A program made the position numbers and the translations under genes. The notes beneath the pieces were generated by a model. That model was given only the letters and a program-made list of their open reading frames with translations, did no database searches and was not told the origin of the DNA. From a virus (lineage: Duplodnaviria > Caudoviricetes): a stretch of 64,000 nucleotides of DNA. Location: positions 10,167 through 74,166 of the IMG/VR virus record IMGVR_UViG_3300033463_004353, one strand, 5' to 3'. This document shows, in pieces, positions 1 through 64,000 of the stretch (within the stretch, counting starts at the first letter, position 1; each line of letters opens with the position of its first letter).

Positions 1-309
1 CCACCAGTCACGGTCACAATTCTCAAGGCCTTCTTGGTTGTTCTCAAGATATTCTAGGTAATAGTCAACAATGCTCTTCTCAGAGCAGTCTTTTATTGAA
101 TAAGCATCTTTACGGATGACATCATTGACATAAGTAGATATCACTAAGAAAGAGTCATCATCTACTTGGTTGTTCTTCTTGTACTTAGCCAACCACTTGT
201 CTACTTTCAACTGGTTTGTCTTGCAAAGGTTGACATTACTGGTCCTACTCACTACTGTTTCCCATATAGATATATTGTGTTGGGAACTATGATATAAGAT
301 AGAAACCAA
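1..309 (-). CDS. Hypothetical protein, runs off the window start (partial)
   Basis: Own translation: open frame from TTG at 309 (VSILYHSSQHNISIWETVVSRT...LEYLENNQEGLENCDRDWW) with no stop before position 1; codon usage matches neighbours; start uncertain. Confidence 0.5.
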   Translation of the reverse strand, partial: MVSILYHSSQHNISIWETVVSRTSNVNLCKTNQLKVDKWLAKYKKNNQVDDDSFLVISTYVNDVIRKDAYSIKDCSEKSIVDYYLEYLENNQEGLENCDRDWW

Positions 310-351
310 TCAGCAAAGAGTTAAAGGATCTAGAGTTTGCTTGCTAGATAT

Positions 352-1449
352 TTAACATGATTTAACATTATCCATTGCCATGGCCTCATCTATGAATGTG
401 TTTGCTGCATTCTCCCAAGTGTATTTCTGCATGACAATCTCTTTCCTTGCTTCACGAATATCTATGCGATCACTGTCATAGTAGTGCCTCATCAAGTGCA
501 CTATCTTGCTAGCCATCTCATTGCATGCTCTAGCATATGTGAACCTATTGCTAAAGCTAGATAGCATCTTGTCTTCTATCATGAATCCAAGAGTGGTTGA
601 CAACCCATATGTCATTGGTGATACCACTTCATTGCCAGCCATCACATTCTCTATAGCTGTTATGCAGAAAGTCTCATAGAATGTGCTTGGGTATGCCCAT
701 ACACGATGCTTCGACATCTCATTATACAGCTCTTCTTTGTTGAATCCTCCAATCTGCTCAAACCATTGCTTGCTAGCAACAGAGCTGAAGTCAACTCCTT
801 TCTCATATGTGCAATGCTTGACTTTGAACTCTGGTATCTCTCTCAACACTAGTGGAGCAACATCATTCACTAATATGTCAAGGCCTCTAGACTTGCAACT
901 AGAGAACAGTATTGAGAAGTCACGCTCACCACTATTGCAATTCTTGAACTTCGAGAAGTCTATTGCATTGATTGTCAGCCTGATTTTGTATGGATTGACA
1001 TGCATTTTGTCTATGAGTGTCTTCTTGTGTGCTTCTGACAAAGCAAACACTCTGTCTACCTCACTTGGTACAACTTCAGAGAAGATTGGCTCACTAGACC
1101 ACCCTAGCCCTTCAACAAATGCCGGATACAAGTCATGGCACATCAAGAATATCTTTGATCCAAGGCTTATGAAGAAGTCCATCACTTCTCTGTATATGAC
1201 TCTTGATATTATAGTGAAGTTTGGCAAATGTGCTCTATCAATTGTCCTTGCATATCTGTAGTATCCGATGTATGTGACATTGTTTGAATCAATGTACAAC
1301 CGGTCATTTGCATTGATGACATATGTCTTGTGGCCCATCTTTGCAAATTGTGAAGCTATGTACATTGTCCAAGTCTCAGAGCCACCAAGAGGATTCTTGA
1401 TGGTGTCTTTGCCATACTCACCTATGAAGTCTACTATTGCAATGTCCAT
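352..1449 (-). CDS. GT-B glycosyltransferase (GT4-like)
   Basis: N-terminal GGSETW...FAKMGH motif and C-terminal YPSTFYETFCITAIE (E-x7-E) motif typical of GT4. Confidence 0.85.
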   Translation of the reverse strand: MDIAIVDFIGEYGKDTIKNPLGGSETWTMYIASQFAKMGHKTYVINANDRLYIDSNNVTYIGYYRYARTIDRAHLPNFTIISRVIYREVMDFFISLGSKIFLMCHDLYPAFVEGLGWSSEPIFSEVVPSEVDRVFALSEAHKKTLIDKMHVNPYKIRLTINAIDFSKFKNCNSGERDFSILFSSCKSRGLDILVNDVAPLVLREIPEFKVKHCTYEKGVDFSSVASKQWFEQIGGFNKEELYNEMSKHRVWAYPSTFYETFCITAIENVMAGNEVVSPMTYGLSTTLGFMIEDKMLSSFSNRFTYARACNEMASKIVHLMRHYYDSDRIDIREARKEIVMQKYTWENAANTFIDEAMAMDNVKSC

Positions 1450-1450
1450 A

Positions 1451-1642
1451 TCAAAACTCTTCTATCAAACCATCAAGTGTGCTGCACACATCTTCTAAGA
1501 ACAAGCTCTCACCACTACCAAAGTCCACAACTGATGGTATCTTGTCTGGCATCATGAAAATCTCACTGTTGTCTACTTCGCTATTCATTTGATGTATAAT
1601 GTCATGTAATTTAAAATAGCTTTGTGATGAATCCCTAATCAA
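1451..1642 (-). CDS. Short protein containing a SAM-binding motif I fragment (VVDFGSG); possible truncated methyltransferase
   Basis: 63-aa ORF ending TGA 1 nt before the GT start; motif I-like sequence but far too short for a Rossmann MTase. Confidence 0.4.
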   Translation of the reverse strand: MIRDSSQSYFKLHDIIHQMNSEVDNSEIFMMPDKIPSVVDFGSGESLFLEDVCSTLDGLIEEF

Positions 1643-1678
1643 TTATTTTTAATAAAAATAGTTCATAAAGATGCTATC

Positions 1679-1855
1679 ATGGCAAAGGACATAATAATAT
1701 TCACTGATGATGATGACTACAATGAGTTTGGTGGTGACTTCTTAGACAACTACATAAATGAGAATTTCCCTTCATCAACTTTCATCATCACTGAAGACAA
1801 CAAAGGTGTGCTCACTAACGAGGAGAATGATGCATATATGACTATGGAGAACTGA
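1679..1855 (+). CDS. Small acidic hypothetical protein (58 aa, not in ORF track)
   Basis: Own translation MAKDIIIFTDDDDYNEFGGDFLDNYINENFPSSTFIITEDNKGVLTNEENDAYMTMEN*; preceded by TTATTTTTAA at 1643-1652. Confidence 0.65.
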   Translation: MAKDIIIFTDDDDYNEFGGDFLDNYINENFPSSTFIITEDNKGVLTNEENDAYMTMEN

Positions 1856-1950
1856 CCTCACAAGCATGAGGTGACTATAGAGCAGACATACAAGCTGCTC
1901 ACATTTTTGTTTGTATATCATTCATAAACATATATCAAGTTTTATCATAA

Positions 1951-2490
1951 ATGGCAATAAATGGCAGAAAGATATCTAGCTTCAGCACTCTGGGCCAGCT
2001 CACTGGCGAAGAGTACTTGATGGTAGCATACAAAGGAAAGACCTACAAGATACCTACTGAGCTGCTAATCTCCAACATGCTTGAGAGCATGACACAAGTC
2101 CGTCGCAATGGTGATGGTGAAGACAACCCTATAACTGTGATCACTAATGATGGCACACAGAGAGTGTTCCACGTGTACAATGGCCAGAAGGGAAGTGAAG
2201 GTGATGAAGGCAAAGAAGGCCCAAAGGGAGAGCGTGGTGACTCAGGAATAGCAATATACAACTATTCAGCAGATGACATAAAGAGCTTGATTGTCAACTC
2301 TCTTGATGGCTCGCAGTATAGTGATGAAGAGCTGACAGAGAGAATGCTCTCAGCTGCTCAAGGCATGATCTTGAACAACCAGATCAAAGACTTGAAAGAA
2401 GTGTACTTTGACACACAAGAAGAGTTTGATGCCGAAGAGAGAGCTGGCAGGATATATGATGACACCAAGTACTACATATTCGAAGAATGA
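1951..2490 (+). CDS. Tail-fibre-associated protein with short collagen-like (G-X-Y) segment
   Basis: GQKGSEGDEGKEGPKGERGDSG; shares the collagen + IVN...SAxQG module with the 2718 protein. Confidence 0.6.
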   Translation: MAINGRKISSFSTLGQLTGEEYLMVAYKGKTYKIPTELLISNMLESMTQVRRNGDGEDNPITVITNDGTQRVFHVYNGQKGSEGDEGKEGPKGERGDSGIAIYNYSADDIKSLIVNSLDGSQYSDEELTERMLSAAQGMILNNQIKDLKEVYFDTQEEFDAEERAGRIYDDTKYYIFEE

Positions 2491-2515
2491 AAAAAACTGA
2501 CAACACCTAAAGCAT

Positions 2516-2689
2516 ATGGCACTATATGTAGACAACAAGCAGATAACAACAATATACAAAGGCAACAGGCACATTGCTGCTATCTACCAAGGCACTAGGT
2601 TGATATGGCAATACATACGCAGCTGCTTTGGTCGTGGGTATTGGATAAATGACAAGCCATGGTCTGACACGGATGGGTGGAAAAACTAA
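2516..2689 (+). CDS. Small tail-fibre-associated protein (57 aa, not in ORF track)
   Basis: Own translation MALYVDNKQITTIYKGNRHIAAIYQGTRLIWQYIRSCFGRGYWINDKPWSDTDGWKN*; IYKG/IYQG repeat and W-rich end resemble small proteins I recall beside Bacteroidota phage tail fibres. Confidence 0.75.
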   Translation: MALYVDNKQITTIYKGNRHIAAIYQGTRLIWQYIRSCFGRGYWINDKPWSDTDGWKN

Positions 2690-2717
2690 AAAGACACATT
2701 GAATCAAGAACACAATC

Positions 2718-5162
2718 ATGATAACAAAAGCAATCAGGGTATCTGACTTGCCATTGATGAAGAATCTGTCTACCAATGGCAAGACAATAATAGCTTCAGG
2801 AAGGCAAAACTACTCTATCTCATTGAGTCAAGTCAAGGGAAAGAGGATAATCAGCTTGAGCGAGATTGAGGCAAACCATAGCGATGGTGACAGGACAAAC
2901 ACCATTGTCATGTCATTTGACACCGGTGAGACTAAGTACTTGACAGTCCTCAATGGCCAAGATGGTGACAAGGGCAAGACTGGCCGTATTGGTGAGAAAG
3001 GTGACAAAGGTGATCCATTCTCAATGGCTGAGGTCCTTAGTCGTGCACAAGATGTGCTAGTTATTGTCAATGACTGTGAGACAGATGACCCGGAGAAAGC
3101 TTGGAGTGCATACCAAGGCAAGACTATGCAAGAATTCTTGAACAGCATCTCTCAAGTCGTGATGACTGATGAAGAGTACCAGTTGAGGTTCAATGAGCAA
3201 GTCTTTGTAGATCTTGAGTTCACCGTTAATAACCCTAACAAGAGCATAGCAATAGTGCACAATGACAATGTTGCCCACAAGACATATGTGAAGTACTGGA
3301 CATATGAAGACAGTGATGAGATGAAGTACTTCATTCTAGACACTGAGAATGGGCAGTTTGTTGAAGCACCTATGTCATTTGACATCTGGGATGACTTCTA
3401 CCTTTCTGACACCACAACAAGATACTTCACAAGAGAGCTTGAGACAACAATAACAAACCAAGACACTGGTGAAGGCATATCTGAGTGGGTATACACTGAA
3501 GTCAAGAAGCCAACATGGATGGATCTTGAGTTTGAGACAAAGGTTGAAGACACTAAGTCAACAATTGTCTACAGTGACACAGAGCTTGGAGATGATGGTG
3601 TCATATCAAAAGATCCTAAAGAAGAGGAGATTGTTGTGTCTCATGTGCCAATCACTTCAATAAGTGTCAATGGAAGTGAAGTGACAATGCCAATCAACAG
3701 CATACTGACTAAGACTATAGACATATTGCCAACAAACTACAAGAACTCACCAATTGGCATCACTTATGATGAGACTAAAGTGCAAGTGTTTGAAGATGGC
3801 AGGATAATGGCTCTTGAAGAGAACTGCACTACAGTGGTGAAGATATTCTCTGTTGAGAATCCTAACATATATGCTGAAGTGACAATCAATGTGATAACTC
3901 TTGTTGAGTCTATTGAGTTCAACGTGCAGTATATCAAGGCATTCAAGGGATATGAGCAGACTATACAAGCAGAAGTCTATCCACCAACAGCATCAGACAA
4001 GACTATTGAGTGGAGCTCTAGTGATGAGTCAATTGCTACTGTTGACCAAAATGGAAAGATAACACTCATATCTGAAGGCAATGTCACTATATATGCTGCA
4101 GCAACAGATGGCAGTGGCAAGATAAGTAGGATTGATGTGACTGTTGACACAGCCGTGTCTGAGATCCAGCTTGAAGACAGCTATGAAGTGCTTATTGGCA
4201 TACCTACAACTATCCATGCAACAGTTCTTCCTGAGAATGCTTCTAACAAAGCTCTTGAGTGGCTGAGTGACAACCAGCAGATAAGTGCTGGTGCTGCTCC
4301 TAATGGAGTTGATGGACAAGTCTACATGGAATCTAAGGTTGATGGCACAATCAATGTACGAGCAATAGATGGCAGTGGCACTACAAAGGCAATATCAATA
4401 ATTGGAAAGACACCTGTCAAGAACATAGAAATTGACACTAATGCCCTGACGCTTGACATTGGTGACAGCCACCAGCTTGTTGCTGTGGCAAATGATGATG
4501 CTGACAACAAGACTATCATATGGGCATCATCAGACCCAACAATTGCTTCTGTGACACAAGATGGATTAGTGAGAGCAGTGAATGGAGGATATGCACAGAT
4601 AACTGCAACAGCTGCAGATGGATCTGGAACAAGTGTCTCTTGCAATGTTCGCTCTGTGATACTGATAACAGACATTGCATTTGCTAGCAACAGCATAGAC
4701 ATATACACCGGAAACACATACAAGATCAACTACACAATCTACCCAGCTGAGATGCAAAGCAGCAACTTGATATGGTACACATCTGATGACACAGTTGCAA
4801 CAGTTGCTAATGGCACTATAACCGGCTTGAGTGAAGGCAAGATAAAAGTATATGCTATGGCTGATGACAACAGTGGCACTATAGCATCGGCAGATGTGAA
4901 TGTGAGCATAGCAACTAGTGAGCTGTTGCTTTCTGACTATGAAGTTGACTTGCATGTTGATGACAACTACCCACTGATTGCAACAGTCATACCAGACGAC
5001 ACAACCAACCAGAATGTTGAGTTCACATCATTAGATCCAACAATAGCATCTGTAGATGTTTCTGGAAACATAACAGCATTGAGAGAAGGCACTACATCAG
5101 TGTTTGTCACAACTACTGATGGAAGCAACTTGAGTGCTGAGTGTGTGATAAATGTTAATTAA
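2718..5162 (+). CDS. Virion surface/tail protein with collagen-like segment and tandem bacterial Ig-like (Big_2) domains
   Basis: Repeated units such as VYPPTASDKTIEWSSSDESIATVDQNGKITLISEGNVTIYAAATDGSG (about 7 copies). Confidence 0.85.
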   Translation: MITKAIRVSDLPLMKNLSTNGKTIIASGRQNYSISLSQVKGKRIISLSEIEANHSDGDRTNTIVMSFDTGETKYLTVLNGQDGDKGKTGRIGEKGDKGDPFSMAEVLSRAQDVLVIVNDCETDDPEKAWSAYQGKTMQEFLNSISQVVMTDEEYQLRFNEQVFVDLEFTVNNPNKSIAIVHNDNVAHKTYVKYWTYEDSDEMKYFILDTENGQFVEAPMSFDIWDDFYLSDTTTRYFTRELETTITNQDTGEGISEWVYTEVKKPTWMDLEFETKVEDTKSTIVYSDTELGDDGVISKDPKEEEIVVSHVPITSISVNGSEVTMPINSILTKTIDILPTNYKNSPIGITYDETKVQVFEDGRIMALEENCTTVVKIFSVENPNIYAEVTINVITLVESIEFNVQYIKAFKGYEQTIQAEVYPPTASDKTIEWSSSDESIATVDQNGKITLISEGNVTIYAAATDGSGKISRIDVTVDTAVSEIQLEDSYEVLIGIPTTIHATVLPENASNKALEWLSDNQQISAGAAPNGVDGQVYMESKVDGTINVRAIDGSGTTKAISIIGKTPVKNIEIDTNALTLDIGDSHQLVAVANDDADNKTIIWASSDPTIASVTQDGLVRAVNGGYAQITATAADGSGTSVSCNVRSVILITDIAFASNSIDIYTGNTYKINYTIYPAEMQSSNLIWYTSDDTVATVANGTITGLSEGKIKVYAMADDNSGTIASADVNVSIATSELLLSDYEVDLHVDDNYPLIATVIPDDTTNQNVEFTSLDPTIASVDVSGNITALREGTTSVFVTTTDGSNLSAECVINVN

Positions 5163-5167
5163 AACTA

Positions 5168-7549
5168 TTGATAGAAGAACAGATGAACACAATAACTGTC
5201 TCTAATTTACCTAGCATAACATTCTACACAGGAGAAGATGCCTATGAGTGTGCATCTGCTGTTGAGAACAGAGAATATGGTTTCCACAGCGACTTCTTTG
5301 GAGACCTCACAAAGACACAAGACTACAACAGCAGATGGTCTTACATGACATCTAGCACATTCTCAGAGAACAAGACTGAATACTCTAACATTGGTGACAT
5401 CATCAATAGCACGGTGTCATACTTGAACAAGTTCAAGAACAATGAGGTGTCTATATCTGTTGACAAGAATGTAGTTGTGTTCAACTATGACTATGAGGAT
5501 GATCTTGATAGCATGTTTGAGAACACATCTGCAATCCCTTCAACTGACTTGATCAACTTGCTCCTCAATGTGAATGACATGACATTCAACAAGCAGAACT
5601 ACTATCGTGGCAACATTGAGCTTCGTGAGATCAGCTATGCACACAAGAAGTATCCTTATCGCCCAGATGGGACACAATACACAGTCAATGACCCTAATGA
5701 TGCATCAATGATAATAAACTATGACTTCAGCAGGCAATTTGTTGACTACAACTACATAGAGACTTCATATGATGTAGCTTATGTTGGATATGTGATGCGT
5801 GAGATAACAACAGCTGATGGCACTATAACATATGTGCCAACCGAGCAGTCATACACCGGATTCAACACATACTACACTTACCAAATCTCAAACATCAATG
5901 ACTTCTCTGACAGGATGAGTGTGTTCTTTGACAACAACACAAGCAAAGTTGAGAGGATGCACAATGACTTGAAGACTTACTTCATGTCTGACCTTGACAC
6001 AATGCTCACACTTTCTCTGAACACATACTCACTTGGTGCAAAGAACTTGTATGCTTACTTCAACTTCTCAAGCAACTTTGACAACTGGTTTGACAATGTC
6101 ATTGCTGTGAATGCAAACTTGTCTCAACTCTCAAGTGGTGATGCTATAGCTACAGTGGCCGGGAATGATGGTGCTTGTATTGATGTTGCAATTGGCACAG
6201 AAAGCTTGATTGGTGGTGCTATCACAATAAGTGGTGACACTACAGTGTCATTTGCTAGTGAAGGGCTGACAGAAGATGAATACACAAAGATATCTCTCAT
6301 CAACCCAATGGAGATGACTAGCATTGACTTGTCACCAATAGCTGGCAAGGTGAAGTCTATAGACTTAGCACCTAAGTATGAGAAACGCACTAGTGTCTCA
6401 AGCTATGTCACTACTGATTGGACTGCACAGCATAGCCCAATGATATCTTCACTTAAGGTTGGCTCATTAGAAACACAGTCTCCAATTGAGAAGATCATCG
6501 GCATAAACACATTGAGGAACACACTAGAAGAGATAGACATAATAAACTGCAATGCACTGAGGAAAGACTTCTCAATATCTAGGATGCCTTGTCTAGAAAA
6601 GTTCATTGCTAGTGGATCATCAGTGAAGACATTTGTCCCTCACCAAGGCAACCACTTCACAAAAGTCAGCTTGCCATCAACGGTGAACACTATAGTGCTG
6701 CACAACAATGAGATTGATGACTTTGACTACATAGTGACAGGATCACTTGTGAATTTGACACTTGACAATGTGTCTGGATTTGACACAAAGGAGTTTGTGA
6801 GTGACTGGGTGCATGCTCTTGAGACAACTATAGTTGAGAGCAATGGTGCCAACATAGACTTGCTGCACCAAGGAATAGTGACAAACACTAACTTGCAAGG
6901 CATATCTTGGCAAGAGTATGAAGTAGGTGAGCTCTTGAAGTTCAAGTGGCTTGGATTGAACAACTTCAGTGGAAGCATATCTGTAGTTGGGAGTGGCAAT
7001 GATGGATCACTGACAAGGCATGAGTACTTGGCACTTCGTGAGACATTTGGTGACACAATGGTGATAGACAAGTCAACTCCAATGCAGCTTGACTACACTA
7101 TAGATGAGATGGCATTCAAGAAGAAAGTCAACTTCTTCAGCATTGAAGAAGACACATTTGAAGGTGTGACAACCGAGAGCTTGATACCAGACTTGAGCAA
7201 AGAGTTCTACTTTGAGATAAATGACCAGACTGGTGGGCACTCATTGTTAGACTACTTTGATGGTGTTGACAGGATTGAGCTTGTGAGGAACAAAGAGAAC
7301 TTTGGATATGAAGTGACATTGCCAACTAAGATATACACTGACAACAATGACAGCTCATCACTCACAAAGCGAATAGAGTCTGGTGATGTCTTGCTTTACA
7401 AAGGCGCAAAGCTCATCCTTGTTTCTAACCGTCCACAGAACTTGCCTAACAGCCAGAACAATGTTGTCTACAACTATGTCAAAGTTGGCAGATTCTTGTT
7501 CAGCCAGCAGAATGCAAAGAAGATACTCATAGAGATTGTGAACAGTTGA
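5168..7549 (+). CDS. Putative tail fibre/receptor-binding protein with LRR-like region and C-terminal cyclophilin-like-fold domain
   Basis: LEEIDIINCNALRKDFSISRMPCLEKF-type LRR-like repeats; C-terminal GDVLLYKGAKLILV...YNYVKVGR; likely start ATG 5183. Confidence 0.5.
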   Translation: MIEEQMNTITVSNLPSITFYTGEDAYECASAVENREYGFHSDFFGDLTKTQDYNSRWSYMTSSTFSENKTEYSNIGDIINSTVSYLNKFKNNEVSISVDKNVVVFNYDYEDDLDSMFENTSAIPSTDLINLLLNVNDMTFNKQNYYRGNIELREISYAHKKYPYRPDGTQYTVNDPNDASMIINYDFSRQFVDYNYIETSYDVAYVGYVMREITTADGTITYVPTEQSYTGFNTYYTYQISNINDFSDRMSVFFDNNTSKVERMHNDLKTYFMSDLDTMLTLSLNTYSLGAKNLYAYFNFSSNFDNWFDNVIAVNANLSQLSSGDAIATVAGNDGACIDVAIGTESLIGGAITISGDTTVSFASEGLTEDEYTKISLINPMEMTSIDLSPIAGKVKSIDLAPKYEKRTSVSSYVTTDWTAQHSPMISSLKVGSLETQSPIEKIIGINTLRNTLEEIDIINCNALRKDFSISRMPCLEKFIASGSSVKTFVPHQGNHFTKVSLPSTVNTIVLHNNEIDDFDYIVTGSLVNLTLDNVSGFDTKEFVSDWVHALETTIVESNGANIDLLHQGIVTNTNLQGISWQEYEVGELLKFKWLGLNNFSGSISVVGSGNDGSLTRHEYLALRETFGDTMVIDKSTPMQLDYTIDEMAFKKKVNFFSIEEDTFEGVTTESLIPDLSKEFYFEINDQTGGHSLLDYFDGVDRIELVRNKENFGYEVTLPTKIYTDNNDSSSLTKRIESGDVLLYKGAKLILVSNRPQNLPNSQNNVVYNYVKVGRFLFSQQNAKKILIEIVNS

Positions 7550-7598
7550 TTAGCTACAAGACACATATATCTATGTACACATATATCTATGCATAAGA

Positions 7599-7622
7599 AA
7601 AGGAGAGCTTAAGCTCTCCTTT
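7599..7622. terminator. Bidirectional rho-independent terminator
   Basis: Perfect inverted repeat AAAGGAGAGCTT/AAGCTCTCCTTT between convergent genes. Confidence 0.8.
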
Positions 7623-7624
7623 CT

Positions 7625-7879
7625 TCATATCTTGAGTGATATGCTCTTCTCATCTCGATCATACGAGACAAGCTTGCACCTCATGCTCTTTATGTTCTTG
7701 TTGTCAAAGACATACTCATATGCACCATCATCATGCAGTATCTGCTCATACTCATACTTGCAATTTGCTAAATTCAAGTCATTGTAGTATAGCTTTCCAC
7801 TGTCTGTATATCCTTTGTAGAAATAGAGATGCACTCTACCATCATCATCTTTGAATATAGTTATGAAACCGGGCAACAT
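7625..7879 (-). CDS. Hypothetical protein
   Basis: 84-aa ORF with typical codon usage; CTATTTTAA motif upstream (7913-7921). Confidence 0.65.
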   Translation of the reverse strand: MLPGFITIFKDDDGRVHLYFYKGYTDSGKLYYNDLNLANCKYEYEQILHDDGAYEYVFDNKNIKSMRCKLVSYDRDEKSISLKI

Positions 7880-7941
7880 AGAAGATATATCTTATGAAAA
7901 CTCACATTAAATTTAAAATAGTCAAGCCTTTGGTGATTTTG

Positions 7942-8415
7942 CTATCTACTCCTGCTTGGTTGTGCAACTTGCCTAGATCTAGTAGATGGTTGTGTCTGTC
8001 GTATCACATGGCTAGGCTTTGAAGGTGGCCTCAAGTTGCTTTGGCTCCTCGAAGTGCTCTGTTGTGGAGACTGTGGCCTTGCATTAGGTGTCTTTGCCCT
8101 AGTTGCAGAGCTATGCCTATTGGTTGTGCTTGGCACATGCCTATAGTGATTGTAGTATGTGTATGGCATTGTACGACGATACAGGTATGTTGCACCACCA
8201 TAGCGATATGGATACCAGTAGTATCCATTATAATAGTAGTACCTCAACCTGCCACCAACATAGTATGGGTTGCCAAATGACACAATTGTCGTCACCTGTG
8301 TCCCAGTGACATACACGGTGCTATCATATTGGTACATGTCATATGCGCATGAGCTAGATATGAGCATCATAGCTAGCATAGCAAGTATGTGCAATGCATT
8401 CTTCAATGTCTTCAT
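7942..8415 (-). CDS. Putative lipoprotein with Tyr-rich core and Pro/Ser/Arg-rich tail
   Basis: Signal peptide MKTLKNALHILAMLAMMLISSS-C with lipobox Cys; YYYYNGYYWYPY core. Confidence 0.7.
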   Translation of the reverse strand: MKTLKNALHILAMLAMMLISSSCAYDMYQYDSTVYVTGTQVTTIVSFGNPYYVGGRLRYYYYNGYYWYPYRYGGATYLYRRTMPYTYYNHYRHVPSTTNRHSSATRAKTPNARPQSPQQSTSRSQSNLRPPSKPSHVIRQTQPSTRSRQVAQPSRSR

Positions 8416-8547
8416 GGTGTCTTGCTATGGTGTTTTTGTATTTTTGCTATTCAATTGAAAAAAATGGCACTTACCAAATGTGATGATAAATGCCAATCTT
8501 TTACTTGTTGTCCAATAGTTGCCCTTTGACTAGATATCAAAAGATGC

Positions 8548-8925
8548 TCAAGGCTCTTCTGGAGCTGGAGTTTCTGTATTGTTTGGATCTTGGTTAGTTG
8601 GATTGCTTGGATCTGGATCAGTTGGATTGCTTGGATCTGGATCAGTTGGATTGCTTGGATCTGGATCAGTTGGAGTGCTTGGATTTTGGTTGTCCTCCTC
8701 AATCTCTTCAATCTCACCAGTCAGCAATGATGCTCTCAACTCGGTGTCAATAGCTTCATACAGAGCTTGATTCTCTTCTGTAGTCATGATTACACCAGCT
8801 TTGATGTCCCACATGAGCTTCTCATACAACTTGCTCTTCTCTGATGCATCGGCATTCTCAATGATGTCTGATATGGTGTAGTTCAAGCCAGTCAATGCTT
8901 GCCAGTTTTGGTCTAGTTGTGCCAT
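8548..8925 (-). CDS. Hypothetical protein with acidic PTDPDPSN tandem repeats
   Basis: ORF track; TTATTATTAA motif upstream (8952-8961). Confidence 0.7.
   Translation of the reverse strand: MAQLDQNWQALTGLNYTISDIIENADASEKSKLYEKLMWDIKAGVIMTTEENQALYEAIDTELRASLLTGEIEEIEEDNQNPSTPTDPDPSNPTDPDPSNPTDPDPSNPTNQDPNNTETPAPEEP
8597..8685. repeat. 24-bp tandem repeat (3 perfect copies + partial)
   Basis: GTTGGATTGCTTGGATCTGGATCA at 8597, 8621, 8645; partial at 8669. Confidence 0.95.
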
Positions 8926-8964
8926 GTCTCAAATAAAATCATATTTGTTTTTTAATAATAAACA

Positions 8965-10059
8965 TCAAGATTTCTTGTCACGTATCTTCTTGAGCAATGA
9001 CTTCTCTTCACTACTAGCCTTTGTTGGCATCTCTGGCTCTATCACTATGATGTAGTCATTGCCATTTATGCCTTCATGTGGTATCTTCACTTGGTCTCCA
9101 GACTTAGAGCATTCTCTCACATCTATTCTAACTGTCTTCCCATTAGGCAAGCTGTGCTTCTTGGTGCATCCAAGTATGCAGTCATAGTATGGGACTCTAA
9201 CTTTCTCATAGATAGCTCTTGTGTATTGGTTTATCACATACCTTGAATTGTCTATAGCATACTTCACCACTACAATCAAGTCACCATTGGTAGACCCTGG
9301 CTCTTTGCCTTCACTGCCCATTCCTGTGAACCTCAGCATTGCTCCTTCTTCAACAAATGGCTTTATGCTCAACTTTATCTTCCTAGTTGACTTCTCAAAC
9401 CCAGTGCCATTGCAGTTGTTGCACTTCTTCTTCACAACCTTCCCATTACCATGGCAATGTTGGCATATTGTCTGTTGCTTGATTATGCCCATTGGTGTGT
9501 AGCTTGTCTCAACATGCATTCCAGTACCATTGCAATATGGGCACTTCTCAACTTCTCCACCACTGCCATGGCACTCTTTGCACCTTATGTCAACTGGTAT
9601 CTCAATCTCTTTAGATACACCATTGAACAGCTCTTCAACAGTCATGTTGTACTCTATCTTCAAAGTAGTGCCTGGCTCTTTCTCAAACTTTTGTGAGTGG
9701 TAGCTATGGCTGAAGAAGCTGTCAAACCCACTGTGCATGCCATTCATCCTCCTTATGATGTCTTCCAAGTCATCACTAAAGCCATCTTGTTGGGTGTATT
9801 GTCCACTCTGGAACTTTTGCCAATCATCACCATACTTGTCATACATCTGCCTCTTGCTTTGGTCAGAAAGCACTTCATAAGCCTCTGATATCTCTTTGAA
9901 CTTCTCTTCAGCAGCCTTCCGATCTTTCTCTGGCTTATCAGTCCACTTGTCTGGATGGTACTTGACTGCACCCTTTCGATAGCTTCTCTTTATCTCATCT
10001 TCAGATGCATCTCTACTAACTCCTAATATGTCATAATAGCTCTTACTAGCCATAGTCAA
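8965..10059 (-). CDS. dnaJ: Class A DnaJ chaperone
   Basis: J domain with HPD, G/F-like linker, four CxxCxGxG zinc motifs, C-terminal domain. Confidence 0.95.
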
Positions 10060-10154
10060 AAAATCATTTTGGTTGTGTCTCTTTTAAAGCTGGCCTAGCT
10101 ACATGAGCAACTAGACCAGCATGATCTAATAATCCTATTTTGCTTTTGTGCTTG

Positions 10155-12065
10155 TCACTTAGCATTGTTGAACATGTCACCAAATGGCTGAGATCTAGTT
10201 GCACCAGCTTGTGGGGTTGTTGAAGCATAGATCTTCGCAATGACTGGATTCCACACATCTTCAAGTGCTTTCTGTGCTGTCATCACTTTCTCATATGCAT
10301 CTTCTTTGTCTTCTGCTGTATGGTACTCTTTCAGCACTTCTGACAAATTGTCTTTAGCAGGAGTGATGTTGCTCTTGTCTTCTTCGGTGAACTTGTCTTT
10401 CATTGCTTCATCTTCAAATGCTGAGTCAATAGAGTTCACAAGCAATTGTGCCATGTTCAGCTTAGACATCTTCTCTTCACGCTTCTTGTCTTCTTCTTTG
10501 TGTGCTTCTGCATCTGCTTTCATCTTCTCAATCTCTTCATCACTCAAGTTATTGTTAGAGATTGTGATCTTCTGCTCTTTGCCTGTAGCTTTATCCTTTG
10601 CAGACACATTCAAGACACCATTTGCATCAATGTCAAATGCAACTTCAATCTGAGGAACACCTGCCTTAGCTGGAGCAATGCCTTCCAAGTTGAATGTCCC
10701 AATCACCTTGCAGTCTTTAGCATATGTGCGCTCACCTTGCAAGACAACTATTGTCACCGCTGTCTGATTGTCAACCGCAGTAGTGAATATCTGTGACTTC
10801 TTGCATGGGATAGTTGTCTGTGCCTCAATGATCTTTGCAAGTCTGCCTTCTGGGTCAAACTGGTTATGTGCCTCAATTCCCATAGAGATTGGAGTAACAT
10901 CCAGCAATACTATATCACCAACACCTTCTTCCTTGTTCAAGATAGCACCTTGGATTGATGCACCAATAGCTACTGCTTCATCTGGGTTGACAGACTTTGA
11001 TGGCTCTTTGCCAAAGAATGCTTTCACAGCATTCTGGATAGCCGGGATACGTGTTGATCCACCAACAAGTATGACCTCATCAATGTCACTTACGCCTAAG
11101 CCAGCTTGCTCTAGTGCAATGCGGCATGGCTCAATTGTCTTCTTGACAATGTGGTCAATCAGCTGGTCAAACTTAGCACGAGTGAGTGTCATCACAAGAT
11201 GCTTTGGTCCTGTCTGGTCAGCGGTGATGTATGGCAAGTTGATCTCTGTTGACATAGTAGAAGAGAGCTCAACCTTTGCTTTCTCAGCTGAGTCTTTCAA
11301 CCTTTGCATAGCTATTGGATCTTTGCTCAAGTCTATTGAGTTCTCTTTCTTGAATTCATCAACCATCCAAGATATCAATATGTTGTCAATGTCATCACCA
11401 CCAAGGTGTGTGTCACCACTTGTGGCAAGGACTTCAAACACGCCACCACCAAACTCAAGAATAGATACGTCATGAGTACCACCACCGAAATCAAACACAA
11501 CAATCTTCATGTCTTTGTCAGACTTATCAATGCCATAGGCTAATGCAGCTGCGGTTGGCTCATTGACAATACGCTTGACATCAAGGCCAGCAATCTTGCC
11601 AGCTTCAATAGTAGCTTGGCGCTGGCGATCATCAAAGTATGCAGGCACAGTAATGACAGCTTCTTTGACTTCTTGTCCAAGATAGTCTTCAGCGGTCTTC
11701 TTCATCTTCTGCAGAACCATTGATGAGATTTCTTGTGGAGTGTATCTCTTGCCATCTACTTGGACTTTTGGCAAGTTAGAGTCATCAATCAAGTCATAAG
11801 GCATATGCTTGTCTTGATCTTTCACCTTGTCGTATGTCATGCCGACATATCGCTTGATTGAGTAGATTGTGTTCTTTGGATTTGTGATAGCTTGGCGACG
11901 TGCTGCATCACCCACTTTACGCTCACCATCTTTGGTGAATGCTACGACAGAAGGAGTAGTTCGCTTGCCTTCTGAATTCTCAATGACATGAGGTTGGCCA
12001 CCTTCAAAGACAGCTACACAGCTGTTAGAGGTACCTAAATCGATACCAATAATCTTGTTGCTCAT
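10155..12065 (-). CDS. dnaK: DnaK/Hsp70 chaperone (start refined to [12 protein letters not shown])
   Basis: [48 protein letters not shown] signatures. Confidence 0.97.
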
Positions 12066-12177
12066 AATTGAATTATGTTTTGTAAATTTTTTGATGCTCA
12101 GAAACAATGCTGTAGAGCACTATTTCTGCTATAATAATAGTCTATCTACTATTATTTGTTCAACATTTTAACAACAT

Positions 12178-12783
12178 TTAAACTTCAAGTATATTCTTGT
12201 TAGAGTCATTGTAGTACATCAATGTCAATGCTGAAGTCTTCAATGAACGAATGTCATTTTCTATAAACTTCCTACGATCAAACTTGCTTGTTATCAGATG
12301 ATATCCGTTGACAGTCTCTAGTGTATACACTACATCAGCATTGCAATCACTTGTGAGATACTGCATAGTAGCATTGTAGTCTCCATCTTCTTGTGAGTCA
12401 AGATCTATCATCCATAGCTTGTCACGAGACTTAGACTTGTCAACAGCCGACTCAAACAACCCACGGGTCTTCTTGCTATTGCACTTGTAGTTGTCAACCA
12501 ATATGGTTATCAAGTCAAGCTGTATTGTCTTGTTATTCTTGCGGCGCAGGTCAATGTAAGCACGGGCATTCAACGCTATGCAAATCATCTTCATGAATGG
12601 GACAACCTTGTCAAACTCTTCTAGTGAGAATATGCAGAATGACCTTATCCTACGAGCACCATCATGAGAGCTTATAGTGTTATTGCCATCTTTCTTGCGT
12701 TGTATCAGAGAGATGAAGTAGAACTCATCTGGGTCTTCAAACTTCATGAAAGACCTTATCTTCTGAATGTTGTCTATTTCCAT
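12178..12783 (-). CDS. Conserved phage protein, possible AEP/primase-polymerase-like fold
   Basis: WMIDLD and TVNGYHLIT motifs resemble AEP motifs I and II. Confidence 0.4.
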   Translation of the reverse strand: MEIDNIQKIRSFMKFEDPDEFYFISLIQRKKDGNNTISSHDGARRIRSFCIFSLEEFDKVVPFMKMICIALNARAYIDLRRKNNKTIQLDLITILVDNYKCNSKKTRGLFESAVDKSKSRDKLWMIDLDSQEDGDYNATMQYLTSDCNADVVYTLETVNGYHLITSKFDRRKFIENDIRSLKTSALTLMYYNDSNKNILEV

Positions 12784-13397
12784 ATCACAATTGTATCATA
12801 GCTGAACAGCCTTGGTATGTTGCATCCAATGAAGTTACCAACTAGTATTGTCAAGTAAGGGATTGCAAAGCTCTCAACTAAACTGTTGTCTGCCTCAAAT
12901 ATGTAGAATGCATCAGCAATGCTATGGTAGAATCCTAGAATGATGAATGTAGGAATTCCCATCAATATAAGCAAGTAATTGATCTTGTCTCCTCTGGCTG
13001 CAGCAACAACCATTGTCATTATGAATCCACAACCAATAGCTGACAGCAAGCATCCAATAAGGGTGTCAGATATCCTTGCTTCTATGATTGGTGTTGCATC
13101 AATGCCTTTCAATGCAAGCAAAGACAATAGCCAGCACCCAAACACATTGCCAAGCCATATGATAACTAAGTCAGTCCATGCTAATATCTTCTTGTAGTCA
13201 AAGAATCCAGCTTGGCCAGTATACAATGGCAACTTGAAGCACACAACAGTCAGCAAGCCAAATGCAAACATAATTGCACCAACTATGCCACCAAGCTTTA
13301 TGAACATGCTACCACCAAGACCAATGCATATGCCAGCTAATGCACTACGAATGAACATATTGTATTCATATGACAGTCTCTCTCTAAATCTTCTCAT
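12774..13397 (-). CDS. Formate/nitrite transporter (FNT) family channel
   Basis: About six hydrophobic helices; SALAGICIGLG, LPLYTG, WLGNVFG, LGFYHSIADAFY motifs match FocA/NirC-like proteins; likely start 13358. Confidence 0.8.
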   Translation of the reverse strand: MRRFRERLSYEYNMFIRSALAGICIGLGGSMFIKLGGIVGAIMFAFGLLTVVCFKLPLYTGQAGFFDYKKILAWTDLVIIWLGNVFGCWLLSLLALKGIDATPIIEARISDTLIGCLLSAIGCGFIMTMVVAAARGDKINYLLILMGIPTFIILGFYHSIADAFYIFEADNSLVESFAIPYLTILVGNFIGCNIPRLFSYDTIVIWK

Positions 13398-13411
13398 ATA
13401 TCATTATCATT

Positions 13412-13948
13412 TCAAATATATCTCTTGTCAGTCTCACAGTATATTGGCTTCACATTCTTGATGTTCACCAGTTGACAGAATTTCCCAAATGTGTCATATA
13501 GCTTCACTTTAGGCAATATCTGGTTGACAATGAGCATATAGTACACCTTGCCTTTGTGCTTCACCATCTTGAATTCATTGCCATCATGATCACTAACCGA
13601 TATCATAGACCCATCTTCCATCTTTGATATCACTCTATTAGAGTCTCGCACATAGTGTGTTGGCAGCATTGACAGCATAGCAACATGCTCATCTGTTGAC
13701 ATGCTTCTTGAGATAGCTCTAGCCAAGTATTGCTTGCCATTGTGCTTCCACCCTTCATCTGTCTCAGCAAACTGCTTGTTCACAATCATGCAAGCATTCT
13801 GGTAAGTTATCACATCATATTGTACATCAGACATCACATGTACCCTACGATCATTGCCATCTTCCCAAGGTGACATCTGCAGCAGGTAGTTGTCCATCAC
13901 CTTGTACACTATCTCTGTGTTCTTGTCTTGTATGTACTTGTCACTCAT
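13412..13948 (-). CDS. Hypothetical protein
   Basis: ORF track; coupled to the NUDIX gene. Confidence 0.7.
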   Translation of the reverse strand: MSDKYIQDKNTEIVYKVMDNYLLQMSPWEDGNDRRVHVMSDVQYDVITYQNACMIVNKQFAETDEGWKHNGKQYLARAISRSMSTDEHVAMLSMLPTHYVRDSNRVISKMEDGSMISVSDHDGNEFKMVKHKGKVYYMLIVNQILPKVKLYDTFGKFCQLVNIKNVKPIYCETDKRYI

Positions 13949-14513
13949 CGCTGAACCACTTCTTGTATAGCTTCAAGACAACCTTCTTGTACCATGGGAT
14001 GTTGATGTACTTGCTATATATCTGCTTGATGATCTTGTTATGGTTGAATGTCCAGCTATACAAGTCAACATGGTCTACTGGCTTGAATTCAATGCATGAC
14101 ACTTCATTCACTTCTGAGTTAGCATCACTCAGCTTGCCAACATAGCTCTCAACAGTCTCTGGCAATATGCCATACATCCTCACAGAAACATTCTGTCGTG
14201 ATGATGCCATTGGATCTGACTCAATGTAGCAGATGTTCAAGATGCCTTTGCTGATTTGGAGGCCTGTCTCTTCAAGCACTTCACGGCATGCTGCATCTTT
14301 GATGTCTTCATCATAGTCAAGATATCCACAGACACAGTTCCAATATCCTTGGTAGTCTGGTGTGCCTTTACCACGCAAGTTTGTAAGGACATACCACAAG
14401 CCTTGCTCATCTCTTGCAAACAAGAACACAGATGCTGCAACACTTCGGCTAATCCATGCAATTCTCTTAAATCCATCTATTGGATCAACATACTCAACTG
14501 ATTGGTTTCTCAT
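13941..14513 (-). CDS. NUDIX hydrolase
   Basis: Nudix box GYLDYDEDIKDAACREVLEETGL. Confidence 0.92.
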   Translation of the reverse strand: MRNQSVEYVDPIDGFKRIAWISRSVAASVFLFARDEQGLWYVLTNLRGKGTPDYQGYWNCVCGYLDYDEDIKDAACREVLEETGLQISKGILNICYIESDPMASSRQNVSVRMYGILPETVESYVGKLSDANSEVNEVSCIEFKPVDHVDLYSWTFNHNKIIKQIYSKYINIPWYKKVVLKLYKKWFSDE

Positions 14514-14591
14514 AGCTATTTGATTTTTTGCATTATGAAAATAGAAACAACATCTAGATCTTTCAAATCACACAATTATTTTTAAATATAT

Positions 14592-16766
14592 TTGTTTAGA
14601 GTACGGACGATTGTGACAAAGAAAGAGATAAAACTAGGAAAGTGGAGCTTCTTGTGTGAGTTCATGAAGAATGGAGGCAAAGACTTCAATGACCCAACCT
14701 TGAAGAAGAGCTTTGTAATCATCCGTGACTTTGACATGTATGACACCGTCGTGTATGACAAGAGCATACTAGTTGTTGAGAAGAGCTTGTATGAGAAGAT
14801 GGTCAGCAATGCAGATGGTGACTTTGCTTTCCCATTAGGCACAAAGAGCAACATCCACTACACAAACCTAGTTGAGAAATTCTCAACTTACAGCTTCTCT
14901 GATGCAAGAGACTTGGCATTCAGCATACTTGATAGCCAAACTATGGAAGATGCTAGCATACTCTGTGACAAGATAAGAGTGTGGTGGCCAGTCAACAAGA
15001 AGAGAGTTGACTTCATTGTCCATGCATACAGCTATGTGAATGACATACATTTCCATTGGGTGTGTGAGTCATCTAAGATTGTTGAAAGAGTGTGTGACCA
15101 TGAAGTGAGAGTTGGAATGAACAAATATCTAGAGCACATTGACCTAGTTGTGCCAAGCATTGATTGCTTGATGCTGCCTGCTAACAACTATTGCATCAAT
15201 GATGTGATGAGTGAGATATCCAATGGATTCAACCCAAAAGAAAGGCAACTAGCTGATTGGCTGGTTGACAACTCACAAGATGAGTCAAGCACAGTGATGA
15301 TGCTTGCTGACTTCATTCGCCCGTATGCAATCAAGAAGACAACTGAAGAAGTTGATGATGGCATAGATGGTGATGGGAATGCAAAGAAGAGGAAAGTAGA
15401 CCACTTGATGAAGGTGTTCATCAGGGAAGACTCTACTACAATGGCATCACAGTACATCAACAACTCAATGAACATATCTCTCTTCCCTTATTCTGGGATA
15501 TCCAGCAATGAGTATGTGCTAGAAGATGGCATGCTGCCTTCTATGCTCTTCTCTTCACATGAGAACTCACTGAGGCTCAGTGCAAAGCTTGGATTTGACA
15601 ACAAGAGAGTAGCACTTGTGAATGAGTTCTTGTTCCCAGGAAAAGAAGAAGACCAGCATGAGTATGATGAGCAGAAGCATGGCCCAATTGCAGACAAGAT
15701 AGCTAGGCAAGTGACAGAGTACTACAAGATGTTCTATGTCAAAGATGAGTATGACTATGAGAGTGATGAGATGTTTGGTGATGAGAGTGAAGCGGTCAAC
15801 AGCATCAAGCAGACAGGGTTTGTGATACAGATTGCTAATGACACAAAGTTTGATGATCCAATCTATGAGTCAAAGATTGACACCGAGAGCCCTTCTGATT
15901 GCTTCATATATGACTTCAGCTTCTCACTTGATGGGCTGGTGAGCTCACTTGAAGAGATACCAGAGACACTAGTGATGAGATCACTCTTCATTGACAAGTC
16001 ACTAGGGATAGCCATATCTAGCAACCCTGTTGTGCTCACCAAAGAGTGGATGAAGCTGATGGTGAATGACACACCAACCCCAGCAATATGGGTTAGCAGA
16101 CAAAATGACCTTACAAGAGAAAGCTACATGAGAGTCAAGAATGGATACAACTTCATAGACAAAGTGAACTGTGTGATATCAGAAGATGAAGACACAATGC
16201 TCGCAAGGAAGATGAGATCAATAGCTGAGAGCATAAGCAGCATGCAGTTAGGTGAGATAAGCAGCATCCCAGAGCTAGACATAGACATAGAAGAAGCTCT
16301 AGATGACAACAGCCCTGAGAATGTTGATGTCACCCTCAAGCTGAATGACATAGTCAAGATCAATGAGAGCATAAAGAAGATGAATGACATGAAAGAGTCA
16401 CTAGATGCTATTAGCCGCATGATAGTAGAGAATGACAAGAAGAACTCTTTTGTTGACAGAGCAAGCTCAGACATGATCACAAAGATAGTGTACAAGCCTA
16501 TATTCTACAAGACACAAGACTTGCAGAACATCACTCTCAGGAAGTCAACATCACAGAACATAGGCATAAACTTGTCACAATACATGAACAAAGTCCAAGT
16601 GTTCACAATGAAGATAGGTGAAACAGTTGTCAAAGAATCTTCAAGGAATGATGCATTTGTCATCTTCAAGATAGATGCAAACACTCTTGACAGTGATGGA
16701 GGGACATACACAATAATGGATGAAGACTTTGAGTACATATCATCCGGAAACTACAGCATATATTGA
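14592..16766 (+). CDS. Hypothetical, probably virion/baseplate-associated protein (start uncertain)
   Basis: 724-aa ORF directly upstream of and overlapping the gp25-like gene; TTATTTTTAA at 14576-14585. Confidence 0.6.
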   Translation: MFRVRTIVTKKEIKLGKWSFLCEFMKNGGKDFNDPTLKKSFVIIRDFDMYDTVVYDKSILVVEKSLYEKMVSNADGDFAFPLGTKSNIHYTNLVEKFSTYSFSDARDLAFSILDSQTMEDASILCDKIRVWWPVNKKRVDFIVHAYSYVNDIHFHWVCESSKIVERVCDHEVRVGMNKYLEHIDLVVPSIDCLMLPANNYCINDVMSEISNGFNPKERQLADWLVDNSQDESSTVMMLADFIRPYAIKKTTEEVDDGIDGDGNAKKRKVDHLMKVFIREDSTTMASQYINNSMNISLFPYSGISSNEYVLEDGMLPSMLFSSHENSLRLSAKLGFDNKRVALVNEFLFPGKEEDQHEYDEQKHGPIADKIARQVTEYYKMFYVKDEYDYESDEMFGDESEAVNSIKQTGFVIQIANDTKFDDPIYESKIDTESPSDCFIYDFSFSLDGLVSSLEEIPETLVMRSLFIDKSLGIAISSNPVVLTKEWMKLMVNDTPTPAIWVSRQNDLTRESYMRVKNGYNFIDKVNCVISEDEDTMLARKMRSIAESISSMQLGEISSIPELDIDIEEALDDNSPENVDVTLKLNDIVKINESIKKMNDMKESLDAISRMIVENDKKNSFVDRASSDMITKIVYKPIFYKTQDLQNITLRKSTSQNIGINLSQYMNKVQVFTMKIGETVVKESSRNDAFVIFKIDANTLDSDGGTYTIMDEDFEYISSGNYSIY

Positions 16767-17128
16767 AACAGATGATAATAGACTTAGCACTAGATGACAG
16801 AGTAGTCATATCATCAAGCCTAGACATGGCAATACAAGAGCTAGACTTGCTATTCAACACAGAGTGCACAGAGCTGATTGGCAACCCATACTTTGGGGTT
16901 AGCCTAGACCAGTTCTTGTGGACACTCACACCTACTACTAGCTCACTCAAGAAATACTTGAGTGACAAGCTGGCTAAATTGCATTTCTTGAACATGTTCA
17001 AGTACAACTTGAATGTTGAGTATGAGAAGTCAGAAGAGTGGAACTCAGCATACAATGTCACAGTACAGATATGGACAGACAGAGATGACAGCTCTAAGAC
17101 AATAAAAAGAGAATATAAGTTCAAATGA
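16763..17128 (+). CDS. gp25: Baseplate wedge protein, T4 gp25-like
   Basis: ELDLLFNTECTELIGNPYFGVSLDQFLW pattern, size and position before the gp6-like gene. Confidence 0.7.
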   Translation: MKQMIIDLALDDRVVISSSLDMAIQELDLLFNTECTELIGNPYFGVSLDQFLWTLTPTTSSLKKYLSDKLAKLHFLNMFKYNLNVEYEKSEEWNSAYNVTVQIWTDRDDSSKTIKREYKFK

Positions 17129-18807
17129 GATTGTTTTCATTGATGCAGACAACATTTGACAGGTTTGACTCTACTATAGACTCTTACTTGTCAAAGGCGC
17201 TTGGATCTATAGGGTTGCAGTATTCTGACAACCAGATATTCAAGATAGTCCTCAATGCTATAAAGAGTGTCTTCCAGAATGTGATGCTGTATATTGAAGA
17301 TGCATTTGTTGAGCAGAACATAGAGACAGCAACAAGGAAGAAGTCTGTCTACTCACTGGCAAAGCTGTCTGGCTATGAGCCTTACTATGGCAGTGCAGCA
17401 ACAGGCACTGTCTTGCTCACCATGAAGAGCAGCATCAACGATGTTGCAGAGAAGAAGAAGATATACATAGACAACTACTCATACATTGAAGACACAAAGA
17501 CAGGCATTAGGTACATGCTGTGGCTTGAGAATGACAGGCATGTAATTGACTTGTCAAAGCCTCTTGTTTCAACAGAAGTGAGGATCATACAAGGCACACT
17601 GCTGAGATCATCTTACACCGCAAAGGGTGAAGAGTTGGAGACTGTCCATGCAACAACTCAAGGCATGTATGACAAGTCTTATATGAATGTGTATGTCAAC
17701 AATGTCAAGTATGACATAGTGTCTAACTTGTATGACATGACCGAAGATGGTAATGAGTGTGTTGTTTCAACAGGGTTTGACAATGAGATTGATGTCACAT
17801 TTGGTGATGGTGTGCATGGCAAGACACTCAATCGTGGTGACAATGTGTCTCTTGAGTATATCTCTCATGAAGGGACAAATGGCAACATATCTAGTGTAGA
17901 GTCTTCAAGCTTCAAGTTTGTGACTTCAGGCAGTGACTGGTCTGGTGACTCTGTGAACCTGAATGACTACATGAAGATAACACAGAACTCTCATGTTAGT
18001 GGTGGAACTGACAGTGACACAATAAGTGATGTCCGTAGGATGGTAGGATACAACTCAAGGAGCAATGTCCTTGCATCTGTCAACAACTATGCTCTGTTCT
18101 TGAAGCACTTCTCTTACATTGGCAACTTCAACATATGGCCAGAGAGCAACTCAAACATACTCTGCATAAGTGCTGTGACTGACAAGATAATGGACAGCTC
18201 TGACTTAGCTAAGTGGGAGAAGCTTTCAACAAGTGACATACTCCTGAATGATCGCCAAAAGGATGGGATAATAAAGTCAATAGAGAACTCTGAGATGACA
18301 TTTGCAGGAACTGTTGTGAAGTTTGTTGATCCAATAATATACAAGTATGCTGTCATATGCTATGTCAAGCCAGAAGATGAGTACTACAAAGAGACAATAA
18401 CTGACACAATAAAGGCTGTTGTTGCAAAGATGTTTGTCAGCTTGACATTCAACACAAAGTTTGTCTCAAAGTCAGACATAATAAAAGAGATTGTTGAGAA
18501 TGTGAAGCATGTGAAGTCAGTAGTTGTTGACATCATATCAGAAGCCAACGAGATGGCTTACCATGACTCATACTACTACAAGTATGACATACATGCTGTT
18601 GGTGACAAGATCTCATATGACAAAGTGAAGTACAACTATGAGACTGACTTGATGCTTGGCCTAGACAACATGGGCAACATATCAGTTGAGAGCTCACTGT
18701 ACATGCCATTGCTGCATGGTGACATACTGTACTATCCAAACAAGACAGGGTCATCATTGCAATCTAGCAGCATGAGGCTAGATCCTGTCAATGTCGTGTT
18801 CATTTGA
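17125..18807 (+). CDS. gp6: Baseplate wedge protein, T4 gp6-like
   Basis: ETATRKKSVYSLAKLSGYEP, VTFGDGVHGKTL, GGTDSDTISDVR motifs. Confidence 0.82.
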   Translation: MRLFSLMQTTFDRFDSTIDSYLSKALGSIGLQYSDNQIFKIVLNAIKSVFQNVMLYIEDAFVEQNIETATRKKSVYSLAKLSGYEPYYGSAATGTVLLTMKSSINDVAEKKKIYIDNYSYIEDTKTGIRYMLWLENDRHVIDLSKPLVSTEVRIIQGTLLRSSYTAKGEELETVHATTQGMYDKSYMNVYVNNVKYDIVSNLYDMTEDGNECVVSTGFDNEIDVTFGDGVHGKTLNRGDNVSLEYISHEGTNGNISSVESSSFKFVTSGSDWSGDSVNLNDYMKITQNSHVSGGTDSDTISDVRRMVGYNSRSNVLASVNNYALFLKHFSYIGNFNIWPESNSNILCISAVTDKIMDSSDLAKWEKLSTSDILLNDRQKDGIIKSIENSEMTFAGTVVKFVDPIIYKYAVICYVKPEDEYYKETITDTIKAVVAKMFVSLTFNTKFVSKSDIIKEIVENVKHVKSVVVDIISEANEMAYHDSYYYKYDIHAVGDKISYDKVKYNYETDLMLGLDNMGNISVESSLYMPLLHGDILYYPNKTGSSLQSSSMRLDPVNVVFI

Positions 18808-18824
18808 GTTATTATTAAAAAACA

Positions 18825-19271
18825 ATGCAGATGGCACAGTTAGTGATGGAGCACATATCAGAATTCATATCTGAGAGCAAATCAAAGGAAAGCCTTGTTG
18901 AAGAGATACTCAATGCTTTAGATGGTGACATAGTACAAGCTATCGTAAAGCGCACAAAGAACTATGATGAGAACAAGATGCCTTGGTCTCGTGAGCCAAT
19001 GTTCTTGATAGCTGAAAAGGAGCAGCAAAGTGATGATGATGCCACAGAGAAAGTCTCAAGGACAATGTCATGGAAGAGAATAAGCTTCATGGACTTGTAT
19101 GCAGATGGCTCTGAGTATGAGGTGAAAGGCACTATTGATGACTATAATATAAAGAGTGATGTTGGTGAGTATCCATGCTCTGTGCTAGGTGTGTATGTTG
19201 ACAGGCAGTTCTTGCCTATATGCAGCATTGAGTCTTTCAAGAGAGTTGTCAATATACTGAAGAGAAAATAA
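18825..19271 (+). CDS. Hypothetical protein, possible head-internal protein (alt start 18846 MEHISEFISE)
   Basis: ORF track; CTS-like N-terminus; TTATTATTAA at 18809-18818. Confidence 0.65.
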   Translation: MQMAQLVMEHISEFISESKSKESLVEEILNALDGDIVQAIVKRTKNYDENKMPWSREPMFLIAEKEQQSDDDATEKVSRTMSWKRISFMDLYADGSEYEVKGTIDDYNIKSDVGEYPCSVLGVYVDRQFLPICSIESFKRVVNILKRK

Positions 19272-19279
19272 CACTATAT

Positions 19280-20044
19280 ATGAATATACAAAAGATGAGT
19301 TGTTTCGTGAGCATACTAGATGACAGTGAATTGTCAAGCAAGATCAGTGATTGCAATTGCAAAGTAGTCCTTGGCAGCAGCACTGTATATGAAGGCAAAG
19401 TTAGTGATCTAAAGGAAGCAATCAATGAGATGGATGCCAACATACTAGGAATGTGCATAGTTGAGGTGATGCTCAGCAATGGCACATCCATGGTGACAAC
19501 ACTGGCAGAAAATGAGAACATCTCAAAGATGAGAGAGATGCTTGATGGCAGAGACATCACAAAGCTGCCAGATGATGCAAAGGCATTCAACAAGCTGATG
19601 ATAATGGCGACAATGGTGCCAATGATCCCTGGCATAGTTGATGAAGAGGCTATAAGTGGCACAATGCTTGGAGACTTAATCAATAGGTATGGTGAGAGCT
19701 TCAAGAAGATATGTGCAATATCACAGATAGATGAGAAGAGACAGCCAAAGTTCTGCATTGATTACATGACAGAAGATGGATACTATGACAAGATGCTGAC
19801 AGATGACTGGAAGAAGTCTCTCCAAGAGATTGGTGGAGCAAAGCTGCACTACTGGGCAGTTTCAAGAATGGAGTCTAGCAACTTCTCAGAGCTAGACTCA
19901 CTAGTTGCATGGCATGCAGATGACAAAGGTACAGGGTATTGGAAGAATGTGCATGACAACTCAACCAATCCAAATGATCGCCCTAAGTGGGCAACAATCT
20001 TGAAGCCAAATGAGTTGAAGAAGCTTGAGTCACTCAGGAAATGA
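19280..20044 (+). CDS. Hypothetical protein
   Basis: ORF track; co-directional cluster. Confidence 0.7.
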   Translation: MNIQKMSCFVSILDDSELSSKISDCNCKVVLGSSTVYEGKVSDLKEAINEMDANILGMCIVEVMLSNGTSMVTTLAENENISKMREMLDGRDITKLPDDAKAFNKLMIMATMVPMIPGIVDEEAISGTMLGDLINRYGESFKKICAISQIDEKRQPKFCIDYMTEDGYYDKMLTDDWKKSLQEIGGAKLHYWAVSRMESSNFSELDSLVAWHADDKGTGYWKNVHDNSTNPNDRPKWATILKPNELKKLESLRK

Positions 20045-20078
20045 CAACAAGGAAAAAATAAACTAATATAGAATTGAA

Positions 20079-20735
20079 ATGAAAAGCATAGTACAATTCA
20101 TCAATGAGAACATAGAAGTTGAGCAAGGTCCTGGAGACTACAAAGTAGTTGTCTTGGCACGCCGTGAAGGCATTGAATTGTCTTCAATAACTGAAGAAGA
20201 CTTCATAAAGTTCATCAGAGAAGATGTTGACAAAGCTATCAAAGAGTATTCTGCTATCATAAGCAAGTTCAATGTCAAATATCGTGAATGGCTAATCAAG
20301 ACTGAAGTGGATGCTGCAGTCAAGTATGCTGAGAAGAAGTGGAAGACAGACAAGAAGCGCAATGAGTATGTAGAGAACATCAAGAAGAATGCTGAAGAGA
20401 AGCCTAGATACACTTACAAGGCAGAAGACATCTACTTTGACTTCAAGCCAACACCATCAAATAGCATATCAGGAAGTTGCGTGATAAGCAAGAAGTCTAC
20501 AACAAGAGACTTGAAGGAAGCTTACAAGATCTTGATGCAAGACAAGTACTTCTTGTGTGGCAAAGGCTGGGCACTAAAGTATGAGACTACTGATGAGACA
20601 AGGCCTTATTCATTCCGCCCATGGATTGATGTGTTGCTAGATGAGTCAGACCGTGAAGAGCAGAATCGTGATGAAGAGATGCTCAGAAAGTCTATTGAGG
20701 CATTCTACTCAAACACCAACTATTGGGGAGACTAA
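20079..20735 (+). CDS. Hypothetical protein with CTS-like N-terminus MKSIVQFINE
   Basis: ORF track; N-terminus resembles T4 internal-protein leader MKTYQEFIAE. Confidence 0.7.
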   Translation: MKSIVQFINENIEVEQGPGDYKVVVLARREGIELSSITEEDFIKFIREDVDKAIKEYSAIISKFNVKYREWLIKTEVDAAVKYAEKKWKTDKKRNEYVENIKKNAEEKPRYTYKAEDIYFDFKPTPSNSISGSCVISKKSTTRDLKEAYKILMQDKYFLCGKGWALKYETTDETRPYSFRPWIDVLLDESDREEQNRDEEMLRKSIEAFYSNTNYWGD

Positions 20736-20755
20736 AAAAACAGATAGTAGGACAA

Positions 20756-21070
20756 ATGGTAAATCTTGGCAACTACATAAGCAGCATAGATGAAGCACAG
20801 AGAGATGTTGCTAAAATCAAGAGATTCAACCCAGATGATGAGTGGACAGACAATTGCTTGAAGGCACTAGAAGATGCTTTCTCAAAAGAGTACACTATTG
20901 AGAAGAAATGGTCTGGCTCAATATGCTTCTACAAGAAAGGCAAGAAGCCATCACTCAAGAGCTTGGTATGCTCAATAAATGGCAACTCATACATTGACTT
21001 TGGCCCTAACACAAGTCTAGAGAATACACTAGGTGAAGAGATATTCAATGTGATAGACACCGTTGAGTGA
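20756..21070 (+). CDS. Hypothetical protein (start refined to MVNLGNYISSIDE)
   Basis: ORF track 20723-21070; first ATG downstream of previous stop is 20756. Confidence 0.65.
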   Translation: MVNLGNYISSIDEAQRDVAKIKRFNPDDEWTDNCLKALEDAFSKEYTIEKKWSGSICFYKKGKKPSLKSLVCSINGNSYIDFGPNTSLENTLGEEIFNVIDTVE

Positions 21071-21119
21071 GCATTAGGTTTTGCCTATTTTATTTTTAAA
21101 AAATCGACAAATCTTGACG

Positions 21120-21422
21120 ATGAAAACAATCAAAGAGTTAGTTGACAATGATCTTGCAAGCACAAGCACCCAATTGACAGAAGAACTGACTTATGACAAA
21201 ATAATTGAGAAGCTAGTTGAAGCACGTGACAACAATGTGCCAATTGATGAAGGGCTGTTTGGCTCTATATTTGGCGGCATAGTAGGTGCAACAGCTGGAC
21301 CAGCTATCATGAAAGCAGTCTGCAAAGCACTAGGCATTGATGAGCGTGGAGCATTAGGCACTCTAATGACATCAAAGCTGATATTGTCATCTATGGGAAT
21401 CACATTGGGCTGGAAGATGTGA
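21120..21422 (+). CDS. Small protein with glycine-rich hydrophobic segment (start refined to MKTIKELVD)
   Basis: IDEGLFGSIFGGIVGATAGPAIM; TTATTTTTAA at 21090-21099. Confidence 0.7.
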   Translation: MKTIKELVDNDLASTSTQLTEELTYDKIIEKLVEARDNNVPIDEGLFGSIFGGIVGATAGPAIMKAVCKALGIDERGALGTLMTSKLILSSMGITLGWKM

Positions 21423-21536
21423 TCATCACACAATAGAAGATTTTTATTATTATATAACAAAAGAAACCACTAGATGTCAATAGATAGCTATTGATGATAG
21501 TTCTTTGGATCAAATATACCAAATAAAAAAGCAAAT

Positions 21537-22838
21537 ATGAACATAAAATTACTTAAAGACCTGGATTTTGCTAGCAAGCTGAATAGTTGCAATGCTGTCA
21601 CAGAAGCAGGTAAAGAGATTGTGAAAAACTACAAGGCTTATTTGTTCTCAAATCCAGCAACTTGTGGTATTGTCAATGGCTTCATCCAAGAAGCACAAAA
21701 ATATAGCTTTGATGCAGGTCTTGTTAGTGTTTTAGAGTCTGTATTAGGTTTTATCAAAGAAAACAACATATCATGGCAACTTGCAAGTGCATGTGAGTCT
21801 ATTGAGAGCAGCAAGTCAACATACAGCTACATTGCTAAGACAGGGATTGAGCAAGTTGGCAAGCTCCTTGAGATGGATGAGTCACAAGTTGTGTCTTACA
21901 TAAAGTCAGGTGCATTGAAGGGTGTGCAATACATACCAGAGTTCCGCAATGTATGCAAGCAAGTATTCAAGTCAACTATAGTTGAAGCTTCAGCTCCTAA
22001 CTACACTGTTGTCAACCCAATCTCATATGTGCATGAGAATGCAGAGAATGGTGACAAGTACTTCAGCATTGCCAATCGCACTTTCAAGATCACCAAGGAC
22101 AACCAGAAGGTTGTTGAAGCTATCTGTGACGATGTGAAGTTCAGGAACATCAATGCTCTCTTAGAGTCATTCGCAAATGATGAAGGCACACTCTCATATG
22201 AGTGGAAGTCTGGATTTGACCAGTGCAAAGTCACTATCAAGGAGAATGGAGAGTCAGGTGAGTACAGCTTAGAGTTCACACGTGGTGCTAACATTGATGA
22301 GAAGTTCGATGAAGCATCTAAGTTCATTGAGTACTGCGACACATTGTCTCGTGCTTTGCCAATGAATGAGAAGATGCAGTTCATGAACATAACATCAGCA
22401 ATATCTCAAGTGTTTGAGGCAATGGATCATGTGTTTGTGATGGATTGTGCTAAGCTGATGAAGACATCTCTTGGTGTGTCTTGTGTGATCATTGAAGCTA
22501 ATGATAATGTTGAGGTGTCTGTCCTGAACTCTGTCCACCATGGCAGCTACACTAAGAGCTTTGACTACATGGTTGAAGGCTTGAAAGAGGTGACAGCTGT
22601 GACAGGAATTGACTTGAAGTACTTGTATGAGAACCGTATAAATGAGGACTTGAAGAAGCAGAAGCCAGAAGAGTATGAGAAGATACAGCAGCAGCTAAAT
22701 GAGACAAAGGAAGCTGAGATGAATGCAAGGAAGAAGAAGATTGCTATGCTTGCAGAGCAATACAAGAATGACCCATCTATCATCGCAGTCCTCAACCAAG
22801 CAGCTCGTGACTTAGCTTTGCTAGAAGACAAAGAATGA
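21537..22838 (+). CDS. Hypothetical protein, possibly head/prohead associated, coiled-coil C-terminus
   Basis: 433-aa ORF followed by a strong terminator. Confidence 0.7.
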   Translation: MNIKLLKDLDFASKLNSCNAVTEAGKEIVKNYKAYLFSNPATCGIVNGFIQEAQKYSFDAGLVSVLESVLGFIKENNISWQLASACESIESSKSTYSYIAKTGIEQVGKLLEMDESQVVSYIKSGALKGVQYIPEFRNVCKQVFKSTIVEASAPNYTVVNPISYVHENAENGDKYFSIANRTFKITKDNQKVVEAICDDVKFRNINALLESFANDEGTLSYEWKSGFDQCKVTIKENGESGEYSLEFTRGANIDEKFDEASKFIEYCDTLSRALPMNEKMQFMNITSAISQVFEAMDHVFVMDCAKLMKTSLGVSCVIIEANDNVEVSVLNSVHHGSYTKSFDYMVEGLKEVTAVTGIDLKYLYENRINEDLKKQKPEEYEKIQQQLNETKEAEMNARKKKIAMLAEQYKNDPSIIAVLNQAARDLALLEDKE

Positions 22839-22860
22839 TACGCTCTATCATATAATGAAC

Positions 22861-22892
22861 AAAAGAGAGACATCTTGAGATGCCTCTCTTTT
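22861..22892. terminator. Bidirectional terminator
   Basis: AAAAGAGAG-A-CATCT-TG-AGATG-C-CTCTCTTTT between convergent genes. Confidence 0.8.
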
Positions 22893-22911
22893 TTTTGTTG
22901 TCTAGCCAAGC

Positions 22912-23319
22912 TTAGTGGATGCTCTTCTCCACCCAGCTGCAGACTTTGTTGTTCTCTGCATAGTCATTAGTGTCATAGAAGTCTCCATTCTTAGTCACAA
23001 GCACATGCCCACACACATGGACAACACACACTTTGCTCTTGTTAGATCTAGCAAACTGCTTGACTGTTGGCTTCATACCACGGCCAAAGCTTTGCCTAGT
23101 GAATCCATGGTCCTCAAGCACCTTGTATATCACATCAGTGTCATTCATCACTGTAAACATCTTGAGTCCCTTTTCAGCTAATAGCTTGTATGCATCACTC
23201 CAAGATATGCCAAGTGCACAAGACACCGCACGGACAGCGCAATCTGGCTTGCGCCAATTCCTTGGTGATCCATCTCTCTTGTTCTTGTACTGAGGGTTTG
23301 AGTTGAATTGCTTGAACAT
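22912..23319 (-). CDS. Papain-like (C39-related) fold protein
   Basis: DCAVRAVSCALGISWSDAY plus downstream CGHVLV...FYD; paralog of the 29896 gene. Confidence 0.55.
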   Translation of the reverse strand: MFKQFNSNPQYKNKRDGSPRNWRKPDCAVRAVSCALGISWSDAYKLLAEKGLKMFTVMNDTDVIYKVLEDHGFTRQSFGRGMKPTVKQFARSNKSKVCVVHVCGHVLVTKNGDFYDTNDYAENNKVCSWVEKSIH

Positions 23320-23343
23320 AGTTGTCTCTATTTAATTACACAG

Positions 23344-23375
23344 CAAACATAGCAATCCATCTATAGAAATTCAAA
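23344..23375 (-). promoter_or_regulatory. Bacteroidota housekeeping-sigma promoter (-33 TTTG, -7 TATGTTTG, 20-nt spacer)
   Basis: Minus strand TTTG (23375-23372) N20 TATGTTTG (23351-23344), 24 nt upstream of the 23319 start; matches the TTTG-N19-21-TAnnTTTG consensus. Confidence 0.65.
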
Positions 23376-24357
23376 GCCAGACTGAGTTCTTGCCAAACTC
23401 TTCATCATCATTTGCCTTGTGAGCCACTTGGTAGTTGAACAGCTTCATCTTGTCACAGCTCTTCCATTCACTGTAGCTCACATACCCAAGTATGCTGCCA
23501 ATGAACACCGATGGGTCTTCTGAATACTCATGTATCTCCTTGCACACTGAGTCAAGCTCTTCTTCTGTTGGGTTGCCAAGCTTCATCGCACCATCAAGCT
23601 CATGGTAGTGCTTTGACTCTAGCTCTCTCTCACGATACCTCTTCACTTGTATTGTGATGAACTTGCCCATCTTCTCATAAGACTTGTCATGGTTGCCATA
23701 TGTGCACAGCTTGTGGTTTGTTGGCATGTCTTCTGGCACACACTTGTACCATCCATGAGTGTAGCTCTTGATGTGAGACAAGTAGTCTTCACCAACAGAC
23801 ATCCAGTATGAGTTGAGTATGTTCCCAATCATCCAGTCATCACACTTGTCTAAGTACAATGCAACCTTGCCATTGTTGAGCAGCAAGCTGACTACCTTCT
23901 TTGGCATCAGCAAGCCATTGCCACGACCATACAAGTACAATGGGTAAGGGCAGAAGCTGTTGCTTAGTGAGTACAACTCAGATGCCCACAGTGTAGTGTC
24001 ATCATCTAGTGTCTCAACAAACCTTGACAAGAGCTTCAAGTTTACATATGTTGATGTGTTTGTGCGAAATACATAGTCATAGTCTCCAAACAGCTTTTCT
24101 ACGGCATTCAGTGCATACCAAGTCTTCTTGTATGTGTGGTTGGTGTCATCTTCACACCTCAGCTCTAGGTGGTGCTGGTCTTTAGAGTAAGTGTGCTTCA
24201 CTGCATCTGGTGATGCATCATAGAAGCACCAGTCAAACATCTCATATCCATCCTCATGGTCAACCAATGGCTTGAGCCATGTCTCCCTTATGTCTTGCTC
24301 TTCTTTCTTGAAGAACTCATCCTTGCAGGACATCACCAGGATTATTATTCTTTTCAT
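23371..24357 (-). CDS. Glycosyltransferase-like protein (GT-A, galactosyltransferase/GT31-like)
   Basis: ILVMSCK...RETW, YKKTWYAL, DYDYVFRTNTSTYVNL pattern. Confidence 0.55.
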   Translation of the reverse strand: MKRIIILVMSCKDEFFKKEEQDIRETWLKPLVDHEDGYEMFDWCFYDASPDAVKHTYSKDQHHLELRCEDDTNHTYKKTWYALNAVEKLFGDYDYVFRTNTSTYVNLKLLSRFVETLDDDTTLWASELYSLSNSFCPYPLYLYGRGNGLLMPKKVVSLLLNNGKVALYLDKCDDWMIGNILNSYWMSVGEDYLSHIKSYTHGWYKCVPEDMPTNHKLCTYGNHDKSYEKMGKFITIQVKRYRERELESKHYHELDGAMKLGNPTEEELDSVCKEIHEYSEDPSVFIGSILGYVSYSEWKSCDKMKLFNYQVAHKANDDEEFGKNSVWL

Positions 24358-24426
24358 TTGTATATATCTTTATTCTTTTGTCTTTTTTCGCGTCCTGGAG
24401 TCACCAGGCGCTCCCTGGCGGCGAAT

Positions 24427-25035
24427 TTACAGCATGCTTGGTATATGCATTTCCCTTATGTAAGATGCAATCCAAAATGAGTCTGCCAGGTCATCAACTT
24501 TCTTTATTGCAGAGAGCTTACTGAAGAGTGACAAGAACATCTTTGACAGTATTTCCTTTGATGCTGTGCCATTGCCAGAGGCAAACTTCTTGACTTCAGA
24601 TGGTGTGAGTATGTGCAGTGACATCTTGCCATTGCTCTTGTCAGCTATCTCTAGTATCTTGCACCTAATGACTGCAGAGAGCATAGCTAAGTCTACTATA
24701 GAGTTTGTTGATGTTGATCCAAATGACACCCCTTCCATTGCTATGTAGGTCTCTTCACCACCCTTAGCACTCTCAGTGACTATGCTAGATATTATGTTTG
24801 ATATCTCAATGTGATTCTTCAGCTTCTTCATCTCTGATGTTGTGTAGCTGTCACCATTGTCTCTCTCAAGCTTCTGATACACTATGCATCTCATGCAGCT
24901 GATGCTATCTGCTGCTATAGCTTCTCTCTTTGTGAGTGGCTTTGACTTCACTAAGTAGAATCTTGTATTGTCACCATCTATCACTGTCACACCAGTGCTG
25001 TTCACCGACTGGTCAATCCCAATGTATATGCTCAT
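24427..25035 (-). CDS. ruvC: RuvC-like Holliday junction resolvase
   Basis: YIGIDQSVNSTG, AMEGVSF, PSEVKKFASGNG, DDLADSF catalytic motifs. Confidence 0.85.
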   Translation of the reverse strand: MSIYIGIDQSVNSTGVTVIDGDNTRFYLVKSKPLTKREAIAADSISCMRCIVYQKLERDNGDSYTTSEMKKLKNHIEISNIISSIVTESAKGGEETYIAMEGVSFGSTSTNSIVDLAMLSAVIRCKILEIADKSNGKMSLHILTPSEVKKFASGNGTASKEILSKMFLSLFSKLSAIKKVDDLADSFWIASYIREMHIPSML

Positions 25036-25144
25036 TGCAGAGGAATCAATTCATTTTTGCATCTTTATATAAAATAGAAAATCCTAGCAAGCTGGTTCAC
25101 AATCTGCTAGGACTTGTTTGTGGTTGTTGGTGTGTCAGATATCT

Positions 25145-25510
25145 TCACTGTATCTTTGCACCATATTTCATCATCCACATGTCTGCCGAGTTCCTTGACT
25201 TCACTGGGCCAAACCTGTATATGTTGTAGAACACTTTCTCAAGCTTCTTGTGGAATGAGTTGTACTTTGACTCAGGCCATGTGTAGGCATCCATCCATCC
25301 TCGACGCTTCACTATAGACATCAAGTGCTTCTCTGAAGTGACATCAACACCAACATCAATGAGCATTGCATACACAAGTGACTTGCACAAGTGTGAGATG
25401 ACAAAGTCAATCTCCTCATCATTGTACTGTGAGCTCATCAAGTCTTCTATAGGTATTATCGTGTGCTTGCTAAGCTTCTTCATGATCATTTTGGTCTTGG
25501 TAGAAGACAT
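25145..25510 (-). CDS. Hypothetical protein
   Basis: ORF track; operon with neighbours. Confidence 0.65.
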   Translation of the reverse strand: MSSTKTKMIMKKLSKHTIIPIEDLMSSQYNDEEIDFVISHLCKSLVYAMLIDVGVDVTSEKHLMSIVKRRGWMDAYTWPESKYNSFHKKLEKVFYNIYRFGPVKSRNSADMWMMKYGAKIQ

Positions 25511-25820
25511 CTAGCCCATATATCTTTGCAGTTGCTAGCTCACAGTTGCACCCAAGAGATGGATTCCAACCACTAGCCATGAATATAGCATCACACCTAA
25601 GCAACTCACGGATGTCTTCACCCATGTACCATGCATAGTCATGCTCACGCTCACTTTTGATGCCATTGTCATCAAACTGATCTATGTTGATAGGGCCAAC
25701 TATCTCATATCCACTAAGCTCTTCTCTTGACTTTATAGCATCCATTGTTTCTCGCCATCGCCTAGCAACAGAGTCTTCTGCTATTGCAATAGGCAAGCTC
25801 ACATACATCTTCTTGCTCAT
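25470..25820 (-). CDS. DUF4406-like (nucleoside deoxyribosyltransferase-like fold) protein
   Basis: MYVSLPI...YMGEDIRELLRCDAIFMASGWNPSLGCNCELATAKIYGL. Confidence 0.75.
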   Translation of the reverse strand: MSKKMYVSLPIAIAEDSVARRWRETMDAIKSREELSGYEIVGPINIDQFDDNGIKSEREHDYAWYMGEDIRELLRCDAIFMASGWNPSLGCNCELATAKIYGLDVFYQDQNDHEEA

Positions 25821-26212
25821 AGCTCTTCAATCTCTTCTGCTTTTGGGACTTCCATGAACCAACCAACATTGCATGGTGCTACTTCAGCACCAGTCTTGTA
25901 GTTAGAGAAGCACTCATTCATCTCTTCCCAAGTGAATGTGCCATTGTATGCATTGCCACTGGCATCAAACAAGAAGCATTCATCCATGTCATTTGGGAAG
26001 AATTCACCAAACTTCTTGAAGATCTTCTTAGACACCATCCTCTCTGGTATGTGCTTGTACAAGCAAGATGTGCTCATTATGTCATAAGACACATCATCTG
26101 GTTGCTCAAAAGTGCCATATTCATCAACGATGTACACTTCTCCTGTTGCCTTGATGCCATCACACTCAAACTTGACTGCATCTCCAACATTGAATCTTGG
26201 GTTGCCTTTCAT
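25817..26212 (-). CDS. Hypothetical protein with SH3/KOW-like N-terminus
   Basis: PRFNVGDAVKF...GEVYIVD. Confidence 0.6.
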   Translation of the reverse strand: MKGNPRFNVGDAVKFECDGIKATGEVYIVDEYGTFEQPDDVSYDIMSTSCLYKHIPERMVSKKIFKKFGEFFPNDMDECFLFDASGNAYNGTFTWEEMNECFSNYKTGAEVAPCNVGWFMEVPKAEEIEEL

Positions 26213-26235
26213 ATCATCTCATCCAGTTAGTTTTC

Positions 26236-26397
26236 TCACTTTCCATAAAGCTTGCGCTTGTAGTGCCTTGCAAGGTCTTTGTACTTGCTGATGCTCTCTG
26301 CCATCTTCTCATACTCTGCTTCCTCTAAGACAACAAAGTTATAATGCTCTAAGATCTTCTTGCAAGCTTTAGCTATTAAGCCCTTCATCTTTTGCAT
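26236..26397 (-). CDS. Small basic hypothetical protein (53 aa, not in ORF track)
   Basis: Own translation MQKMKGLIAKACKKILEHYNFVVLEEAEYEKMAESISKYKDLARHYKRKLYGK*. Confidence 0.65.
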   Translation of the reverse strand: MQKMKGLIAKACKKILEHYNFVVLEEAEYEKMAESISKYKDLARHYKRKLYGK

Positions 26398-26414
26398 TCT
26401 TTTTTCTGAAAATA

Positions 26415-26773
26415 AAGCTAGCTGTGCTGGCTTGCACTAACAAGTAGCCTTGTATTAGCCAAAGCCAAAGGCAAAGACCTCAATCTTGCCAAAGCCAAAG
26501 ACAAAGGCATAGACAATACCGTGGTGAAAGAGGATTATCCATGCTTTTCAGTAGTGATTCGCTAATCACCAATGCATGTATCCAAAGTCACCAAGTGCTT
26601 GCTATGGAAGTAAGTTGTTGTGTCAAGATTGAGCCAAACTCTCTGTTGTAGATGCACGATTTCCATCATGCATTGATACTTGGTTTGCTATGTTGGCTAT
26701 TCTCTAGTGCAACTCAAGAGCTCTCTCAGGTAATTTCATGCAAGAGCCCACAACCAGCAACAGTCACTAGCTT
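26415..26773 (-). ncRNA. Candidate ~360-nt structured non-coding RNA (family not recognised)
   Basis: ORF-free gap; ends pair (26415-21 with 26767-73); nested helices 26479-88/26624-33 (10 bp) and 26523-27/26588-92; hairpins 26554-69 and 26654-71 (GGAA loop); G-U pairs favour the minus strand. Confidence 0.6.
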
Positions 26774-26780
26774 GTCATTT

Positions 26781-27665
26781 TCATATGCTGTTTATCAAGT
26801 CATAAGTTGGCTTGAGCTTGTCTGGTATGATGATCCTCAAAGCAATAGCATCTGACTTCTTCTTGCTGAGCTCAGCAAGATACTCATCATACATCTTCTT
26901 GTTGTTCATATGGTAGTCATTGACAGCTTTCAAGTACTTCTCATTGATTTCATTAGTCCTCTTGCTGATTTCTGACTTTATCTCAAACTTCATCTTGTTG
27001 AGCTCACTCTCATACTCACGATGCTTGTTGTGCAGCTTGAAGAAGATTTCATCAAGCTCTTCAATGCGAATAGATGGTGTCATGTCATAGACAACTATTG
27101 TGTCATTCATCGTCTCAACACGAGATGGGTAGTATTGTGAGTCAATTATCTCTTTCCTTGCTTCTGACAATGGGCTGTTCTGGTGGATAACTTTCCCAAT
27201 CACTGAGCACTTTGTCTCAAGTGAGTAGTACTTCAGTCGCTTGTCAGCATCCCACTCTCTTACGATATCTTCTTCAGTTGGTGATTGATCAGCATTTGGA
27301 TATCCATTGTCTTCATATCCATGCTCTTTCAAGAACTTCTCATAAGTGTAGTTCTCTTCAATCTTAGAGTACATCATCTCTTTGGCTTTGATAGCTTCTC
27401 TTAGCCAAGCAATCAGAGTCTTCACTTCATAGATTGTCTTGATGTGCTTCTCATGTATCTCATGCAAAGAAGCCAAGCTTGAGCCATTCTTCACTTTCTT
27501 CTTAGTGCCATTGATTTCAACTGTCTCATCTATGAAGCTCAGCTTTGAGATCTTCAGCTCAATGTTCGATATGTATTCTTTAGCCTTTGATGCAACAGAG
27601 TCAGCACTTGTAGAAGTGAGGCCTTCTTTGCCAAAGAAAACTAAGTCATTGTAGAAATTTTTCAT
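26781..27665 (-). CDS. Coiled-coil hypothetical protein
   Basis: GLTSTSADSVASKAKEY...LIAWLREAIKAKE; CTATTTTAA motif at 27696-27704. Confidence 0.75.
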   Translation of the reverse strand: MKNFYNDLVFFGKEGLTSTSADSVASKAKEYISNIELKISKLSFIDETVEINGTKKKVKNGSSLASLHEIHEKHIKTIYEVKTLIAWLREAIKAKEMMYSKIEENYTYEKFLKEHGYEDNGYPNADQSPTEEDIVREWDADKRLKYYSLETKCSVIGKVIHQNSPLSEARKEIIDSQYYPSRVETMNDTIVVYDMTPSIRIEELDEIFFKLHNKHREYESELNKMKFEIKSEISKRTNEINEKYLKAVNDYHMNNKKMYDEYLAELSKKKSDAIALRIIIPDKLKPTYDLINSI

Positions 27666-27753
27666 GTTATGTGCAATTCATTCTTTTTTCACTAATTAAA
27701 ATAGAAACTGCCATTTATCTGATTCAACATCATGCCAAGCAGTGTGTGTATGT

Positions 27754-28005
27754 CTAGTCTCTGGAGGATTGGCAACCATATTCATCATTCTCTCTATAGA
27801 ACTCACAACTTTGGTCTGCAAATTCCTTCATTGCACCAACCACTACCCTCTCATTGTATCCTATAGTGACAAGCAACCCAACTATGGCATTGAGTATCTC
27901 ATCAAGTGAAAAGTCACTATGTGGGATCTCCCAAGATGACTTCATGTCATAGTTCTCAATGGTTATCTTTGTTATGCTCTTCTCATCATTCTTAAAGTAT
28001 GCCAT
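27754..28005 (-). CDS. Hypothetical protein
   Basis: ORF track. Confidence 0.65.
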   Translation of the reverse strand: MAYFKNDEKSITKITIENYDMKSSWEIPHSDFSLDEILNAIVGLLVTIGYNERVVVGAMKEFADQSCEFYRENDEYGCQSSRD

Positions 28006-28011
28006 ATATAG

Positions 28012-29877
28012 TCAAATTATGTTTATCCTCTCTTGCAGCTCTGTCGGGTATTGCTCTTTTGTAGATTGGTATAGATTCCAGAAGCATGCATCAAATATGT
28101 AAGTCACACACCAATCACCATCATACCTAATGCCACGCCCAATGCCTTGTATTATCTCATTAGATGTTGTTGAGTTGTACCACAATGGGTAGTGCTTTAT
28201 CTTCTCTTTGACATACCTGTCTCCAAGGCTTGGATATGGCACTTTCATGATGATTATGAACCTGCACTCATCACCTGGCAAGTCAATCCCTTCATTCAAT
28301 GTTGGTCCTACTAGTATTGTGTTGTCAGACATCTGGTGTATCTTCACCATAGTGCTTTTCTCATGAGACCCATTGTACATCAGCATGCGCTGCTTCACCT
28401 CAAGTGGTGCTTCATCATACAGTCGCTTTGCAATGTCATATGATCCAGTCTGTATCAAGCCACGCTGGTCTTTGAACTTTGTCTTGCATATAGAGAATAT
28501 GATGTTCTTCAAGTGGTTGAATGATATGTCGCGCTCACGCATAGACATCTTGAACTTGTTCAAGAAGTGCACTGGTGACTGTGAGAAATCAAATGTTGAT
28601 GGTATCACCTCCATCACAGACTCTTTGTCACTTGTGTAGCAAAAGCCAATGTTCTCATCAAATGCCTCATGGCCACCAATAGTAGCAGACACCATCACCC
28701 TGAACTGTGCTTTGCTCAGCATGTATCTGTACACCAAGTAGTCTTCTTTCAAGCATCTGAATATGCATTCTGGTGACTTGTCTCTCTGGTTGCCTGGCAC
28801 TATCTCTTTCAATTGGTAGTCTTTGCCACAAGCTTCAATGATTGAGCAATACTCTTTGAACTCAAGAGCATAGTCCCAGAACCAGCTTGATATGGAGAAC
28901 ATGTGCAAGTCTTTCCTTGTGAGTGCTTCTTTGTCTTTCTTTGCCGCTATTATCTTGTTCCTTATGTCATTGCATGCAGGCACAAACTTCTGTATCAAGC
29001 TGTCATACCTTGTGCGATACTCCATGTCTTCATCTTTCCTAGTCTCAGGGTTGCTTAGCTTCTGCCAGCACTCATTGAACTCTCTTGTTATGTCATCTTT
29101 TGTCAAGTCTTCAAAGAAGTCCATTGTGTCATCTTCTTCAAGATCTTTGAACAGCACTAAGTCTCTTTGCTTGATGTAGTCATATATCTCTACAAGTGTG
29201 TCCAAGTCTTTCTCTCTCATGTGTGCATGCACATGCTGCTCAACTATCTGTGGGATGTTGTGGCACTCATCACAGAATATCACATCACGCTGCTTGAACT
29301 GGTATGGGTTTGTCTCTTCACTAGACACCATCTTGAATGTCTGTATGAACAATTGGTAAGTCATCAGGCATGCCTTTGACTTCAGTGCCTTCTTCCTTGA
29401 TGTCACATACTTGCAGTGCTTTGAGCACTCATACCCATGCTCTCTCACAACAGATGGGTTGAACATAGATGTCCATGACAAGCCAGACAGTATGCACTCA
29501 GCTAGTGTTATGTCTTCACCATTCATCATGCACTTGTAGTTCCCAGCTTTGCCCTTGAGCATTGCAATGCCAGTCTTCTTGTGCTTCTCTAAGAAGTCTG
29601 AGTATTGCTGCCACAAGAAGAGGTCTGAGACTAGTATGTATGATGTGATATCCCAACAGTCAGCAAGCACACCAGCAGATATTATGTTTATCAGTGACTT
29701 GCCACTGCCTGTTGGTGCTTCAACAACATAGTTGTGTGTCTTGTGTGACAGTATGTTGTCAATTATGCTTATGATGCATTCTAGCTGGTGTTGCCTGAAT
29801 GTGAAGCTTTGGCTTATCTTGTCATATGCCCAGTCTCTGACTTCTTGCTCAATTATGTCTCTAGTGATTTGTGCCAT
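28012..29877 (-). CDS. DinG/YoaA/XPD-like SF2 helicase
   Basis: EAPTGSGKS, DECH, VSATIG, EGIDLPGD, QGIGRGIR motifs; Cys-containing region after motif Ia. Confidence 0.88.
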   Translation of the reverse strand: MAQITRDIIEQEVRDWAYDKISQSFTFRQHQLECIISIIDNILSHKTHNYVVEAPTGSGKSLINIISAGVLADCWDITSYILVSDLFLWQQYSDFLEKHKKTGIAMLKGKAGNYKCMMNGEDITLAECILSGLSWTSMFNPSVVREHGYECSKHCKYVTSRKKALKSKACLMTYQLFIQTFKMVSSEETNPYQFKQRDVIFCDECHNIPQIVEQHVHAHMREKDLDTLVEIYDYIKQRDLVLFKDLEEDDTMDFFEDLTKDDITREFNECWQKLSNPETRKDEDMEYRTRYDSLIQKFVPACNDIRNKIIAAKKDKEALTRKDLHMFSISSWFWDYALEFKEYCSIIEACGKDYQLKEIVPGNQRDKSPECIFRCLKEDYLVYRYMLSKAQFRVMVSATIGGHEAFDENIGFCYTSDKESVMEVIPSTFDFSQSPVHFLNKFKMSMRERDISFNHLKNIIFSICKTKFKDQRGLIQTGSYDIAKRLYDEAPLEVKQRMLMYNGSHEKSTMVKIHQMSDNTILVGPTLNEGIDLPGDECRFIIIMKVPYPSLGDRYVKEKIKHYPLWYNSTTSNEIIQGIGRGIRYDGDWCVTYIFDACFWNLYQSTKEQYPTELQERINII

Positions 29878-29895
29878 ACATTAATATAGAAACTC

Positions 29896-30525
29896 TCAAT
29901 TGGCAATCCACACTTTGTCAATCTTCTTTTCACCGCTATCCCAACTGTCCCAGTACTCTCCATCAATCACAGCTGTCAAGTGCCCAGGTGTGTGGACAAG
30001 GTATCTGCCATATGGGTGAGTGATGGCAAACTCACTGATAGTCACCCTCTCACTAGCTTTCACTTTCTTGTATTCCTGATCAAGCTCACAATGGAACCCT
30101 TCAGTCAAGATCTTGCTCACTGCTGGTCCTGAGTCTAATATGTACCCATTGCCTTTGGCAATATTAGTTGCCAAGTCATAAGCAGTATCCCAAGATATGT
30201 TGAATGCAGCTGAATAAGCTCTGATAGTGCAGTCTGTAGTGTTCTTTTTCAATGGGTTAGGGTTGAATTTGTGCCAATTGCCTATAGTGTCATCAGTCTT
30301 GATTGCAATGAGGCCTCTTTCATTAATCCACTGCATAGTATCGCTGACAGACTGCTTGAAGTCAATTGGTGTGGTCTTGTCACGAAAATACATTGTGATC
30401 TTCCCATCTCTTATAGACAATGTGCAATGATTCTCAAGTGTGCTACTGTCAGCTAGTGGTATGAGCCTGTCTCTTGACAAGTCAAATGCCGAGCTTATGT
30501 ACAGCAAGTCTTCTCTCATTTCCAT
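29896..30525 (-). CDS. Papain-like (C39-related) fold protein, paralog of 22912 gene
   Basis: DCTIRAYSAAFNISWDTAY and TPGHLTAVIDGEYWDSWDS. Confidence 0.55.
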   Translation of the reverse strand: MEMREDLLYISSAFDLSRDRLIPLADSSTLENHCTLSIRDGKITMYFRDKTTPIDFKQSVSDTMQWINERGLIAIKTDDTIGNWHKFNPNPLKKNTTDCTIRAYSAAFNISWDTAYDLATNIAKGNGYILDSGPAVSKILTEGFHCELDQEYKKVKASERVTISEFAITHPYGRYLVHTPGHLTAVIDGEYWDSWDSGEKKIDKVWIAN

Positions 30526-30552
30526 ATGTTGTTAGTTTTTTTGCTATTTTCA

Positions 30553-31485
30553 TTATTGTCCACCATGCCCTAGTGTCTGTATCTTCACTGGCATGCCATG
30601 ACGCTTGAACTCTGTCTGCATGTGCCTCTTTATGACCAACCCAACGGTAGCTTCACCATACTTGTCATTCAGCTCTCCCATCTTAGCTTTTGACAAGATG
30701 ACTTCTGGCTTGTTTGGCTCTGTCTCCCAAAGCTTGTGCCATGGCTTTATGCATGAGATGTACTCTTCAAGTATGACATCAACTGCTTGGTATGTTGAGT
30801 ATGGAGCAATCTGCATCATGTCACCACCATCAGACACACCATTGCCATCCGTTGGAGTGATTGCAATAGCATTTTCTAGTGCATTCTGCTCATATCCATT
30901 GATCTTGCTTTCTAGCAAGCTCTCATACCACAGCTTCACTTCTCTAGCAAGATTATACACTTCATGCTTCCACAAGCTTGACAATGGAGCTAAGTCACCA
31001 ACATCACCATGCAGAGTCCAAAATCCAAGCATGTTCTCTGACATGTTGCTAGTGTCCATCACAATGCCATTCCTAACACATGCGAGGTTGTACAAGTAGA
31101 TCATCCTAAGCCTTGCCTTGATGTTCCCTTGTGACACCATTGTAGACTCTGCATGCAACTCACAGGTTGACTTCATCAGCATGTATTCCTTTTGGAGGCT
31201 CTCTATCCACCACTCATCACAGAATGCATTCATTGCCAGCCAAGCTGAGTGGTTCTCTTCATCGGTGTTTGAGTCACAAGGCAAGCTGACACCAACCAGC
31301 TTGAATCCATGGCTAGGATTGTCCATCACAACACGCTTGCAGATAGCTGCAACAACCGTAGAGTCTATGCCGCCACTCATGCCAACTACCATAGTCTTCA
31401 AGTTGTAGTGGGCTAAGTAGTCTGCAACTAGACTGCAAATCTTGTCAAATGCATCCTTGTAGTAAATGTCTCTTCCCATCTTCAA
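30553..31485 (-). CDS. nadE: NH3-dependent NAD+ synthetase
   Basis: VVGMSGGIDS, GNIKARLRM, TSNMSE, GFWTLHGD, LAPLSSLWKHEV. Confidence 0.9.
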   Translation of the reverse strand: MKMGRDIYYKDAFDKICSLVADYLAHYNLKTMVVGMSGGIDSTVVAAICKRVVMDNPSHGFKLVGVSLPCDSNTDEENHSAWLAMNAFCDEWWIESLQKEYMLMKSTCELHAESTMVSQGNIKARLRMIYLYNLACVRNGIVMDTSNMSENMLGFWTLHGDVGDLAPLSSLWKHEVYNLAREVKLWYESLLESKINGYEQNALENAIAITPTDGNGVSDGGDMMQIAPYSTYQAVDVILEEYISCIKPWHKLWETEPNKPEVILSKAKMGELNDKYGEATVGLVIKRHMQTEFKRHGMPVKIQTLGHGGQ

Positions 31486-31564
31486 TGTCTTGTTTGATAC
31501 ACTAGAGAGATAATAGAAACACTATTCATAGATTTCAATGACATCTGACAAGTATTTGCCACTC

Positions 31565-31816
31565 TCAGGCATTTTTCACTTTAGTGAATGCCAATTCTTC
31601 AGAGTCTATCTCATCAACCCATCTAGTGAAGTTAGATGCTACAAAGTTGATGAACTCTGGTGAGTTCCCTCTTGACTTGAATCTCTCAATGTATTCATCT
31701 CTAGCTATTGCATCACGAACTTCTTTGTGTGTTGACACCATGACTACATCTGAATGCTTTGCTGCTTCTCTTATAGATTCTATGTATGAGTCTGGGGTGT
31801 CACTACCAAATATCAC
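31565..31816 (-). pseudogene. Degenerate fragment of a phage P-loop kinase-like protein
   Basis: Retains YIESI...DVVMVSTHKEVRDA and EYIERFKSRGNS...WVDEI blocks; lacks the N-terminal P-loop and the linker I recall between these blocks; GTG start with in-frame TAG shortly upstream. Confidence 0.4.
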
Positions 31817-31865
31817 TTTGCCATCATGATATTCAATATGCTATATTGTTTTCTGCCTCTATGCA

Positions 31866-32309
31866 TCACCATGTAGAGTAATCTGATATATCTGCTTCTT
31901 CAAGATCGTTCATCTTCATCACTATTCTGTTGCCAATCCCAGTAGGTGAGAAGCTGACAACAAGCTTCTCAAGTTGGGTTGTGTCAAGCCACTTTGCAAG
32001 CAATTGCCTCATAGTGCAAAGCTCATCCATTGACATCATGAAGTCTAGCTTGTGCTTTTGCGGTGTGTCACTTCTAGCTAGCTTGATTGTCTTGCCAACT
32101 CTGTCGCATGTCACCATCTTGCTGACACTCAAGTCATTTGACACCACTAATGAGATGGTGAATGGTGACTTGCTCATCTTGTTCTCTTCAATGAACTTCT
32201 CATACTCAGAGAATTCTATCTCATCTAGCCATGAATTACCTGCTACAATGCTAGATATCTCCATCATCTTATTGCTTGTTGTCTCTGCCATCTTGATATC
32301 ATTGTTCAT
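31866..32309 (-). CDS. Hypothetical protein
   Basis: ORF track; overlaps the stop of the primase-helicase. Confidence 0.65.
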   Translation of the reverse strand: MNNDIKMAETTSNKMMEISSIVAGNSWLDEIEFSEYEKFIEENKMSKSPFTISLVVSNDLSVSKMVTCDRVGKTIKLARSDTPQKHKLDFMMSMDELCTMRQLLAKWLDTTQLEKLVVSFSPTGIGNRIVMKMNDLEEADISDYSTW

Positions 32310-35300
32310 TTAGTGTCTTGTGATCCAAACATGTCTTCCATCATGCTCTTACTAGGCGCTTTGTCAGTGCTATCATCCATCTGTGCAAATAGGTCATCTC
32401 TGAGTGCATTAGTGTTCTTCTGCTTCAACAAGAAGCGGTCATTAGACATGTCTCTCTTAGAGTAGTCAAAGTAGTCAAACTGAGAGTGCACTATTGATGG
32501 TATCTCATCTATGATGTCTCTCAAGTGTATCTTGCTTGCTCTATCAAACTCTTGCACTTGCTCTTCATCTTTGGCATTTGCATCACTAGCATCATCTTCT
32601 TTCACTTCACCTATCAATTGCTCTAAGAAGAATGTCTGTGTGTTCATGTCACCATATGCATCACTAAGCTGCTGCTTCGTCTTCCATATCAGCTCAAATG
32701 GTGCTATGTCAACCACAGAGTTAGATGGCCTAGAATGTATCACTATCACTGACCAGTACTCTTTTACTATCTCAAACATCTCTTCAAGGTATGCCCTGTC
32801 TTCTACCACAAGGTCGCTTATAGAGTTTATCCACTTGCATGTCCACTCAGCCAAGAATCTGTCAATGTCATGCTGTGTAGTCTTTGGGTGCTCTCTAGCC
32901 CATTTCTGGAAGTCAACTACCATCCTCATCACCGGCATGTCTAAGCGCTTCTTCCTACGGTTAGCATCTATCTTGACGAATGTGTTCACTCGCTTGAGCT
33001 TTGCAAAGTTAAGCCTGTTGCTTCGCTTGTCAATGCAATACTCATATATGTCTCGTATTGTGTCACAGTCATAGTTCTTGTATAGAGACAGCACTATTGG
33101 TGTGTGCTTCTCTAGTATCTCAATGTCTTCAACATACAACCCATTCTCTTCACGTATGTGTACACTGTTCTCATCTTTGTCTTTGAATATAGAGTAGTTG
33201 CCTCGCAACAGCTCACGATACTGGTCTATGTTGCCATCATTGACATGGTTCAAGAACATCCTCACCTTTGCCGTGTCATTGTTGAACTTTATGCTACGGC
33301 ATGATTTCATGAACTCCTCAGTGTCATCTCTCACTTTCTCAGTCACTCTCTGGTCACTGTACTTCATCTTCACATCATATCCATAGTATATGAGGCCTTG
33401 CTTCATCACCTCAAGCTGCTTAGAGTAGTCTGAGTACCTCTCTTCAAACACCTTGAGCTTGTATGTAGTCTCATCTATATAGTACTTGCAGTCATTCTCA
33501 TCATACTTCAGCCATTTCTCTGTGTTGAGGATTGAGCTTATCAATGGGTTGTACTTTGACTCTTCATTGTTCCTCTCAAGCATGTCATTAGCAGTCTTAG
33601 CCAAGTCACGAGCAAACATCAAATCTTCTTGGTTGAATGACAAGTCTAGTGGCTTCACATACTTGTAGTCAATAGGCATTCCAGAAGAGTCTGTTGCAGG
33701 AAGCCATATCCTTATGTAGAGGTCATTGTTCCTCAAGCGATTTGCAAACTGCTCAATGTCTTGTGGTATGAGTGTCTTTGAGAAGTGCACTGTGAAAGGC
33801 AAGTTGTCACATATGTCCACACCAACAGACAAGTATGTTGAGCAGAATATGATGTCATTGTCACCAACTGTCTTGTTTGTGTTTATGTCTTCCATTGAGT
33901 CTTCACCATACTTAGACTTCTTGTAGTAGAATGTCTTCAGCTCATGCACATAGTGCCTCTCATCAAGTATCTTCTGTATTATGCCACGTATCTGCTCATA
34001 GTATAGCATGCCCTTGTTAGTTGGGAAGAGTATCTTCACACCGTGCATCACATCATCAGCCATTGACTTGCACATCTCTAGTATCTGCTCAGTCTCTGTT
34101 GGCACAATGTTTATGATGCATTCCTTTACACGAAGGTCTTCTTTCTCAACTTTTATGTACTTTATGTTAGGGAAGAACAGCATCTCACCGGTTGGTGTGC
34201 CAGTCATCATCAGCACCTTTGCCTTGCAGTTAGCCAATCGCTGTATGCATGGTCCCATAACATCACGATAAGAGCTTGTGAACAAGAGATGTGACTCATC
34301 TATCACAATGTACTCAAACTGTGCCATGTCAAGCTCATATACATTGAGCCTAGAGAACTTGTCTATTGTCATTGACATGCTCTTGCTTCCTAGTATGTCT
34401 TGCAGCATTGGGCGCTTGTTCCCATAGAAGTACATCCAGTCTTTAGTGACTTGTGAAACTTCAACTTTAGCACGTATTGTAGATGTGAATGGCAATATGA
34501 GCAATGTCTTTGCTTTCAATGACTTTATCATCTCAGTCTTGCCATATCCAGCACCGGCTTCAAGCAATGTTATGTGAGACAAGTTATTTATGATGTCATC
34601 CTTTATGTCACTCAAGTACTGGTCCTTCTTTATCTTCAGCACTACTTTGTCAAGGTTGCTGTTGAGTATCTTTATTGGGTCAACCTTCACAGATGAGCTG
34701 TTCATCTCTTCAGCAGCTCGCTGTATAGTCTTGTCAACTTCTTCATCCTTTATCTTTATGCTGAATCCGTGTTGTGAGTTGAGCTCTTTTATAGCCCATA
34801 TTGACACAGGCTTGTCATGTATCTTTGCCGTCTTGATGTCACCACGCAACTCTTTCAGTGGCGTGTCTTTGCAGATAGATGACAATATACGAAATGCTTC
34901 TTGCTCACCAAACAGTGATGTCAAAGTGTTAGCTAGTTGCCATCGTTGTGCATGCTTGTAGTGCTTGCTGCCATGAGAGATTGATGGATCAAAGCTTGAT
35001 GCTTCAATTGACTCTACTTTTATGTTCTGTGTCTTGTCAAAGTCATCATTCATGAACCAATCTAGCTTTGAGAACACAGCTTTCAAGTCTTGGTGTGATA
35101 TCCAATCAACAGATTCAACACCATTGTCAAATGCAGACTCAAAGTTCACATCAAGCCTCAAGTCTTGGAAGTCAGTTGACATCATTGCATCATCACTTGA
35201 TATGAATATGCCCTGTTGTGGCTTAGCCATAGCCATGTCCATGTAGCTTATGATGTTGTCTTTAGTGTATCCTATCTTATCACAATTCTTGAGCAGCACC

Positions 35301-35950
35301 ATGTACACATAAGAGTACTTGTGTCGGAAGTTGCACAAGAACTCTGTCCTCTTGTCTTTAGGGTCAAATGATATTGGGGTTATCTTAGTCCAGACATGCA
35401 ATGACTTCTTAGAAGCAGACTTGCATATGCCTAAGAACCAGTGGAACTTAGACAAGTCATTGAACAGCTCAACTTTCAACAATGATGATATCCTCTCATC
35501 CTTTATGTCAAGGTCAATTATCTGCAACCCATTCCACATCTGCCAAGCTATGTTGCCTATAGGGCGTGACATTGATGAAGTTGAGAACACAACTTTACGA
35601 TTGCCTTTCTCAACTCTTGCATAGTCTGCATCATACACTAAGTTGTATATGTCTCTCCAGTTCCATACTTCACCAACTTTGTCATACACTGAGTTAGTGA
35701 CTAAGCACTCTATCATCTGCAACTGATCATTGAAGAATCTCTCTTTCTCTTCTTCAGTGCACTCATTGTATGTCTTGCTAGAATACTTCCCAAACTCAAC
35801 GTTGTCACTTGCCTCAATGTATCCTTTAGATATGCAGCTGAAAGACTCAAGTATCTCACTCAAGTTCTGCTTTCCTGCATTCTTGTATATAGAGTTTATC
35901 TGTTTTAGCTTCTTTGATAGGTCAACAGAATCATTACTCACACTCATCAA
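32306..35950 (-). CDS. Primase-helicase-like fusion (VirE-N/BT4734-like AEP domain + SF2 origin-binding-type helicase)
   Basis: IIDLDIKD and SASKKSLHVW (AEP-like); EAGAGYGKT, IDESH, MTGTP, STYLSVGVDI, QFANRLRN (SF2). Confidence 0.72.
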   Translation of the reverse strand: MMSVSNDSVDLSKKLKQINSIYKNAGKQNLSEILESFSCISKGYIEASDNVEFGKYSSKTYNECTEEEKERFFNDQLQMIECLVTNSVYDKVGEVWNWRDIYNLVYDADYARVEKGNRKVVFSTSSMSRPIGNIAWQMWNGLQIIDLDIKDERISSLLKVELFNDLSKFHWFLGICKSASKKSLHVWTKITPISFDPKDKRTEFLCNFRHKYSYVYMVLLKNCDKIGYTKDNIISYMDMAMAKPQQGIFISSDDAMMSTDFQDLRLDVNFESAFDNGVESVDWISHQDLKAVFSKLDWFMNDDFDKTQNIKVESIEASSFDPSISHGSKHYKHAQRWQLANTLTSLFGEQEAFRILSSICKDTPLKELRGDIKTAKIHDKPVSIWAIKELNSQHGFSIKIKDEEVDKTIQRAAEEMNSSSVKVDPIKILNSNLDKVVLKIKKDQYLSDIKDDIINNLSHITLLEAGAGYGKTEMIKSLKAKTLLILPFTSTIRAKVEVSQVTKDWMYFYGNKRPMLQDILGSKSMSMTIDKFSRLNVYELDMAQFEYIVIDESHLLFTSSYRDVMGPCIQRLANCKAKVLMMTGTPTGEMLFFPNIKYIKVEKEDLRVKECIINIVPTETEQILEMCKSMADDVMHGVKILFPTNKGMLYYEQIRGIIQKILDERHYVHELKTFYYKKSKYGEDSMEDINTNKTVGDNDIIFCSTYLSVGVDICDNLPFTVHFSKTLIPQDIEQFANRLRNNDLYIRIWLPATDSSGMPIDYKYVKPLDLSFNQEDLMFARDLAKTANDMLERNNEESKYNPLISSILNTEKWLKYDENDCKYYIDETTYKLKVFEERYSDYSKQLEVMKQGLIYYGYDVKMKYSDQRVTEKVRDDTEEFMKSCRSIKFNNDTAKVRMFLNHVNDGNIDQYRELLRGNYSIFKDKDENSVHIREENGLYVEDIEILEKHTPIVLSLYKNYDCDTIRDIYEYCIDKRSNRLNFAKLKRVNTFVKIDANRRKKRLDMPVMRMVVDFQKWAREHPKTTQHDIDRFLAEWTCKWINSISDLVVEDRAYLEEMFEIVKEYWSVIVIHSRPSNSVVDIAPFELIWKTKQQLSDAYGDMNTQTFFLEQLIGEVKEDDASDANAKDEEQVQEFDRASKIHLRDIIDEIPSIVHSQFDYFDYSKRDMSNDRFLLKQKNTNALRDDLFAQMDDSTDKAPSKSMMEDMFGSQDTK

Positions 35951-36072
35951 TGTTCATCAAGAGATGTTTTTGTAGCCAAAGCTACTACTTTTAAGAAAAA
36001 TAGCAAATGGCACAATCATGTTTAACAAAGTTTGAAGCATTCAATGAAATATATCCATATGTACTGCAAAGG

Positions 36073-36082
36073 TTATTTTTAA
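36073..36082 (+). promoter_or_regulatory. Representative copy of putative late-promoter motif TTATT(T/A)TTAA
   Basis: Same motif upstream of genes starting at 1679, 8925, 14592, 18825, 21120, 36104, 41810, 42967, 45503, 60885. Confidence 0.55.
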
Positions 36083-36103
36083 TAAATCTACAAGCAGAAT
36101 GTC

Positions 36104-37003
36104 ATGTCAAACTGTCAGACAACTAACAATATAGCAAACAGCATAGCAAACAGCATAAAGATAAAGACAACAAATGATGAAGGTGTCCAGCAGACATCAA
36201 TGGAAGAGTGGATAAAGATGAAGCAACAGCAAGAAGACAAAGTCGACTATGCATTCATCCAAAGAATCATCCAAGAGCTGACACAGTCATGTGCATTGCC
36301 ACTCCCTATACCTGCTGCTAGCATCCCTCCATTGATCATACAAGCAGCACAATGGTTCTGGCAGAACTGTGACTTCTCTGTTGAGGAGAGATACTTTGTC
36401 ATCAAGAACAAAGACATCTGCAGGAAATGCAACAACTCTATAGTCAAGCTGCCACCACAGATAGTCAGTGTGTTTGGTGTCTACAAGATAAACTCAACTT
36501 ACTACTATGGGCAAGTTGGTGACTTCACACTAGAGAGGATGATAGTCAACAACACTATCCTTGCTTCTGGTGCTGGTGGAATTGTATCAGACACATTTGG
36601 GACTGGTGCTGGATACAACTTGACAGACATGATGGGAGCATTGTATGAGATACAGACATTCAAGGCGATGTTTGACTTCCCAATGACATACAACTACAAT
36701 GAGTTCTCTAATGACTTAGTGTTGCTTGGACAATTAGGGAATTCAGACTTAGTCCTGCAGACATTTGTGCGCTGTAAGATACAGGACTTGTACAAGAACT
36801 ACTACTTCTTCAGGTTCTGTGTGTGTCTTGGCTTGAGGAGCATGTCAACAATAATGGGAGCATTTGAGTTCAACTTGCCTGGTGGCACTAAAGTGAACTA
36901 CTCTGTTTTCCGTGAGCAAGCTGATGAAGAGATGCAAAAGATAGAAGAATGGGTGATAAAGAATCATGCATCAGACTATTTCTTCAACACAAACACTATA
37001 TGA
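36104..37003 (+). CDS. gp13: Neck/head-completion protein, T4 gp13-like
   Basis: C-terminal LPGGTKVNYSVFREQADEEMQKIEE resembles gp13 LPGGV...EE; TTATTTTTAA at 36073-36082. Confidence 0.7.
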   Translation: MSNCQTTNNIANSIANSIKIKTTNDEGVQQTSMEEWIKMKQQQEDKVDYAFIQRIIQELTQSCALPLPIPAASIPPLIIQAAQWFWQNCDFSVEERYFVIKNKDICRKCNNSIVKLPPQIVSVFGVYKINSTYYYGQVGDFTLERMIVNNTILASGAGGIVSDTFGTGAGYNLTDMMGALYEIQTFKAMFDFPMTYNYNEFSNDLVLLGQLGNSDLVLQTFVRCKIQDLYKNYYFFRFCVCLGLRSMSTIMGAFEFNLPGGTKVNYSVFREQADEEMQKIEEWVIKNHASDYFFNTNTI

Positions 37004-37007
37004 CAAA

Positions 37008-37027
37008 GAGGAGCCAATTGGCTCCTC
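37008..37027. terminator. Bidirectional terminator
   Basis: GAGGAGCC-AATT-GGCTCCTC between convergent genes. Confidence 0.75.
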
Positions 37028-37055
37028 TCTTCTTCTATTGCCTTCTCTTGTGCAT

Positions 37056-40000
37056 TTAGAATTGAGTATGGAAGTCATAAATACGACCACTATATAGTGA
37101 CATTCTGTTTACTGGATCTGCTTTATATGATCTAGCATAGCCTGGCTCAACATATATCCTTGATGGAATTACTGAAAACCAGATAGGTTGTATAGCTGAG
37201 TTGTCATTTATTCCATATGGTGGTGTCTCTGATCTCATGAATACATACTTCAAATTCACTCCATATCTTCTACTAGAGCTAAATTGGTTTGCAAAAGCAC
37301 TTACATGTATGCGCTTCAAGTTAGTTCCAAAGACTATAGTGTTCAAGTCTGTCATGTCTCCAAATGCTTGGATCCCTATATATTCAATGTTGTTGCTGAT
37401 TTCAATGAATGCCAAGTTCTTTATTGAATAGAATGCATAGTCTCCTATCTCATTTATGCTATCTGGGAAGAATGATGTCTGGCTACCATACAATAGTGTT
37501 CCTGCACCATATCCACTGTTCTTCGCACCACCACTATACCCAATTGTATGCTCTTTGCCAGGATCATCATTTGTCAACACTATAGATCCACAATTCTCTC
37601 TTGAGTCAAACACTGGGTTATCTGGATGGACTTTGAATGACTTTATGCATGAAGAGCCATTTGTTGGATAGTTTAATGTTGTCCCTTCAAACCCAATCAG
37701 CTTGTCATTTATCCTTGTTATTGTATGTGATATCCTAACTTCACAACCTGGATTGGATATCCTACCAGCACCATATATCCCAGCTAATGCTCCTTGTGCT
37801 AATTCTTCAACATCTGTGCCAAACTCTATGTATATTGTGTTTGCTAGGTTAGTGGTACCACCAACACCATTCTTTATTTGTACATTAGTGACAGTACCGC
37901 TCAATTCTAGCTCTACTTCTACAACTTCATTAGATTGGTTGATGTACCTCATTGTAGTAGTTGCTTTCTCTTCCCAAGTGTAGACTTCTTCTGCTTGCTT
38001 GGTGACTTCAACAAAATACCCATCATTATAGCTTTCTACATTTTTGTGTGGGTACTCTATCATCACATTCTCTTTGTTGACTCTATATTGTGCAACAGAC
38101 TTGTATTGGTGATCTGCTAGTCCATTTATAGAGTAGTTGAGCATTATGTCATAGTATCCTGGATAGTGTGTGCCATCAGCCTTCTCTGTTGGAACAACCA
38201 TCGTCTGTTGGTTTGACTTCTCTTTCCAACTCTTTGACTCAGTCTTCTTCACCATCCACTTGCTAGTCAAGTCAATGTTGAATCTATAGTCATTGTTGTT
38301 GACAGAAGCTATTATGAGGTCATCTTGGTTGAAGTGGTTGTTCCCATTAGACATAACTATATCCATCCTATTCACTAAGAACTTGTCTATTGAGTATCCA
38401 GTGTATTTCATTGAGTAGTTTTGGTATGAATACTCTATCTTGTGCATGTCTAGCAATGATTTGTCATTGTACATGCCTATAGGATACTTTGATATGAGGA
38501 CTATATACCAATATGGTTTTATAGGATCTCCATTTTGGTCAACATTCCCATCTTTGTCATGCATCAAGTAAGCATCATACTCAACTTTCTCATCTATCTT
38601 GAAGACAAAATCATAGCCAGCCATCTTGTTGAACAGTGCATAGTACAAGTTGAAGAAAGCAGTATCACTAGAATATGGTATCTCTTGACTAGATCTCTTG
38701 CTTGGATATGTGTCTGTCTTGTATAGCTTGAACAAGTGTATCCTGTTGTAGTATGACTTGTTCTGTGGTATTGATATGCTTCCTCTGTAGTACTTAGAGT
38801 AGAACTGCATCATGTTGTACTCTATAGCATTTGAGTTGCCTATCTCAGCCATCTTGTCAATGAATGTCATCACTTTCTCATTCTCTGTAGTGTCATCATA
38901 AAAAAGTGCATCTATTGTCACTAAGTCCGGTTGGTACATGAAAGAGTTGAAATAGACCTTGTTCTTATCAATTGACTTGATTTGGCTGAACTTTGTCAAT
39001 CCAGTAGTTATGTTGTATCTGTATTGCAACTTGCCTAAGTCAATGTACAAGTTTGGTATTGTGACGTTGAAGTCATAGGTGAACCAATTGCCATTCACAC
39101 CAACTATAACCCTGAAGTCTGTCTTCAACCAATCTATGTCCTTTGGCAAGCCAAGGAGCCTTGGTATCAGCAATATGCCTTTGTACTCATTGTCGGGTGT
39201 CTGGTAGAATGTGAACTTGTTGTCAACTATCAATTCACCTGTACGTATTGTATATCTGTCCTTTGGCAATGACAACACATTGTAGTTCTTGACATTGTAT
39301 TTAGTTTTTCCACCTTCTATGCAGACATAGTTCCCTAATCTGCGATCTTCTGGTGTGTAGTACCATGATCCATTGTAGTGTGTCCAGTCACCATTAGGGT
39401 CTTGTGTCTTCATCACATATGTCAGCATCACTACAACTTTGTACAGTGCTGATGACACTTTTGCATATCTGTCTTGTTGTAACTCTACAATGCCAACACT
39501 AGGAAGCATGTAGTGTGTAGCTTCTTCTGTAGTTGTCTTCACATATTCATCATTGCCATCTTCTTGGACAATCTTGTAGAATGATGATATGCTGGTCATG
39601 TTGCCATTCTCGCCTATGATCCAATCACCAACATCACTCTTTGAGAACTGGCTGTTGATGTTGTATATCTTGATAGGTATCTCTATGCAGTTCTCATTCA
39701 CATAGTACAAGTCTTCATTTTCATATTCTTCATTATAGTTCTTGAAGACATTGAATTTAGAGTCTATCAGAGTTGTTGACTTCTTGTATAGCAAAGTGCT
39801 TTCACTTGGGAATTCAACCATAACATCATTGTCGAACAATGACACATATCTAGCAGATATGCTCTGAGATGCATGGCATTGCAGCTTCATGTCATTAGCA
39901 TACACTTTCCACTCAACTGATGCTCTTGATATCTTCATATGGACTGGCAAGAAGTACTTCTCATAGTAGTGTCTCATGCAGTCTAGCTTCAGTGCAAGCT

Positions 40001-41810
40001 CATTCATGATGAAGTCATAGTAAGGCTTGTAGAATGTCCAGTCATCATGCGTGACCTCTACCATCTTGTTGAAGTAGCTTTCTAGCAATGGCTTGCCTTC
40101 ACCAATCAGGCCACTTGAATAGTCTTGTCTGCCAACTTCACCTGTCTCATGATTTCCTGGCACAGACAATGATATCATGTTTGTTGTCCTGAATGCCCTA
40201 TATGTCTCTTTCAAGCTAGATCCAATGTCAAATGAGTCAATTATGAATTGCTTTTGGAACTCATTGTCGGTTCTCAAGAGCTTGTTCAATGACACTTTGT
40301 CACCCCATCCAAACCACTCTAGTGATGACTTCATCGATTTCATGTTGCCACACTCACCAAATATCTGCATGTAGTTGAGCAACAGCTCTTTGACTTTCTT
40401 CTTGAACAGCTTCTCATCTGGCCACTTAGAGTTGAACCTTGCTTGGTATATTGCTCGTATGATGTCTTTTGGCAATGATATTCCTAGATTCTTGCCATTA
40501 ATGACAAGCTCTTCACACTCATCTATGAAAGTGCACCCAACAGTGATTGGTGTCCACTCATCAACATCTTCAACCATCTTCACAGTGACATATCCACCAC
40601 TTGTGTTATCAACAACAGCTTTGTTGTCTGTGTCAAACCATATGTCACGAACATTAGTTGTGAGCATGAAAGTTGACTCGTTCAAGTCAAACGCTCCACC
40701 AACACCAACACTACCAAAGCTCACAGATCCATTTCCTAGATTCCTGAGTGTTGCCCTCTTGAAATCAGAATTCCTGTCTCCATAGAAATACCCATTCTCT
40801 GGGTTGTTGCCAATGTACAAGTTGTAGTCATGGTTTATCCATATCACACCACCACAAGCACGACATGACCTGTATACATGACCAGACATCTGGTAGTAGT
40901 GGCCGGCTTGGAGCCACTTGTCTTCTGGGAGCCTGACAATGTAGTGGTAGACATCAGCCGGCATGCCAGGATTTAAGTTGCTTGTGTTAGAGCTTCTTCC
41001 CCAGTTCAATATCCTATACCATTCAGACTCATCATCATGCTTTATTATCTCACAAGTGCTTGGATTGTATCCTGATGGGATGGTGTACCACAAGCTACGA
41101 CCGATGAAGTTCCCATTCTCAACATGCACTTCATATATGTCGATGTCTGAGAAAGTCTGTTGCATCAAGTAGTTGTACATCTGGTCTTGTGTGAGCTCTA
41201 CTTGCATTGTCTGCCCTTCAATTTCATGCTTGTACTTCACATGTATCATCAAGTTTGACAAATATGTGCCTTCAACATCTGACTTGCCAACTATGTAGAA
41301 TGGGAACATCACATACTTTGTTGACTCACTGTCCACAAGAAGAGTGTCTTTTATGAATTGTGATGATGCATTGCCACTCTCAATTGCCTCTTCTATAGCA
41401 TGCTCATCATAGTAGAAGTCATCATTGCCTAATGAGTCTTTGAAGTCCATATAGTTTAGCTCAATGTCTCTCTTCAAGTCATCCAATGACTCCATCTTCT
41501 CTTGCATGTGCTTTGCACTTATGAGCTTATAGAATGATGACTCACTCTCTACAGATATCTTGATCCATGGATCGCCTTCTTCCCAATTCTCAGAATTCCC
41601 TTCTTCATATATAGAATGGTGCCCTATCACTTCCTTGATCTTGTTGTATTCTATCAAGAATCTCACTGGGAGTATGTAGTAGTTGTTGACTGACACTGGT
41701 TGCTTGCTTATCCAGAAGACATAGTCGCCTTCTTTGTACTTCAGAGCTACTGGGTCATCTGAATAAGTCTTCATCGAGAATATGTGCCCTGTATGATCTA
41801 TGAACTCCAT
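37056..41810 (-). CDS. Large virion structural protein (baseplate wedge-like core) with C-terminal BspA-type LRR
   Basis: GNMKSMKSSLEWFGWGD core motif; C-terminal PDSINEIGDYAF / ISNNIEYIGIQAF / FGTNLKRIHVSAF LRR_5 repeats; TTATTTTTAA upstream (41867-41876). Confidence 0.6.
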   Translation of the reverse strand: MEFIDHTGHIFSMKTYSDDPVALKYKEGDYVFWISKQPVSVNNYYILPVRFLIEYNKIKEVIGHHSIYEEGNSENWEEGDPWIKISVESESSFYKLISAKHMQEKMESLDDLKRDIELNYMDFKDSLGNDDFYYDEHAIEEAIESGNASSQFIKDTLLVDSESTKYVMFPFYIVGKSDVEGTYLSNLMIHVKYKHEIEGQTMQVELTQDQMYNYLMQQTFSDIDIYEVHVENGNFIGRSLWYTIPSGYNPSTCEIIKHDDESEWYRILNWGRSSNTSNLNPGMPADVYHYIVRLPEDKWLQAGHYYQMSGHVYRSCRACGGVIWINHDYNLYIGNNPENGYFYGDRNSDFKRATLRNLGNGSVSFGSVGVGGAFDLNESTFMLTTNVRDIWFDTDNKAVVDNTSGGYVTVKMVEDVDEWTPITVGCTFIDECEELVINGKNLGISLPKDIIRAIYQARFNSKWPDEKLFKKKVKELLLNYMQIFGECGNMKSMKSSLEWFGWGDKVSLNKLLRTDNEFQKQFIIDSFDIGSSLKETYRAFRTTNMISLSVPGNHETGEVGRQDYSSGLIGEGKPLLESYFNKMVEVTHDDWTFYKPYYDFIMNELALKLDCMRHYYEKYFLPVHMKISRASVEWKVYANDMKLQCHASQSISARYVSLFDNDVMVEFPSESTLLYKKSTTLIDSKFNVFKNYNEEYENEDLYYVNENCIEIPIKIYNINSQFSKSDVGDWIIGENGNMTSISSFYKIVQEDGNDEYVKTTTEEATHYMLPSVGIVELQQDRYAKVSSALYKVVVMLTYVMKTQDPNGDWTHYNGSWYYTPEDRRLGNYVCIEGGKTKYNVKNYNVLSLPKDRYTIRTGELIVDNKFTFYQTPDNEYKGILLIPRLLGLPKDIDWLKTDFRVIVGVNGNWFTYDFNVTIPNLYIDLGKLQYRYNITTGLTKFSQIKSIDKNKVYFNSFMYQPDLVTIDALFYDDTTENEKVMTFIDKMAEIGNSNAIEYNMMQFYSKYYRGSISIPQNKSYYNRIHLFKLYKTDTYPSKRSSQEIPYSSDTAFFNLYYALFNKMAGYDFVFKIDEKVEYDAYLMHDKDGNVDQNGDPIKPYWYIVLISKYPIGMYNDKSLLDMHKIEYSYQNYSMKYTGYSIDKFLVNRMDIVMSNGNNHFNQDDLIIASVNNNDYRFNIDLTSKWMVKKTESKSWKEKSNQQTMVVPTEKADGTHYPGYYDIMLNYSINGLADHQYKSVAQYRVNKENVMIEYPHKNVESYNDGYFVEVTKQAEEVYTWEEKATTTMRYINQSNEVVEVELELSGTVTNVQIKNGVGGTTNLANTIYIEFGTDVEELAQGALAGIYGAGRISNPGCEVRISHTITRINDKLIGFEGTTLNYPTNGSSCIKSFKVHPDNPVFDSRENCGSIVLTNDDPGKEHTIGYSGGAKNSGYGAGTLLYGSQTSFFPDSINEIGDYAFYSIKNLAFIEISNNIEYIGIQAFGDMTDLNTIVFGTNLKRIHVSAFANQFSSSRRYGVNLKYVFMRSETPPYGINDNSAIQPIWFSVIPSRIYVEPGYARSYKADPVNRMSLYSGRIYDFHTQF

Positions 41811-41910
41811 TTATCTAGTAGTTTGTGTTGTTGTATATATTGCCGCTGCTTGCACAACAGGCTCACTTAAAAATAATCTTGTGAAATCAACTGATTGATT
41901 GCCAATTGAC

Positions 41911-41938
41911 AAAAAAGAGAGCCAATATTGGCTCTCTT
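41911..41938 (-). terminator. Rho-independent terminator
   Basis: AAGAGAGCCAAT/ATTGGCTCTCTT palindrome with U-run on the minus strand after the NDK-ferritin gene. Confidence 0.8.
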
Positions 41939-41965
41939 GAAATTGCATTTATAGTTGTCAAGTTG

Positions 41966-42967
41966 TCAGCTCTCAAATTGCTTCTCCAAGTCATACAAGT
42001 CTGACAAGTGCTGCTGCTCATCTGCTAAGATCTCCTTTATCTTTGCATTTGTCACAACATCTTTGTCACGAGTCATCCTCTCAATCTTCTCATAAGTCTC
42101 TATAGCTCCTTTCTCAGCTATGATGTTGTTCTTTATAGAAGCTAGGCAATCAGTGCTAGGAACTATGTACTTGTGTGTTGCAACATCATCCCACATTGTT
42201 GAGCTAATGAGCTTGTGTGGTGCTTCACCAAAGTTGTTCAATCTCTCCATCAACCAGTATGCATGATCTTCTAGCTCATCTTTAGCAGTGTCACTAAAGA
42301 ACTTGACAACATCATCTCTGTGCTTGCCTTCTAAGAATGGCAATATGATCATGTATGCATACCATGCATTGAGCTCTTCTGCCAATGCATCTTCTAGTGC
42401 ACTCACTAGCATTGACAGCTCTGATGGTGTCATTTGCAGCTTCAGCTCATCTATTGTCTTAGCTAGCTTAGATGTGCTATCATCTTGCTGTTGTTGAGCA
42501 AAGCCATCAGTGTCAGCAAACAATGCTAAGAATGAGTTGTCTTCAACAACTTTCTTCTCAAAGATAAGCTTTGACTCTCTGTTCACATTGTCTATGCTGT
42601 CAGATGAGTGCATTGCATTCTTCATGTCATCTATTCCCCAAGCATTCCTCACTTTGTCTTTCAGTTGATCCATGTCTTTGACCGGGTCTTCACAGTCTTT
42701 GTAGCACAGGCAACACACACAGTCACTAGAGCTCATGTAATCACATAGATTGTTGTAGAACTCTTTGTCTTTGTGCATCTTGTACAATTCCTTTGCTTCA
42801 TCATTAGTCAATGTGCGCTTAACTTTCTGTATGACTTTCCAACCATTGTTGTCAAGCATCTTTAAGAACTCATCTTCATGATCTAAGAATTCTGGCTTCA
42901 ATATCACAAAGCCATTTATTGTGTTGTTGCTCTCATTGAGCATATATGTCTTCTTGAAGCTCTTCAT
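41966..42967 (-). CDS. ndk: Nucleoside diphosphate kinase fused to a ferritin/Dps-like domain
   Basis: N-terminal ILKPE...LYKMHKDKEFY...NAMHSSDS (catalytic His); C-terminal AEE...DELEDH...AEKGAI...ADEQQH di-iron ExxH motifs. Confidence 0.8.
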   Translation of the reverse strand: MKSFKKTYMLNESNNTINGFVILKPEFLDHEDEFLKMLDNNGWKVIQKVKRTLTNDEAKELYKMHKDKEFYNNLCDYMSSSDCVCCLCYKDCEDPVKDMDQLKDKVRNAWGIDDMKNAMHSSDSIDNVNRESKLIFEKKVVEDNSFLALFADTDGFAQQQQDDSTSKLAKTIDELKLQMTPSELSMLVSALEDALAEELNAWYAYMIILPFLEGKHRDDVVKFFSDTAKDELEDHAYWLMERLNNFGEAPHKLISSTMWDDVATHKYIVPSTDCLASIKNNIIAEKGAIETYEKIERMTRDKDVVTNAKIKEILADEQQHLSDLYDLEKQFES

Positions 42968-43021
42968 GTTATGTATAGCTTGTCAGTATATAGTTTGTTA
43001 AAAATAAAAGAGAGACAAGCA

Positions 43022-43450
43022 TCAAATCTCATCTCTCTTAGTCAATTGCACCAAGTCTAGCCCAATTGGCTCTCTGTGGAATGCATATCTTTGTTTTATT
43101 CGGTTGTTGATGAAATCTGACTTCTTGCTACTTCCAGCAAGAGCTGAGAACACAAGCTTTGGGACATCATGGTAGAAGTATCCAAATGGCTGTGCATCTT
43201 CACCAAGTGAGAAGCCTTCAACACTATACATGACTTCTTTGTATCTTATGACTAGAGTGCTAGTCTCTTCACAATACCCAATCTCATACACATTGGATTC
43301 TTCATGCACTCTCATCATTGGGATGATATGGTGATTGCTCTCTACATTTCCATCTATCTCTACTTCACTTGATGGATCATACAAAACTAGCTCATCTTCT
43401 GCTATTGCTTTGTCACTGTTCTTGCTAGACATCTCAAACACAACTCTCAT
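43022..43450 (-). CDS. KTSC-domain protein
   Basis: SNVYEIGYCEETSTLVIRY...YFYHDVPKLVFSAL...DFINNRIKQRY. Confidence 0.75.
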   Translation of the reverse strand: MRVVFEMSSKNSDKAIAEDELVLYDPSSEVEIDGNVESNHHIIPMMRVHEESNVYEIGYCEETSTLVIRYKEVMYSVEGFSLGEDAQPFGYFYHDVPKLVFSALAGSSKKSDFINNRIKQRYAFHREPIGLDLVQLTKRDEI

Positions 43451-44293
43451 CTATTTCTGAATGTTAGGATTAGGCACTTGCTCAACTTTATCATATGTGC
43501 CATACTTGTTGAAGTACTTCATGAAGTCACAAGTCTTGATCTTGAATGCAAGCCTGTCACCACATCTATTCAATGCACCAACTGGAGACTTCATGACAAT
43601 CCCCTCGGCCATCAATGTCTTGTCTTCCGCAATGCTTGACAAGAATCCTACTTTGGCTTTCTCAACGGCTTCACTGATTGTCATCAACCCTAATGATGGT
43701 ACCACCATGACACCAAGCTTCTGCATGATGTCATCACGAGACTCCTTGAGCAAGTACAAGTCATCAACTTTGACATCAAACCCAATGAATGACACGCCAT
43801 CTTTGATGTATCTTGATCCACATGCTTGGATTTTCCTCCCATAGCCTTCTCCATAGATTGTGTACATCTTAGGGATACGCTCATAATCTGGTTGCATGTT
43901 CGCATCAACCCACTTGTGCTGAGCAAAGCTATCTTCAAAGATTGTCTCCTCAAGCCCAAGTGCACTTAGAACTCTCTCCTTAGGCAAATTTGCATGTAGC
44001 CAGTCCATCAGCTCTTTAGGCACATTTGCATTGTCTGTCTTGCCTCGATACTCAACACTGAAGTCCACACCAACATTCTTGTGCTTCAACTCATCAAACA
44101 GTATTCTAGAAGACACTTCAATCCTTATGTTTGTGCCATCAATCTTCTCTGATGCCTCCCACAATGCATCTTTGAGCCACGTGATTGTTGGGTCAACGAA
44201 CTCATAATGCAACATGATTATGTTGTCAATGTCACGCTTGTACAAAGTGTTGATTTTCTGATAAGTGTTAGCACTACGCTTCTGTTTTGCCAT
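43451..44293 (-). CDS. Rnl2-like RNA ligase
   Basis: Nucleotidyltransferase motifs EKIDGTN, YGEGYG, FIGFDV, AEGIVMK, FKIK. Confidence 0.8.
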   Translation of the reverse strand: MAKQKRSANTYQKINTLYKRDIDNIIMLHYEFVDPTITWLKDALWEASEKIDGTNIRIEVSSRILFDELKHKNVGVDFSVEYRGKTDNANVPKELMDWLHANLPKERVLSALGLEETIFEDSFAQHKWVDANMQPDYERIPKMYTIYGEGYGRKIQACGSRYIKDGVSFIGFDVKVDDLYLLKESRDDIMQKLGVMVVPSLGLMTISEAVEKAKVGFLSSIAEDKTLMAEGIVMKSPVGALNRCGDRLAFKIKTCDFMKYFNKYGTYDKVEQVPNPNIQK

Positions 44294-44332
44294 AATGTCA
44301 ATTGTAGTTTTTTAATTCATACTTTAAAATAG

Positions 44333-44887
44333 TCAATACCGCTTGTAGTATTCTTCAAGTATCTCATTTATGTTGCTTGGATATCCATCACAAGCTAGTC
44401 GCCACAAGTACTTTAAGTCATAGTTTATCCTCAATACCTGCCAAATCTTCTTGTCTTCTAATATGTCTATGCACAAGTCTGCTTCTCGCTTTGTTATCCC
44501 GATAGCAAAGTCAGTCTGTACAAACCTAGTCAGCTGGTGGTCATGATATCCTCCTTCATCATCAAGTATGACATAGTCTTTGATGTTGTTCTCATTGACA
44601 TACTTCTCAACTTCATCAGCTCTTGACTTGCACATGCTGTCTGTCAATCCATGTATGTTAGTAGCAAGCCACTCTATAGTGTTATCCTGCACATTCCATC
44701 TCTTGAGATTCTTGTTCACAAACTCTTCAACATCTCTAGCACCATGCTTCCAAGTTGATGTGACAATAATCTTGCAACCTGTCTTGTCAACAATGTCCTT
44801 GATGAGCATGATGTTGTCTAATGACAAGCGCCAATGGCTATAGTATGTTGTTATCACACCATCAAAGTCAAGAAATAGTGCTTTCAT
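44333..44887 (-). CDS. HAD phosphatase of Swiss-Army-Knife RNA-repair type
   Basis: LFLDFDGVI, IIVTSTWK, RADEV, YVILDDE motifs. Confidence 0.8.
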   Translation of the reverse strand: MKALFLDFDGVITTYYSHWRLSLDNIMLIKDIVDKTGCKIIVTSTWKHGARDVEEFVNKNLKRWNVQDNTIEWLATNIHGLTDSMCKSRADEVEKYVNENNIKDYVILDDEGGYHDHQLTRFVQTDFAIGITKREADLCIDILEDKKIWQVLRINYDLKYLWRLACDGYPSNINEILEEYYKRY

Positions 44888-45390
44888 CTCTCAATCTCTA
44901 ATATGTTTCTCTCTATGAAGCTATTGTCAACTACATCAATGTACATTGACTTAGAGCTAGCATCACAATACACTAATAAGCTTTTGCCAGTCGGCAATGT
45001 GCTCTTGATCATGTCAATTGCCTTAGCATCATTTGACAAATAGATGGCATCATCACCAATCAATGAACATGTGCTGGTGTGTTCTTTTGATCGTTTGATT
45101 TCACTAACTATAGATTCAACTAATGCTTGTGGTATTGCCTTAGGCCTGCCTGTTGGCCGCTTGAGCTTCTTTGGCATGAAAAACCTATGGTCAATCTTCC
45201 TAGCTTCAAACTCATATTTGATCTTCATAGTTTTAGATGTCTTTGCAACATCTCTCTTGTAGTCTCTGATAGCCTCATTTGCTTCTTTCTCTACAGAGAA
45301 AGATCTCTCAAGATACTTGAACCACTTTGTGAATTGCTTGCCATCTTTAGTCCAATGCTCATATCGACAGTAAATGTAGAACTTATCCAT
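44884..45390 (-). CDS. Hypothetical protein (start refined to MDKFYIYC)
   Basis: The ORF-track 5' extension (to 45870) is antisense to the tape-measure gene; ATG at 45390 begins a normally biased region. Confidence 0.6.
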   Translation of the reverse strand: MDKFYIYCRYEHWTKDGKQFTKWFKYLERSFSVEKEANEAIRDYKRDVAKTSKTMKIKYEFEARKIDHRFFMPKKLKRPTGRPKAIPQALVESIVSEIKRSKEHTSTCSLIGDDAIYLSNDAKAIDMIKSTLPTGKSLLVYCDASSKSMYIDVVDNSFIERNILEIER

Positions 45391-45502
45391 AAACACAATT
45401 TTAACTATCACTAACATAGTCAATAAGTTTAAAAGTTCAAATTTATTTTTAACTATACCTGCTTTTGGTATGGATACCTGAATAGCTACATACATCACAC
45501 AT

Positions 45503-48500
45503 ATGGATGGAAAAAACAAGAAACAATTGGTAAAGAAATCGGTACAAACAGAAAAGAGAGAGCTAGCAACTCCTACCGGACTTGGTTCATTTGACAAATA
45601 CCTTAGAGGAGAGTCTACAAGAGACTCTCTGTTCATAACTAGTGCCATCACCGGAACATCCGGAGACCAAGTCACTAATGCTATAAGTGCTATGAAGAGC
45701 AACAAGAGATCAATCTTAGGAGCAAACCAGTCATTGTATGCTATGATCTCTGACATAAAAGAAAGCATTGCCAAGATGGATATAGACAATGCTATAAAAG
45801 GTATCAAAGATGCTATTGGTGGGATGGCAAAAGCTACTAATGTGAGTGACAAGCCTAAAGAGTCAATCAACTATTCAGGGATACTAGAATCTATCAATCA
45901 AGAGATTTCTGGCATAAGATCTTCAATAGACAATAGCATCATCAAGGTAATAGAAGCTATAAATGCTGAAAGAGAGAACATCAACATAATAGAGAAGGTA
46001 GATGCAAGAATCTCAAAAGATAGCTTGTCTGAGATAAAGAATGCAATAGAGAACAATTTCAAAGAGACTAATGGCAAAATAAAAGTCACGGTTGATGGGT
46101 TGAATGAGAAAGACATAGATGCATTGAGGAAGTTCTCTGAGATGAACATGAATGCACTTGGTGTGAATGCCGAGTGGGTAAGCACACTTGTTGAGATATT
46201 GTCAAAGACTAAGCCATTAGATATGTCAAACTCTAACAAGAACTTAGCTCAAATAGCTGAAATTCTGGACAACACTGCATGGATATTCTCAAAGCCAAGA
46301 GTCATGTTGCTAAATGCAATCATGGCTAAAGGTGGATCGATTGAAAATCTAGTTGGAAAGAATGGGGCAATGTCTGGATTGTTTGAAAAACTTAAGACAA
46401 TCAAGCTAGATGAGAAGATGGATTTCACTAACACAATAGATGCATTGAAAGATGTATCTGGCTTGATGGATAAAGTTATAAAGATGATGCCTTATTTTAT
46501 TCTAATCAACAAGACATCAATGGCTAAAACTGTGTTGGATTCAATCAACGGGATAAAGGACATAATAGATGCGTCTGATATATGGAAGGATGGTAGTGAA
46601 TATCCTAAAATAAAGAAATCTATAAGTGACACTAATGAAGCGATAGACATCATAATGTCTACCGTGAAGTCTATTCAAGGATATAGTATAGCAAAGTCAT
46701 TTTTAGATGATGGAAAAATAAACCAAATAAGAGAGCTATTTGAACATAACATAAAGTCTCTCTTAAGAGAGATATCAAGCAACAAAAAGGACTACACAGT
46801 TGAAAAGAACACTACAACACAAATAAAAAATAGTATAGAAGACATCATATCTATTGTTGACAAAATATCAACACAAAAGGGAAATGACATCGATAAAGTA
46901 AAGAAAACATTGATTGGCATTGCTTCATTGTTTGGAATTAGTGTAGATGGCAAGAAAATGGATATCAACATAATGAAAAACTTGTTCCAAAGCTTAGGTT
47001 CATTGAAGGATGTCAGCAAGCAACAATCAGCAAAGATTGATTCTATTGCAAACCAAATGGAGTCAATAAAGACAATATTAGAAAGTATAAACTCCATTAG
47101 TGAGCTAAAGAAGATAGACAAAGACAAGATTATCAGCAATATCTCAAATTATTTTGAAACTATCAATGAGATCTACAAAGAGATAGATAGCAAGATAGAC
47201 AAGATATATGAAATTTCTTCAAAAGTTGATGGATTGAAAGCTGCCAATGAAAAGATAAAGGAAGGCATGGAAAGCATCAATGATGTTGCCGTCAAGACAC
47301 AATCATCAACAAAAGAGATAGAAGATGCACAAGTAAACATAGAAGGCATGACAAAGTTCATCATAGCATCAACTATTGTCCTGTCTGTTGGTGCACTATT
47401 TGTCATGCTTGGTGGTGGCAAGTTCATAAAGGCATCAATAGAATTTGCAGCCACATTGTCATTGTTTGAAGCATTAGTCTTGTTGCCAGTCATTACAACG
47501 GGTCCATTGTTGAAGAAGGCAATGCCATTAGGAAATCAGATGAATGGCTTCATCCTCACTTGTGTTGGATCTATGATGATTGGTGCATTGTTTGTCATGC
47601 TTGGTGGTGGCAAGGCTTTGAAAGCATCATTGATGTTTGGGATTGCACTCATGGCCTTTGAGACTCTAGTGATTGCTCCATTTATCTTGTTTGGCAAGTT
47701 CATGCCAACAATGAAAGCTAACTTAGAAGGCTTTGAGTACTTCATGCTAGCTTGTGTCGGCATAATGACAATTGGTGCATTGTTCATGATGCTAGACAAT
47801 GGCACATTTGTCAAGAATGCTATCAATTTTGGCATAACATTAATGATATTTGAAGCTATGGTCTTAGCACCAATATTGCTATTCAGCCATATTAGCAAAG
47901 ATGCAAAGAATTCATTAGATGAGATGGTAGACTTCATGATAGCATCAGCAGCAATAATGACAATTGGTGCATTGTTCATGATGATAAAGAATGGTGCATA
48001 TGCTAAGTATGCACTAGAGTTTGGCCTCACATTGATGGCATTTGAAGCATTAGTGCTAGCACCATTCTTAGTCATGTCATTGTTAGCTAAAGATGCATTG
48101 AAAGGAGCAAAGCTATTCTCTGGCTTGACCATTGTGACAACAGCAATAATGACTATTGGCGCATTGTTCATGATGATAAAGAATGGTGCATATGCTAAGT
48201 ATGCACTAGAGTTTGGTGCTACTCTCATGACATTTGAAGCATTAGTGCTAGCACCATTCTTAGTGTTTGGGTTGTTTGCTAAGAAAGCAAAAGCAAATGC
48301 AATAGAGTTGCTTGGATTGATTGCTGTTAGTGCTACTATATTGATTGTTGGAAGTCTTACTTATGAATATCTTGATGGAGTAGAATCTCCTTTAGCATTT
48401 ACTATCTTGCTTTCCGCATTCATAGCAGGAATGACCCATGTATTCAATTGGGTTAGTGGCAACTTGAGTAGGACAACAATAAATGAATTGAAAGAGTTTA

Positions 48501-51500
48501 GTCTGCTAGTAGCAATAAGTGCTGCTATATTGGTTGTTGGAAGCATTTCAATGAAGATAACTGGACCTTTGGCACCATTAGAATTTGCAGGACTATTGTC
48601 AGGATTTGTCTTAGTAATGTCTAAGGCAATGGGATTGATGAGTAAAGCAATTGGCAAGAATCCAAAAGTCTTAGCTGATGCCGCTGTATTAGGAACTTTT
48701 GTGTTGATGACTTCTATATCATTGTCACTAGGTGCTATGTTTGTTGCTAAGTATGGTTTAGAGCCGGTCATCCAATATGGTGTGATACTACTAGCATTTG
48801 TTGGTAGCATGTCATTAGTTCTTGGATTGCTTGGAGCATTGTCTCCAGCATTGCTACCAGGTGAAGCTGCAGCTATAGGTCTTGGAGTAGCATTGTTGGC
48901 TTTGACAACGTCATTGACAATACTTGGCACATTGTTTGATGGCAAGCTAAACATCGAAGCTATAAACAATAACATATCAGCAATAGAAGAAATAGTATCT
49001 GTCGGTTTGCTATGGATGTTTGTCAAACTATCAATTGTTGGATTGCAAGCTTCACTTGGAATATATGGTGCATTAGCGATATCTGGTGCTTTATTAGCAT
49101 TAAGCACAACATTCAAGATAATAGATATCATGTTAAAAGAAACAGATGTTGAATCTAACTTTGATAAGCTAAATGACATAATTGGCTTATCTATGGCATG
49201 GTTCTTTGAAAAACTTATCCTTCTTTTACCATTTGCCATTCTTGGCGGTACATCTGCATTGCTGATAAGCACTACTTTGCTAGCTCTATCTGGATCATTG
49301 AAGATTGTTAGCTTGATTATGGAAGACTATAGTAGTGTAAAATCTGGTTTAGACAATTTGACAAACTTGATATCAGGCAAAGATTCTAACCTTTGGGCAT
49401 TATTTGGAAAGATAATAGCATTAGGAGCTGTTTCTATATTAGCTAGACCGGCAGTAAGGAGCTTCTCTTCAACAATGAAAATACTCTCAAATGCAATGGT
49501 GTCTATAGCTGAAGGTGAAGAGGCTATCAACAAGATGAACATATCTGACAATTCTGAAGAAGTTATCAAGAATATCAATGCATTCATAAGCATTGGAAAT
49601 GGAATAGACAAAGATGGATTAGATAAGCTAAAGAAGAATATTCGTCGTGTAAGATATCCAATTAGTGAGTTGTCAACAGTGATGATGCTAGTTGGAAGCA
49701 CCGTAAAAGACTTAGCTGACATGAAAGTAGCTATAGCATGGGACAAGAATGGAAATGCAATAAGATGGAGGCAGATAAGCCAGTCAGATTTTGATCTAGC
49801 GAAGGATAACATAAAAGACATATTGAACAATACATTTGAAGGCCTGAGCAAAGCATTAGAAGTGATAGATGATTCTAAGAGGGCAAGCTTGTTGAAGAAA
49901 GTCATCAACTCATCATTGAAGATTGGTGATATGATATCTAACATTGCATTAGGGATATCTAACATGGCTATCTTGTCAGTTGCCAATTCATTTGACCAAA
50001 CAACTGGAAAGCCAACATCATTCAAGAGATTGTCTGAAAGCCATTTCTCAGAAGCAAGACAGAACATAAAGCAAATATTGACAAATACATTTGATGCGTT
50101 GAAAGAAGTATACAATGACTTAGACAATTCTAATCTGCTAGACAGTGATTTCTTGGGCCTTGGCAGCACACCAATAGACAAGATAGTGAATGCATCAATG
50201 AATGTCTCAAACATGATTTCTGCAATTGTTGAATCATTGTTCTATATGGCATCTATGGAATTCCCTGTATATGAGAATGGCAAAATTGCTAAATACCAAA
50301 AGATTGGTGCTAAAGAGTTTGATGATGCTAATGCTAATATATTGAAAATAATAACTGACCAATTTGACACATTAGAAAGCCTAGCACAAAGGCCTGATTT
50401 GAAGAATGCTTTATCATGGGACACATGGTTCACTAGGAGTGATGCCGGAAAGATAATAAAGATGGCAATGGACATGTCTTCTATGATATCAAATTTGGCA
50501 ACTGGAATATCAATGATGGCTACTATGCAAATAGCTAACAGATGGGATCCAAAGACAGGAAAGCCGATTGGATATGTTAAAGTGACAGACGCTGAAATGA
50601 TAGAAGCATCCAACAATGTTGTCAAGATAATCAATGCATTGCTTGGTGGTGGTGAAAATGGAATAAAGTTCAATAAAATATCTTCTAACAAAGAAACAAT
50701 AAAGAAAGCTATAGAATCTGTCAACCCAATAAGTGAGATGATATCATCTTTAGCCGATGGGATTGTCAAGCTAGCATCCGGACAGGTACCTAATAAATGG
50801 AACAATGATGGAGTTGCTATTGGATATGACACTATCAACAGTGAAACATATGTAAAGATAGGTGAAGTTGTTGGAGACATCATAACAGCTGTTCCAAAAG
50901 CTTTGATTGAATTGGCAAATGATAAAAAAAATAAAAAATTTTTTGATGGTGGTAATAATCCACAGTTGAAAGACATAATAGAATCAGTAAGTGGAGTGAC
51001 TGAAATAGTTTCAAGCATTGCTGATAGTGTTGTAAAGTTTGCTCAAGGAAAGATTCCAGTATACAAAGATGGAAAGATAATAAGGTATGATGATATCAAC
51101 TTTGGTGATGAAAATGGAAAGGGTGGAATAGTAGAAAAACTATCTACAGTCATTAGCTCTATAATAACAGCAACAAGTGATGCTATAATCAACTGCTATA
51201 ATGCTAATGACAAGATGTTCTCAACAACAGGTGAAAACACCCCATTCTCAACAGCTGTAAATGGAATATCATCATCAATATCTATTGTGTCAAATCTAGT
51301 GTCTGCAGTAGTGTCATTAGGCAATGCACGACTTCCGAAGAGAATTGATCCAAAGACAGGCAATGTACTTGAGTATGAAGATTTAGGAAGCAGTGTAGAC
51401 AAAATACTAGAGAATTTGAAGAAGATTATTGATACAGGAGATGGCAAAAGCTTGTTGATGACTATTCCTACAATGATCAGCACGTTGTATGAAAAAATAA

Positions 51501-53101
51501 GTACTGGTAATTTAAATAAAAACATTGATGAAGTAAAAAATTTCATTAATCCGTCTATTGAAATGATTTCATCTGTTGCTAAGACAATTGTAGACATTTC
51601 TTCTTACAAGATACCATTAGGGTTTGACAAAGATGGCAAAGCAAATGGATATGAGGTATTTAACCAAGCTCATATAGGAAAAATGAAAGAAAATGCATTG
51701 AACATGATAAATGCATTATCAGGAATATTCAATGATGTAAATTTGAAAACAAATGTAGAAAATGCTTTGAAAAACTCTGATGATATCAACAAGAACATTA
51801 CAAGTATAATCAACAACTTTGAAATAATAGTAAGTGGATTGAAAGGATTGCATGAAGACTATTCTGGAACTATTGCTAAGATATTAGAATATAATAGATC
51901 TAAAGACAAGAGTCTTGCTAATGACATAGTCACGGTGATAAACTCATTTAGCAGTGCACTTAGTGATGAGTCAAAGATAAACATGATAAGCAAGAGCATA
52001 TCAGACAAGATAAGTGATGGGATTCTATCAACTAATGATGCTATAAGGAACATCATCTCAACATTGTCTAATGTTGCATCTATGTATTCTGAATATGACT
52101 TTGAGTCAATGACAAGTCGTTTGAATGCTCTCGACCCAGAAAAGATATTGCAAATGGTTTCTAAGATATCAACTATGATATCTAATGCGGACTCAACATT
52201 GCCGGCTTATGCAAGGATAGACAACATACAGAAATTTATAAACCAGTCGTATAAAGTAAAGAACTTAATAGAAAGCTATATAGATGTTGCAAACTCTATT
52301 GGGAACTTGAGAGATGCTATACAAAAGAACAACATAACATTAACAGATGTTGACATGAAGGTAGAAGATCTGCCAATGTCTGTAATGGGAGCGATAAAGT
52401 CTAAGATATCTAAGATAAGAGAAGACATAAACTCAATTGGATACTCTTCTAAAGGCTTAGGCATGATGGCATCTGACTTAGACAGGCTCTCTAGAGCTAT
52501 AAACAACACACCAGTTGACATCGATAAGAAGATAAATAGCTTGAAGCAATCATTAGACAACATATCTAAGATAGATGAGACAAACATAGCAGAATTCAAC
52601 AATCAAGTAGAAAGCATTGACAAGTATGTGAATACAGTGAATAGCATTGATATCAAAAAGGCTAACTCAATGGCAGAGATAGCTAGCCAAATGAGATCTT
52701 ATGTTACACAACTATCTAAGATGGACAGTGTTGCAGACATGCTATACAAGCTATCTAGAGTGCTAGAAGAAGTGAACTCAAGCTTGCATGAGTCTAAGGA
52801 CGTTGTAGAAGGAGCTAGAATGATACAAGACAAGAGAACTGAGAAGATGAATGAGTCTATCAAGACGATAAAGGAGATAATGGATAAAGAGCTCATTGTC
52901 AGGGTTTCATCTGACACAACAGAAAACACTGATGACTACAATAGCAATTCAATCTCAACTGCAACACCAGAATACAATAATTTAATTGGAACTGAATATG
53001 GTAAAGGTGCCACACCAAACAGCAATGACAACAATTCATTAAGCAAACAGAAAAACAAAGCAAATGAAGCAAAAGCAAGAGGAGGAAAATCTATAAAATG
53101 A
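45503..53101 (+). CDS. Tape measure protein
   Basis: 2532 aa, helical, central 64-aa hydrophobic repeats, followed by a tail-tube-like gene; TTATTTTTAA at 45443-45452. Confidence 0.75.
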   Translation: MDGKNKKQLVKKSVQTEKRELATPTGLGSFDKYLRGESTRDSLFITSAITGTSGDQVTNAISAMKSNKRSILGANQSLYAMISDIKESIAKMDIDNAIKGIKDAIGGMAKATNVSDKPKESINYSGILESINQEISGIRSSIDNSIIKVIEAINAERENINIIEKVDARISKDSLSEIKNAIENNFKETNGKIKVTVDGLNEKDIDALRKFSEMNMNALGVNAEWVSTLVEILSKTKPLDMSNSNKNLAQIAEILDNTAWIFSKPRVMLLNAIMAKGGSIENLVGKNGAMSGLFEKLKTIKLDEKMDFTNTIDALKDVSGLMDKVIKMMPYFILINKTSMAKTVLDSINGIKDIIDASDIWKDGSEYPKIKKSISDTNEAIDIIMSTVKSIQGYSIAKSFLDDGKINQIRELFEHNIKSLLREISSNKKDYTVEKNTTTQIKNSIEDIISIVDKISTQKGNDIDKVKKTLIGIASLFGISVDGKKMDINIMKNLFQSLGSLKDVSKQQSAKIDSIANQMESIKTILESINSISELKKIDKDKIISNISNYFETINEIYKEIDSKIDKIYEISSKVDGLKAANEKIKEGMESINDVAVKTQSSTKEIEDAQVNIEGMTKFIIASTIVLSVGALFVMLGGGKFIKASIEFAATLSLFEALVLLPVITTGPLLKKAMPLGNQMNGFILTCVGSMMIGALFVMLGGGKALKASLMFGIALMAFETLVIAPFILFGKFMPTMKANLEGFEYFMLACVGIMTIGALFMMLDNGTFVKNAINFGITLMIFEAMVLAPILLFSHISKDAKNSLDEMVDFMIASAAIMTIGALFMMIKNGAYAKYALEFGLTLMAFEALVLAPFLVMSLLAKDALKGAKLFSGLTIVTTAIMTIGALFMMIKNGAYAKYALEFGATLMTFEALVLAPFLVFGLFAKKAKANAIELLGLIAVSATILIVGSLTYEYLDGVESPLAFTILLSAFIAGMTHVFNWVSGNLSRTTINELKEFSLLVAISAAILVVGSISMKITGPLAPLEFAGLLSGFVLVMSKAMGLMSKAIGKNPKVLADAAVLGTFVLMTSISLSLGAMFVAKYGLEPVIQYGVILLAFVGSMSLVLGLLGALSPALLPGEAAAIGLGVALLALTTSLTILGTLFDGKLNIEAINNNISAIEEIVSVGLLWMFVKLSIVGLQASLGIYGALAISGALLALSTTFKIIDIMLKETDVESNFDKLNDIIGLSMAWFFEKLILLLPFAILGGTSALLISTTLLALSGSLKIVSLIMEDYSSVKSGLDNLTNLISGKDSNLWALFGKIIALGAVSILARPAVRSFSSTMKILSNAMVSIAEGEEAINKMNISDNSEEVIKNINAFISIGNGIDKDGLDKLKKNIRRVRYPISELSTVMMLVGSTVKDLADMKVAIAWDKNGNAIRWRQISQSDFDLAKDNIKDILNNTFEGLSKALEVIDDSKRASLLKKVINSSLKIGDMISNIALGISNMAILSVANSFDQTTGKPTSFKRLSESHFSEARQNIKQILTNTFDALKEVYNDLDNSNLLDSDFLGLGSTPIDKIVNASMNVSNMISAIVESLFYMASMEFPVYENGKIAKYQKIGAKEFDDANANILKIITDQFDTLESLAQRPDLKNALSWDTWFTRSDAGKIIKMAMDMSSMISNLATGISMMATMQIANRWDPKTGKPIGYVKVTDAEMIEASNNVVKIINALLGGGENGIKFNKISSNKETIKKAIESVNPISEMISSLADGIVKLASGQVPNKWNNDGVAIGYDTINSETYVKIGEVVGDIITAVPKALIELANDKKNKKFFDGGNNPQLKDIIESVSGVTEIVSSIADSVVKFAQGKIPVYKDGKIIRYDDINFGDENGKGGIVEKLSTVISSIITATSDAIINCYNANDKMFSTTGENTPFSTAVNGISSSISIVSNLVSAVVSLGNARLPKRIDPKTGNVLEYEDLGSSVDKILENLKKIIDTGDGKSLLMTIPTMISTLYEKISTGNLNKNIDEVKNFINPSIEMISSVAKTIVDISSYKIPLGFDKDGKANGYEVFNQAHIGKMKENALNMINALSGIFNDVNLKTNVENALKNSDDINKNITSIINNFEIIVSGLKGLHEDYSGTIAKILEYNRSKDKSLANDIVTVINSFSSALSDESKINMISKSISDKISDGILSTNDAIRNIISTLSNVASMYSEYDFESMTSRLNALDPEKILQMVSKISTMISNADSTLPAYARIDNIQKFINQSYKVKNLIESYIDVANSIGNLRDAIQKNNITLTDVDMKVEDLPMSVMGAIKSKISKIREDINSIGYSSKGLGMMASDLDRLSRAINNTPVDIDKKINSLKQSLDNISKIDETNIAEFNNQVESIDKYVNTVNSIDIKKANSMAEIASQMRSYVTQLSKMDSVADMLYKLSRVLEEVNSSLHESKDVVEGARMIQDKRTEKMNESIKTIKEIMDKELIVRVSSDTTENTDDYNSNSISTATPEYNNLIGTEYGKGATPNSNDNNSLSKQKNKANEAKARGGKSIK

Positions 53102-53271
53102 GCAAGCACTACAACATATACTATAAAGGTGAGAAGATCAACAAGACACCATTAGATGGTGAACACATGAAGAAGATTGATGAAGAGAAATTCATATACA
53201 AGAAAGTGAATGACTCAACATTCAAGATTCCAGTTGATAAGACTAGAAAAATAAAATGCACACTTATTTGA
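53098..53271 (+). CDS. Small basic hypothetical protein (57 aa, not in ORF track)
   Basis: Own translation MSKHYNIYYKGEKINKTPLDGEHMKKIDEEKFIYKKVNDSTFKIPVDKTRKIKCTLI*; ATGA overlap with the TMP stop. Confidence 0.7.
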   Translation: MSKHYNIYYKGEKINKTPLDGEHMKKIDEEKFIYKKVNDSTFKIPVDKTRKIKCTLI

Positions 53272-53274
53272 CTT

Positions 53275-53895
53275 ATGATGACACTTAATGGAAGACAGGA
53301 TGGATTTAGGATAAAGCTGCCAGATGACTTCATAGTTGATGAGATAAAAGAGAAATACACATCAATAATCAAGCGACAGAAAAGCTTCATCACTAAACCT
53401 ATTGACTTCTTGAATGAGACTATACAATCTGTCCAAGTGCTTGGATTCGTAAATGCTTCTATGCAACAGCAGCAATCTGCAAATGGGAAGCCATTGATAA
53501 ACCAGTCAAGGGCAGAGCAAAACAGGTTCCCACACACAGCAACAGAGTACTCTTACAGATCACAGAAAAACCCAATTGCATTAGTTGACAAGACTTTGAA
53601 CATATACTTTAGGCATACTCTTGGTTTTGTGAACTACTTCTTGATGTTTGAGAACTTCTTCTACTTGTATTCTAGAGACACAAAGTCAGACAAGCTAATT
53701 TCAAACTTCAACATTGACATATTGAATGACATTGGTGAAGTGTATTCTAGGATAGTGATAATGGACCCAATCATAAATGGCATAGACATGCTAGACTTGT
53801 CTTACCAAAACCCTATAGCTAACATGCAGAACTTCAAAGTTGAGTTCAAGTACTCAAACCTAGACTACCAATTCATACAGATTGACAATGAATAA
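53275..53895 (+). CDS. Tail tube/tube-initiator-like protein (T4 gp19/gp54 fold)
   Basis: C-terminal IDMLDLSY...FKVEFKY pattern; position after the TMP. Confidence 0.55.
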   Translation: MMTLNGRQDGFRIKLPDDFIVDEIKEKYTSIIKRQKSFITKPIDFLNETIQSVQVLGFVNASMQQQQSANGKPLINQSRAEQNRFPHTATEYSYRSQKNPIALVDKTLNIYFRHTLGFVNYFLMFENFFYLYSRDTKSDKLISNFNIDILNDIGEVYSRIVIMDPIINGIDMLDLSYQNPIANMQNFKVEFKYSNLDYQFIQIDNE

Positions 53896-53919
53896 GCGTT
53901 GTCTATCATATAGAGAATG

Positions 53920-53945
53920 AGAGGTGGAGCTCAAGCTCCACCTCT
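53920..53945. terminator. Bidirectional terminator overlapping the U32 stop codon
   Basis: AGAGGTGGAGCT-CA-AGCTCCACCTCT. Confidence 0.8.
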
Positions 53946-55022
53946 TATTCTCTTGTTGTAGAAGTCTCTACAATATGTGCAAGTCTTTCCACACATCTGA
54001 TTCTCACACTCAAAGTTCTTAGTGAACCAATGATCTAAGAATCCATCTAGCTTGTCATTTGGTATGTTGTCAACCAACTCTTGCTCTGACTCTTCTTTCC
54101 CATTGTAGATTGTCTCAAGTGGCTTCCACAAGCCAATGAGGTTTCCTTCATGCTTGCCTTTCATGTAAGACTCAAGCACACTCACTAGATATGGTGTGCC
54201 ACCAGTACGACCGGACACCTTGAAGTAGTCTATCCCAATAGAGTTGTAATAGTGCAAGTCTTCCGGGCGTATCCATCTGCTACGTAGCCATTGCTCTTGA
54301 TTGCCATTCCTGCTTGACATGCAATATTGCATTGGATAGTTGTTATACAGCATTGACTCTTCTTTAGTCTTGCATGTCGCATGACAAAGGTAGCAAGAGT
54401 CACGGTATATGCAATGTGTAGCATAGTCTGAGCTAGCATTGTAGCAGAACTCATTTGCAAGCAACTCAAGAATCAATCCATTCTCATTGCAATAGTTTGC
54501 AGCATTGACCAAGAAGTCTTTGCTTCTGTTCTTCAATATGCTGTTGCAGAACTTGTTCACCCCAAGAGTCTCATGCAAGTATCTCATCTGAGTTGGTGTG
54601 TCAATGTGGAGTATGCAGCTTGCCTCAAGCTCAATGTCACTGACTTCTCTTATGAACATTGCTAGCATTGGGTTTGCAAATGTTATCCTGTACACACCAA
54701 TGCCCTCTAGCCACTTCACATAGTCTTGCACATGATTCTTGTTAGCTACAAGATTTGGCTTAGCCATGAATGGTTGTATAGAGTTAAGCACAACATTGAA
54801 CAATATGCCATGGTCAAGGCTCAGCTTGACATACTTCTCAAAGTCTTTGTCACTCATGTCTGGAAGCCTCCAATCAGGCCTTGCTGTCATAGGTGCTGCA
54901 GAGCTAGGGCTGCCAAAGAACTCTCTTACTACAGACTTGCCATCATACTTTTCATTCAACTCAGACACTCTGTCAATCAATTTCCAGTCAAAATTACAAC
55001 CTACTTTGAATTGGTTTATCAT
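53931..55022 (-). CDS. Peptidase-U32-family Fe-S protein (UbiU/TrhP/RlhA-like putative hydroxylase)
   Basis: LLANEFC...HCIYRDSCY Cys cluster; WIRPEDL...GIDYFKVSGRT (U32 D-x-(L/F)K-x-x-GR); C-terminal Cx4Cx3Cx2C. Confidence 0.75.
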   Translation of the reverse strand: MINQFKVGCNFDWKLIDRVSELNEKYDGKSVVREFFGSPSSAAPMTARPDWRLPDMSDKDFEKYVKLSLDHGILFNVVLNSIQPFMAKPNLVANKNHVQDYVKWLEGIGVYRITFANPMLAMFIREVSDIELEASCILHIDTPTQMRYLHETLGVNKFCNSILKNRSKDFLVNAANYCNENGLILELLANEFCYNASSDYATHCIYRDSCYLCHATCKTKEESMLYNNYPMQYCMSSRNGNQEQWLRSRWIRPEDLHYYNSIGIDYFKVSGRTGGTPYLVSVLESYMKGKHEGNLIGLWKPLETIYNGKEESEQELVDNIPNDKLDGFLDHWFTKNFECENQMCGKTCTYCRDFYNKRIRGGA

Positions 55023-55045
55023 ATCTTATAGATGTATTTTTTTAA

Positions 55046-55684
55046 TTAAACTAATCTAGCCATCTCATAGTATGTGAAAATTATCTCACTAAGTGCTCCA
55101 ATGCCTCCATTTGTGGTTGATGTGTAGTTTGCATATTCTCTCACTTGCTTAGGTGCATTGTTTGTTGTGAATGCATAGTCTGCTCTAGACATTGCAGGGA
55201 TGTCAGAGAATGAGTCACCAATGAACACAATGTCAACATCTATCTTGTTGAAGTAGCTCTCATCTCTGATTTGCATTACCAGCATCTCACGCTCTTTCCA
55301 GTTCATCTTAGACTTAGCAATGTTGTTGCTCTCAGAGACCGAGTCAATGAGCTTGTCAATGCGTGCAGATGTTATTGGAAACCCTTCTTTGTCATCTGTG
55401 ACAAATATGATTTGGTCTTTGCAAACATCAACAGCAAACTGTATTGCTTCTTTGTCATATGACCCATAGCTCTTTGCATACTTGCCATCTTTGTCAAAGT
55501 AGCTCCTGCCATCTGTCATCACACCATCACAATCTACTATGAATATAGTCTTCTTGTGCCTAGTTTCTAGCTTGTTGTCATCATAGAACTTCTTGAACCA
55601 AGTAGTGTTAGTGTCAAGCTCCTTCTTCTCATCTCTCCAATTGTCATTTCTCATCTCTTTCTTCAATGATACTATTTTGCTCAT
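55046..55684 (-). CDS. KdsC-like HAD sugar-phosphate phosphatase (start may be 55654)
   Basis: VDCDGVMTDG, FIGDSFSDIPAM, GGIGALSE. Confidence 0.85.
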   Translation of the reverse strand: MSKIVSLKKEMRNDNWRDEKKELDTNTTWFKKFYDDNKLETRHKKTIFIVDCDGVMTDGRSYFDKDGKYAKSYGSYDKEAIQFAVDVCKDQIIFVTDDKEGFPITSARIDKLIDSVSESNNIAKSKMNWKEREMLVMQIRDESYFNKIDVDIVFIGDSFSDIPAMSRADYAFTTNNAPKQVREYANYTSTTNGGIGALSEIIFTYYEMARLV

Positions 55685-56699
55685 TCACGCTCTCTTCATG
55701 TATGGCTCCCCAGATAGCCTCAACAAGTGTGTCTGGTATCTTCTTCATGTCTTTCAATGATTGCACAAGCTGTATGAACCTCTCAGGTTGGAAAACTGGC
55801 ATGTTGCTCTCTTTCTTCAATTCACCAATCTTATTTGTCACTTCAAACCTTGACTTCACAAGCTCAAGTATTTGCCTGTCAATGCTGTCAACATCATCTC
55901 TGTATTTCTTCAGCATCACTTCATTTGTGTTCTGCTCCATCACTAACACTCTGTGCAGCATCTCATTGAGGTCACTTGGCTTCAATTGCTGTGAAGCATC
56001 TGTCCATGCCATGTCTGGGTTGCAATGGCTCTCAATGATGAATCCATCATATCCATACATGCATGCTTTCTGGCATATCTCTTCAACGTACTCACGCTTG
56101 CCAGCAATGTGTGATGGGTCACAAAGCATTGACACATCTCTGTACTTGAGCTTCATCTGCAAAGCATATTGCCATAGTGGGTTGTTGCGATAGTCAGTGT
56201 CTTTGTAAGCTTTGAATCCACGATGTATGAATGCAACATTGTTGATGCCCATAGCTAAGAGGCGAAGGTAAGCACCTTCCCACAAGTCAATGTCAACACA
56301 TGATGGGTTCTTCACCATCACCATTGTTGTGTTGTCAATCTTTGCTATTGCCTCTGCAATCTCTTGGACAGCAAATGGATCTGATGTTGTACGTGCGCCA
56401 ATCCATATGGCATCCATCTTGTATTGCAATGCAAGCTTCACTTGCTCTTCATTGGCTACTTCACAGCACATCTTGACACCTGAATGCTCTGTCTTGTACT
56501 CAAGCATCCACTTGAGTGCTATCTCACCAAGCCCTTCAAAGCCACCAGGCTTAGTCCTTGGCTTCCACACACCCCCACGTATGAATGTGATGCCATTCTC
56601 AACCAATTGGTCACATGTCTCAAACAACTGCTCTCTTGACTCAACTGAGCATGGTCCAGCTATTATAGTCTTATTTGTTTCCATATCATCAATCACCAA
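55644..56699 (-). CDS. Bifunctional DAHP synthase (type I-beta) / chorismate mutase, Bacteroidota type
   Basis: IAGPCSVES, GGVWKPRT, WIGART, VKNP, IHRGF, CDPSH, IESH; C-terminal AroQ-like YRDDVDSIDRQILELVKSRF...K...PVFQPER. Confidence 0.93.
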   Translation of the reverse strand: MVIDDMETNKTIIAGPCSVESREQLFETCDQLVENGITFIRGGVWKPRTKPGGFEGLGEIALKWMLEYKTEHSGVKMCCEVANEEQVKLALQYKMDAIWIGARTTSDPFAVQEIAEAIAKIDNTTMVMVKNPSCVDIDLWEGAYLRLLAMGINNVAFIHRGFKAYKDTDYRNNPLWQYALQMKLKYRDVSMLCDPSHIAGKREYVEEICQKACMYGYDGFIIESHCNPDMAWTDASQQLKPSDLNEMLHRVLVMEQNTNEVMLKKYRDDVDSIDRQILELVKSRFEVTNKIGELKKESNMPVFQPERFIQLVQSLKDMKKIPDTLVEAIWGAIHEESVNEQNSIIEERDEK

Positions 56700-57267
56700 T
56701 ATATGTCCTTGTTATGAAGTCAACTAGCAAGCTCAGCCTAGTTGTGCTTGCCTTGAGGAACACAAGCTTGTCAGCATTGCATTCGGCATTAATGTTGCTG
56801 CAATAGAGGTGGTTGAGCTCATTGAACTCATCTTCACTATATTGTGCAACATACTCATTGCCTTCAACCATCTTTATCCTATCTATGTACTCTTTGTAGC
56901 TCTCAAACAAGATGATGTAGTTATGTACTTCCATGCCAACTGGGAGCTTGCTTAGCTTAGGCTTTACTGTATGCTTTCTGTTGAACAATGTTGAATACAC
57001 TTCATCTGATATCAAGAATCTAGCCATTATGATTGTGTCATTTTGCATTGCTAGCTTCTCTATCTCTTCTATCTGTGCATCTATGAACTTGTCAAGCCAT
57101 GACAAGAAGTCATCTTGCTCTTTGTCATACTTTGGCATGCCTTCAAGGTTGTTCCTCATCACTACTGTCTTTGGCATCAAGCTAGATATCTTCTCTAAGT
57201 CATCTAGCAATGAGTCTTTGCCAGCACGATCAAACCCTTCTACAACTATGAGTCTCTTCTTCTGCAT
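56689..57267 (-). CDS. Deoxynucleoside monophosphate (thymidylate-type) kinase
   Basis: LIVVEGFDRAGKD P-loop; MARFLISDEVY resembles the TMPK DR motif region. Confidence 0.7.
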   Translation of the reverse strand: MQKKRLIVVEGFDRAGKDSLLDDLEKISSLMPKTVVMRNNLEGMPKYDKEQDDFLSWLDKFIDAQIEEIEKLAMQNDTIIMARFLISDEVYSTLFNRKHTVKPKLSKLPVGMEVHNYIILFESYKEYIDRIKMVEGNEYVAQYSEDEFNELNHLYCSNINAECNADKLVFLKASTTRLSLLVDFITRTYIGD

Positions 57268-57273
57268 ACATAA

Positions 57274-57282
57274 TTAAAATAG
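57274..57282 (-). promoter_or_regulatory. Representative copy of putative early/middle motif CTATTTTAA
   Basis: Same or near-identical motif upstream of genes starting at 7879, 14513, 25035, 27665, 29877, 44293, 57267, 60674. Confidence 0.5.
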
Positions 57283-58818
57283 TCATTCTTCAAGTGCACC
57301 TCTCAGCACCTTCATCCCATACTCATATGCTATGTTAGCTTTCATGACATCTTGAGATATGTATCCAGCTAATGCTATCCATATCACTCCAAGCAAGACT
57401 CTGTAGACTTTGTTGTCTAGGTAGTCTATGCCATAGAACCACTTGAGCCTCTTTGGTGAGTCAATCCCATACACTTGTGGATTCAAGTTGAATCCATCAT
57501 ACCCATCAAGGCAATATAGCAGCTTAGCATATTCATAAGGTTGCCAGCCATATAGAGTTGTCTCACCAAAGTATCCGCGAGGATCTATGAACTTCACTTT
57601 GCCATTCTTTGGATTCACCATCACATTGCTGCCATTCAAGTCACCATGGCATATGCAGTACTTCACTTCTTGGCCTTTCTCTATGCTTGACAGATAAGTG
57701 TATGCTTCTTCTAGCAATGCTCTCATCTCTTCTCTGTCATAGTTGACAAGCATGTTCTTGATGTTGTCACAACGCTTCAGCACTTTTGTGACAACCTCAT
57801 ATCTCAAGTCACACTCAAACACATTCCTTGGCACCATCTTGTAATGCTTAGCAAGCTTGTTCAAGCTACGGCGAATACGCTTGTACACACTCATCACATC
57901 TGCATCATCATGTGTCTTGATGTAGTGCTCTAGTGATGTCCAGTTCTCTAAGAACTGCATCTTGAATGCATTCTTGTCTCCATTCATCCCATCATATATC
58001 TCTGGCACTATCTTGTCATAGTCTTCAACCTCACTCTTCAATGACTCATACCACTGATACTCTTTCTGTATGATTGGGTAGTACTCTTTGACAATAGCAC
58101 GCTTCACAAGCACAGGATACTTGTTGTCTTTGCATTCAATCTCTATGCTGTTGAAGAACCTACACTTCATAGAAGACTCTATCTGGTTTGCATTCTTTAT
58201 GATGCTCACATACTCTTCTTTAGTACGATACTCAACTATGTAGTGGTTTATGTCTTCATGCTTCTCAAACTCACTTGCATGCAATGATATGGCATCTATC
58301 AAGTCATAGTTAGGCATCTCATCACACTTGATAGTAATTATGTCTCTCAAGTGCTTTATGAAGTATATTCCTGGGATATTGCCAACTTCTTGATTGCCAT
58401 CATGATCTCTTGTAGGGCGTATCATGCCACTATCATCAAACACATAACGGTAAGATCCACTCTGGCAGACAATAGTGTTCTTAGTGAACTCCATCCTGTC
58501 ACGAATCTCCAAGTCTGACCACACAAAAAGCACATCATCTTGTGGTATCTTGTCAATGACACTCATTATTGTGTTGTAAGACCCATTAGAGTTGCTTGTC
58601 TCAACTATGTGTATGTCTAAGTTGTTCACTCGTACATAGTCGGCAACCATCTTGGCATACTTTGAATTTATGATTATAGTTATTGTGTCTTTGTTGAATA
58701 CTTTTGACATCTCTTCCAACAGTGAGTTGTAGAATCTAGTTGGAAGCAAGACTTTAGGGAATATTGAGAGGTCACGATATCTTGTGCCATTTCCTCCTGC
58801 TACAATGACTACATTCAT
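57283..58818 (-). CDS. Sugar nucleotidyltransferase fused to an APH/choline-kinase-like domain
   Basis: N-terminal VAGGNGTRY...PKVLLP; C-terminal HGDLNGSN...FIDPRG...YEYAKL. Confidence 0.82.
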   Translation of the reverse strand: MNVVIVAGGNGTRYRDLSIFPKVLLPTRFYNSLLEEMSKVFNKDTITIIINSKYAKMVADYVRVNNLDIHIVETSNSNGSYNTIMSVIDKIPQDDVLFVWSDLEIRDRMEFTKNTIVCQSGSYRYVFDDSGMIRPTRDHDGNQEVGNIPGIYFIKHLRDIITIKCDEMPNYDLIDAISLHASEFEKHEDINHYIVEYRTKEEYVSIIKNANQIESSMKCRFFNSIEIECKDNKYPVLVKRAIVKEYYPIIQKEYQWYESLKSEVEDYDKIVPEIYDGMNGDKNAFKMQFLENWTSLEHYIKTHDDADVMSVYKRIRRSLNKLAKHYKMVPRNVFECDLRYEVVTKVLKRCDNIKNMLVNYDREEMRALLEEAYTYLSSIEKGQEVKYCICHGDLNGSNVMVNPKNGKVKFIDPRGYFGETTLYGWQPYEYAKLLYCLDGYDGFNLNPQVYGIDSPKRLKWFYGIDYLDNKVYRVLLGVIWIALAGYISQDVMKANIAYEYGMKVLRGALEE

Positions 58819-58871
58819 TAGATAAACTTCTTATAAATTGTGTTTAGATTGTTTCCTATTTCATGTCATAT

Positions 58872-58918
58872 CACACATATCTAGACAAGTATCTGGACAT
58901 CTTGTCTAGATATGTGTG
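58872..58918. repeat. Perfect 18-bp inverted repeat with 11-nt loop
   Basis: CACACATATCTAGACAAG (58872-89) / CTTGTCTAGATATGTGTG (58901-18). Confidence 0.9.
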
Positions 58919-58942
58919 TGTTATGAATTCTATCTCTTACAG

Positions 58943-59608
58943 TCACTTGCCAAAGTTGTCCAGATACTTGTCCATGCCAAGCAGCTTGCCATTGTTGCCA
59001 CCAAGATGGTTGTACTTGTAGTTGTCTACCAAGTCTTGGCATTGCTCAAACACATCTACTCCAAGGATGTCAAGCACAAGCTGTGTTGTGTGGATTGATA
59101 GTGATGGTATCAAGTCACGTGAGTCTATCTCAACCTTTGCCAATGTCTTGCTCACACCACGTGGAGTCAATACATAGTCATATCTCTCTTTCAGTGACTC
59201 ATATTCTCCATCACATGTCAAGAAAAGCCCAACTGTTGTCAAGTTCTCTATCTTCTTTGATGCTTTCAAGTCAGATATCACATCTACAAGCTTCTCCATC
59301 TCTTTTGTCTTGCCAGACTTTGATATGAAGACTATCACTTTGTCTTCATCTTTGTCCATCAGTGTGCCAAGATCACCATGCAATGCATGTGTGCAATCTA
59401 GTGATGATGCTTTCAAGCCCATTGAGATGAATGTCTTCACTTCTTTCTCACATATGTACCAGTTCTTGCCAACACCAGAGAAGATGAACCTCATTTTGTA
59501 AGGGTTAGCTAAGCACCGTTGCAAGAGGCTTGCATAGTCTTGTGAGTCAACTATAGCTTCTATTGTGCTGCTAGCTATAGCCATCTTTGTCCTAATGGTC
59601 TCATCCAT
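58943..59608 (-). CDS. SIS-domain sugar-phosphate isomerase (KdsD/arabinose-5-phosphate isomerase-like, no CBS domains)
   Basis: FSGVGKN, ALHGDLG, FISKSGKT, IPSLS, NHLGG. Confidence 0.85.
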   Translation of the reverse strand: MDETIRTKMAIASSTIEAIVDSQDYASLLQRCLANPYKMRFIFSGVGKNWYICEKEVKTFISMGLKASSLDCTHALHGDLGTLMDKDEDKVIVFISKSGKTKEMEKLVDVISDLKASKKIENLTTVGLFLTCDGEYESLKERYDYVLTPRGVSKTLAKVEIDSRDLIPSLSIHTTQLVLDILGVDVFEQCQDLVDNYKYNHLGGNNGKLLGMDKYLDNFGK

Positions 59609-59609
59609 G

Positions 59610-60674
59610 TTATTGTATGTTGTCTAAATATTTCTCTAATTCTCCAATTGTCTCAACCATCTTCTCATGGGGTATCTCGCATGTTGCGGCATGGTTTATG
59701 AACTTGGTGTCTTCTAAGTATGGCACCATGCAATCAACATAGTCAAGGATTGTGTAATATGTATCGCGATCTTTGCTCACTTGTATGAAATGCTCATTCA
59801 CATAGTCTGAGCACCCAATGCTACTAGCAATCTTGCCTAAGTCACAATTGTTTGGGTTTGTGTACAATACTGCAAGACTCTTGCCATTCTTGTGGTGTGT
59901 AATGACATCTAGTATCTCCTTGAACTTGTATCCCATGTCTGTCAGACGAAATGGTAAGAACAGCACATGATGCCCTTTGCTTGTGAACTCCTGCAATGAT
60001 GACATGACTGATTCATCCAGCTTGTAAGAGAAGAATGGCAAGCTTCTGTCTATCAGTGTGCTTATCATGATTGTGTTGCACATTGCCACATTAGTGGTTG
60101 ACTTGAGCATATCTATGTACTTCTCTTGGTCTTCAGATGCTATGATTGCATTCTTCACTCTTGAGAATATGTACTTGTCTATTGACTTGTGTGGCTCTAA
60201 GAAGTCTCTTGTCTTCTCATCTGTTGCACATACTGGGCACCAGTATATGACATCTAGCCAGCTCAGCTTGTCTAGTGCCATCAACACAACAAACTGCGCT
60301 TCAGCTATGATAGTGTCATATGAGCTGCCATCTACTAAATCAATGATCTTTGATGCAAACCCAATATCCCGTTGCACTTTTGATGACTCAACTATCAAGC
60401 TAGTCTCTTTCAAGCATATGCTGGTGTTGTTCATCTCACCGATCTTTGCAACTGCTTGTGAGAACCACTCATAGTCATTGCCAGATAGTGGACAAGCTAT
60501 GTCTAAGTGCTTGAAAGACTTGATGTGTGAGAATGTTGACAACATACGATTGACATTTCCATCTGCTTTGAAGTTCAATGCTTTTGTCTTGTAGTCAAAG
60601 CACGAGTATATTGGTATGTACAGCACTCGCTTGCCATGTATCAAGTTAGACAGCTTTATATATTCATCTTTCAT
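59610..60674 (-). CDS. Putative glycosyltransferase (possible DNA sugar transferase, assigned mainly by context)
   Basis: First gene of the operon; IPIYS...ADGNVNR, FLPFRLTDMGY, PYLED blocks; alternating beta/alpha pattern compatible with GT-B; no unambiguous signature. Confidence 0.45.
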   Translation of the reverse strand: MKDEYIKLSNLIHGKRVLYIPIYSCFDYKTKALNFKADGNVNRMLSTFSHIKSFKHLDIACPLSGNDYEWFSQAVAKIGEMNNTSICLKETSLIVESSKVQRDIGFASKIIDLVDGSSYDTIIAEAQFVVLMALDKLSWLDVIYWCPVCATDEKTRDFLEPHKSIDKYIFSRVKNAIIASEDQEKYIDMLKSTTNVAMCNTIMISTLIDRSLPFFSYKLDESVMSSLQEFTSKGHHVLFLPFRLTDMGYKFKEILDVITHHKNGKSLAVLYTNPNNCDLGKIASSIGCSDYVNEHFIQVSKDRDTYYTILDYVDCMVPYLEDTKFINHAATCEIPHEKMVETIGELEKYLDNIQ

Positions 60675-60722
60675 TGAGACATAAACATTATATCATTGTC
60701 AATCTTTAAAATAGAAAACAAT

Positions 60723-60823
60723 GCTATGCCTTTCAAGCAAGGCAATGCAAATCGGCTTATGTTGTTTAGCATAGGCTTGATGCTGTAGCATTGCATTCTT
60801 GAACATAGAAACCTTAGGCATGC
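60723..60823 (+). ncRNA. Candidate ~100-nt long imperfect hairpin RNA/regulatory element
   Basis: Nested pairs ATGCCT/AGGCAT, TTCAAG/CTTGAA, GCAATGC/GCATTGC, GGCTTATG/CATAGGCT (G-U pairs favour the + strand). Confidence 0.45.
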
Positions 60824-60884
60824 AATAGTTATTTTTAACTAGAAAAAATCACTCATTAACATAACTTACACATCATTATAGATT

Positions 60885-62522
60885 ATGCCAAAGATATATC
60901 TGTCAGACATTGACACCATAAAGAAGTTCATGCTAGAAGATGCTGATGAACAGCAAGAGAGCATAGAAGCCGCAAGTGATGTTGACTCACAGCCTATAGA
61001 AGACCCATTGCTCAACAGTCCAAGCAAGTCACAGCCACAGCCACCATCTGAAGACAACACTATAGAAGACAAGCCATACTTCTTCAAGACAATACTCTTC
61101 TTCACCAATGAGAGAGACTCTTCAAAGAACAAGACACTGAAGAACTTAGAAGAAGCAATAGAAGGCAAGAACATCGACATAGTTGTGCTTGTTTCAGATG
61201 AAGTCCACTACAAGGCTATGGATGACAAGATTATGATAAATGACAACAAGACAAAGTATGTCATAGACAAGCAATCTAACATTGACACAATAGCTATTGT
61301 GAGGCTTGGTGCACAAGATAGTGAAGAGTGTATGGAGTGCATAAAAGAGATACAAGACTGGGGACTGTTTGTGCTGAATCCAATACAGCCAGCTAAGAGA
61401 GCTTCAAACAAGTATCAGTCATGTGTCTTGATGGAGAGATATGGCATTCCACAGCCTAAGTTCACATTGTTGACAAAGAATGATGTGAAAGATGGAATGG
61501 ACTCACTCACCAAGAAGCTCAAGCTGATCTACAAAGATGCTGACAAGAATGAAGATGCTGAGAACTATGAGTATGTTGTGAAGAAGCTTGATGGCCATGG
61601 TGGCACAGGTGTGTTCATGGTCAATGGCAAGACTATACTTGCCATACTGCAAGCTATGTTCTCAATTGATGAAGACTTGGAGTTGCTATTGCAGAAGAAG
61701 CAAGATGCAGATGGTGGAGACATTCGTGTGCATGTGCTTACCATGAGGACTAGCCAAAAGATACTTGCATCAATGAAGCGAAAGAAGATTGGCAAAGACT
61801 TCCGTAGCAATATATCACTTGGTGCAACCGCAGAGCCTGTAGAACTGACAAGAGAGCAAGAAGAGATCGCACTAAAAGTTGCCAAGATATCAGGCATGCC
61901 ATGGTGTGCTGTTGATATAATGCCATTAGTCAAAGGCAGTGATGATGACTTCAAAGAAGTAGGATACAATGTTGTCTTAGAGTTCAATGCTAGCCCCGGA
62001 ACTGATGGCATATCAGAAGTGATAAAGGAGAACTTCTGTAAGATATTGCTAGACAATATAAATGACATAAATGAGCTCACACTAGCACCAAAGTCAATAG
62101 GATATCTTGAAGACATCACTATAACAATGGAAGATGAGGAGACAATCACATTTGAGGCAAAGCTTGACACTGGCAATGGTGCAAAGGCATCTACTATTGG
62201 GTGTGATGAAGTGAAGACGATTGATGACAATGTGATTGCAAAGATTGGTGACAAGCAATACTACTTCAAGAAGAGTGGCAAGTCAAAGGCAATAGTTGGC
62301 CAAGTGACTGAAGAGAGAGTTGTTGTTGAAGTGCCTTGCATACAGATAGGGACAAGGAAGCTTCTCAATGCAGAGTTTGCATTAGTAGACAACCGTAACA
62401 AGAAGCAGAAAGTTTTGTTGAATCGTGACATCATGTCAAAGCTTGCTTACATGATAAACCCATCTAAGTCACACTTGATTGAAGATGAGTTCAGTGAGTT
62501 GAAGCAAAATGCAAAGAAATGA
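60885..62522 (+). CDS. RimK-like ATP-grasp ligase fused to a C-terminal RimB-like (retropepsin-type) protease
   Basis: ASNKY, YVVKKLDGHGGTGV, DIRVHV, FRSNISLG, AVDI, LEFNASPG; C-terminal AKLDTG...EERVVV...EFALVD...VLLNRD. Confidence 0.85.
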   Translation: MPKIYLSDIDTIKKFMLEDADEQQESIEAASDVDSQPIEDPLLNSPSKSQPQPPSEDNTIEDKPYFFKTILFFTNERDSSKNKTLKNLEEAIEGKNIDIVVLVSDEVHYKAMDDKIMINDNKTKYVIDKQSNIDTIAIVRLGAQDSEECMECIKEIQDWGLFVLNPIQPAKRASNKYQSCVLMERYGIPQPKFTLLTKNDVKDGMDSLTKKLKLIYKDADKNEDAENYEYVVKKLDGHGGTGVFMVNGKTILAILQAMFSIDEDLELLLQKKQDADGGDIRVHVLTMRTSQKILASMKRKKIGKDFRSNISLGATAEPVELTREQEEIALKVAKISGMPWCAVDIMPLVKGSDDDFKEVGYNVVLEFNASPGTDGISEVIKENFCKILLDNINDINELTLAPKSIGYLEDITITMEDEETITFEAKLDTGNGAKASTIGCDEVKTIDDNVIAKIGDKQYYFKKSGKSKAIVGQVTEERVVVEVPCIQIGTRKLLNAEFALVDNRNKKQKVLLNRDIMSKLAYMINPSKSHLIEDEFSELKQNAKK

Positions 62523-63283
62523 GATATATCATAGAATACATATCAGAGAAGCTGAAAGTAGACAAGCATGTATCTGTTGCATATTCTTGCAAGCCTAAGA
62601 CAAAAGATGAGCTGATCAATATATTGTCAGATAGGCTAGAGAAAGACAAAGATGCTGACTTGAATGACATTGATGTCTCATTAGTTAAAGACATGTCATA
62701 CTTGTTTGATAGGCTAGAACCGCATGATATAGACATATCACAATGGGATGTGTCTAATGTAAAGAATATGGGAGGGATGTTCTTTGATTGTAGAGGGTTC
62801 AATGCAGACTTGTCTAGTTGGGATGTCTCTAATGTTGTTAAGATGTATTCTACGTTTGAGAATTGCAAGAATTTCAACTCAGACCTCTCACAATGGGATG
62901 TGTCTAATGCAGAGGATATGAATAGCATGTTCTACAATTGCAGCAAGTTCAACTCAGACCTCTCACAATGGGATGTGTCAAATGCTATAGATATGCATTT
63001 TATGTTCTACAATTGCAATAGCTTCAACTCAGACCTCTCACATTGGGATGTGTCTAGTATCAAGGACATGTCATTCATGTTTGCTAATTGTGATAGCTTC
63101 AACTCTGACCTCTCACATTGGGATGTGTCTAATGCTATAGATATGCGGTTGATGTTCTACAATTGCAAGAGATTCAACTCTGACTTGTCTAGTTGGGATA
63201 TGTCTAAAGTCAAGTATATGGACTCTATGTTTTATAGTTGCTCATCACTAAAAACAAAGCCTGCTTGGTATAAGAGCATATGA
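62519..63283 (+). CDS. DUF285/BspA-type 25-aa repeat protein
   Basis: Seven FNSDLSxWDVSNxxxMxxMFxxC-type units. Confidence 0.9.
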   Translation: MRYIIEYISEKLKVDKHVSVAYSCKPKTKDELINILSDRLEKDKDADLNDIDVSLVKDMSYLFDRLEPHDIDISQWDVSNVKNMGGMFFDCRGFNADLSSWDVSNVVKMYSTFENCKNFNSDLSQWDVSNAEDMNSMFYNCSKFNSDLSQWDVSNAIDMHFMFYNCNSFNSDLSHWDVSSIKDMSFMFANCDSFNSDLSHWDVSNAIDMRLMFYNCKRFNSDLSSWDMSKVKYMDSMFYSCSSLKTKPAWYKSI

Positions 63284-63969
63284 AAGAGATTGTAAAATAC
63301 ATATTAGAGAAGCTGGTTGTATCTAAAGCTAGCAAGCAAACAAGCTATTCTTGCCAACCAAAGACAAAGAATGAACTTGCTAAGATAATCAACAAGAGGA
63401 TACATGAAAACAAAGATACCGACTTGAATGACATTGATGTATCATTAGTAGAAGACATGTCTTATTTGTTTTGCTATTTAGATCCACATAGTATAGACAT
63501 ATCACAGTGGGATGTATCTAATGTGAAGGACATGAATGGGATGTTTGATGATTGCACGAATTTCAACTCAGACCTCTCACAATGGGATGTATCTAATGTG
63601 GAGGATATGAGGGGGATGTTCGCTTTTTGTGGGGCTTTCAACAGTGACATCTCACATTGGGATGTGTCTAATGTGAAGGACATGCGCGCTATGTTCTACA
63701 ATTGCAAGAACTTCAACTGTGACTTATCTAAGTGGGATGTGTCTAATGTCAAGAACATGAATAGGATGTTTGCATATTGCAATGACTTCACCCAAGACCT
63801 CTCACAATGGGATGTGTCTAGTGTGACAAATATTGGATACATGTTCTACAATTGCAAGAATTTCAACTCAGACCTCTCACAATGGGATGTGTATAAAGTC
63901 AAGTATATGTCTAATATGTTTAATGGTTGCACATCATTAGAAAAAACACCAAGTTGGTATAGAGAATGA
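63280..63969 (+). CDS. DUF285/BspA-type 25-aa repeat protein (paralog)
   Basis: Six WD-containing units; N-terminal domain homologous to the 62519 gene. Confidence 0.9.
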   Translation: MKEIVKYILEKLVVSKASKQTSYSCQPKTKNELAKIINKRIHENKDTDLNDIDVSLVEDMSYLFCYLDPHSIDISQWDVSNVKDMNGMFDDCTNFNSDLSQWDVSNVEDMRGMFAFCGAFNSDISHWDVSNVKDMRAMFYNCKNFNCDLSKWDVSNVKNMNRMFAYCNDFTQDLSQWDVSSVTNIGYMFYNCKNFNSDLSQWDVYKVKYMSNMFNGCTSLEKTPSWYRE

Positions 63970-64000
63970 AAGAGATGAGTTGTTACATATCAGAGAAGCT
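63966..64000 (+). CDS. Start of a probable third array member (partial)
   Basis: ATGA overlap; MKEMSCYISEK matches the YISEKL/YILEKL leaders of the two upstream paralogs. Confidence 0.6.
   Translation, partial: MKEMSCYISEK

What the first reader, a model, noticed from the sequence alone, without database searches (positions are those of the whole stretch)
26415..26773. Large, closed, multi-domain structured RNA candidate (~360 nt) in an otherwise gene-dense region
Seen: the only long ORF-free gap inside a co-directional gene run. On the minus strand the 5' and 3' ends pair (AAGCTAG/CTAGCTT). Domain 1 has nested TTGCT/AGCAA, GGCT/AGCC, CTCT/AGAG and TGCA/TGCA helices. There is also a GCATGAT-GGAA-ATCGTGC GNRA hairpin. 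Domain 2 is closed by a 10-bp helix (26479-88/26624-33) with nested GGTGA/TCACC, GGAT/ATCC, CATGC/GCATG and GGTGATT/AATCACT. G-U pairs work only on the minus strand. I could not match tmRNA, RNase P or group I/II intron signatures. Inference: an uncharacterised phage ncRNA.
Basis: partly seen in the sequence, partly recalled or inferred. Interest (0 to 1): 0.72.

Follow-up and report, generated by a model that had tools for sequence, protein, structure and literature searches.

The report
Phage structured RNA with hexamer arms
The gap holds a real, expressed, folded RNA of about 360 bases that always follows one unknown phage gene; gene and RNA form a widespread, undescribed pair in gut and rumen phages of Bacteroidales.

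Summary
Window 26415-26773 (minus strand) has no plausible ORF. Four size-fractionated rumen RNA libraries (one study) have contigs on 26383-26771 only, none on the flanking genes.

The RNA lies directly 3' of a 294-aa gene from a large uncharacterised family (1,164 clusters at 50% identity). Nearly every relative in phages, metagenomes and Bacteroidales genomes is followed by a 250-480 nt ORF-free stretch. These stretches share one architecture:
- end-closing helices;
- two single-stranded arms of G-N-Y-Y-U-U hexamers;
- a helix formed by the inter-arm spacer and an upstream segment.

Across 84 distinct RNAs all 32 modelled pairs show compensatory changes. The window's copy has the same order of elements, but its sequence has diverged. 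The main model misses it; a model from its nearer clade puts its best window hit there (E 0.03).

It matches no Rfam family, and I found no paper describing it. My best reading is the RNA half of a protein-RNA module, with the arms as a periodic protein-binding track. The function is unknown.

This scan has noted similar "DUF7873 plus hexamer RNA" modules on other DNA. I could not show homology to them.

The parts
26415..26773 (-). The structured RNA, from the 5' strand to the 3' strand of the closing helix P1 (about 359 nt). A U-rich tail follows at 26414-26408.
   Evidence: Fold z -3.59. RNA-library contigs cover 26383-26771 and nothing on either flank. No ORF.
26752..26773 (-). P1, 5' strand (AAGCUAG, bulge, CUGU, bulge, GCUGGUU). 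It pairs with 26415-26432.
   Evidence: MFE helices with pair probability 0.79-0.93. The equivalent end-closing helix covaries in the family.
26415..26432 (-). P1, 3' strand (AGCCAGC ACAG CUAGCUU), followed by UAUUUU.
   Evidence: The X10 contig ends at 26418. In relatives the P1 3' strand is likewise followed by a U run.
26718..26749 (-). 5' hairpin H1 (GGGCUCUU ... GAGAGCUC).
   Evidence: Pair probability 0.96. It occupies the position of the family's 5' hairpin but lacks that hairpin's ACUGA/GAAAC internal loop.
26693..26712 (-). Second long-range helix, 5' strand (UUGCACUA ... UAGCC). It pairs with 26432-26449.
   Evidence: 18-nt inverted repeat, 78% complementary. UGCACUA/UAGUGCA has pair probability 0.98. 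It matches the position of family helix P3.
26652..26673 (-). Hairpin with GGAA (GNRA-type) loop: AUGCAUGAU-GGAA-AUCGUGCAU.
   Evidence: Pair probability 0.98. It lies in the region that is variable in relatives.
26624..26633 (-). Core helix Pc, 5' strand (CUCAAUCUUG).
   Evidence: It pairs with 26479-26488: 13-nt inverted repeat, 92% complementary. 1 of 200 spacer shuffles does as well. The equivalent helix has compensatory changes in 8 of 10 pairs in the nearer clades.
26508..26606 (-). Long irregular hairpin inside the Pc loop (CAUAG, UGGUGA, GGAU, CAUGC and UGGUGAUU stems).
   Evidence: Relatives carry a shorter hairpin at the same place, directly 5' of arm 1. One natural variant keeps a pair (26520) and one breaks a pair (26525).
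26489..26508 (-). Arm 1: three hexamers GCCUUU GUCUUU GGCUUU (+GG).
   Evidence: In the family the hexamer has invariant G1 and U5 at a 6-nt period. The natural variants at 26501 fall on the free second position of a hexamer.
26479..26488 (-). Core helix Pc, 3' strand (CAAGAUUGAG). This is the spacer between the two arms.
26459..26478 (-). Arm 2: three hexamers GUCUUU GCCUUU GGCUUU (+GG).
   Evidence: The best hit of model R2 in the whole window covers 26449-26558.
26781..27665 (-). Partner gene: a 294-aa protein of an uncharacterised family, helical with two beta-hairpins. Invariant motifs include LT.TSA (LTSTSAN in most relatives; ...ANxAKE varies) and AWLRE.IKAK.
   Evidence: 579 relatives. 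1,164 clusters at 50% identity. Model pLDDT 87. No Pfam, NCBIfam, PADLOC or PDB match.
26395..26419 (-). 3' copy of a 25-nt direct repeat (UAUUUU ... GAAAAAAGAAUG). It overlaps the RNA's 3' end and the start of the 53-aa ORF. The 5' copy is at 27679-27703, just upstream of the 294-aa gene.
   Evidence: Only two matches in the window; 0.1 expected.

Best explanation
Window 26415-26773 (minus strand) encodes a stable, highly structured non-coding RNA. I read it as the RNA half of a two-part module whose other half is the 294-aa protein encoded immediately upstream.

Shown: the RNA is closed by pairing of its two ends. Its core is a helix (Pc) whose 3' strand is flanked on both sides by single-stranded runs of G-N-Y-Y-U-U hexamers.

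Inferred:
- Gene and RNA are transcribed together, and the RNA then accumulates as a separate stable species.
- The folded scaffold holds out the two hexamer arms as a track with a 6-nt period. Copies of a protein bind this track. The partner protein is the most likely binder; a host single-strand RNA binder is the alternative.
- The particle acts on host RNA or tRNA metabolism, or works as a self-contained mobile module of the defence, counter-defence or addiction type.
For: A real, folded, non-coding element:
- z -3.6 on the minus strand and weaker on the plus strand.
- Stops in all frames.

Expressed as a discrete species:
- Contigs from four size-fractionated RNA libraries cover only 26383-26771, with ends at the P1 boundaries. 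There is no cover on 600-900 nt of coding flank on either side, which argues against DNA carry-over.

Gene-RNA linkage:
- 66 of 77 viral loci have an ORF-free gap of 230 nt or more right after the homologous gene, median 356 nt.
- Covariance model R1 finds the RNA on the same strand, just after the gene, in 67 of 80 bacterial-genome loci and in 74 of 80 metagenome loci.
- Genes beyond the RNA differ from locus to locus (EamA transporter, PcfJ-like, HD, glycosidase, primase-like), so gene plus RNA travel as a unit.

Family structure:
- 31 of 32 RNAalifold pairs are compensated.
- On 84 distinct RNAs, 95.4% of cells pair and 32 of 32 pairs have double changes. Slid controls pair at 37-44%.
- Pc helix: 95% paired, 8 of 10 pairs compensated, 0 of 500 shuffles as good. 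Its sequence differs in nearly every cluster.

Arms:
- G is invariant and U nearly invariant at a strict 6-nt period, with three hexamers in arm 1 and five to six in arm 2.
- No pairs are predicted for the arms in the family consensus.

The window copy:
- It has the same order of elements: P1, 5' hairpin, second long-range helix, variable hairpin, Pc 5' strand, hairpin, arm 1, Pc 3' strand, arm 2, closing strands.
- Model R2 puts its best hit of the 128-kb search space on the arms (26.1 bits, E 0.033).
Against: - The window RNA is not detected by the main-family model R1 (E about 0.9 on the arms only) or by nhmmer profiles. Its membership rests on synteny, architecture and a weak R2 hit. In that hit the model placed the Pc 5' strand wrongly.
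- It lacks the family's 5' GUAA / ACUGA...GAAAC hairpin motif.
- Protein-RNA binding is not shown by any result here, and the protein has no recognisable RNA-binding domain.
- The RNA evidence comes from one study, from contigs without strand or true ends.
- In the single-sequence fold, arm 2 is partly paired with upstream segments (probability 0.46-0.6), so the arms may not be fully single-stranded in this copy.
- One natural variant (26525) breaks a predicted pair without compensation.
Confidence: 0.6

Rival explanations
1. Decoy or sponge for a host single-strand RNA-binding protein. The arms would titrate or recruit a host protein such as a cold-shock-domain protein, much as CsrB/RsmZ RNAs soak up CsrA. 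The upstream protein would play another role, such as chaperone or stabiliser.
For: - The window's arms contain GUCUUUG twice. The preferred site of Bacillus subtilis CspB is 5'-GTCTTTG/T-3', pyrimidine-rich (PMC1904285, abstract, seen).
- Hexamer or heptamer spacing fits one OB-fold per repeat (my inference).
- The control genome Bacteroides thetaiotaomicron encodes a CSD protein.
Against: - The main-family hexamer is GUUCUU/GCUCUU, not GUCUUU, so the exact CspB match is a feature of one clade.
- The strict linkage to one protein gene is better explained if that protein is the binder.
- No binding data exist.
- No CSD gene lies in the 74-kb record, which is only 26% complete.
Confidence: 0.12
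2. Addiction or defence-type pair, similar in logic to type III toxin-antitoxin systems. The repeat-bearing RNA would neutralise or be processed by the adjacent protein, and the pair would spread as a selfish or protective cassette.
For: - Gene plus RNA form a self-contained unit found in phages, beside conjugative-element genes (PcfJ-like, DUF4120) and in chromosomes, with unrelated neighbours.
- A 25-nt direct repeat flanks the cassette in the window.
- Related phages keep the surrounding helicase...RuvC block but lack the cassette.
Against: - The gene order is the reverse of ToxIN-type loci. The repeats are 6-nt units inside a large folded scaffold, not tandem units of about 36 nt.
- The protein matches no toxin, nuclease or PADLOC model.
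- No Rfam antitoxin family matches.
Confidence: 0.12
3. Cis-acting untranslated region. The structure would be the 3' UTR of the 294-aa gene or the leader of the downstream genes. It would control termination, mRNA stability or translation, possibly as an autoregulatory binding site, and would not act in trans.
For: - It lies between co-directional genes.
- The P1 3' strand is followed by a U run, here and in relatives.
- In the crAss-size cluster the P1 5' strand overlaps the stop codon of the gene.
- The nearest clade has a separate intrinsic terminator after the RNA.
Against: - RNA-library contigs cover the RNA but not the coding sequence on either side. This indicates a separate, more stable species.
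- 250-480 nt with four or more covarying helices and conserved single-stranded arms is far more than a terminator or stability element needs.
- The downstream genes are not conserved, which excludes a conserved leader function.
Confidence: 0.12
4. A DNA-level element (replication origin, iterons, packaging or recombination site), or a decayed or recoded protein-coding gene.
For: - It lies in a replication and recombination gene block (helicase, RuvC).
- Direct repeats are present.
- In one minus-strand frame, all five stops inside the gap are TGA.
Against: - Compensatory base changes and G-U pairs are strand-specific.
- The 6-nt period does not fit the double-helix repeat.
- RNA contigs are confined to the element.
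- TGA is a true stop in this phage: the 294-aa gene ends at TGA exactly where its relatives end.
- Arm spacing in relatives is not a multiple of three.
- 7-9 stops per frame.
Confidence: 0.04

Closest known systems
YrlA / bacterial Y RNAs with Ro60 (Rsr) (Rfam RF02553; Chen et al. 2014, PMC4201824)
   Same: - A structured RNA of a few hundred nucleotides or less, closed by pairing of its ends.
- Encoded next to, and on the same strand as, the gene of a partner protein.
- Present in phages as well as bacteria.
- One clade of the present family (L087, L091) has tRNA-like modules inside the RNA that give sub-threshold YrlA hits (40.5 and 37.9 bits against a cut-off of 69).
   Different: - The window RNA gives no YrlA hit at E<=10. 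By eye it has no T-arm or D-arm and no GNCGAA motif.
- The partner is not a TROVE/Ro60 protein, and no TROVE gene lies in the 74-kb record.
- The hexamer arms are not a described feature of Y RNAs, as far as I know.
OLE RNA with its Oap protein partners (PMC3413148, PMC12054373)
   Same: A large, ornate, highly conserved ncRNA of unknown biochemical function that works with a dedicated protein partner. This is a likeness of concept, taken from the abstracts of those papers.
   Different: - OLE is about 600 nt and is found in Bacillota extremophiles and anaerobes; its partner is a membrane protein.
- There is no sequence or structure match here (Rfam scan).
- The present RNA is carried by phages and mobile elements in Bacteroidales.
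CsrB/RsmZ-type protein-sequestering RNAs (established knowledge)
   Same: Many copies of a short single-stranded motif are displayed on a folded scaffold, the arrangement used to bind many copies of one protein.
   Different: - The Csr/Rsm motifs are GGA in hairpin loops, not hexamers at a strict 6-nt period in two linear arms.
- No CsrA-type partner is present.
- No Rfam match.
- Binding is not shown here.
Type III toxin-antitoxin loci such as ToxIN (established knowledge)
   Same: A compact, mobile pair of one protein gene and one repeat-bearing RNA, found in phages and mobile elements.
   Different: - The RNA is downstream of the gene, not upstream.
- The repeats are 6 nt, not about 36 nt.
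- The RNA is a large closed fold.
- The protein has no likeness to known type III toxins.
ROOL and GOLLD, large ornate RNAs of phages and prophages (10.1101/2024.12.08.627333; Rfam)
   Same: Large structured RNAs of unknown function, often phage-borne and near tRNA genes. ROOL was first seen in rumen samples. Many members of the present family also sit in phage tRNA arrays.
   Different: - No match to either Rfam model.
- The present RNA is smaller (250-480 nt).
- It is strictly linked to one protein gene. As far as I recall, ROOL and GOLLD are not.

Membership tests
   The RNA starts 8 nt after the stop of the 294-aa gene. The gene is a full-length family member.
   Arms at 26508-26489 and 26478-26459 with a 10-nt spacer. 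Family profile.
   10 of 10 pairs between 26633-26624 and 26488-26479. 1 of 200 shuffles as good. The helix covaries in relatives.
   P1 and the UGCACUA/UAGUGCA helix, probabilities 0.79-0.98. U-rich tail. Predicted from a single sequence only.
   The motif is absent from the window RNA by inspection against alignments A3 and A4. A different hairpin stands in its place.
   R1 (main cluster) gives no significant hit. R2 (nearer clades) gives its best hit of the window at 26449-26558 (-), 26.1 bits, E 0.033 with a rough calibration. nhmmer profiles find nothing.
YrlA / Y RNA (Rfam RF02553) | Match to the Rfam covariance model | tested here: not met
   No hit at E<=10 on 26200-27000 and none at gathering score in the window.
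YrlA / Y RNA (Rfam RF02553) | tRNA-like domain (T- and D-like stem-loops) and the GNCGAA(N)G motif (PMC4201824) | tested here: not met
   No tRNA-like element by ARAGORN or Rfam. No GNCGAA or GUUCRA motif in the RNA by inspection of the sequence.
YrlA / Y RNA (Rfam RF02553) | Encoded within about 4 kb of a Ro60/TROVE gene on the same strand (PMC4201824) | tested here: not met
   No TROVE match anywhere in the 74-kb record. The neighbours within 4 kb are other genes. The record is only 26% complete, so a distant Ro60 gene is not excluded.
Pfam DUF7873 (partner protein named in earlier notes of this scan) | Match of the partner protein to the Pfam model | tested here: not met
   No DUF7873 hit among family members scanned at E<=1 to 10 (34, 10, 8). 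A remote relation could not be tested, because no DUF7873 sequence or accession was at hand.
Type III antitoxin RNA (ToxI-like) | Tandem repeats of about 34-36 nt upstream of a ToxN-type endoribonuclease gene | tested here: not met
   The repeats are 6-nt units, and the RNA is downstream of the gene. The protein has no toxin match.
Group I/II intron, RNase P RNA, tmRNA, 6S, ROOL, GOLLD, OLE | Match to the Rfam model | tested here: not met
   No match. The flanking ORFs are separate genes, and the upstream one ends where its relatives end.

The most novel reading that the evidence does not exclude
The RNA and the 294-aa protein form a new class of ribonucleoprotein carried by phages and mobile elements. 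The two arms, with invariant G and U every six bases, would act as an assembly track on which protomers of the partner protein line up, one per hexamer. The closed scaffold would position this array to capture or remodel a host RNA target such as tRNA or a tRNA-directed defence nuclease. In some lineages the scaffold carries tRNA-like heads. This would give many Bacteroidales phages an RNA-based counter-measure that has not been described.
Probability: 0.3. Interest if true: 0.9.

Novelty: categorically new. Interest (0 to 1): 0.78.

Why it matters
If this holds, a large and diverse protein family would gain a defined RNA partner. The family has more than a thousand clusters at 50% identity. 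It is spread through gut and rumen phages, including many contigs of about 100 kb from human gut samples, and through Bacteroidales chromosomes. A new class of structured RNA would join the few large bacterial and phage ncRNAs known to work with dedicated proteins.

Bacteroidales lack the classical RNA chaperones Hfq and ProQ (my own knowledge), so a phage-borne RNA-protein particle there would open a new view of how phages handle host RNA.

The strict 6-nt periodic motif makes a clear, testable prediction about the mode of protein binding. The module is small, about 1.3 kb, and self-contained, so it can be moved into a laboratory Bacteroides strain and tested directly.

Tried and rejected
- Coding or recoding. 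One minus frame has only TGA stops in the gap. However, TGA ends the upstream gene exactly at the family's C-terminus, the read-through product is repeat-derived, and arm spacing in relatives breaks any frame. Rejected.
- Nucleotide homologues. blastn against phage records found none, and blastn against six related jumbo-phage loci found none. Those phages keep helicase...RuvC but lack the cassette.
- Close relatives of the window's gene. Single-protein scans of viral and metagenome contigs found none. The other contig carrying the gene is identical. So covariation within the window's own lineage could not be tested.
- A home-made descriptor (arms plus helix) was either too loose or too insensitive. 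Its other hit, at 11450-11497, is DnaK-type coding sequence.
- Main-family model R1 and nhmmer profiles do not reach the window or its nearest clade.
- Fold of the partner protein. Foldseek against PDB gave nothing at E<=0.001. VIA-align gave only generic helical matches, Z<=6.4. The protein atlas gave only unnamed clusters.
- Homodimer prediction of the partner protein returned "no answer". It counts neither for nor against binding.
- Antisense role of the arms. The best duplexes with window transcripts are scattered and similar in energy (-23 to -25 kcal/mol), with no outstanding target.
- Ro60 and cold-shock genes in the phage record: none found, but the record is about a quarter of the genome.
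- Literature. No paper holds "DUF7873". Searches for a phage RNA with hexamer repeats or for a Bacteroidales phage ncRNA found nothing relevant. The 2026 preprint on three tRNA-mimic families concerns other motifs.
Full report
WHAT IS THERE

The window is part of a 74-kb IMG/VR virus record that CheckV estimates to be 26% complete. It is a fragment of a large phage. On the minus strand a 294-aa ORF (26781-27665) is followed by 383 bases without a plausible ORF, then a 53-aa ORF (26236-26397) and further small genes. Each minus-strand frame of the gap has 7-9 stops.

For the slightly longer 26398-26780 stretch the minus strand gives z -3.48 and the plus strand z -2.17.

- the end-closing helix, which extends to about 18 bp with two bulges;
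- a second long-range helix (UGCACUA/UAGUGCA);
- a hairpin with a GGAA loop;
- the 10-bp helix 26633-26624 with 26488-26479, and a long irregular hairpin inside it.

The 3' strand of that 10-bp helix is flanked on both sides by three hexamers of the form G-N-C-U-U-U, at 26508-26491 and 26478-26461.

IS IT EXPRESSED?

The sequence index found four RNA runs of bovine gut, all from one study and all size-fractionated single-end libraries. When laid on 25800-27700, their contigs cover 26418-26587, 26575-26734, 26383-26601, 26527-26771 and 26511-26769, and nothing else.

The roughly 600 and 900 bases of coding sequence on the two sides serve as an internal control. DNA carry-over would cover them too. 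Three contig ends (26418, 26769, 26771) lie within a few bases of the two ends of the closing helix. Contigs cannot give strand or true ends, so this is good but not final evidence for a discrete stable RNA.

The contigs carry seven variants at six positions:
- Two alternative changes at one site fall on the free second position of a hexamer.
- One turns a G-U pair into A-U.
- One breaks a pair in the inner hairpin.
- Three lie in unpaired stretches.

WHAT IT BELONGS TO

The 294-aa protein has 579 relatives in the 90%-clustered collection. A profile search finds 1,164 clusters at 50% identity.

I fetched 80 viral loci, 80 metagenome loci and 80 loci from bacterial genomes, plus five from exact-protein look-ups. 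The bacterial records are mostly Muribaculaceae, Porphyromonadaceae, Prevotella and Bacteroides, including complete chromosomes, with a few Bacillota.

In 66 of 77 viral loci the gene is followed by at least 230 ORF-free bases, median 356. Thirty-eight of these gaps are alike at the DNA level, although their phages are diverse. None matches an Rfam family. The loci often sit in tRNA arrays, and one clade (L087, L091) has tRNA-like modules inside the gap that give sub-threshold YrlA hits.

FAMILY STRUCTURE

RNAalifold on 22 non-redundant gaps recovers three elements: an end-closing helix P1, a 5' hairpin with a conserved ACUGA/GAAAC internal loop, and a 13-bp long-range helix P3. Of the 32 pairs, 31 have compensatory changes.

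A covariance model of this alignment (R1) finds the RNA just after the gene and on the same strand in 67 of 80 genome loci and 74 of 80 metagenome loci. On the resulting 84 distinct sequences, 95.4% of cells pair and all 32 pairs show double changes. With the 3' partners slid by 1-3 columns only 37-44% pair. That alignment was fitted to the model, which favours it. The independent MAFFT/RNAalifold result says the same.

The column profile shows the arms clearly. G is at 99-100% every sixth position, and U at 91-100% two and four positions later. Arm 1 has three hexamers and arm 2 has five or six.

The spacer between the arms pairs with a segment 30-90 nt upstream of arm 1 in nearly every cluster, each time with a different sequence. 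In an alignment of the clades nearest the window this helix (Pc) is 95% paired, with 8 of 10 pairs compensated. No shuffle in 500 does as well, and slid controls pair at 29-50%.

Genes beyond the RNA are unrelated from locus to locus. Gene plus RNA therefore behave as a self-contained unit.

DOES THE WINDOW'S RNA BELONG?

In favour:
- It has the same position and strand relative to the homologous gene.
- It has the same order of all elements: P1, 5' hairpin, second long-range helix, variable hairpin, Pc 5' strand, hairpin, arm 1, Pc 3' strand, arm 2, closing strands, U run.
- Its Pc helix starts CUC and ends GAGG, as in the nearest clade.
- Model R2, built from that clade and the GUCUUU-type clades, places its best hit of the whole window (both strands) on the arms at 26449-26558 (26.1 bits, E 0.033).

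Against:
- R1 and two nhmmer profiles do not detect it.
- It lacks the family's 5' motif.
- In the R2 hit the model mis-assigned the Pc 5' strand, because the window has a much longer hairpin inside the Pc loop.

I conclude that it is a divergent member. That it is a real structured RNA tied to this gene is well supported. Its homology to the main cluster rests on synteny and architecture, not on a significant sequence score.

HOW IT MAY WORK

Shown:
- The fold statistics.
- Confinement of RNA contigs to the element.
- The gene-RNA linkage.
- Covariation of the helices in relatives.
- The invariant 6-nt period of the arms.

Inferred:
- The arms are single-stranded. This fits the lack of pairs in the family consensus, but in the window's single-sequence fold arm 2 is partly paired at probability 0.46-0.6.
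- They bind a protein with a six-base footprint.
- That protein is the neighbour.

The protein model is confident (pLDDT 87). It is a helical bundle with two helix / beta-hairpin / long-helix units. It matches nothing in PDB, Pfam, NCBIfam or PADLOC.

An alternative binder is a host cold-shock-type protein. The window's arms carry GUCUUUG twice, which is the preferred site reported for B. subtilis CspB (PMC1904285). The main cluster uses GUUCUU instead.

The mobility of the cassette keeps a toxin-antitoxin-like or defence-related role open. A 25-nt direct repeat flanks it in the window, and related phages with the same neighbouring genes lack it. A purely cis-acting role is less likely, given the separate accumulation of the RNA and the non-conserved downstream genes.

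COMPARISON WITH WHAT IS KNOWN

The nearest described systems are YrlA-type Y RNAs with Ro60, and OLE RNA with its Oap proteins. Both pair a structured RNA with a dedicated protein.

The window RNA fails each YrlA criterion I could test: the Rfam model, the tRNA-like arms, the GNCGAA motif, and a Ro60 gene nearby. It also fails the ToxI, intron, RNase P, tmRNA, ROOL and GOLLD models.

I found no paper describing this RNA or this protein family.

Earlier notes of this scan describe, on other genomes, a [quoted passage not shown]. The hexamer type and the gene-RNA layout look alike. However, none of the family members I scanned matches Pfam DUF7873, and the window RNA has no tRNA-like part. A common origin is therefore a lead, not a result.

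VERDICT

The element is a divergent member of a widespread, apparently undescribed RNA class linked to one protein family. Its biochemical function remains open.

Noticed in passing
window 27679-27703 and 26395-26419 (minus strand): A 25-nt direct repeat (TATTTT, 7 nt, GAAAAAAGAATG; 3 mismatches) occurs only twice in the window. One copy lies just upstream of the 294-aa gene and the other at the 3' end of the RNA and the start of the 53-aa ORF. The repeat thus brackets the 1.28-kb gene-plus-RNA cassette. It may be a duplicated promoter or ribosome-binding region, or the scar of cassette insertion.
   Followed up: partly
window 10155-12107 (minus strand): The 650-aa ORF carries DnaK/Hsp70-type sequence ([24 protein letters not shown]), so it looks like a phage-encoded Hsp70-like chaperone. 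Its codons produced a false twin-arm hit at 11450-11497.
   Followed up: partly
L058:2640-2880, L074, L064, L084 (viral contigs): In the GUCUUU-type clades a second conserved non-coding element of about 230 nt follows the twin-arm RNA and ends in an intrinsic terminator. A shared block reads ...ACAAGTAATCTTTAAACTTGGTGACTATTATCCC...CTCAACAAGATGAA.... No Rfam match in L058, L074 and L084; L064 was not scanned.
   Followed up: no
L043:1198-1268: A RAGATH-1 hammerhead ribozyme match just below the gathering score (55.2 against 56.3 bits) lies directly upstream of the partner-protein gene in one viral contig.
   Followed up: no
L016:2649-2719, and the same place in the other contigs of about 97 kb: In the crAss-size human-gut cluster the RNA is followed within 4 nt by a tRNA-like gene that ARAGORN calls with a two-base anticodon. 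Rfam's tRNA model did not report it at E<=0.1.
   Followed up: no
L088:1415-1484 and L090:682-760: Partial tmRNA-model matches (45.5 bits against a cut-off of 47, and 22.1 bits) lie upstream of the partner gene in two viral contigs that are rich in tRNA genes.
   Followed up: no
window 45503-53101 (plus strand): A 2,532-aa ORF on the plus strand is overlapped by a string of 100-300-aa ORFs on the minus strand. The long one is presumably the real gene and the others shadow ORFs.
   Followed up: no
window 26445-26460 (minus strand): GGCUA occurs twice, at the end of arm 2 and 11 nt further on. UAGCC at 26699-26695 can pair with either copy. The two pairings exclude each other and have middling probabilities (0.46). 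Another first-stage note suggested a conformational switch.
   Followed up: partly

Follow-up and report, generated by a model that had tools for sequence, protein, structure and literature searches.

An operon of seven genes in the window (the whole stretch of 64,000 nucleotides analysed here, from the IMG/VR record IMGVR_UViG_3300033463_004353) is interpreted, with moderate confidence, as a DNA hypermodification pathway of the RB69/HY126 type in which an iron-sulfur (Fe-S) protein of the U32 family replaces the ThyA-type hydroxylase and a DAHP synthase-chorismate mutase (DAHPS-CM) supplies prephenate. If true, this would be an undescribed oxygen-free route to a modified DNA base. The base is most likely a glycosylated, arabinofuranosylated 5-hydroxycytosine; what is inferred here is the reaction chemistry, whether the substrate is a nucleotide or a polymer and cytosine or uracil, and which sugar is attached, as analyses of virion DNA are lacking for these phages.

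Operon layout and kinship with RB69-type clusters

The seven co-directional ORFs are packed on the minus strand at positions 53931-60674, with neighbouring genes overlapping by up to 41 nt or separated by up to 124 nt; the ORF list reproduces exactly the limits given in the initial annotation, and all of its domain calls hold in Pfam, PHROG and profile searches. The start codons of the genes at 55644 and 55046 are uncertain by a few codons. A palindromic hairpin with 11 perfect base pairs (53920-53945) overlaps the stop codon of the U32 gene and, because it sits between convergent genes, is a probable bidirectional terminator; the shared terminator suggested earlier is thus plausible, with the reservation that the T-tract is weak.

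The DNA of RB69 contains (poly)arabinosyl-5-hydroxycytosine, and Acinetobacter phage DLP3 makes tri-arabinosyl-5-hydroxycytosine (PMC13326640). The ara-5hoC cluster of the Straboviridae comprises gp45-gp55 plus gp3 in RB69, the Afh enzymes in HY126 and gp76-83 in DLP3 (Thomas 2018, PMC6024577; Lee et al. 2026, PMC13326640), and the first enzyme of the published systems is an O2- and flavin-dependent 5hodCMP synthase of the ThyA type (PMC13326640). Judged by the PHROGs observed to be shared with RB69, five of the seven genes are homologues of this cluster, i.e. the GT-B glycosyltransferase (phrog_3891; gp46:47), the thymidylate-kinase-like (TMK-like) kinase (phrog_761; gp45), the arabinose-5-phosphate (A5P) isomerase (phrog_5670; gp55), the nucleotidyltransferase/kinase (NT/kinase; phrog_4098; gp52:53) and the U32 protein (phrog_5757; gp50). 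Further accounts of the cluster are said to be those of He et al. 2026 and Mahler et al. 2025. The RB69 cluster does hold A5P isomerase, NT/kinase and U32 together, as the initial annotation had suggested; in addition, both clusters have a HAD phosphatase after the NT/kinase and follow the same logic, a hydroxylated pyrimidine plus an NDP-pentose. However, the present operon is without the cluster's defining first enzyme, the ThyA-type O2/flavin 5hodCMP synthase; a gp56-type dCTPase was not found for this phage; the phosphatase is KdsC-like rather than gp51-like; a DAHPS-CM has been added; and the host virus is not a T4-like coliphage but a large phage known from metagenomic data, with relatives that have an anaerobic ribonucleotide reductase (RNR) only. 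The overall plan, in which a pyrimidine is modified, phosphorylated by a dedicated kinase, incorporated and then glycosylated, is also that of T4 glucosyl-hydroxymethylcytosine (gp42, gp1 kinase, gp56 dCTPase and alpha/beta-GT), but the substituent here would be OH instead of CH2OH, the first enzyme family, the sugar and the sugar pathway differ, and a dCTPase was not detected.

These homologies bear on whether DNA is the target at all. It is very unlikely that the U32 protein and chorismate mutase (CM) hydroxylate host or phage RNA, with the DAHPS-CM being an auxiliary gene for aromatic amino acids and the sugars decorating virion proteins or the host envelope. Although the characterized nucleic-acid substrates of U32 proteins are RNAs only, and there is no DNA chemistry for this phage, the cluster shares synteny and homology with one for which DNA modification is proven, its nucleotide kinase is co-conserved and occurs fused to the glycosyltransferase or isomerase, and the U32 gene is embedded and translationally coupled in the same operon. 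The co-conservation implied by the earlier reading is indeed seen, the operon genes being kept together in every related phage locus found.

Predicted sugar synthesis and transfer

The gene-by-gene pathway logic proposed previously holds by homology to the RB69-type enzymes, save that the sugar steps had been ordered as isomerase, phosphatase, kinase and nucleotidyltransferase, whereas the published order is isomerase, kinase, phosphatase and nucleotidyltransferase. The SIS-domain isomerase (58943-59608, minus strand) matches KpsF/GutQ (1.3e-13) and phrog_5670 (3.8e-27), is 29.5% identical to RB69 gp55 and has both the GVGKN and SKSGKT motifs; by homology, it would convert ribulose-5-P to arabinose-5-P. 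The AfhE-like sugar-1-kinase/sugar-1-phosphate nucleotidyltransferase (57283-58818, minus strand) combines NTP_transferase and APH/choline-kinase-like domains (phrog_4098, 8.7e-72), shares 32% identity with RB69 gp52 and contains the motifs GGNGTR and HGDLNGSN; the function of its AfhE homologue has been published (PMC13326640). It would phosphorylate C1 of arabinose-5-P and, once the HAD phosphatase had stripped the 5-phosphate, its nucleotidyltransferase domain would make an NDP-pentose, probably UDP-arabinofuranose. The phosphatase (55046-55684, minus strand) matches KdsC and KDN-9-P phosphatase models at about 1e-13, has the motif DCDGVMTDG and shows no homology to RB69 gp51. It adjoins the NT/kinase in every relative, even where DAHPS is lacking, and is predicted to be a functional analogue of AfhF/RB69 gp51, the arabinose-1,5-bisphosphate 5-phosphatase.

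The protein encoded at 59610-60674 (minus strand) has no Pfam match; it matches phrog_3891 (1.3e-8), which also holds RB69 gp46 and gp47 (arabinosyltransferase 1), and its AF2 model (pLDDT 82.9) matches only GT-B glycosyltransferases (MshA 3c4q, 6kih), so the glycosyltransferase fold that had been assumed for it is supported. GT-B matches of the 3c4q/6kih type have also been published for RB69 gp46:47 (PMC13326640). The gene is kept in every related locus, and its product is predicted to attach the first sugar at the 5-OH of the modified DNA base.

The U32 protein as candidate hydroxylase

A PF00303 search found no ThyA-type gene in the record of the window (G000) or in 12 other records with close U32 homologues, those at least 90% complete being G002 (98%), G005 (100%, DTR), G007 (90%), G009 (100%), G010 (100%, DTR) and G012 (97%). 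The search was sensitive enough, since it detected the gp48-like gene of the RB69-like record G013. Because G000 is a fragment, estimated to be 26% complete (implying about 285 kb), the absence observed rests, for this particular phage, on the relatives. The only ThyA in a close relative, that of L113, has retained D169 and N177, which marks it as an ordinary thymidylate synthase, whereas D169N and N177D are found in RB69 gp48 and in the gene of L027.

The U32 protein (53931-55022, minus strand) is where the strongest constraint in the operon falls, being by far its best-conserved product (85% identity to L001, with 38-46% for the neighbours). It is 49% identical to RB69 gp50 (phrog_5757, 1e-123), and its AF2 model (pLDDT 84.8) has the U32 protein Mk0906 (5d88) as top PDB match. 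The Peptidase_U32 match (PF01136; 28.3 bits versus a cut-off of 22.4) spans only about 60 residues, and NCBIfam gave no match. Eleven Cys are invariant (C9, C159, C193, C204, C210, C213, C234, C339, C344, C348 and C351), among them those of an extra C-terminal CX4CX3CX2C. Among U32 proteins, RlhA (rRNA ho5C), TrhP (tRNA ho5U) and UbiU/V require prephenate and Fe-S clusters, with prephenate donating the oxygen atom, and those characterized on nucleic acids work on polymers (rRNA, tRNA), not mononucleotides (PMC5727448, PMC10990095). Like RlhA (23S rRNA ho5C2501), TrhP (tRNA ho5U34) and UbiU-UbiV, the phage protein is a TIM-barrel with the Peptidase_U32 Pfam, carries many invariant Cys after the barrel strand with the E-F motif, and has K-V-S-G-R aligned to the family's K-I-E-G-R; it is genetically linked to prephenate synthesis, as those enzymes are genetically dependent on it, and the reaction predicted for it, cytosine C5 hydroxylation, is that of RlhA. 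However, it represents a separate phage-only subfamily, very distant from cellular U32 proteins (hhalign probability 21%, E 0.001) and mapping only partially onto the canonical four-Cys site; it consists of one 363-aa chain, with neither DUF3656 nor a partner subunit; and its predicted substrate is a deoxynucleotide or DNA, on which activity has not been shown.

On comparative evidence alone, there is a somewhat better than even chance that this protein is a prephenate-dependent, O2-independent C5 hydroxylase fed by DAHPS-CM. It would hydroxylate cytosine at C5 without O2, most likely as dCMP and with prephenate as oxygen donor, as in RlhA, and so would stand in for the O2/flavin-dependent ThyA-type 5hodCMP synthase. 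This central inference of the initial annotation gains support, without biochemistry, from four independent comparative tests, each of which might have gone the other way: no ThyA in complete relatives, the U32-CM linkage, the presence of anaerobic RNR only, and the absence of U32 from phages of aerobic hosts. It is unlikely, if still conceivable, that the hydroxylated base is glycosylated but that U32 is a redox/accessory enzyme or a sugar modifier, the hydroxylase being an unrecognized phage or host enzyme. The literature labels RB69 gp50 non-committally as a 'sugar or heterocycle reductase' (NAR 2026, PMC13326640), the phage protein diverges strongly from characterized U32 hydroxylases, and the direct hydroxylase activity of no U32 protein has been reconstituted in vitro. 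Nevertheless, AfhE and AfhF alone reconstitute UDP-arabinofuranose (PMC13326640), and Acinetobacter phages without U32 fully modify their DNA, which argues that the sugar branch can do without U32; in Acinetobacter DLP1, for example, neither the cluster nor the whole record has a U32 gene. Moreover, no other hydroxylase candidate is conserved in the related clusters, and such a role would leave unexplained both the absence of U32 from aerobe-host phages and its recurrent linkage to CM or a complete shikimate pathway.

That linkage is observed directly. CM_2 occurs in 10 of 14 records and, in nine of those 10, lies within about 1 kb of U32. In the U32 gene clusters, CM is found alone, fused to DAHPS or with a complete shikimate pathway, in at least five distinct arrangements: DAHPS-CM, HAD, U32; U32 and a stand-alone CM with an 8-nt overlap; U32, DAHPS-CM; separate DAHPS and CM genes heading the operon; and DAHPS-CM, U32, then AroB, AroK, AroQ-AroA, AroC and AroE, which together cover every step to prephenate and were found in three samples. 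In G004, the DAHPS-CM is 136 kb away from U32, and three near-complete relatives (G002, G009 and G012) have U32 without CM. Within the window, the fusion of type I-beta DAHP synthase and C-terminal AroQ CM (55644-56699, minus strand) matches DAHP_synth_1 (PF00793, 2.5e-36) and CM_2 (PF01817, 7.9e-18), with the GPCSVES, KPRT, IGAR, DPSH and ESH motifs and the CM Arg/Lys/Ser/Gln positions conserved. It has the domain order of the Bacteroidota DAH7PS-CM (Porphyromonas, Prevotella), with metal and PEP motifs intact, and its closest cellular homologues are almost all Bacteroidota (Bacteroidales, Flavobacteriales, Cytophagales; 41-47% identity over the full length). Unlike these, it is phage-encoded, inside a DNA-modification operon whose relatives swap in a stand-alone CM or extend to the whole shikimate pathway. 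Its predicted role is to supply prephenate, raising flux both into the shikimate pathway and out of it so that prephenate, used once per modified base, would not be exhausted. To our knowledge of the accessible literature, no paper was found that assigns a phage U32 a prephenate-dependent, O2-independent hydroxylase role; the sugar, glycosyltransferase and kinase part is already published, as is the identity of the known hydroxylase as a ThyA homologue, and the initial annotation had recognized neither.

An aldolase in this setting also recalls Kdo biosynthesis (KdsD-KdsA-KdsC-KdsB), of whose four enzyme types three have look-alikes in the operon: the SIS isomerase, the aldolase of the DAHPS/KDO8PS superfamily and the KdsC-like phosphatase. 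The best PDB match of the aldolase, the P. furiosus DAH7PS (1zco), is known to accept pentose phosphates. Yet it is very unlikely that the isomerase, aldolase and phosphatase make a 3-deoxy-ulosonic acid (Kdo or DAH) that is then nucleotide-activated and transferred. The aldolase scores 163 bits against DAHPS models and 53 bits against KDO8PS and has a CM domain; the DAHPS domain is dispensable in relatives (5 of 14 records), a stand-alone CM or nothing taking its place while the isomerase, NT/kinase, HAD phosphatase and glycosyltransferase stay; and the nucleotidyltransferase is AfhE-like, with no KdsB-type CMP-Kdo synthetase.

Oxygen ecology, target base and nucleotide supply

NrdD was found in eight of the 14 relative records and the small subunit of class I RNR in none. 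Among isolates with the sugar genes, U32 goes with facultatively anaerobic hosts: it accompanies the AfhE-like gene in RB69 and Shewanella phage Thanatos-2, and it is missing in each of three phages of aerobic hosts that were checked (Acinetobacter DLP1, Sphingomonas PAU and Pseudomonas PspYZU05). More broadly, 222 records from Enterobacterales-type hosts carry U32; the NT/kinase is in 57 Acinetobacter phage records, and Acinetobacter is outside the ten commonest U32 organism names. Of the Escherichia phage records, 177 have the NT/kinase and 137 have U32, so that about 40 apparently carry the former without the latter. The host is probably an anaerobic member of the Bacteroidota; the earlier label 'Bacteroidota jumbo phage' has only indirect support, from the implied genome size and the affinity of the DAHPS-CM.

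The TMK-like kinase (56689-57267, minus strand) matches PF02223 (1.1e-4) and phrog_761 (3e-12; RB69 gp45, 1.6e-45), has the P-loop EGFDRAGKDS and is fused to the glycosyltransferase in L002, L017, L023 and L026 and to the isomerase in L113. It is predicted to phosphorylate 5-hydroxy-dNMP. Its family leaves room for a uracil target, in which U32, like TrhP, would make 5-hydroxy-dUMP, the kinase would phosphorylate this product and glycosyl-5-hydroxyuracil would take the place of thymine. TrhP is a U32 enzyme making ho5U, all 13 IMG/VR records lack a thymidylate synthase of their own, and a dCMP deaminase and dUTPase adjoin the L111 cluster. This is nonetheless quite unlikely: the glycosyltransferase and kinase share PHROGs with those of RB69, whose modified base has been shown to be cytosine, the canonical thymidylate synthase beside the L113 cluster means that thymine is still made there, and RlhA demonstrates U32 chemistry on cytosine. 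No dCTPase was found, either as an RB69 gp56 homologue or as a MazG domain, and full replacement of cytosine via the nucleotide pool is therefore unsupported. Outside the operon, the window encodes an NDP kinase-ferritin fusion (41966-42967, minus strand; PF00334, 8e-19; PF00210, 1e-11) that could act after the TMK-like kinase and convert the modified dNDP to the dNTP in the final phosphorylation step; any connection with the operon is tentative.

The operon and its predicted sugar branch

The initial annotation claimed seven co-directional genes on the minus strand (window 53931-60674); their coordinates match the ORF listing exactly, and each of its domain calls was confirmed with Pfam, NCBIfam and PHROGs. 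The genes encode a glycosyltransferase (GT; 59610-60674), a SIS/KpsF isomerase (58943-59608), an NTP_transferase domain joined to an APH/choline-kinase-like domain (NT/kinase; 57283-58818), a thymidylate-kinase-like (TMK-like) P-loop kinase (56689-57267), a DAHP synthase-chorismate mutase with DAHP_synth_1 and CM_2 domains (DAHPS-CM; 55644-56699), a KdsC-like HAD phosphatase (55046-55684) and a Peptidase_U32-family protein (U32; 53931-55022). The catalytic motifs of the operon proteins are intact, and adjacent genes overlap by up to 41 nt or lie up to 124 nt apart. A perfect 11-bp hairpin (53920-53945) overlaps the last stop codon of the operon and faces a convergent gene, and a sigma-70 promoter scan gave background levels, with 26 sites found and 23 expected. 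The record holding the window is a 74 kb IMG/VR virus record estimated to be 26% complete, and phage tail, baseplate and helicase genes are present in the window.

In the DNA of phage RB69 and of Acinetobacter phage DLP3, 5-hydroxycytosine bearing one to three arabinoses takes the place of cytosine (Lee et al. 2026, PMC13326640). There, the 5-OH is put on dCMP by the thymidylate-synthase homologue RB69 gp48, a flavin-binding enzyme that takes its oxygen from O2, while UDP-arabinofuranose is formed by an A5P isomerase, the bifunctional AfhE and the phosphatase AfhF, after which GT-B enzymes act on the DNA (PMC13326640). The kit formed by the sugar, GT and kinase genes is already published, and its parts can be recognized in the window. 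The isomerase matches phrog_5670 (3.8e-27) and KpsF/GutQ (1e-13), is 29.5% identical to RB69 gp55 and qualifies as an A5P isomerase; the NT/kinase, which matches phrog_4098 (8.7e-72) and shares 32% identity with gp52, has both domains with their catalytic motifs and qualifies as AfhE-type; and the TMK-like kinase falls in the same PHROG as the nucleotide kinase RB69 gp45. The HAD phosphatase holds the position equivalent to AfhF/gp51 but is KdsC-like, and neither a common PHROG nor a BLAST match links it to RB69 gp51 (phrog_1238); it is a non-orthologous analogue, by position only. The first gene, for which Pfam and NCBIfam gave no match, matches phrog_3891, the PHROG common to RB69 gp46:47, and its AF2 model (pLDDT 82.9) matches GT-B glycosyltransferases only, the PDB neighbours being those already published for gp46:47. 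Lack of a GT fold in this protein would have refuted the annotated pathway, and that objection fails. Judged by sequence match and model, the protein meets the requirements for a predicted GT-B arabinosyltransferase of the gp46:47 family, its sugar and acceptor specificity being inferred. By these assignments, the window has the genes of the published kit except gp48, and has DAHPS-CM in addition. The U32 protein encoded inside the RB69 cluster, gp50, is listed merely as a 'sugar or heterocycle reductase' and is undiscussed (PMC13326640).

Relatives of the operon were found in 14 IMG/VR records and several ENA, NCBI and Logan contigs, with U32 proteins 55-85% identical to that of the window. 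Since the GT, NT/kinase, KdsC-like HAD and TMK-like kinase genes adjoin U32 in all relatives, the genes are co-conserved, as the annotated pathway demanded. U32 is 85% identical in the related locus L001, where its operon neighbours are 38-46% identical, and 62% identical in L002, where they are 30-50% identical. Several relatives carry gene fusions, namely GT with TMK-like kinase in L002 (L002:2594-4411), L017, L023 and L026, GT with SIS isomerase in L111 (L111:3347-5146), and SIS isomerase with TMK-like kinase in L113 (L113:4368-5645). These fusions tie the parts, including the kinase and the sugar enzymes, into one pathway, and they leave the exact substrate of the kinase open. RimK-like ATP-grasp genes lie divergent from the cluster in the window (60885-62522, plus strand) and in two further loci (L013:4920-7737; L014:6313-9110); this neighbourhood is conserved in distant relatives, in which one copy is fused to NLPC_P60.

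The missing hydroxylase and the U32 protein

A six-frame search with PF00303 gave no match in the record holding the window or in 12 other records with a close U32, six of which are 90-100% complete and two of which have terminal repeats, and RB69 gp48 as query gave no blastp or phmmer match in the operon and related loci. The PF00303 search was sensitive enough, because it detected the gp48-like gene of an RB69-like record (G013/L027) that served as positive control. One ENA relative, L113, does encode a ThyA; it retains D169 and N177, residues that mark it, on sequence grounds, as an ordinary thymidylate synthase, the D169N and N177D signature being found in RB69 gp48 and the L027 gene. In the absence of a ThyA-type enzyme, an acceptor-dependent GT and a kinase are thus present without a known route to the 5-OH.

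The U32 protein is 49% identical to RB69 gp50. It qualifies as a U32 protein in domain and fold, with PF01136 scoring 28.3 bits against a cut-off of 22.4 bits, over residues 98-158 only, and an AF2 model (pLDDT 84.8) forming a TIM barrel whose top Foldseek PDB match is 5d88, the U32 protein Mk0906. An hhalign comparison with six Bacteroidota U32 proteins was co-linear over 204 columns and weak (E 0.001, probability 21%); it pairs the phage E-F, SCYL and KVSGR motifs with signature motifs of the U32 family and aligns C210, within SCYL, with the family motif G-x-C-x-L-S, without a one-to-one mapping of the four cysteine ligands of the family's 4Fe-4S site. Eleven cysteines are invariant across 13 U32 sequences and lie in a low-pLDDT loop (190-250) and in a C-terminal CX4CX3CX2C motif (residues 339-351). 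By analogy, the latter may bind a second Fe-S cluster, so that one protein could match what UbiU-UbiV is as a pair with two clusters; the motif also contains a radical-SAM-like CX3CX2C spacing. NCBIfam gave no match, the U32 profile returned chance matches only when searched against PDB sequences, and no longer or fused forms were found, the last being weak evidence. Phage U32 is a distinct, phage-only subfamily.

The U32 hydroxylases RlhA (which forms 5-hydroxycytidine in rRNA), TrhP and UbiU/V all need prephenate and Fe-S clusters, prephenate being the oxygen-atom donor (PMC5727448, PMC10990095), and in vitro reconstitution has been achieved for none of them (PMC10990095). The preferred reading, held with moderate confidence and in the absence of biochemical data, is that phage-type U32 is a single-subunit, prephenate-dependent and O2-independent cytosine C5-hydroxylase that acts on dCMP or directly on DNA, much as its relatives do on RNA. 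In the proposed pathway, the SIS isomerase would convert Ru5P to A5P, which the AfhE-like enzyme and the HAD phosphatase would take through arabinose-1,5-P2 and arabinose-1-P to NDP-arabinofuranose; U32 would hydroxylate C5 of cytosine with prephenate and without O2, DAHPS-CM boosting the supply of prephenate; the TMK-like kinase and an NDK-ferritin fusion would bring the modified nucleotide to the triphosphate; and the GT-B enzyme would glycosylate the base in DNA. The fusion, which joins an NDP kinase to a ferritin/rubrerythrin-like domain (PF00334 and PF00210; window 41966-42967, minus strand), may add the last phosphate to the modified nucleotide, and its iron-storage half is intriguing beside an Fe-S-dependent pathway. 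Neither RB69 gp56, the dCTPase, used as a single-sequence query, nor the MazG domain, searched as a single family, was matched in any of the 14 records. Because no dCTPase was found, and because the substrates of RlhA and TrhP are polymers, hydroxylation at the DNA level, after replication, stays possible. The base could also be uracil rather than cytosine. Arabinosyl-5-hydroxycytosine, the product expected if cytosine is the substrate, is inferred for the DNA of this phage from its genes alone, without virion-DNA data.

Proposed prephenate supply, and oxygen

Prephenate dependence of phage U32 is inferred, and its support is only genomic: chorismate mutase (CM), or the whole shikimate pathway, adjoins U32 in five arrangements, a linkage that matches the established prephenate need of the U32 family. 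In the window and the related loci L001 and L016, the order is DAHPS-CM, HAD, U32; elsewhere, U32 is followed by an overlapping stand-alone CM of 107 aa, U32 is followed by DAHPS-CM, or DAHPS and CM stand as separate genes at the head of the operon. In the fifth arrangement, a phage-like contig of 25% G+C seen in three samples (L114:9068-19311; also L115, L116 and L112) has the order phage-type GT, DAHPS-CM, U32, and after these the genes for DHQ synthase, shikimate kinase, a DHQase II-EPSP synthase fusion, chorismate synthase and shikimate dehydrogenase. The set covers every step to prephenate, and a whole shikimate pathway as auxiliary genes is unusual for a virus. Of the 14 records, 10 have CM_2, which in nine of these ten is no more than ~1 kb from U32; DAHPS is present in only five. 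The constant partner of U32 is the prephenate-forming step and not DAHPS. Three near-complete relatives without CM speak against the linkage. The sole unclustered case found is a DAHPS-CM 136 kb from U32 in another record (IMGVR_UViG_3300045988_116618, G004:167130-168140).

Both domains of the window DAHPS-CM are present, its metal/PEP motifs and CM catalytic positions are intact, and it qualifies as a type I-beta enzyme. A reading in which the aldolase serves Kdo was set aside, since the protein scores 163 bits as type I-beta DAHPS (PDB match 1zco) and 53 bits as KDO8PS, and since the DAHPS domain is dispensable in relatives while CM stays with U32; nor did Pfam detect in the operon a CTP_transf_3-type enzyme, the kind expected for a KdsB-type CMP-Kdo synthetase. 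That same dispensability, with retention of CM, was the ground for setting aside a role as a generic aromatic amino-acid auxiliary gene. The cellular proteins closest to DAHPS-CM, which align with it from end to end, C-terminal CM included, at 41-47% identity, are almost all from Bacteroidota, and this sequence affinity is the only evidence, an indirect one, on the host; the window has no tRNA genes, so tRNAs give no host clue.

Eight of the 14 records encode the class III anaerobic RNR; none encodes the small subunit of the O2-dependent class I enzyme. Among cultured phages, an AfhE-like gene occurs in 371 records, 57 of them from Acinetobacter, and U32 in 222, whose ten commonest organisms all have Enterobacterales-type names; some coliphages with the sugar genes are without U32. 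In searches of whole records, U32 was present in RB69 and Shewanella phage Thanatos-2 and absent from Acinetobacter DLP1, Sphingomonas PAU and Pseudomonas PspYZU05. The pattern is that phages of aerobic hosts have the ThyA-type enzyme only, those of facultative hosts have both, and phages with anaerobic RNR only have U32 only. Since Acinetobacter phages complete the modification without U32, U32 lies outside the sugar branch. In Thanatos-2, the product of TH2_068 (MT457553.1:60323-61402) carries the annotation 'hypothetical protein' and matches the phage U32 profile at E 3e-153, which makes it a clear U32 homologue; the gene sits inside the pentosyl-cytosine cluster of that phage. The window also encodes a formate/nitrite transporter family protein (12774-13397, minus strand; PF01226, 2.6e-16), which fits a fermentative or anaerobic host.

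Implications and other features of the window

Neither the ThyA-less version with U32 and prephenate nor a link between phage U32 and DNA hydroxylation was found in the searchable literature, which did not cover He et al. (2026, Nat Chem Biol) and Mahler et al. (2025). The phage-type U32 family takes in RB69 gp50 along with homologues from 222 isolate genomes and from hundreds of metagenomic clusters. If true, the proposal would describe a route to a hypermodified DNA base without oxygen and a U32 hydroxylase directed at DNA, each the first of its kind, and would add DNA to the RNA and quinones for which prephenate is already an oxygen donor. It would likewise supply a function for a gene left unexplained in published RB69-type clusters, and would explain 5-hydroxycytosine in RB69-type and strictly anaerobic phages where the O2/flavin enzyme cannot work. 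Phages would then carry CM, DAHPS or the entire shikimate pathway solely to provide the co-substrate that donates the oxygen, which would account concretely for shikimate-pathway genes in phages; by a rough estimate, ~1e5 prephenate molecules would be needed per genome copy, for ~285 kb at 40% G+C. Work with a phage U32, a small and soluble single chain that would act on a nucleotide, could open the unreconstituted U32 mechanism to direct tests. The proposal also predicts hypermodified DNA, resistant to restriction and CRISPR, in large phages of anaerobic communities, which matters for the sequencing and cloning of such phages and for studies of defence systems.

Three further features of the window were recorded. 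A 650-aa protein (10155-12107, minus strand) matches phrog_22485, a PHROG of unknown function, at 7e-235; a 2532-aa ORF without a Pfam family (45503-53101, plus strand) lies in a region of lower G+C (0.34-0.37); and the stretch 62519-63969 (plus strand) encodes a tandem pair of DUF285 ('Mycoplasma protein of unknown function') repeat proteins, both matching at ~1e-70.

Follow-up and report, generated by a model that had tools for sequence, protein, structure and literature searches.

The window analysed here is a stretch of 64,000 nucleotides, covering positions 10,167 to 74,166 of a viral IMG/VR record (IMGVR_UViG_3300033463_004353; Duplodnaviria, Caudoviricetes). The source contig of this record has a length of 74,166 bp, is about 26% complete and carries baseplate, Ig-domain structural and helicase genes. 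Positions 53931-56699 of the window contain three intact open reading frames on the minus strand, encoding a DAHP synthase-chorismate mutase fusion, a HAD phosphatase and a Cys-rich protein of the U32 family. These genes belong to an operon of seven (53931-60674, minus strand), of which they form the 3' half and which is composed as follows:

59610..60674, minus strand: glycosyltransferase-like protein, 354 aa, gene 1 of the operon (phrog_3891 match)
58943..59608, minus strand: SIS-domain sugar-phosphate isomerase, arabinose-5-phosphate isomerase-like (phrog_5670, TIGR00393)
57283..58818, minus strand: bifunctional sugar-1-phosphate nucleotidyltransferase and kinase, 511 aa (Pfam NTP_transferase and kinase models)
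56689..57267, minus strand: thymidylate-kinase-fold nucleotide kinase, 192 aa (Pfam Thymidylate_kin, phrog_761)
55644..56699, minus strand: DAH7P synthase (type I-beta, KPRT) with C-terminal AroQ chorismate mutase, 351 aa (Pfam, NCBIfam)
55046..55684, minus strand: HAD phosphatase, KdsC/YrbI-like, 212 aa (Pfam Hydrolase_3, TIGR01670)
53931..55022, minus strand: U32-family Cys-rich protein, 363 aa (Pfam Peptidase_U32, phrog_5757)

The operon structure can be observed directly from the junctions. The stop codon of the kinase lies 4 nt ahead of the ATG of the fusion gene at 56684, which would yield a protein of 346 aa, or overlaps with its TTG start. The HAD frame, whose start is likely the ATG at 55654, overlaps with the stop codon of the fusion gene, and only 23 nt separate it from the U32 gene. 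An FNT channel gene is also encoded in the window.

By sequence the product of 55644..56699 is a type I-beta DAH7P synthase (DAH7PS) joined to an AroQ chorismate mutase (CM), from which catalysis of the reaction of E4P and PEP to DAH7P is inferred. Pfam DAHP_synth_1 matches the whole barrel with 125.4 bits (cut-off 25.5; residues 11-251, about 55947-56669) and CM_2 matches residues 267-341 with 64.9 bits (cut-off 27; about 55677-55901). In an alignment to the P. furiosus DAH7PS 1ZCO (127 bits) the GPCS, KPRT, DPSH, E-x-H and D motifs are all kept. We take the Cys in GPCS, the His in DPSH, the Glu in E-x-H and the Asp to be the four metal ligands, and KPRT to be the phosphate-binding motif in the form of DAH7PS and not of KDO8P synthase (KDO8PS). 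NCBIfam models for DAH7PS score 163, 157 and 151 bits, all under their equivalog cut-offs, compared to 53 bits for KDO8PS. A preliminary description of this DNA had claimed an intact KPRT-type DAHP synthase with C-terminal CM two genes upstream of a Cys-rich U32 protein in the same operon. The Pfam, NCBIfam and 1ZCO results bear out the first part, and the fusion gene is indeed the second gene upstream of U32 with tight junctions.

The CM domain matches the chorismate mutase structure 1YBZ (E 1.9e-8). The equivalents of residues R11, R28, K39, R51, S84 and Q88 of EcCM are invariant in seven phage fusions; when E. coli PheA and TyrA are aligned as well, R11, R28, K39 and S84 remain invariant, Q88 nearly so, and the window protein keeps R51. 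Glu52 of EcCM is not kept, being replaced by Phe in the window CM and by an aromatic residue or Leu in the other phage fusions. Since L005, the only Bacteroidales-type homologue that was aligned, has Tyr at this position, the change may be specific to the lineage and not inactivating. The closest cellular homologues of the phage fusion belong to Bacteroidota (41-47% identity), and in a tree the phage genes nest within a Bacteroidales-dominated clade on long branches, suggesting long residence in phages. Bacteroidota fusions of DAH7PS with a C-terminal AroQ domain have been studied in Porphyromonas and Prevotella and are inhibited by prephenate. They have the same domain order and length as the phage protein, which shares the aromatic residue at the Glu52 position with L005. 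The phage gene differs in being located in a DNA-modification operon and not among aromatic amino-acid genes.

As judged by sequence similarity, the operon is homologous to the arabinosyl-5-hydroxycytosine (arabinosyl-5hoC) DNA-modification cluster of phages RB69, DLP3 and HY126. In RB69, ORF045c-055c surround the U32 gene gp50 and encode a SIS isomerase, a nucleotidyltransferase, a kinase, a HAD protein, a thymidylate synthase (TS) homologue, a glycosyltransferase and a further kinase. This cluster makes arabinosyl-5hoC (Lee et al. NAR 2026, PMC13326640). The hydroxylation of dCMP is performed by the TS homologue gp48, which binds flavin and uses O2 and together with a kinase is enough for aerobic 5hodC formation in E. 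coli, so that U32 is dispensable there; gp50 was left unassigned with the tentative label 'sugar or heterocycle reductase' (Lee et al. 2026, PMC13326640). Like the window, the clusters of RB69, Acinetobacter phage DLP3, E. coli phage HY126 and Serratia phages contain an A5P isomerase, a kinase/nucleotidyltransferase, a HAD phosphatase, a DNA glycosyltransferase and a thymidylate-kinase-like enzyme, and RB69 and other Enterobacterales phages have the orthologous U32 gene in common with the window (49% identity). In contrast to the RB69 type, the window operon includes DAHPS-CM, and the ThyA-homologous flavin/O2 hydroxylase is absent from the contig: neither PF00303 nor RB69 gp48 found a match in the 74-kb contig. 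Because only about a quarter of the genome is covered, a TS-type hydroxylase encoded elsewhere cannot be excluded.

The remaining genes show the same kinship. The protein encoded by 59610..60674 has no Pfam match, but phmmer relates it to the glycosyltransferase adjoining U32 in nearly all related loci, and these relatives match RB69 gp46/gp47, the arabinosyltransferase 1 of Lee et al. 2026, making it a candidate DNA base glycosyltransferase on sequence grounds. The SIS protein matches phrog_5670 'arabinose 5-phosphate isomerase' (E 3.8e-27) and TIGR00393 KpsF/GutQ (E 1.3e-13), and phmmer hits to homologues of RB69 gp55 point to it as the gp55 counterpart. In the product of 57283..58818 an NTP_transferase domain (residues 3-107) is followed by matches to choline-kinase/APH/EcKL-type kinase models (310-413); with a phrog_4098 score of 243 bits and phmmer matches to both RB69 gp52 and gp53, it is by analogy the counterpart of RB69 gp52:53 and HY126 AfhE. 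The kinase 56689..57267 (Thymidylate_kin, E 1.1e-4; phrog_761, the family of RB69 gp45, E 3e-12) is a candidate kinase for the modified dNMP and the putative gp45 counterpart. The HAD protein scores below the cut-off for the KdsC subfamily TIGR01670 (E 2.6e-13). It is of KdsC type, whereas RB69 gp51 belongs to a different HAD subfamily; by analogy to gp51 and AfhF it is the probable sugar-phosphate phosphatase of the arabinose branch, and its homologues are found in the same operon in phages without any DAHPS. The identity of the sugar itself is inferred.

One Pfam family is common to DAH7PS and KDO8PS, which leaves room for a reading of the operon as a Kdo-like branch. Here the aldolase would be of KdsA type and act with the SIS protein (KdsD), the HAD protein (KdsC) and the nucleotidyltransferase (KdsB) to supply the glycosyltransferase with an activated 3-deoxy-ulosonic acid, in which case the CM would be regulatory or irrelevant. 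Indeed, the models for KdsC and KDN-9-P phosphatase give the best scores for the HAD protein, and those for KpsF/GutQ/KdsD the best for the SIS protein. However, the KPRT motif and the difference of 163 to 53 bits argue for DAH7PS, and five genomes at least 97% complete encode SIS, nucleotidyltransferase-kinase, KdsC-like HAD, glycosyltransferase and U32 proteins without any gene of the DAHP_synth_1 family. The nucleotidyltransferase is not KdsB-like; its fusion partner is a kinase of the anomeric type, an arrangement also seen in the UDP-arabinose enzyme AfhE. Moreover, with L039 as the single exception, the phage aldolases are joined to a CM whose catalytic residues are intact, a standalone CM replaces the fusion elsewhere, and in L010 and L011 the remaining shikimate pathway is located alongside. 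Given the DAH7PS scores, the DAHPS-less operons and the CM fusion, a Kdo pathway is not supported, and we regard it as very improbable.

The U32 protein matches Pfam Peptidase_U32 with 28.3 bits (cut-off 22.4) over residues 98-158 only and phrog_5757 with 413.7 bits. It is 49% identical to RB69 ORF050c and orthologous to gp50. An AlphaFold2 model (pLDDT 93.3) displays the U32 TIM-barrel fold, with the U32 protein 5D88 as the best PDB match in Foldseek (E 1e-7). Of its 21 Cys residues, nine are invariant or nearly so across 49 relatives; C193, C204, C210, C234 and C351 are invariant, C339, C344 and C348 nearly invariant. In a comparison by hhalign to the four E. coli U32 paralogues, the phage protein is nearest to RlhA (82% probability, E 1e-5, 207 columns including the U32 motif). 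C210 aligns with C176 of RlhA and C204 falls one column off C169, the spacing being C-x5-C compared to C-x6-C. Together with the C-terminal Cys cluster, the two Cys of the U32 motif seem to parallel the four Cys essential in RlhA, a four-Cys Fe-S site being inferred from sequence alone. The U32 protein is probably a [4Fe-4S] enzyme; both Fe-S binding and dependence on prephenate are inferred, and the evidence, namely the adjacency of CM, is indirect.

RlhA (YdcP) is needed for 5-hydroxycytidine 2501 of E. coli 23S rRNA and depends on prephenate and on an Fe-S cluster, with essential Cys in the U32 motif and the C-terminal cluster. The best profile match among the E. coli paralogues is thus to an enzyme performing C5 hydroxylation of cytosine, the chemistry proposed for the phage protein. 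The phage protein, however, has about half the length of RlhA, lacks DUF3656 and shows an identity of about 21%, and its target is presumably a deoxynucleotide rather than rRNA. TrhP and TrhO provide a dual prephenate/O2 pathway to ho5U34 in tRNA, in which TrhP needs prephenate; the U32 route is the only one retained in anaerobes, and facultative organisms have both (Sakai et al. 2019, PMC6599085). Profile similarity of the phage protein to TrhP is weak (E 2e-3). The U32 proteins UbiU and UbiV hydroxylate ubiquinone independently of O2, bind [4Fe-4S] via a four-Cys motif and use prephenate as oxygen donor as determined by 18O labelling (PNAS 2024, PMC10990095). For RlhA and TrhP this donor role is proposed, while for UbiU/UbiV it is shown by labelling. 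UbiU/UbiV differ from the phage protein in their lipid substrate and in forming a heterodimer acting with UbiT, and profile similarity is negligible.

CM_2 is present in 23 of 45 U32-carrying IMG/VR records, about half being without CM, and in 22 of these 23 it is located within about 1.3 kb of U32. This adjacency is maintained over at least five gene orders: U32-CM-TS in T4-like phages, U32-CM-GT in jumbo phages (GT, glycosyltransferase), U32-DAHPS/CM-GT in L008 and L016, kinase-DAHPS/CM-HAD-U32 in the window, L002 and L013, and GT-DAHPS/CM-U32 in L010 and L011. Shewanella phage Thanatos-2 has U32-CM. In other phages, standalone CMs stand in for the fusion. L010 and L011 additionally encode, about 3 kb beyond their GT-DAHPS/CM-U32 genes, shikimate kinase, shikimate dehydrogenase, DHQ synthase, chorismate synthase and a DHQase-EPSPS fusion; the genes listed for this region include none for an enzyme that consumes prephenate. 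Among 50,697 isolate phage records a small CM occurs in 54. Considering the 40 matches listed out of these 54, the carriers are T4-like Enterobacterales phages and Thanatos-2, and the CM adjoins 'peptidase' and TS genes where neighbours are annotated. Phage CMs fall into two sequence types, one with R51 kept and an aromatic residue in place of E52, the other with E52 kept and no R51, suggesting separate acquisitions.

These patterns bear on whether DAHPS-CM is a generic auxiliary metabolic gene that lifts Phe/Tyr synthesis of the host and lies next to U32 by chance. PHROGs does class phage DAHP synthases as auxiliary metabolic genes, and the gene originates in Bacteroidota hosts, which use it to make aromatic amino acids. 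Yet no locus contains a prephenate dehydratase, prephenate dehydrogenase or aminotransferase, so the phage-encoded pathway ends at prephenate. Incidental adjacency is also hard to reconcile with its persistence across the different gene orders and both CM types, with the rarity of CM in isolate phages otherwise and with the absence of phage-type U32 genes near the bacterial DAHPS-CM homologues. We therefore consider this explanation unlikely, if less so than a Kdo pathway.

The distribution of the two types of hydroxylase was compared with the oxygen lifestyle of the hosts. Among isolate records, 374 encode the TS-type hydroxylase, 57 of them from Acinetobacter phages and 20 from Rhizobium phages. 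U32 is present in 222 records, with only Enterobacterales names among the ten groups listed. Four whole genomes of phages with aerobic hosts contain neither U32 nor CM; the whole genome of Thanatos-2 contains both. Any ThyA-family gene is missing from 11 metagenomic U32 records with a completeness of 90% or more, of which four have terminal repeats. Phages of strict aerobes thus carry the TS-type only, phages of facultative anaerobes TS-type and U32, and the 11 near-complete metagenomic phages U32 only, although these patterns are confounded by phage phylogeny. ThyX flavoenzymes, found in 11 of 20 TS-less records and unlinked to the cluster where positions were compared, could conceivably be hydroxylases. 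The distribution mirrors that of TrhP and TrhO, with the difference that the O2-dependent partner is a rhodanese and the target tRNA in the latter, as opposed to a ThyA-fold flavoenzyme and DNA precursors in phages. In the metagenomic non-T4-like subset (22 records) anaerobic NrdD is present in nine and class I NrdB in none. The host of the large phage studied here was probably an anaerobic gut-type bacterium, which is inferred only from the Bacteroidales-type DAHPS-CM, NrdD in relatives and the FNT channel in the window.

Which substrate U32 acts on (dCMP, dUMP or DNA), and hence its product, is likewise inferred. U32 might use prephenate on tRNA or rRNA, on cytosine already in DNA, or on a sugar or heterocycle, without making 5-hydroxy-dCMP. 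All characterised U32 enzymes of nucleic acids act on RNA polymers, gp50 bears the tentative reductase label (Lee et al. 2026, PMC13326640), and RB69 gp48 by itself already accounts for aerobic 5hodC. Small complete genomes speak against such a role: in five phages with genomes of 41-49 kb and a completeness of at least 91%, kinase, glycosyltransferase and U32 form a contiguous minimal module, while NTP_transferase, ThyA-type gene and CM are all missing; four of the five also lack ThyX. U32 thus remains tied to a DNA-type glycosyltransferase and a dNMP-kinase-like gene in the absence of sugar-activation genes, which argues against a function in sugar synthesis and for an acceptor of the glycosyltransferase made at the nucleotide level. 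No other candidate for making this hydroxyl acceptor was found in these genomes. Another substrate is therefore doubtful, though less remote than the two explanations discussed above, and action on polymeric DNA is not excluded.

We propose that the operon 53931-60674 is an O2-independent version of phage glycosyl-5-hydroxycytosine hypermodification, with DAHPS-CM feeding a prephenate-dependent U32 enzyme. No biochemistry or genetics exists on any phage U32, and we estimate the probability of this reading at roughly 60%. U32, probably a [4Fe-4S] protein, would hydroxylate a pyrimidine deoxynucleotide at C5, with dCMP as the most likely substrate and oxygen taken from prephenate. The DAHPS domain would raise carbon inflow to the shikimate pathway and the CM would turn chorismate into free prephenate, so that prephenate does not become limiting as the cytosines of an entire genome are modified. 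The thymidylate-kinase-like enzyme may then phosphorylate the modified dNMP for incorporation. Isomerase, kinase/nucleotidyltransferase and HAD phosphatase are predicted to make an NDP-pentose, which is NDP-arabinose in characterised relatives, and the glycosyltransferase would add the pentose onto the new hydroxyl in DNA. That the virion DNA contains 5-hydroxycytosine bearing an O-linked sugar is inferred, as is the donor role of prephenate.

The preliminary description had argued that DAHPS-CM is not a generic auxiliary metabolic gene and supplies prephenate for genome-scale hydroxylation by U32 without O2. Comparative evidence supports this inference, namely the U32-CM adjacency, the shikimate pathway as far as chorismate in one phage, the standalone CMs, the operon without an O2-dependent hydroxylase, and the distribution of TS and U32 in relation to host oxygen. 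The further statement of the description that the gene bypasses feedback control by the host is conjecture; Bacteroidota fusions are themselves subject to inhibition by prephenate. It had also suggested to examine co-occurrence of the two genes across phages split by host oxygen, where both the linkage (22/23) and the oxygen-dependent distribution emerged. An inactive CM, a U32 protein without Fe-S cluster or a lack of phylogenetic linkage would have spoken against it: the catalytic residues of CM are conserved, as far as sequence can tell, the Cys motifs are conserved with Fe-S binding itself inferred, and the linkage is present.

A literature search found no paper describing O2-free hydroxylation of DNA bases by phages via prephenate and U32. 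For the family as a whole, we find it about evenly balanced whether phages of anaerobes rely on U32 as sole cytosine C5 hydroxylase, acting on free dCMP with the prephenate donor secured by their own CM, DAHPS-CM or whole shikimate pathway, while RB69 and other phages of facultative hosts retain U32 beside the ThyA-type enzyme as an aerobic/anaerobic pair. If the proposed function is true, a U32 hydroxylase would for the first time be seen to target DNA and to act on a small soluble substrate.

Region 53931-56699 on the minus strand contains three ORFs, all intact and joined by overlaps or short gaps:

55644-56699, minus strand: DAH7P synthase fused to a C-terminal chorismate mutase (DAHPS-CM), 351 aa; Pfam DAHP_synth_1 125.4 bits, CM_2 64.9 bits
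55046-55684, minus strand: HAD phosphatase, KdsC-like
53931-55022, minus strand: U32 protein, 363 aa; above the Peptidase_U32 cut-off; phrog_5757 414 bits

The preliminary description of these genes was thus borne out. They come from a 74-kb viral contig that is about 26% complete and also encodes baseplate, Ig-domain structural and helicase proteins. The three ORFs make up the 3' half of a group of seven co-directional genes at 53931-60674. This array starts with a glycosyltransferase-like protein (GT, phrog_3891), followed by an SIS protein resembling arabinose-5-P isomerase, a nucleotidyltransferase fused to a kinase and a kinase of thymidylate-kinase fold, and then continues with DAHPS-CM, the HAD phosphatase and the U32 protein. 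Just upstream of this modification operon, at 60885-62522 on the plus strand, ATP-grasp genes (RimK / glutathione-synthetase-like) were found. Their synteny is kept in distantly related jumbo phages (loci L008, 6313-9110, and L012, 4920-7737), which have two adjacent ATP-grasp genes, the larger one also bearing an NlpC/P60 domain. For the tandem paralogues at 62519-63283 and 63280-63969 (plus strand), matches fall in one common domain of very large phage proteins (phrog_17273, phrog_22899, phrog_3649). Giant ORFs at 45503-53101 (plus strand, 2532 aa), 37056-41810 (minus strand, 1584 aa) and 32306-35950 (minus strand, 1214 aa) had no PHROG match at E 1e-5.

Compared with NCBIfam, DAHPS-CM scored 151-163 bits against DAH7P-synthase models, but only 53 bits against KDO8P synthase. 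It keeps the GPCS, KPRT, DPSH, E-x-H and Asp motifs when aligned with 1ZCO of P. furiosus. The CM domain retains equivalents of R11, R28, K39, R51, S84 and Q88 of E. coli chorismate mutase (EcCM); the position of Glu52 is occupied by Phe, and by Tyr in the sole Bacteroidales-type homologue aligned (L005). Cellular homologues were obtained by an alignment-based scan of genome contigs, a single-sequence scan having given none, and the nearest belong to Bacteroidota with 41–47% identity. In a tree from a quick IQ-TREE run only, the fusions from phages group together (aLRT 89) on long branches within a Bacteroidales-dominated clade (aLRT 95). The best cellular match (L059, CAVCSC010000004.1, 47% identity) lies on a contig binned as Lachnospiraceae and groups with Prevotellaceae, so the contig may be mis-binned or the gene horizontally transferred. 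MT837090 (‘Bacteriophage sp.’), whose DAHPS-CM is 42% identical, was not informative: it groups with bacterial Bacteroidales sequences, and no U32 homologue was detected on this 11.6-kb contig. A member of the formate/nitrite transporter (FNT) family is also encoded in the window, at 12822-13370 on the minus strand (Pfam PF01226, 64.9 bits), which is unusual in a phage. Together with the Bacteroidota affinity of DAHPS-CM this hints at an anaerobic, fermenting host, for which there are no habitat data.

The prevailing view of U32 proteins is that they are hydroxylases dependent on prephenate. To our knowledge, direct activity of the E. coli paralogues RlhA and TrhP has never been shown. For UbiU/V, prephenate has been established as oxygen donor by 18O labelling, and in vitro assays were still awaited as of 2024 (PMC10990095). 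Searching PDB sequences with the phage U32 protein by phmmer returned nothing useful. An AlphaFold2 model based on a 49-sequence alignment reached a pLDDT of 93.3, and fold search gave the U32 protein 5D88 as best PDB match. When profiles were compared against all four E. coli paralogues, RlhA ranked first (82% probability, E 1e-5, 207 columns), followed by TrhP (E 2e-3) and then UbiU and UbiV. RlhA is an rRNA cytidine C5 hydroxylation factor that requires C169, C176, two C-terminal cysteines, Fe-S biogenesis and prephenate. In the phage protein C210 is aligned with C176, C204 is one column off C169 and a C-terminal cluster C-x4-C-x3-C-x2-C is conserved.

We compared 45 U32-carrying IMG/VR records, 25 of which are estimated to be at least 90% complete. 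When whole records were searched, 23 of the 45 had CM_2, and comparison of coordinates placed it at most about 1.3 kb from U32 in 22 of these 23. The gene order differs between groups:

T4-like phages: U32, small CM of 78–132 aa often overlapping the U32 stop, ThyA homologue
Jumbo phages of 245–295 kb: U32, standalone CM, GT
Loci L008 and L016: U32, DAHPS-CM, GT
Window, loci L002 and L013: kinase, DAHPS-CM, HAD phosphatase, U32
Loci L010 and L011: GT, DAHPS-CM, U32
Locus L039: U32, DAHP synthase without CM domain

About 3 kb downstream of the DAHPS-CM/U32 pair, L010 and L011 carry a near-complete shikimate pathway on a phage contig (14314-19311), consisting of DHQ synthase, shikimate kinase, a DHQase_II-EPSP synthase fusion, chorismate synthase and shikimate dehydrogenase. 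Since this gene set contains no enzyme that consumes prephenate, the pathway encoded by the phage ends at that compound. Among isolate phages a small CM is confined to 54 of 50,697 records, the matches listed being T4-like phages of Enterobacterales and Shewanella phage Thanatos-2. Where neighbors are annotated it adjoins ‘peptidase’ and TS genes, and in Thanatos-2 the gene upstream of CM is an orthologue of U32 (51% identical). At the positions of EcCM R51 and E52 the CMs of T4-like phages differ from the fusion and jumbo-phage CMs, a sequence difference suggesting that U32 phages acquired CM at least twice. The U32 phages without CM, about half, presumably rely on that of the host; CM also seems to be missing from RB69-type Mosigviruses and Klebsiella phage Marfa. 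RB69 ORF049c (locus L001, 5233-5472, about 78 aa) was considered as a CM and rejected, having no Pfam match and forming its own family, phrog_8601; moreover, four T4-like loci contain both a homologue of its product gp49 and a separate CM. Homologues occur in L036, L038, L042 and L052, and in several T4-like phages the phrog_8601 protein sits between U32 and CM or the ThyA homologue. One viral record, G004, is the sole relative with DAHPS-CM (locus L139, 8298-8924) far from U32, at 136 kb; the gene adjoins a dUTPase-family gene, again in a neighborhood of nucleotide metabolism.

The earlier inference that DAHPS-CM serves as prephenate source for the neighboring U32 protein is supported by the conserved adjacency of U32 and CM, the standalone CMs and the pathway stopping at prephenate; the chemistry is inferred. 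A generic role of DAHPS-CM in aromatic amino-acid synthesis does not explain these three features.

A DNA search with the array region matched the U32 gene of RB69-like coliphages. In RB69, ORF045c-055c comprise the same functions as the window array, grouped around the U32 gene ORF050c. Glycosylated 5-hydroxycytosine in phage DNA was described in 2025–26, and the RB69 cluster was reported to produce arabinosylated 5-hydroxycytosine, the hydroxylase being the flavin-binding ThyA homologue gp48, for which O2 is the oxygen source (Lee et al. 2026, PMC13326640). The U32 protein gp50 appears there only as a table label, ‘sugar or heterocycle reductase’, and the text mentions neither U32 nor prephenate nor chorismate.

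In five phages of 41–49 kb (at least 91% complete) a thymidylate-kinase-like gene, GT and U32 are contiguous; no nucleotidyltransferase, ThyA-type gene or CM was found in these small phages. The layout corresponds to hydroxymethylase, kinase and glucosyltransferase of T4, with U32 as the base-modifying enzyme, and by this analogy argues that U32 may create the acceptor for GT at the nucleotide level rather than serve sugar synthesis. In other loci the GT-like protein is fused to a thymidylate-kinase-like domain (550–606 aa; L003, 2594-4411; L014 and L051, 5240-7060; L020, 5360-7012), which supports a functional link between the two genes. It is possible that U32 acts on another substrate, such as RNA, polymeric DNA or a sugar. 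With its KdsC-like neighbor, the DAHPS-like enzyme could also be assigned to a Kdo-type sugar branch. This is not supported, since five genomes (at least 97% complete) contain isomerase, nucleotidyltransferase-kinase, KdsC-like HAD and GT but lack a gene of the DAHPS/KdsA family, and the nucleotidyltransferase of the window bears a kinase domain like the UDP-arabinose enzyme.

Searches with PF00303 and RB69 gp48 found no ThyA-type hydroxylase in the window's incomplete contig or close relatives. A ThyA-family gene is present in 14 of the 25 near-complete U32 records, mostly T4-like genomes, and absent in 11, four of which have direct terminal repeats (294, 283, 49 and 44 kb). The other flavin-dependent thymidylate synthase, ThyX, occurs in 11 of 20 TS-less records, far from the modification cluster where coordinates were compared; it cannot be dismissed as hydroxylase in these records. 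In four small, essentially complete U32 genomes neither ThyA-type gene nor ThyX was found. Among isolates, the ThyA-type hydroxylase occurs in 374 records, of which 57 are from Acinetobacter and 20 from Rhizobium phages, and U32 in 222, where the ten groups listed all bear Enterobacterales names. U32 and CM are both absent genome-wide from Acinetobacter phages Lazarus and Minot, Rhizobium phage RL38J1 and Tenacibaculum phage PTm1, and both present in Thanatos-2. In Lazarus a HAD gene directly abuts the ThyA homologue at the exact site of the U32-CM pair of Enterobacterales phages. Thus, phages of strict aerobes have only the O2 enzyme, those of facultative hosts have both, and a third group has only U32. 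The latter are probably phages of anaerobes; of the 22 metagenomic records that are not T4-like, 9 have the anaerobic class III reductase NrdD and none has class I NrdB. The split mirrors the bacterial distribution of TrhO and TrhP (Sakai et al., PMC6599085). As it is confounded by phage phylogeny, the pattern is suggestive and no statistical test.

In the proposed mechanism DAHPS-CM would increase shikimate flux and provide free prephenate. U32 would oxidize C5 of dCMP (or dUMP) and take up the hydroxyl that prephenate releases, as has been proposed for UbiU/V (PMC10990095). The kinase would then pass the modified nucleotide to replication, and sugar branch and GT would decorate the new hydroxyl. 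Our data comprise gene content, conservation and distributions only; every chemical step is inferred.

We found no paper tying U32 or prephenate to phage 5-hydroxycytosine, but cannot exclude a discussion in He et al. 2026 (Nat Chem Biol) or Mahler et al. 2025 (Cell Host Microbe). Since the known 5-hydroxycytosine hydroxylase needs O2, it has been left open how gut phages modify DNA without oxygen. If true, the proposal would join glycosylated 5-hydroxycytosine phage DNA with U32 prephenate chemistry, explain RB69 gp50 and, through a phage U32 protein acting on dCMP and supplied with prephenate by the phage itself, provide the U32 field with a simple soluble substrate. The phage would rewire the shikimate pathway for DNA chemistry instead of amino acids, and evasion of restriction and CRISPR defences by such phages could vary with the oxygen level during infection.
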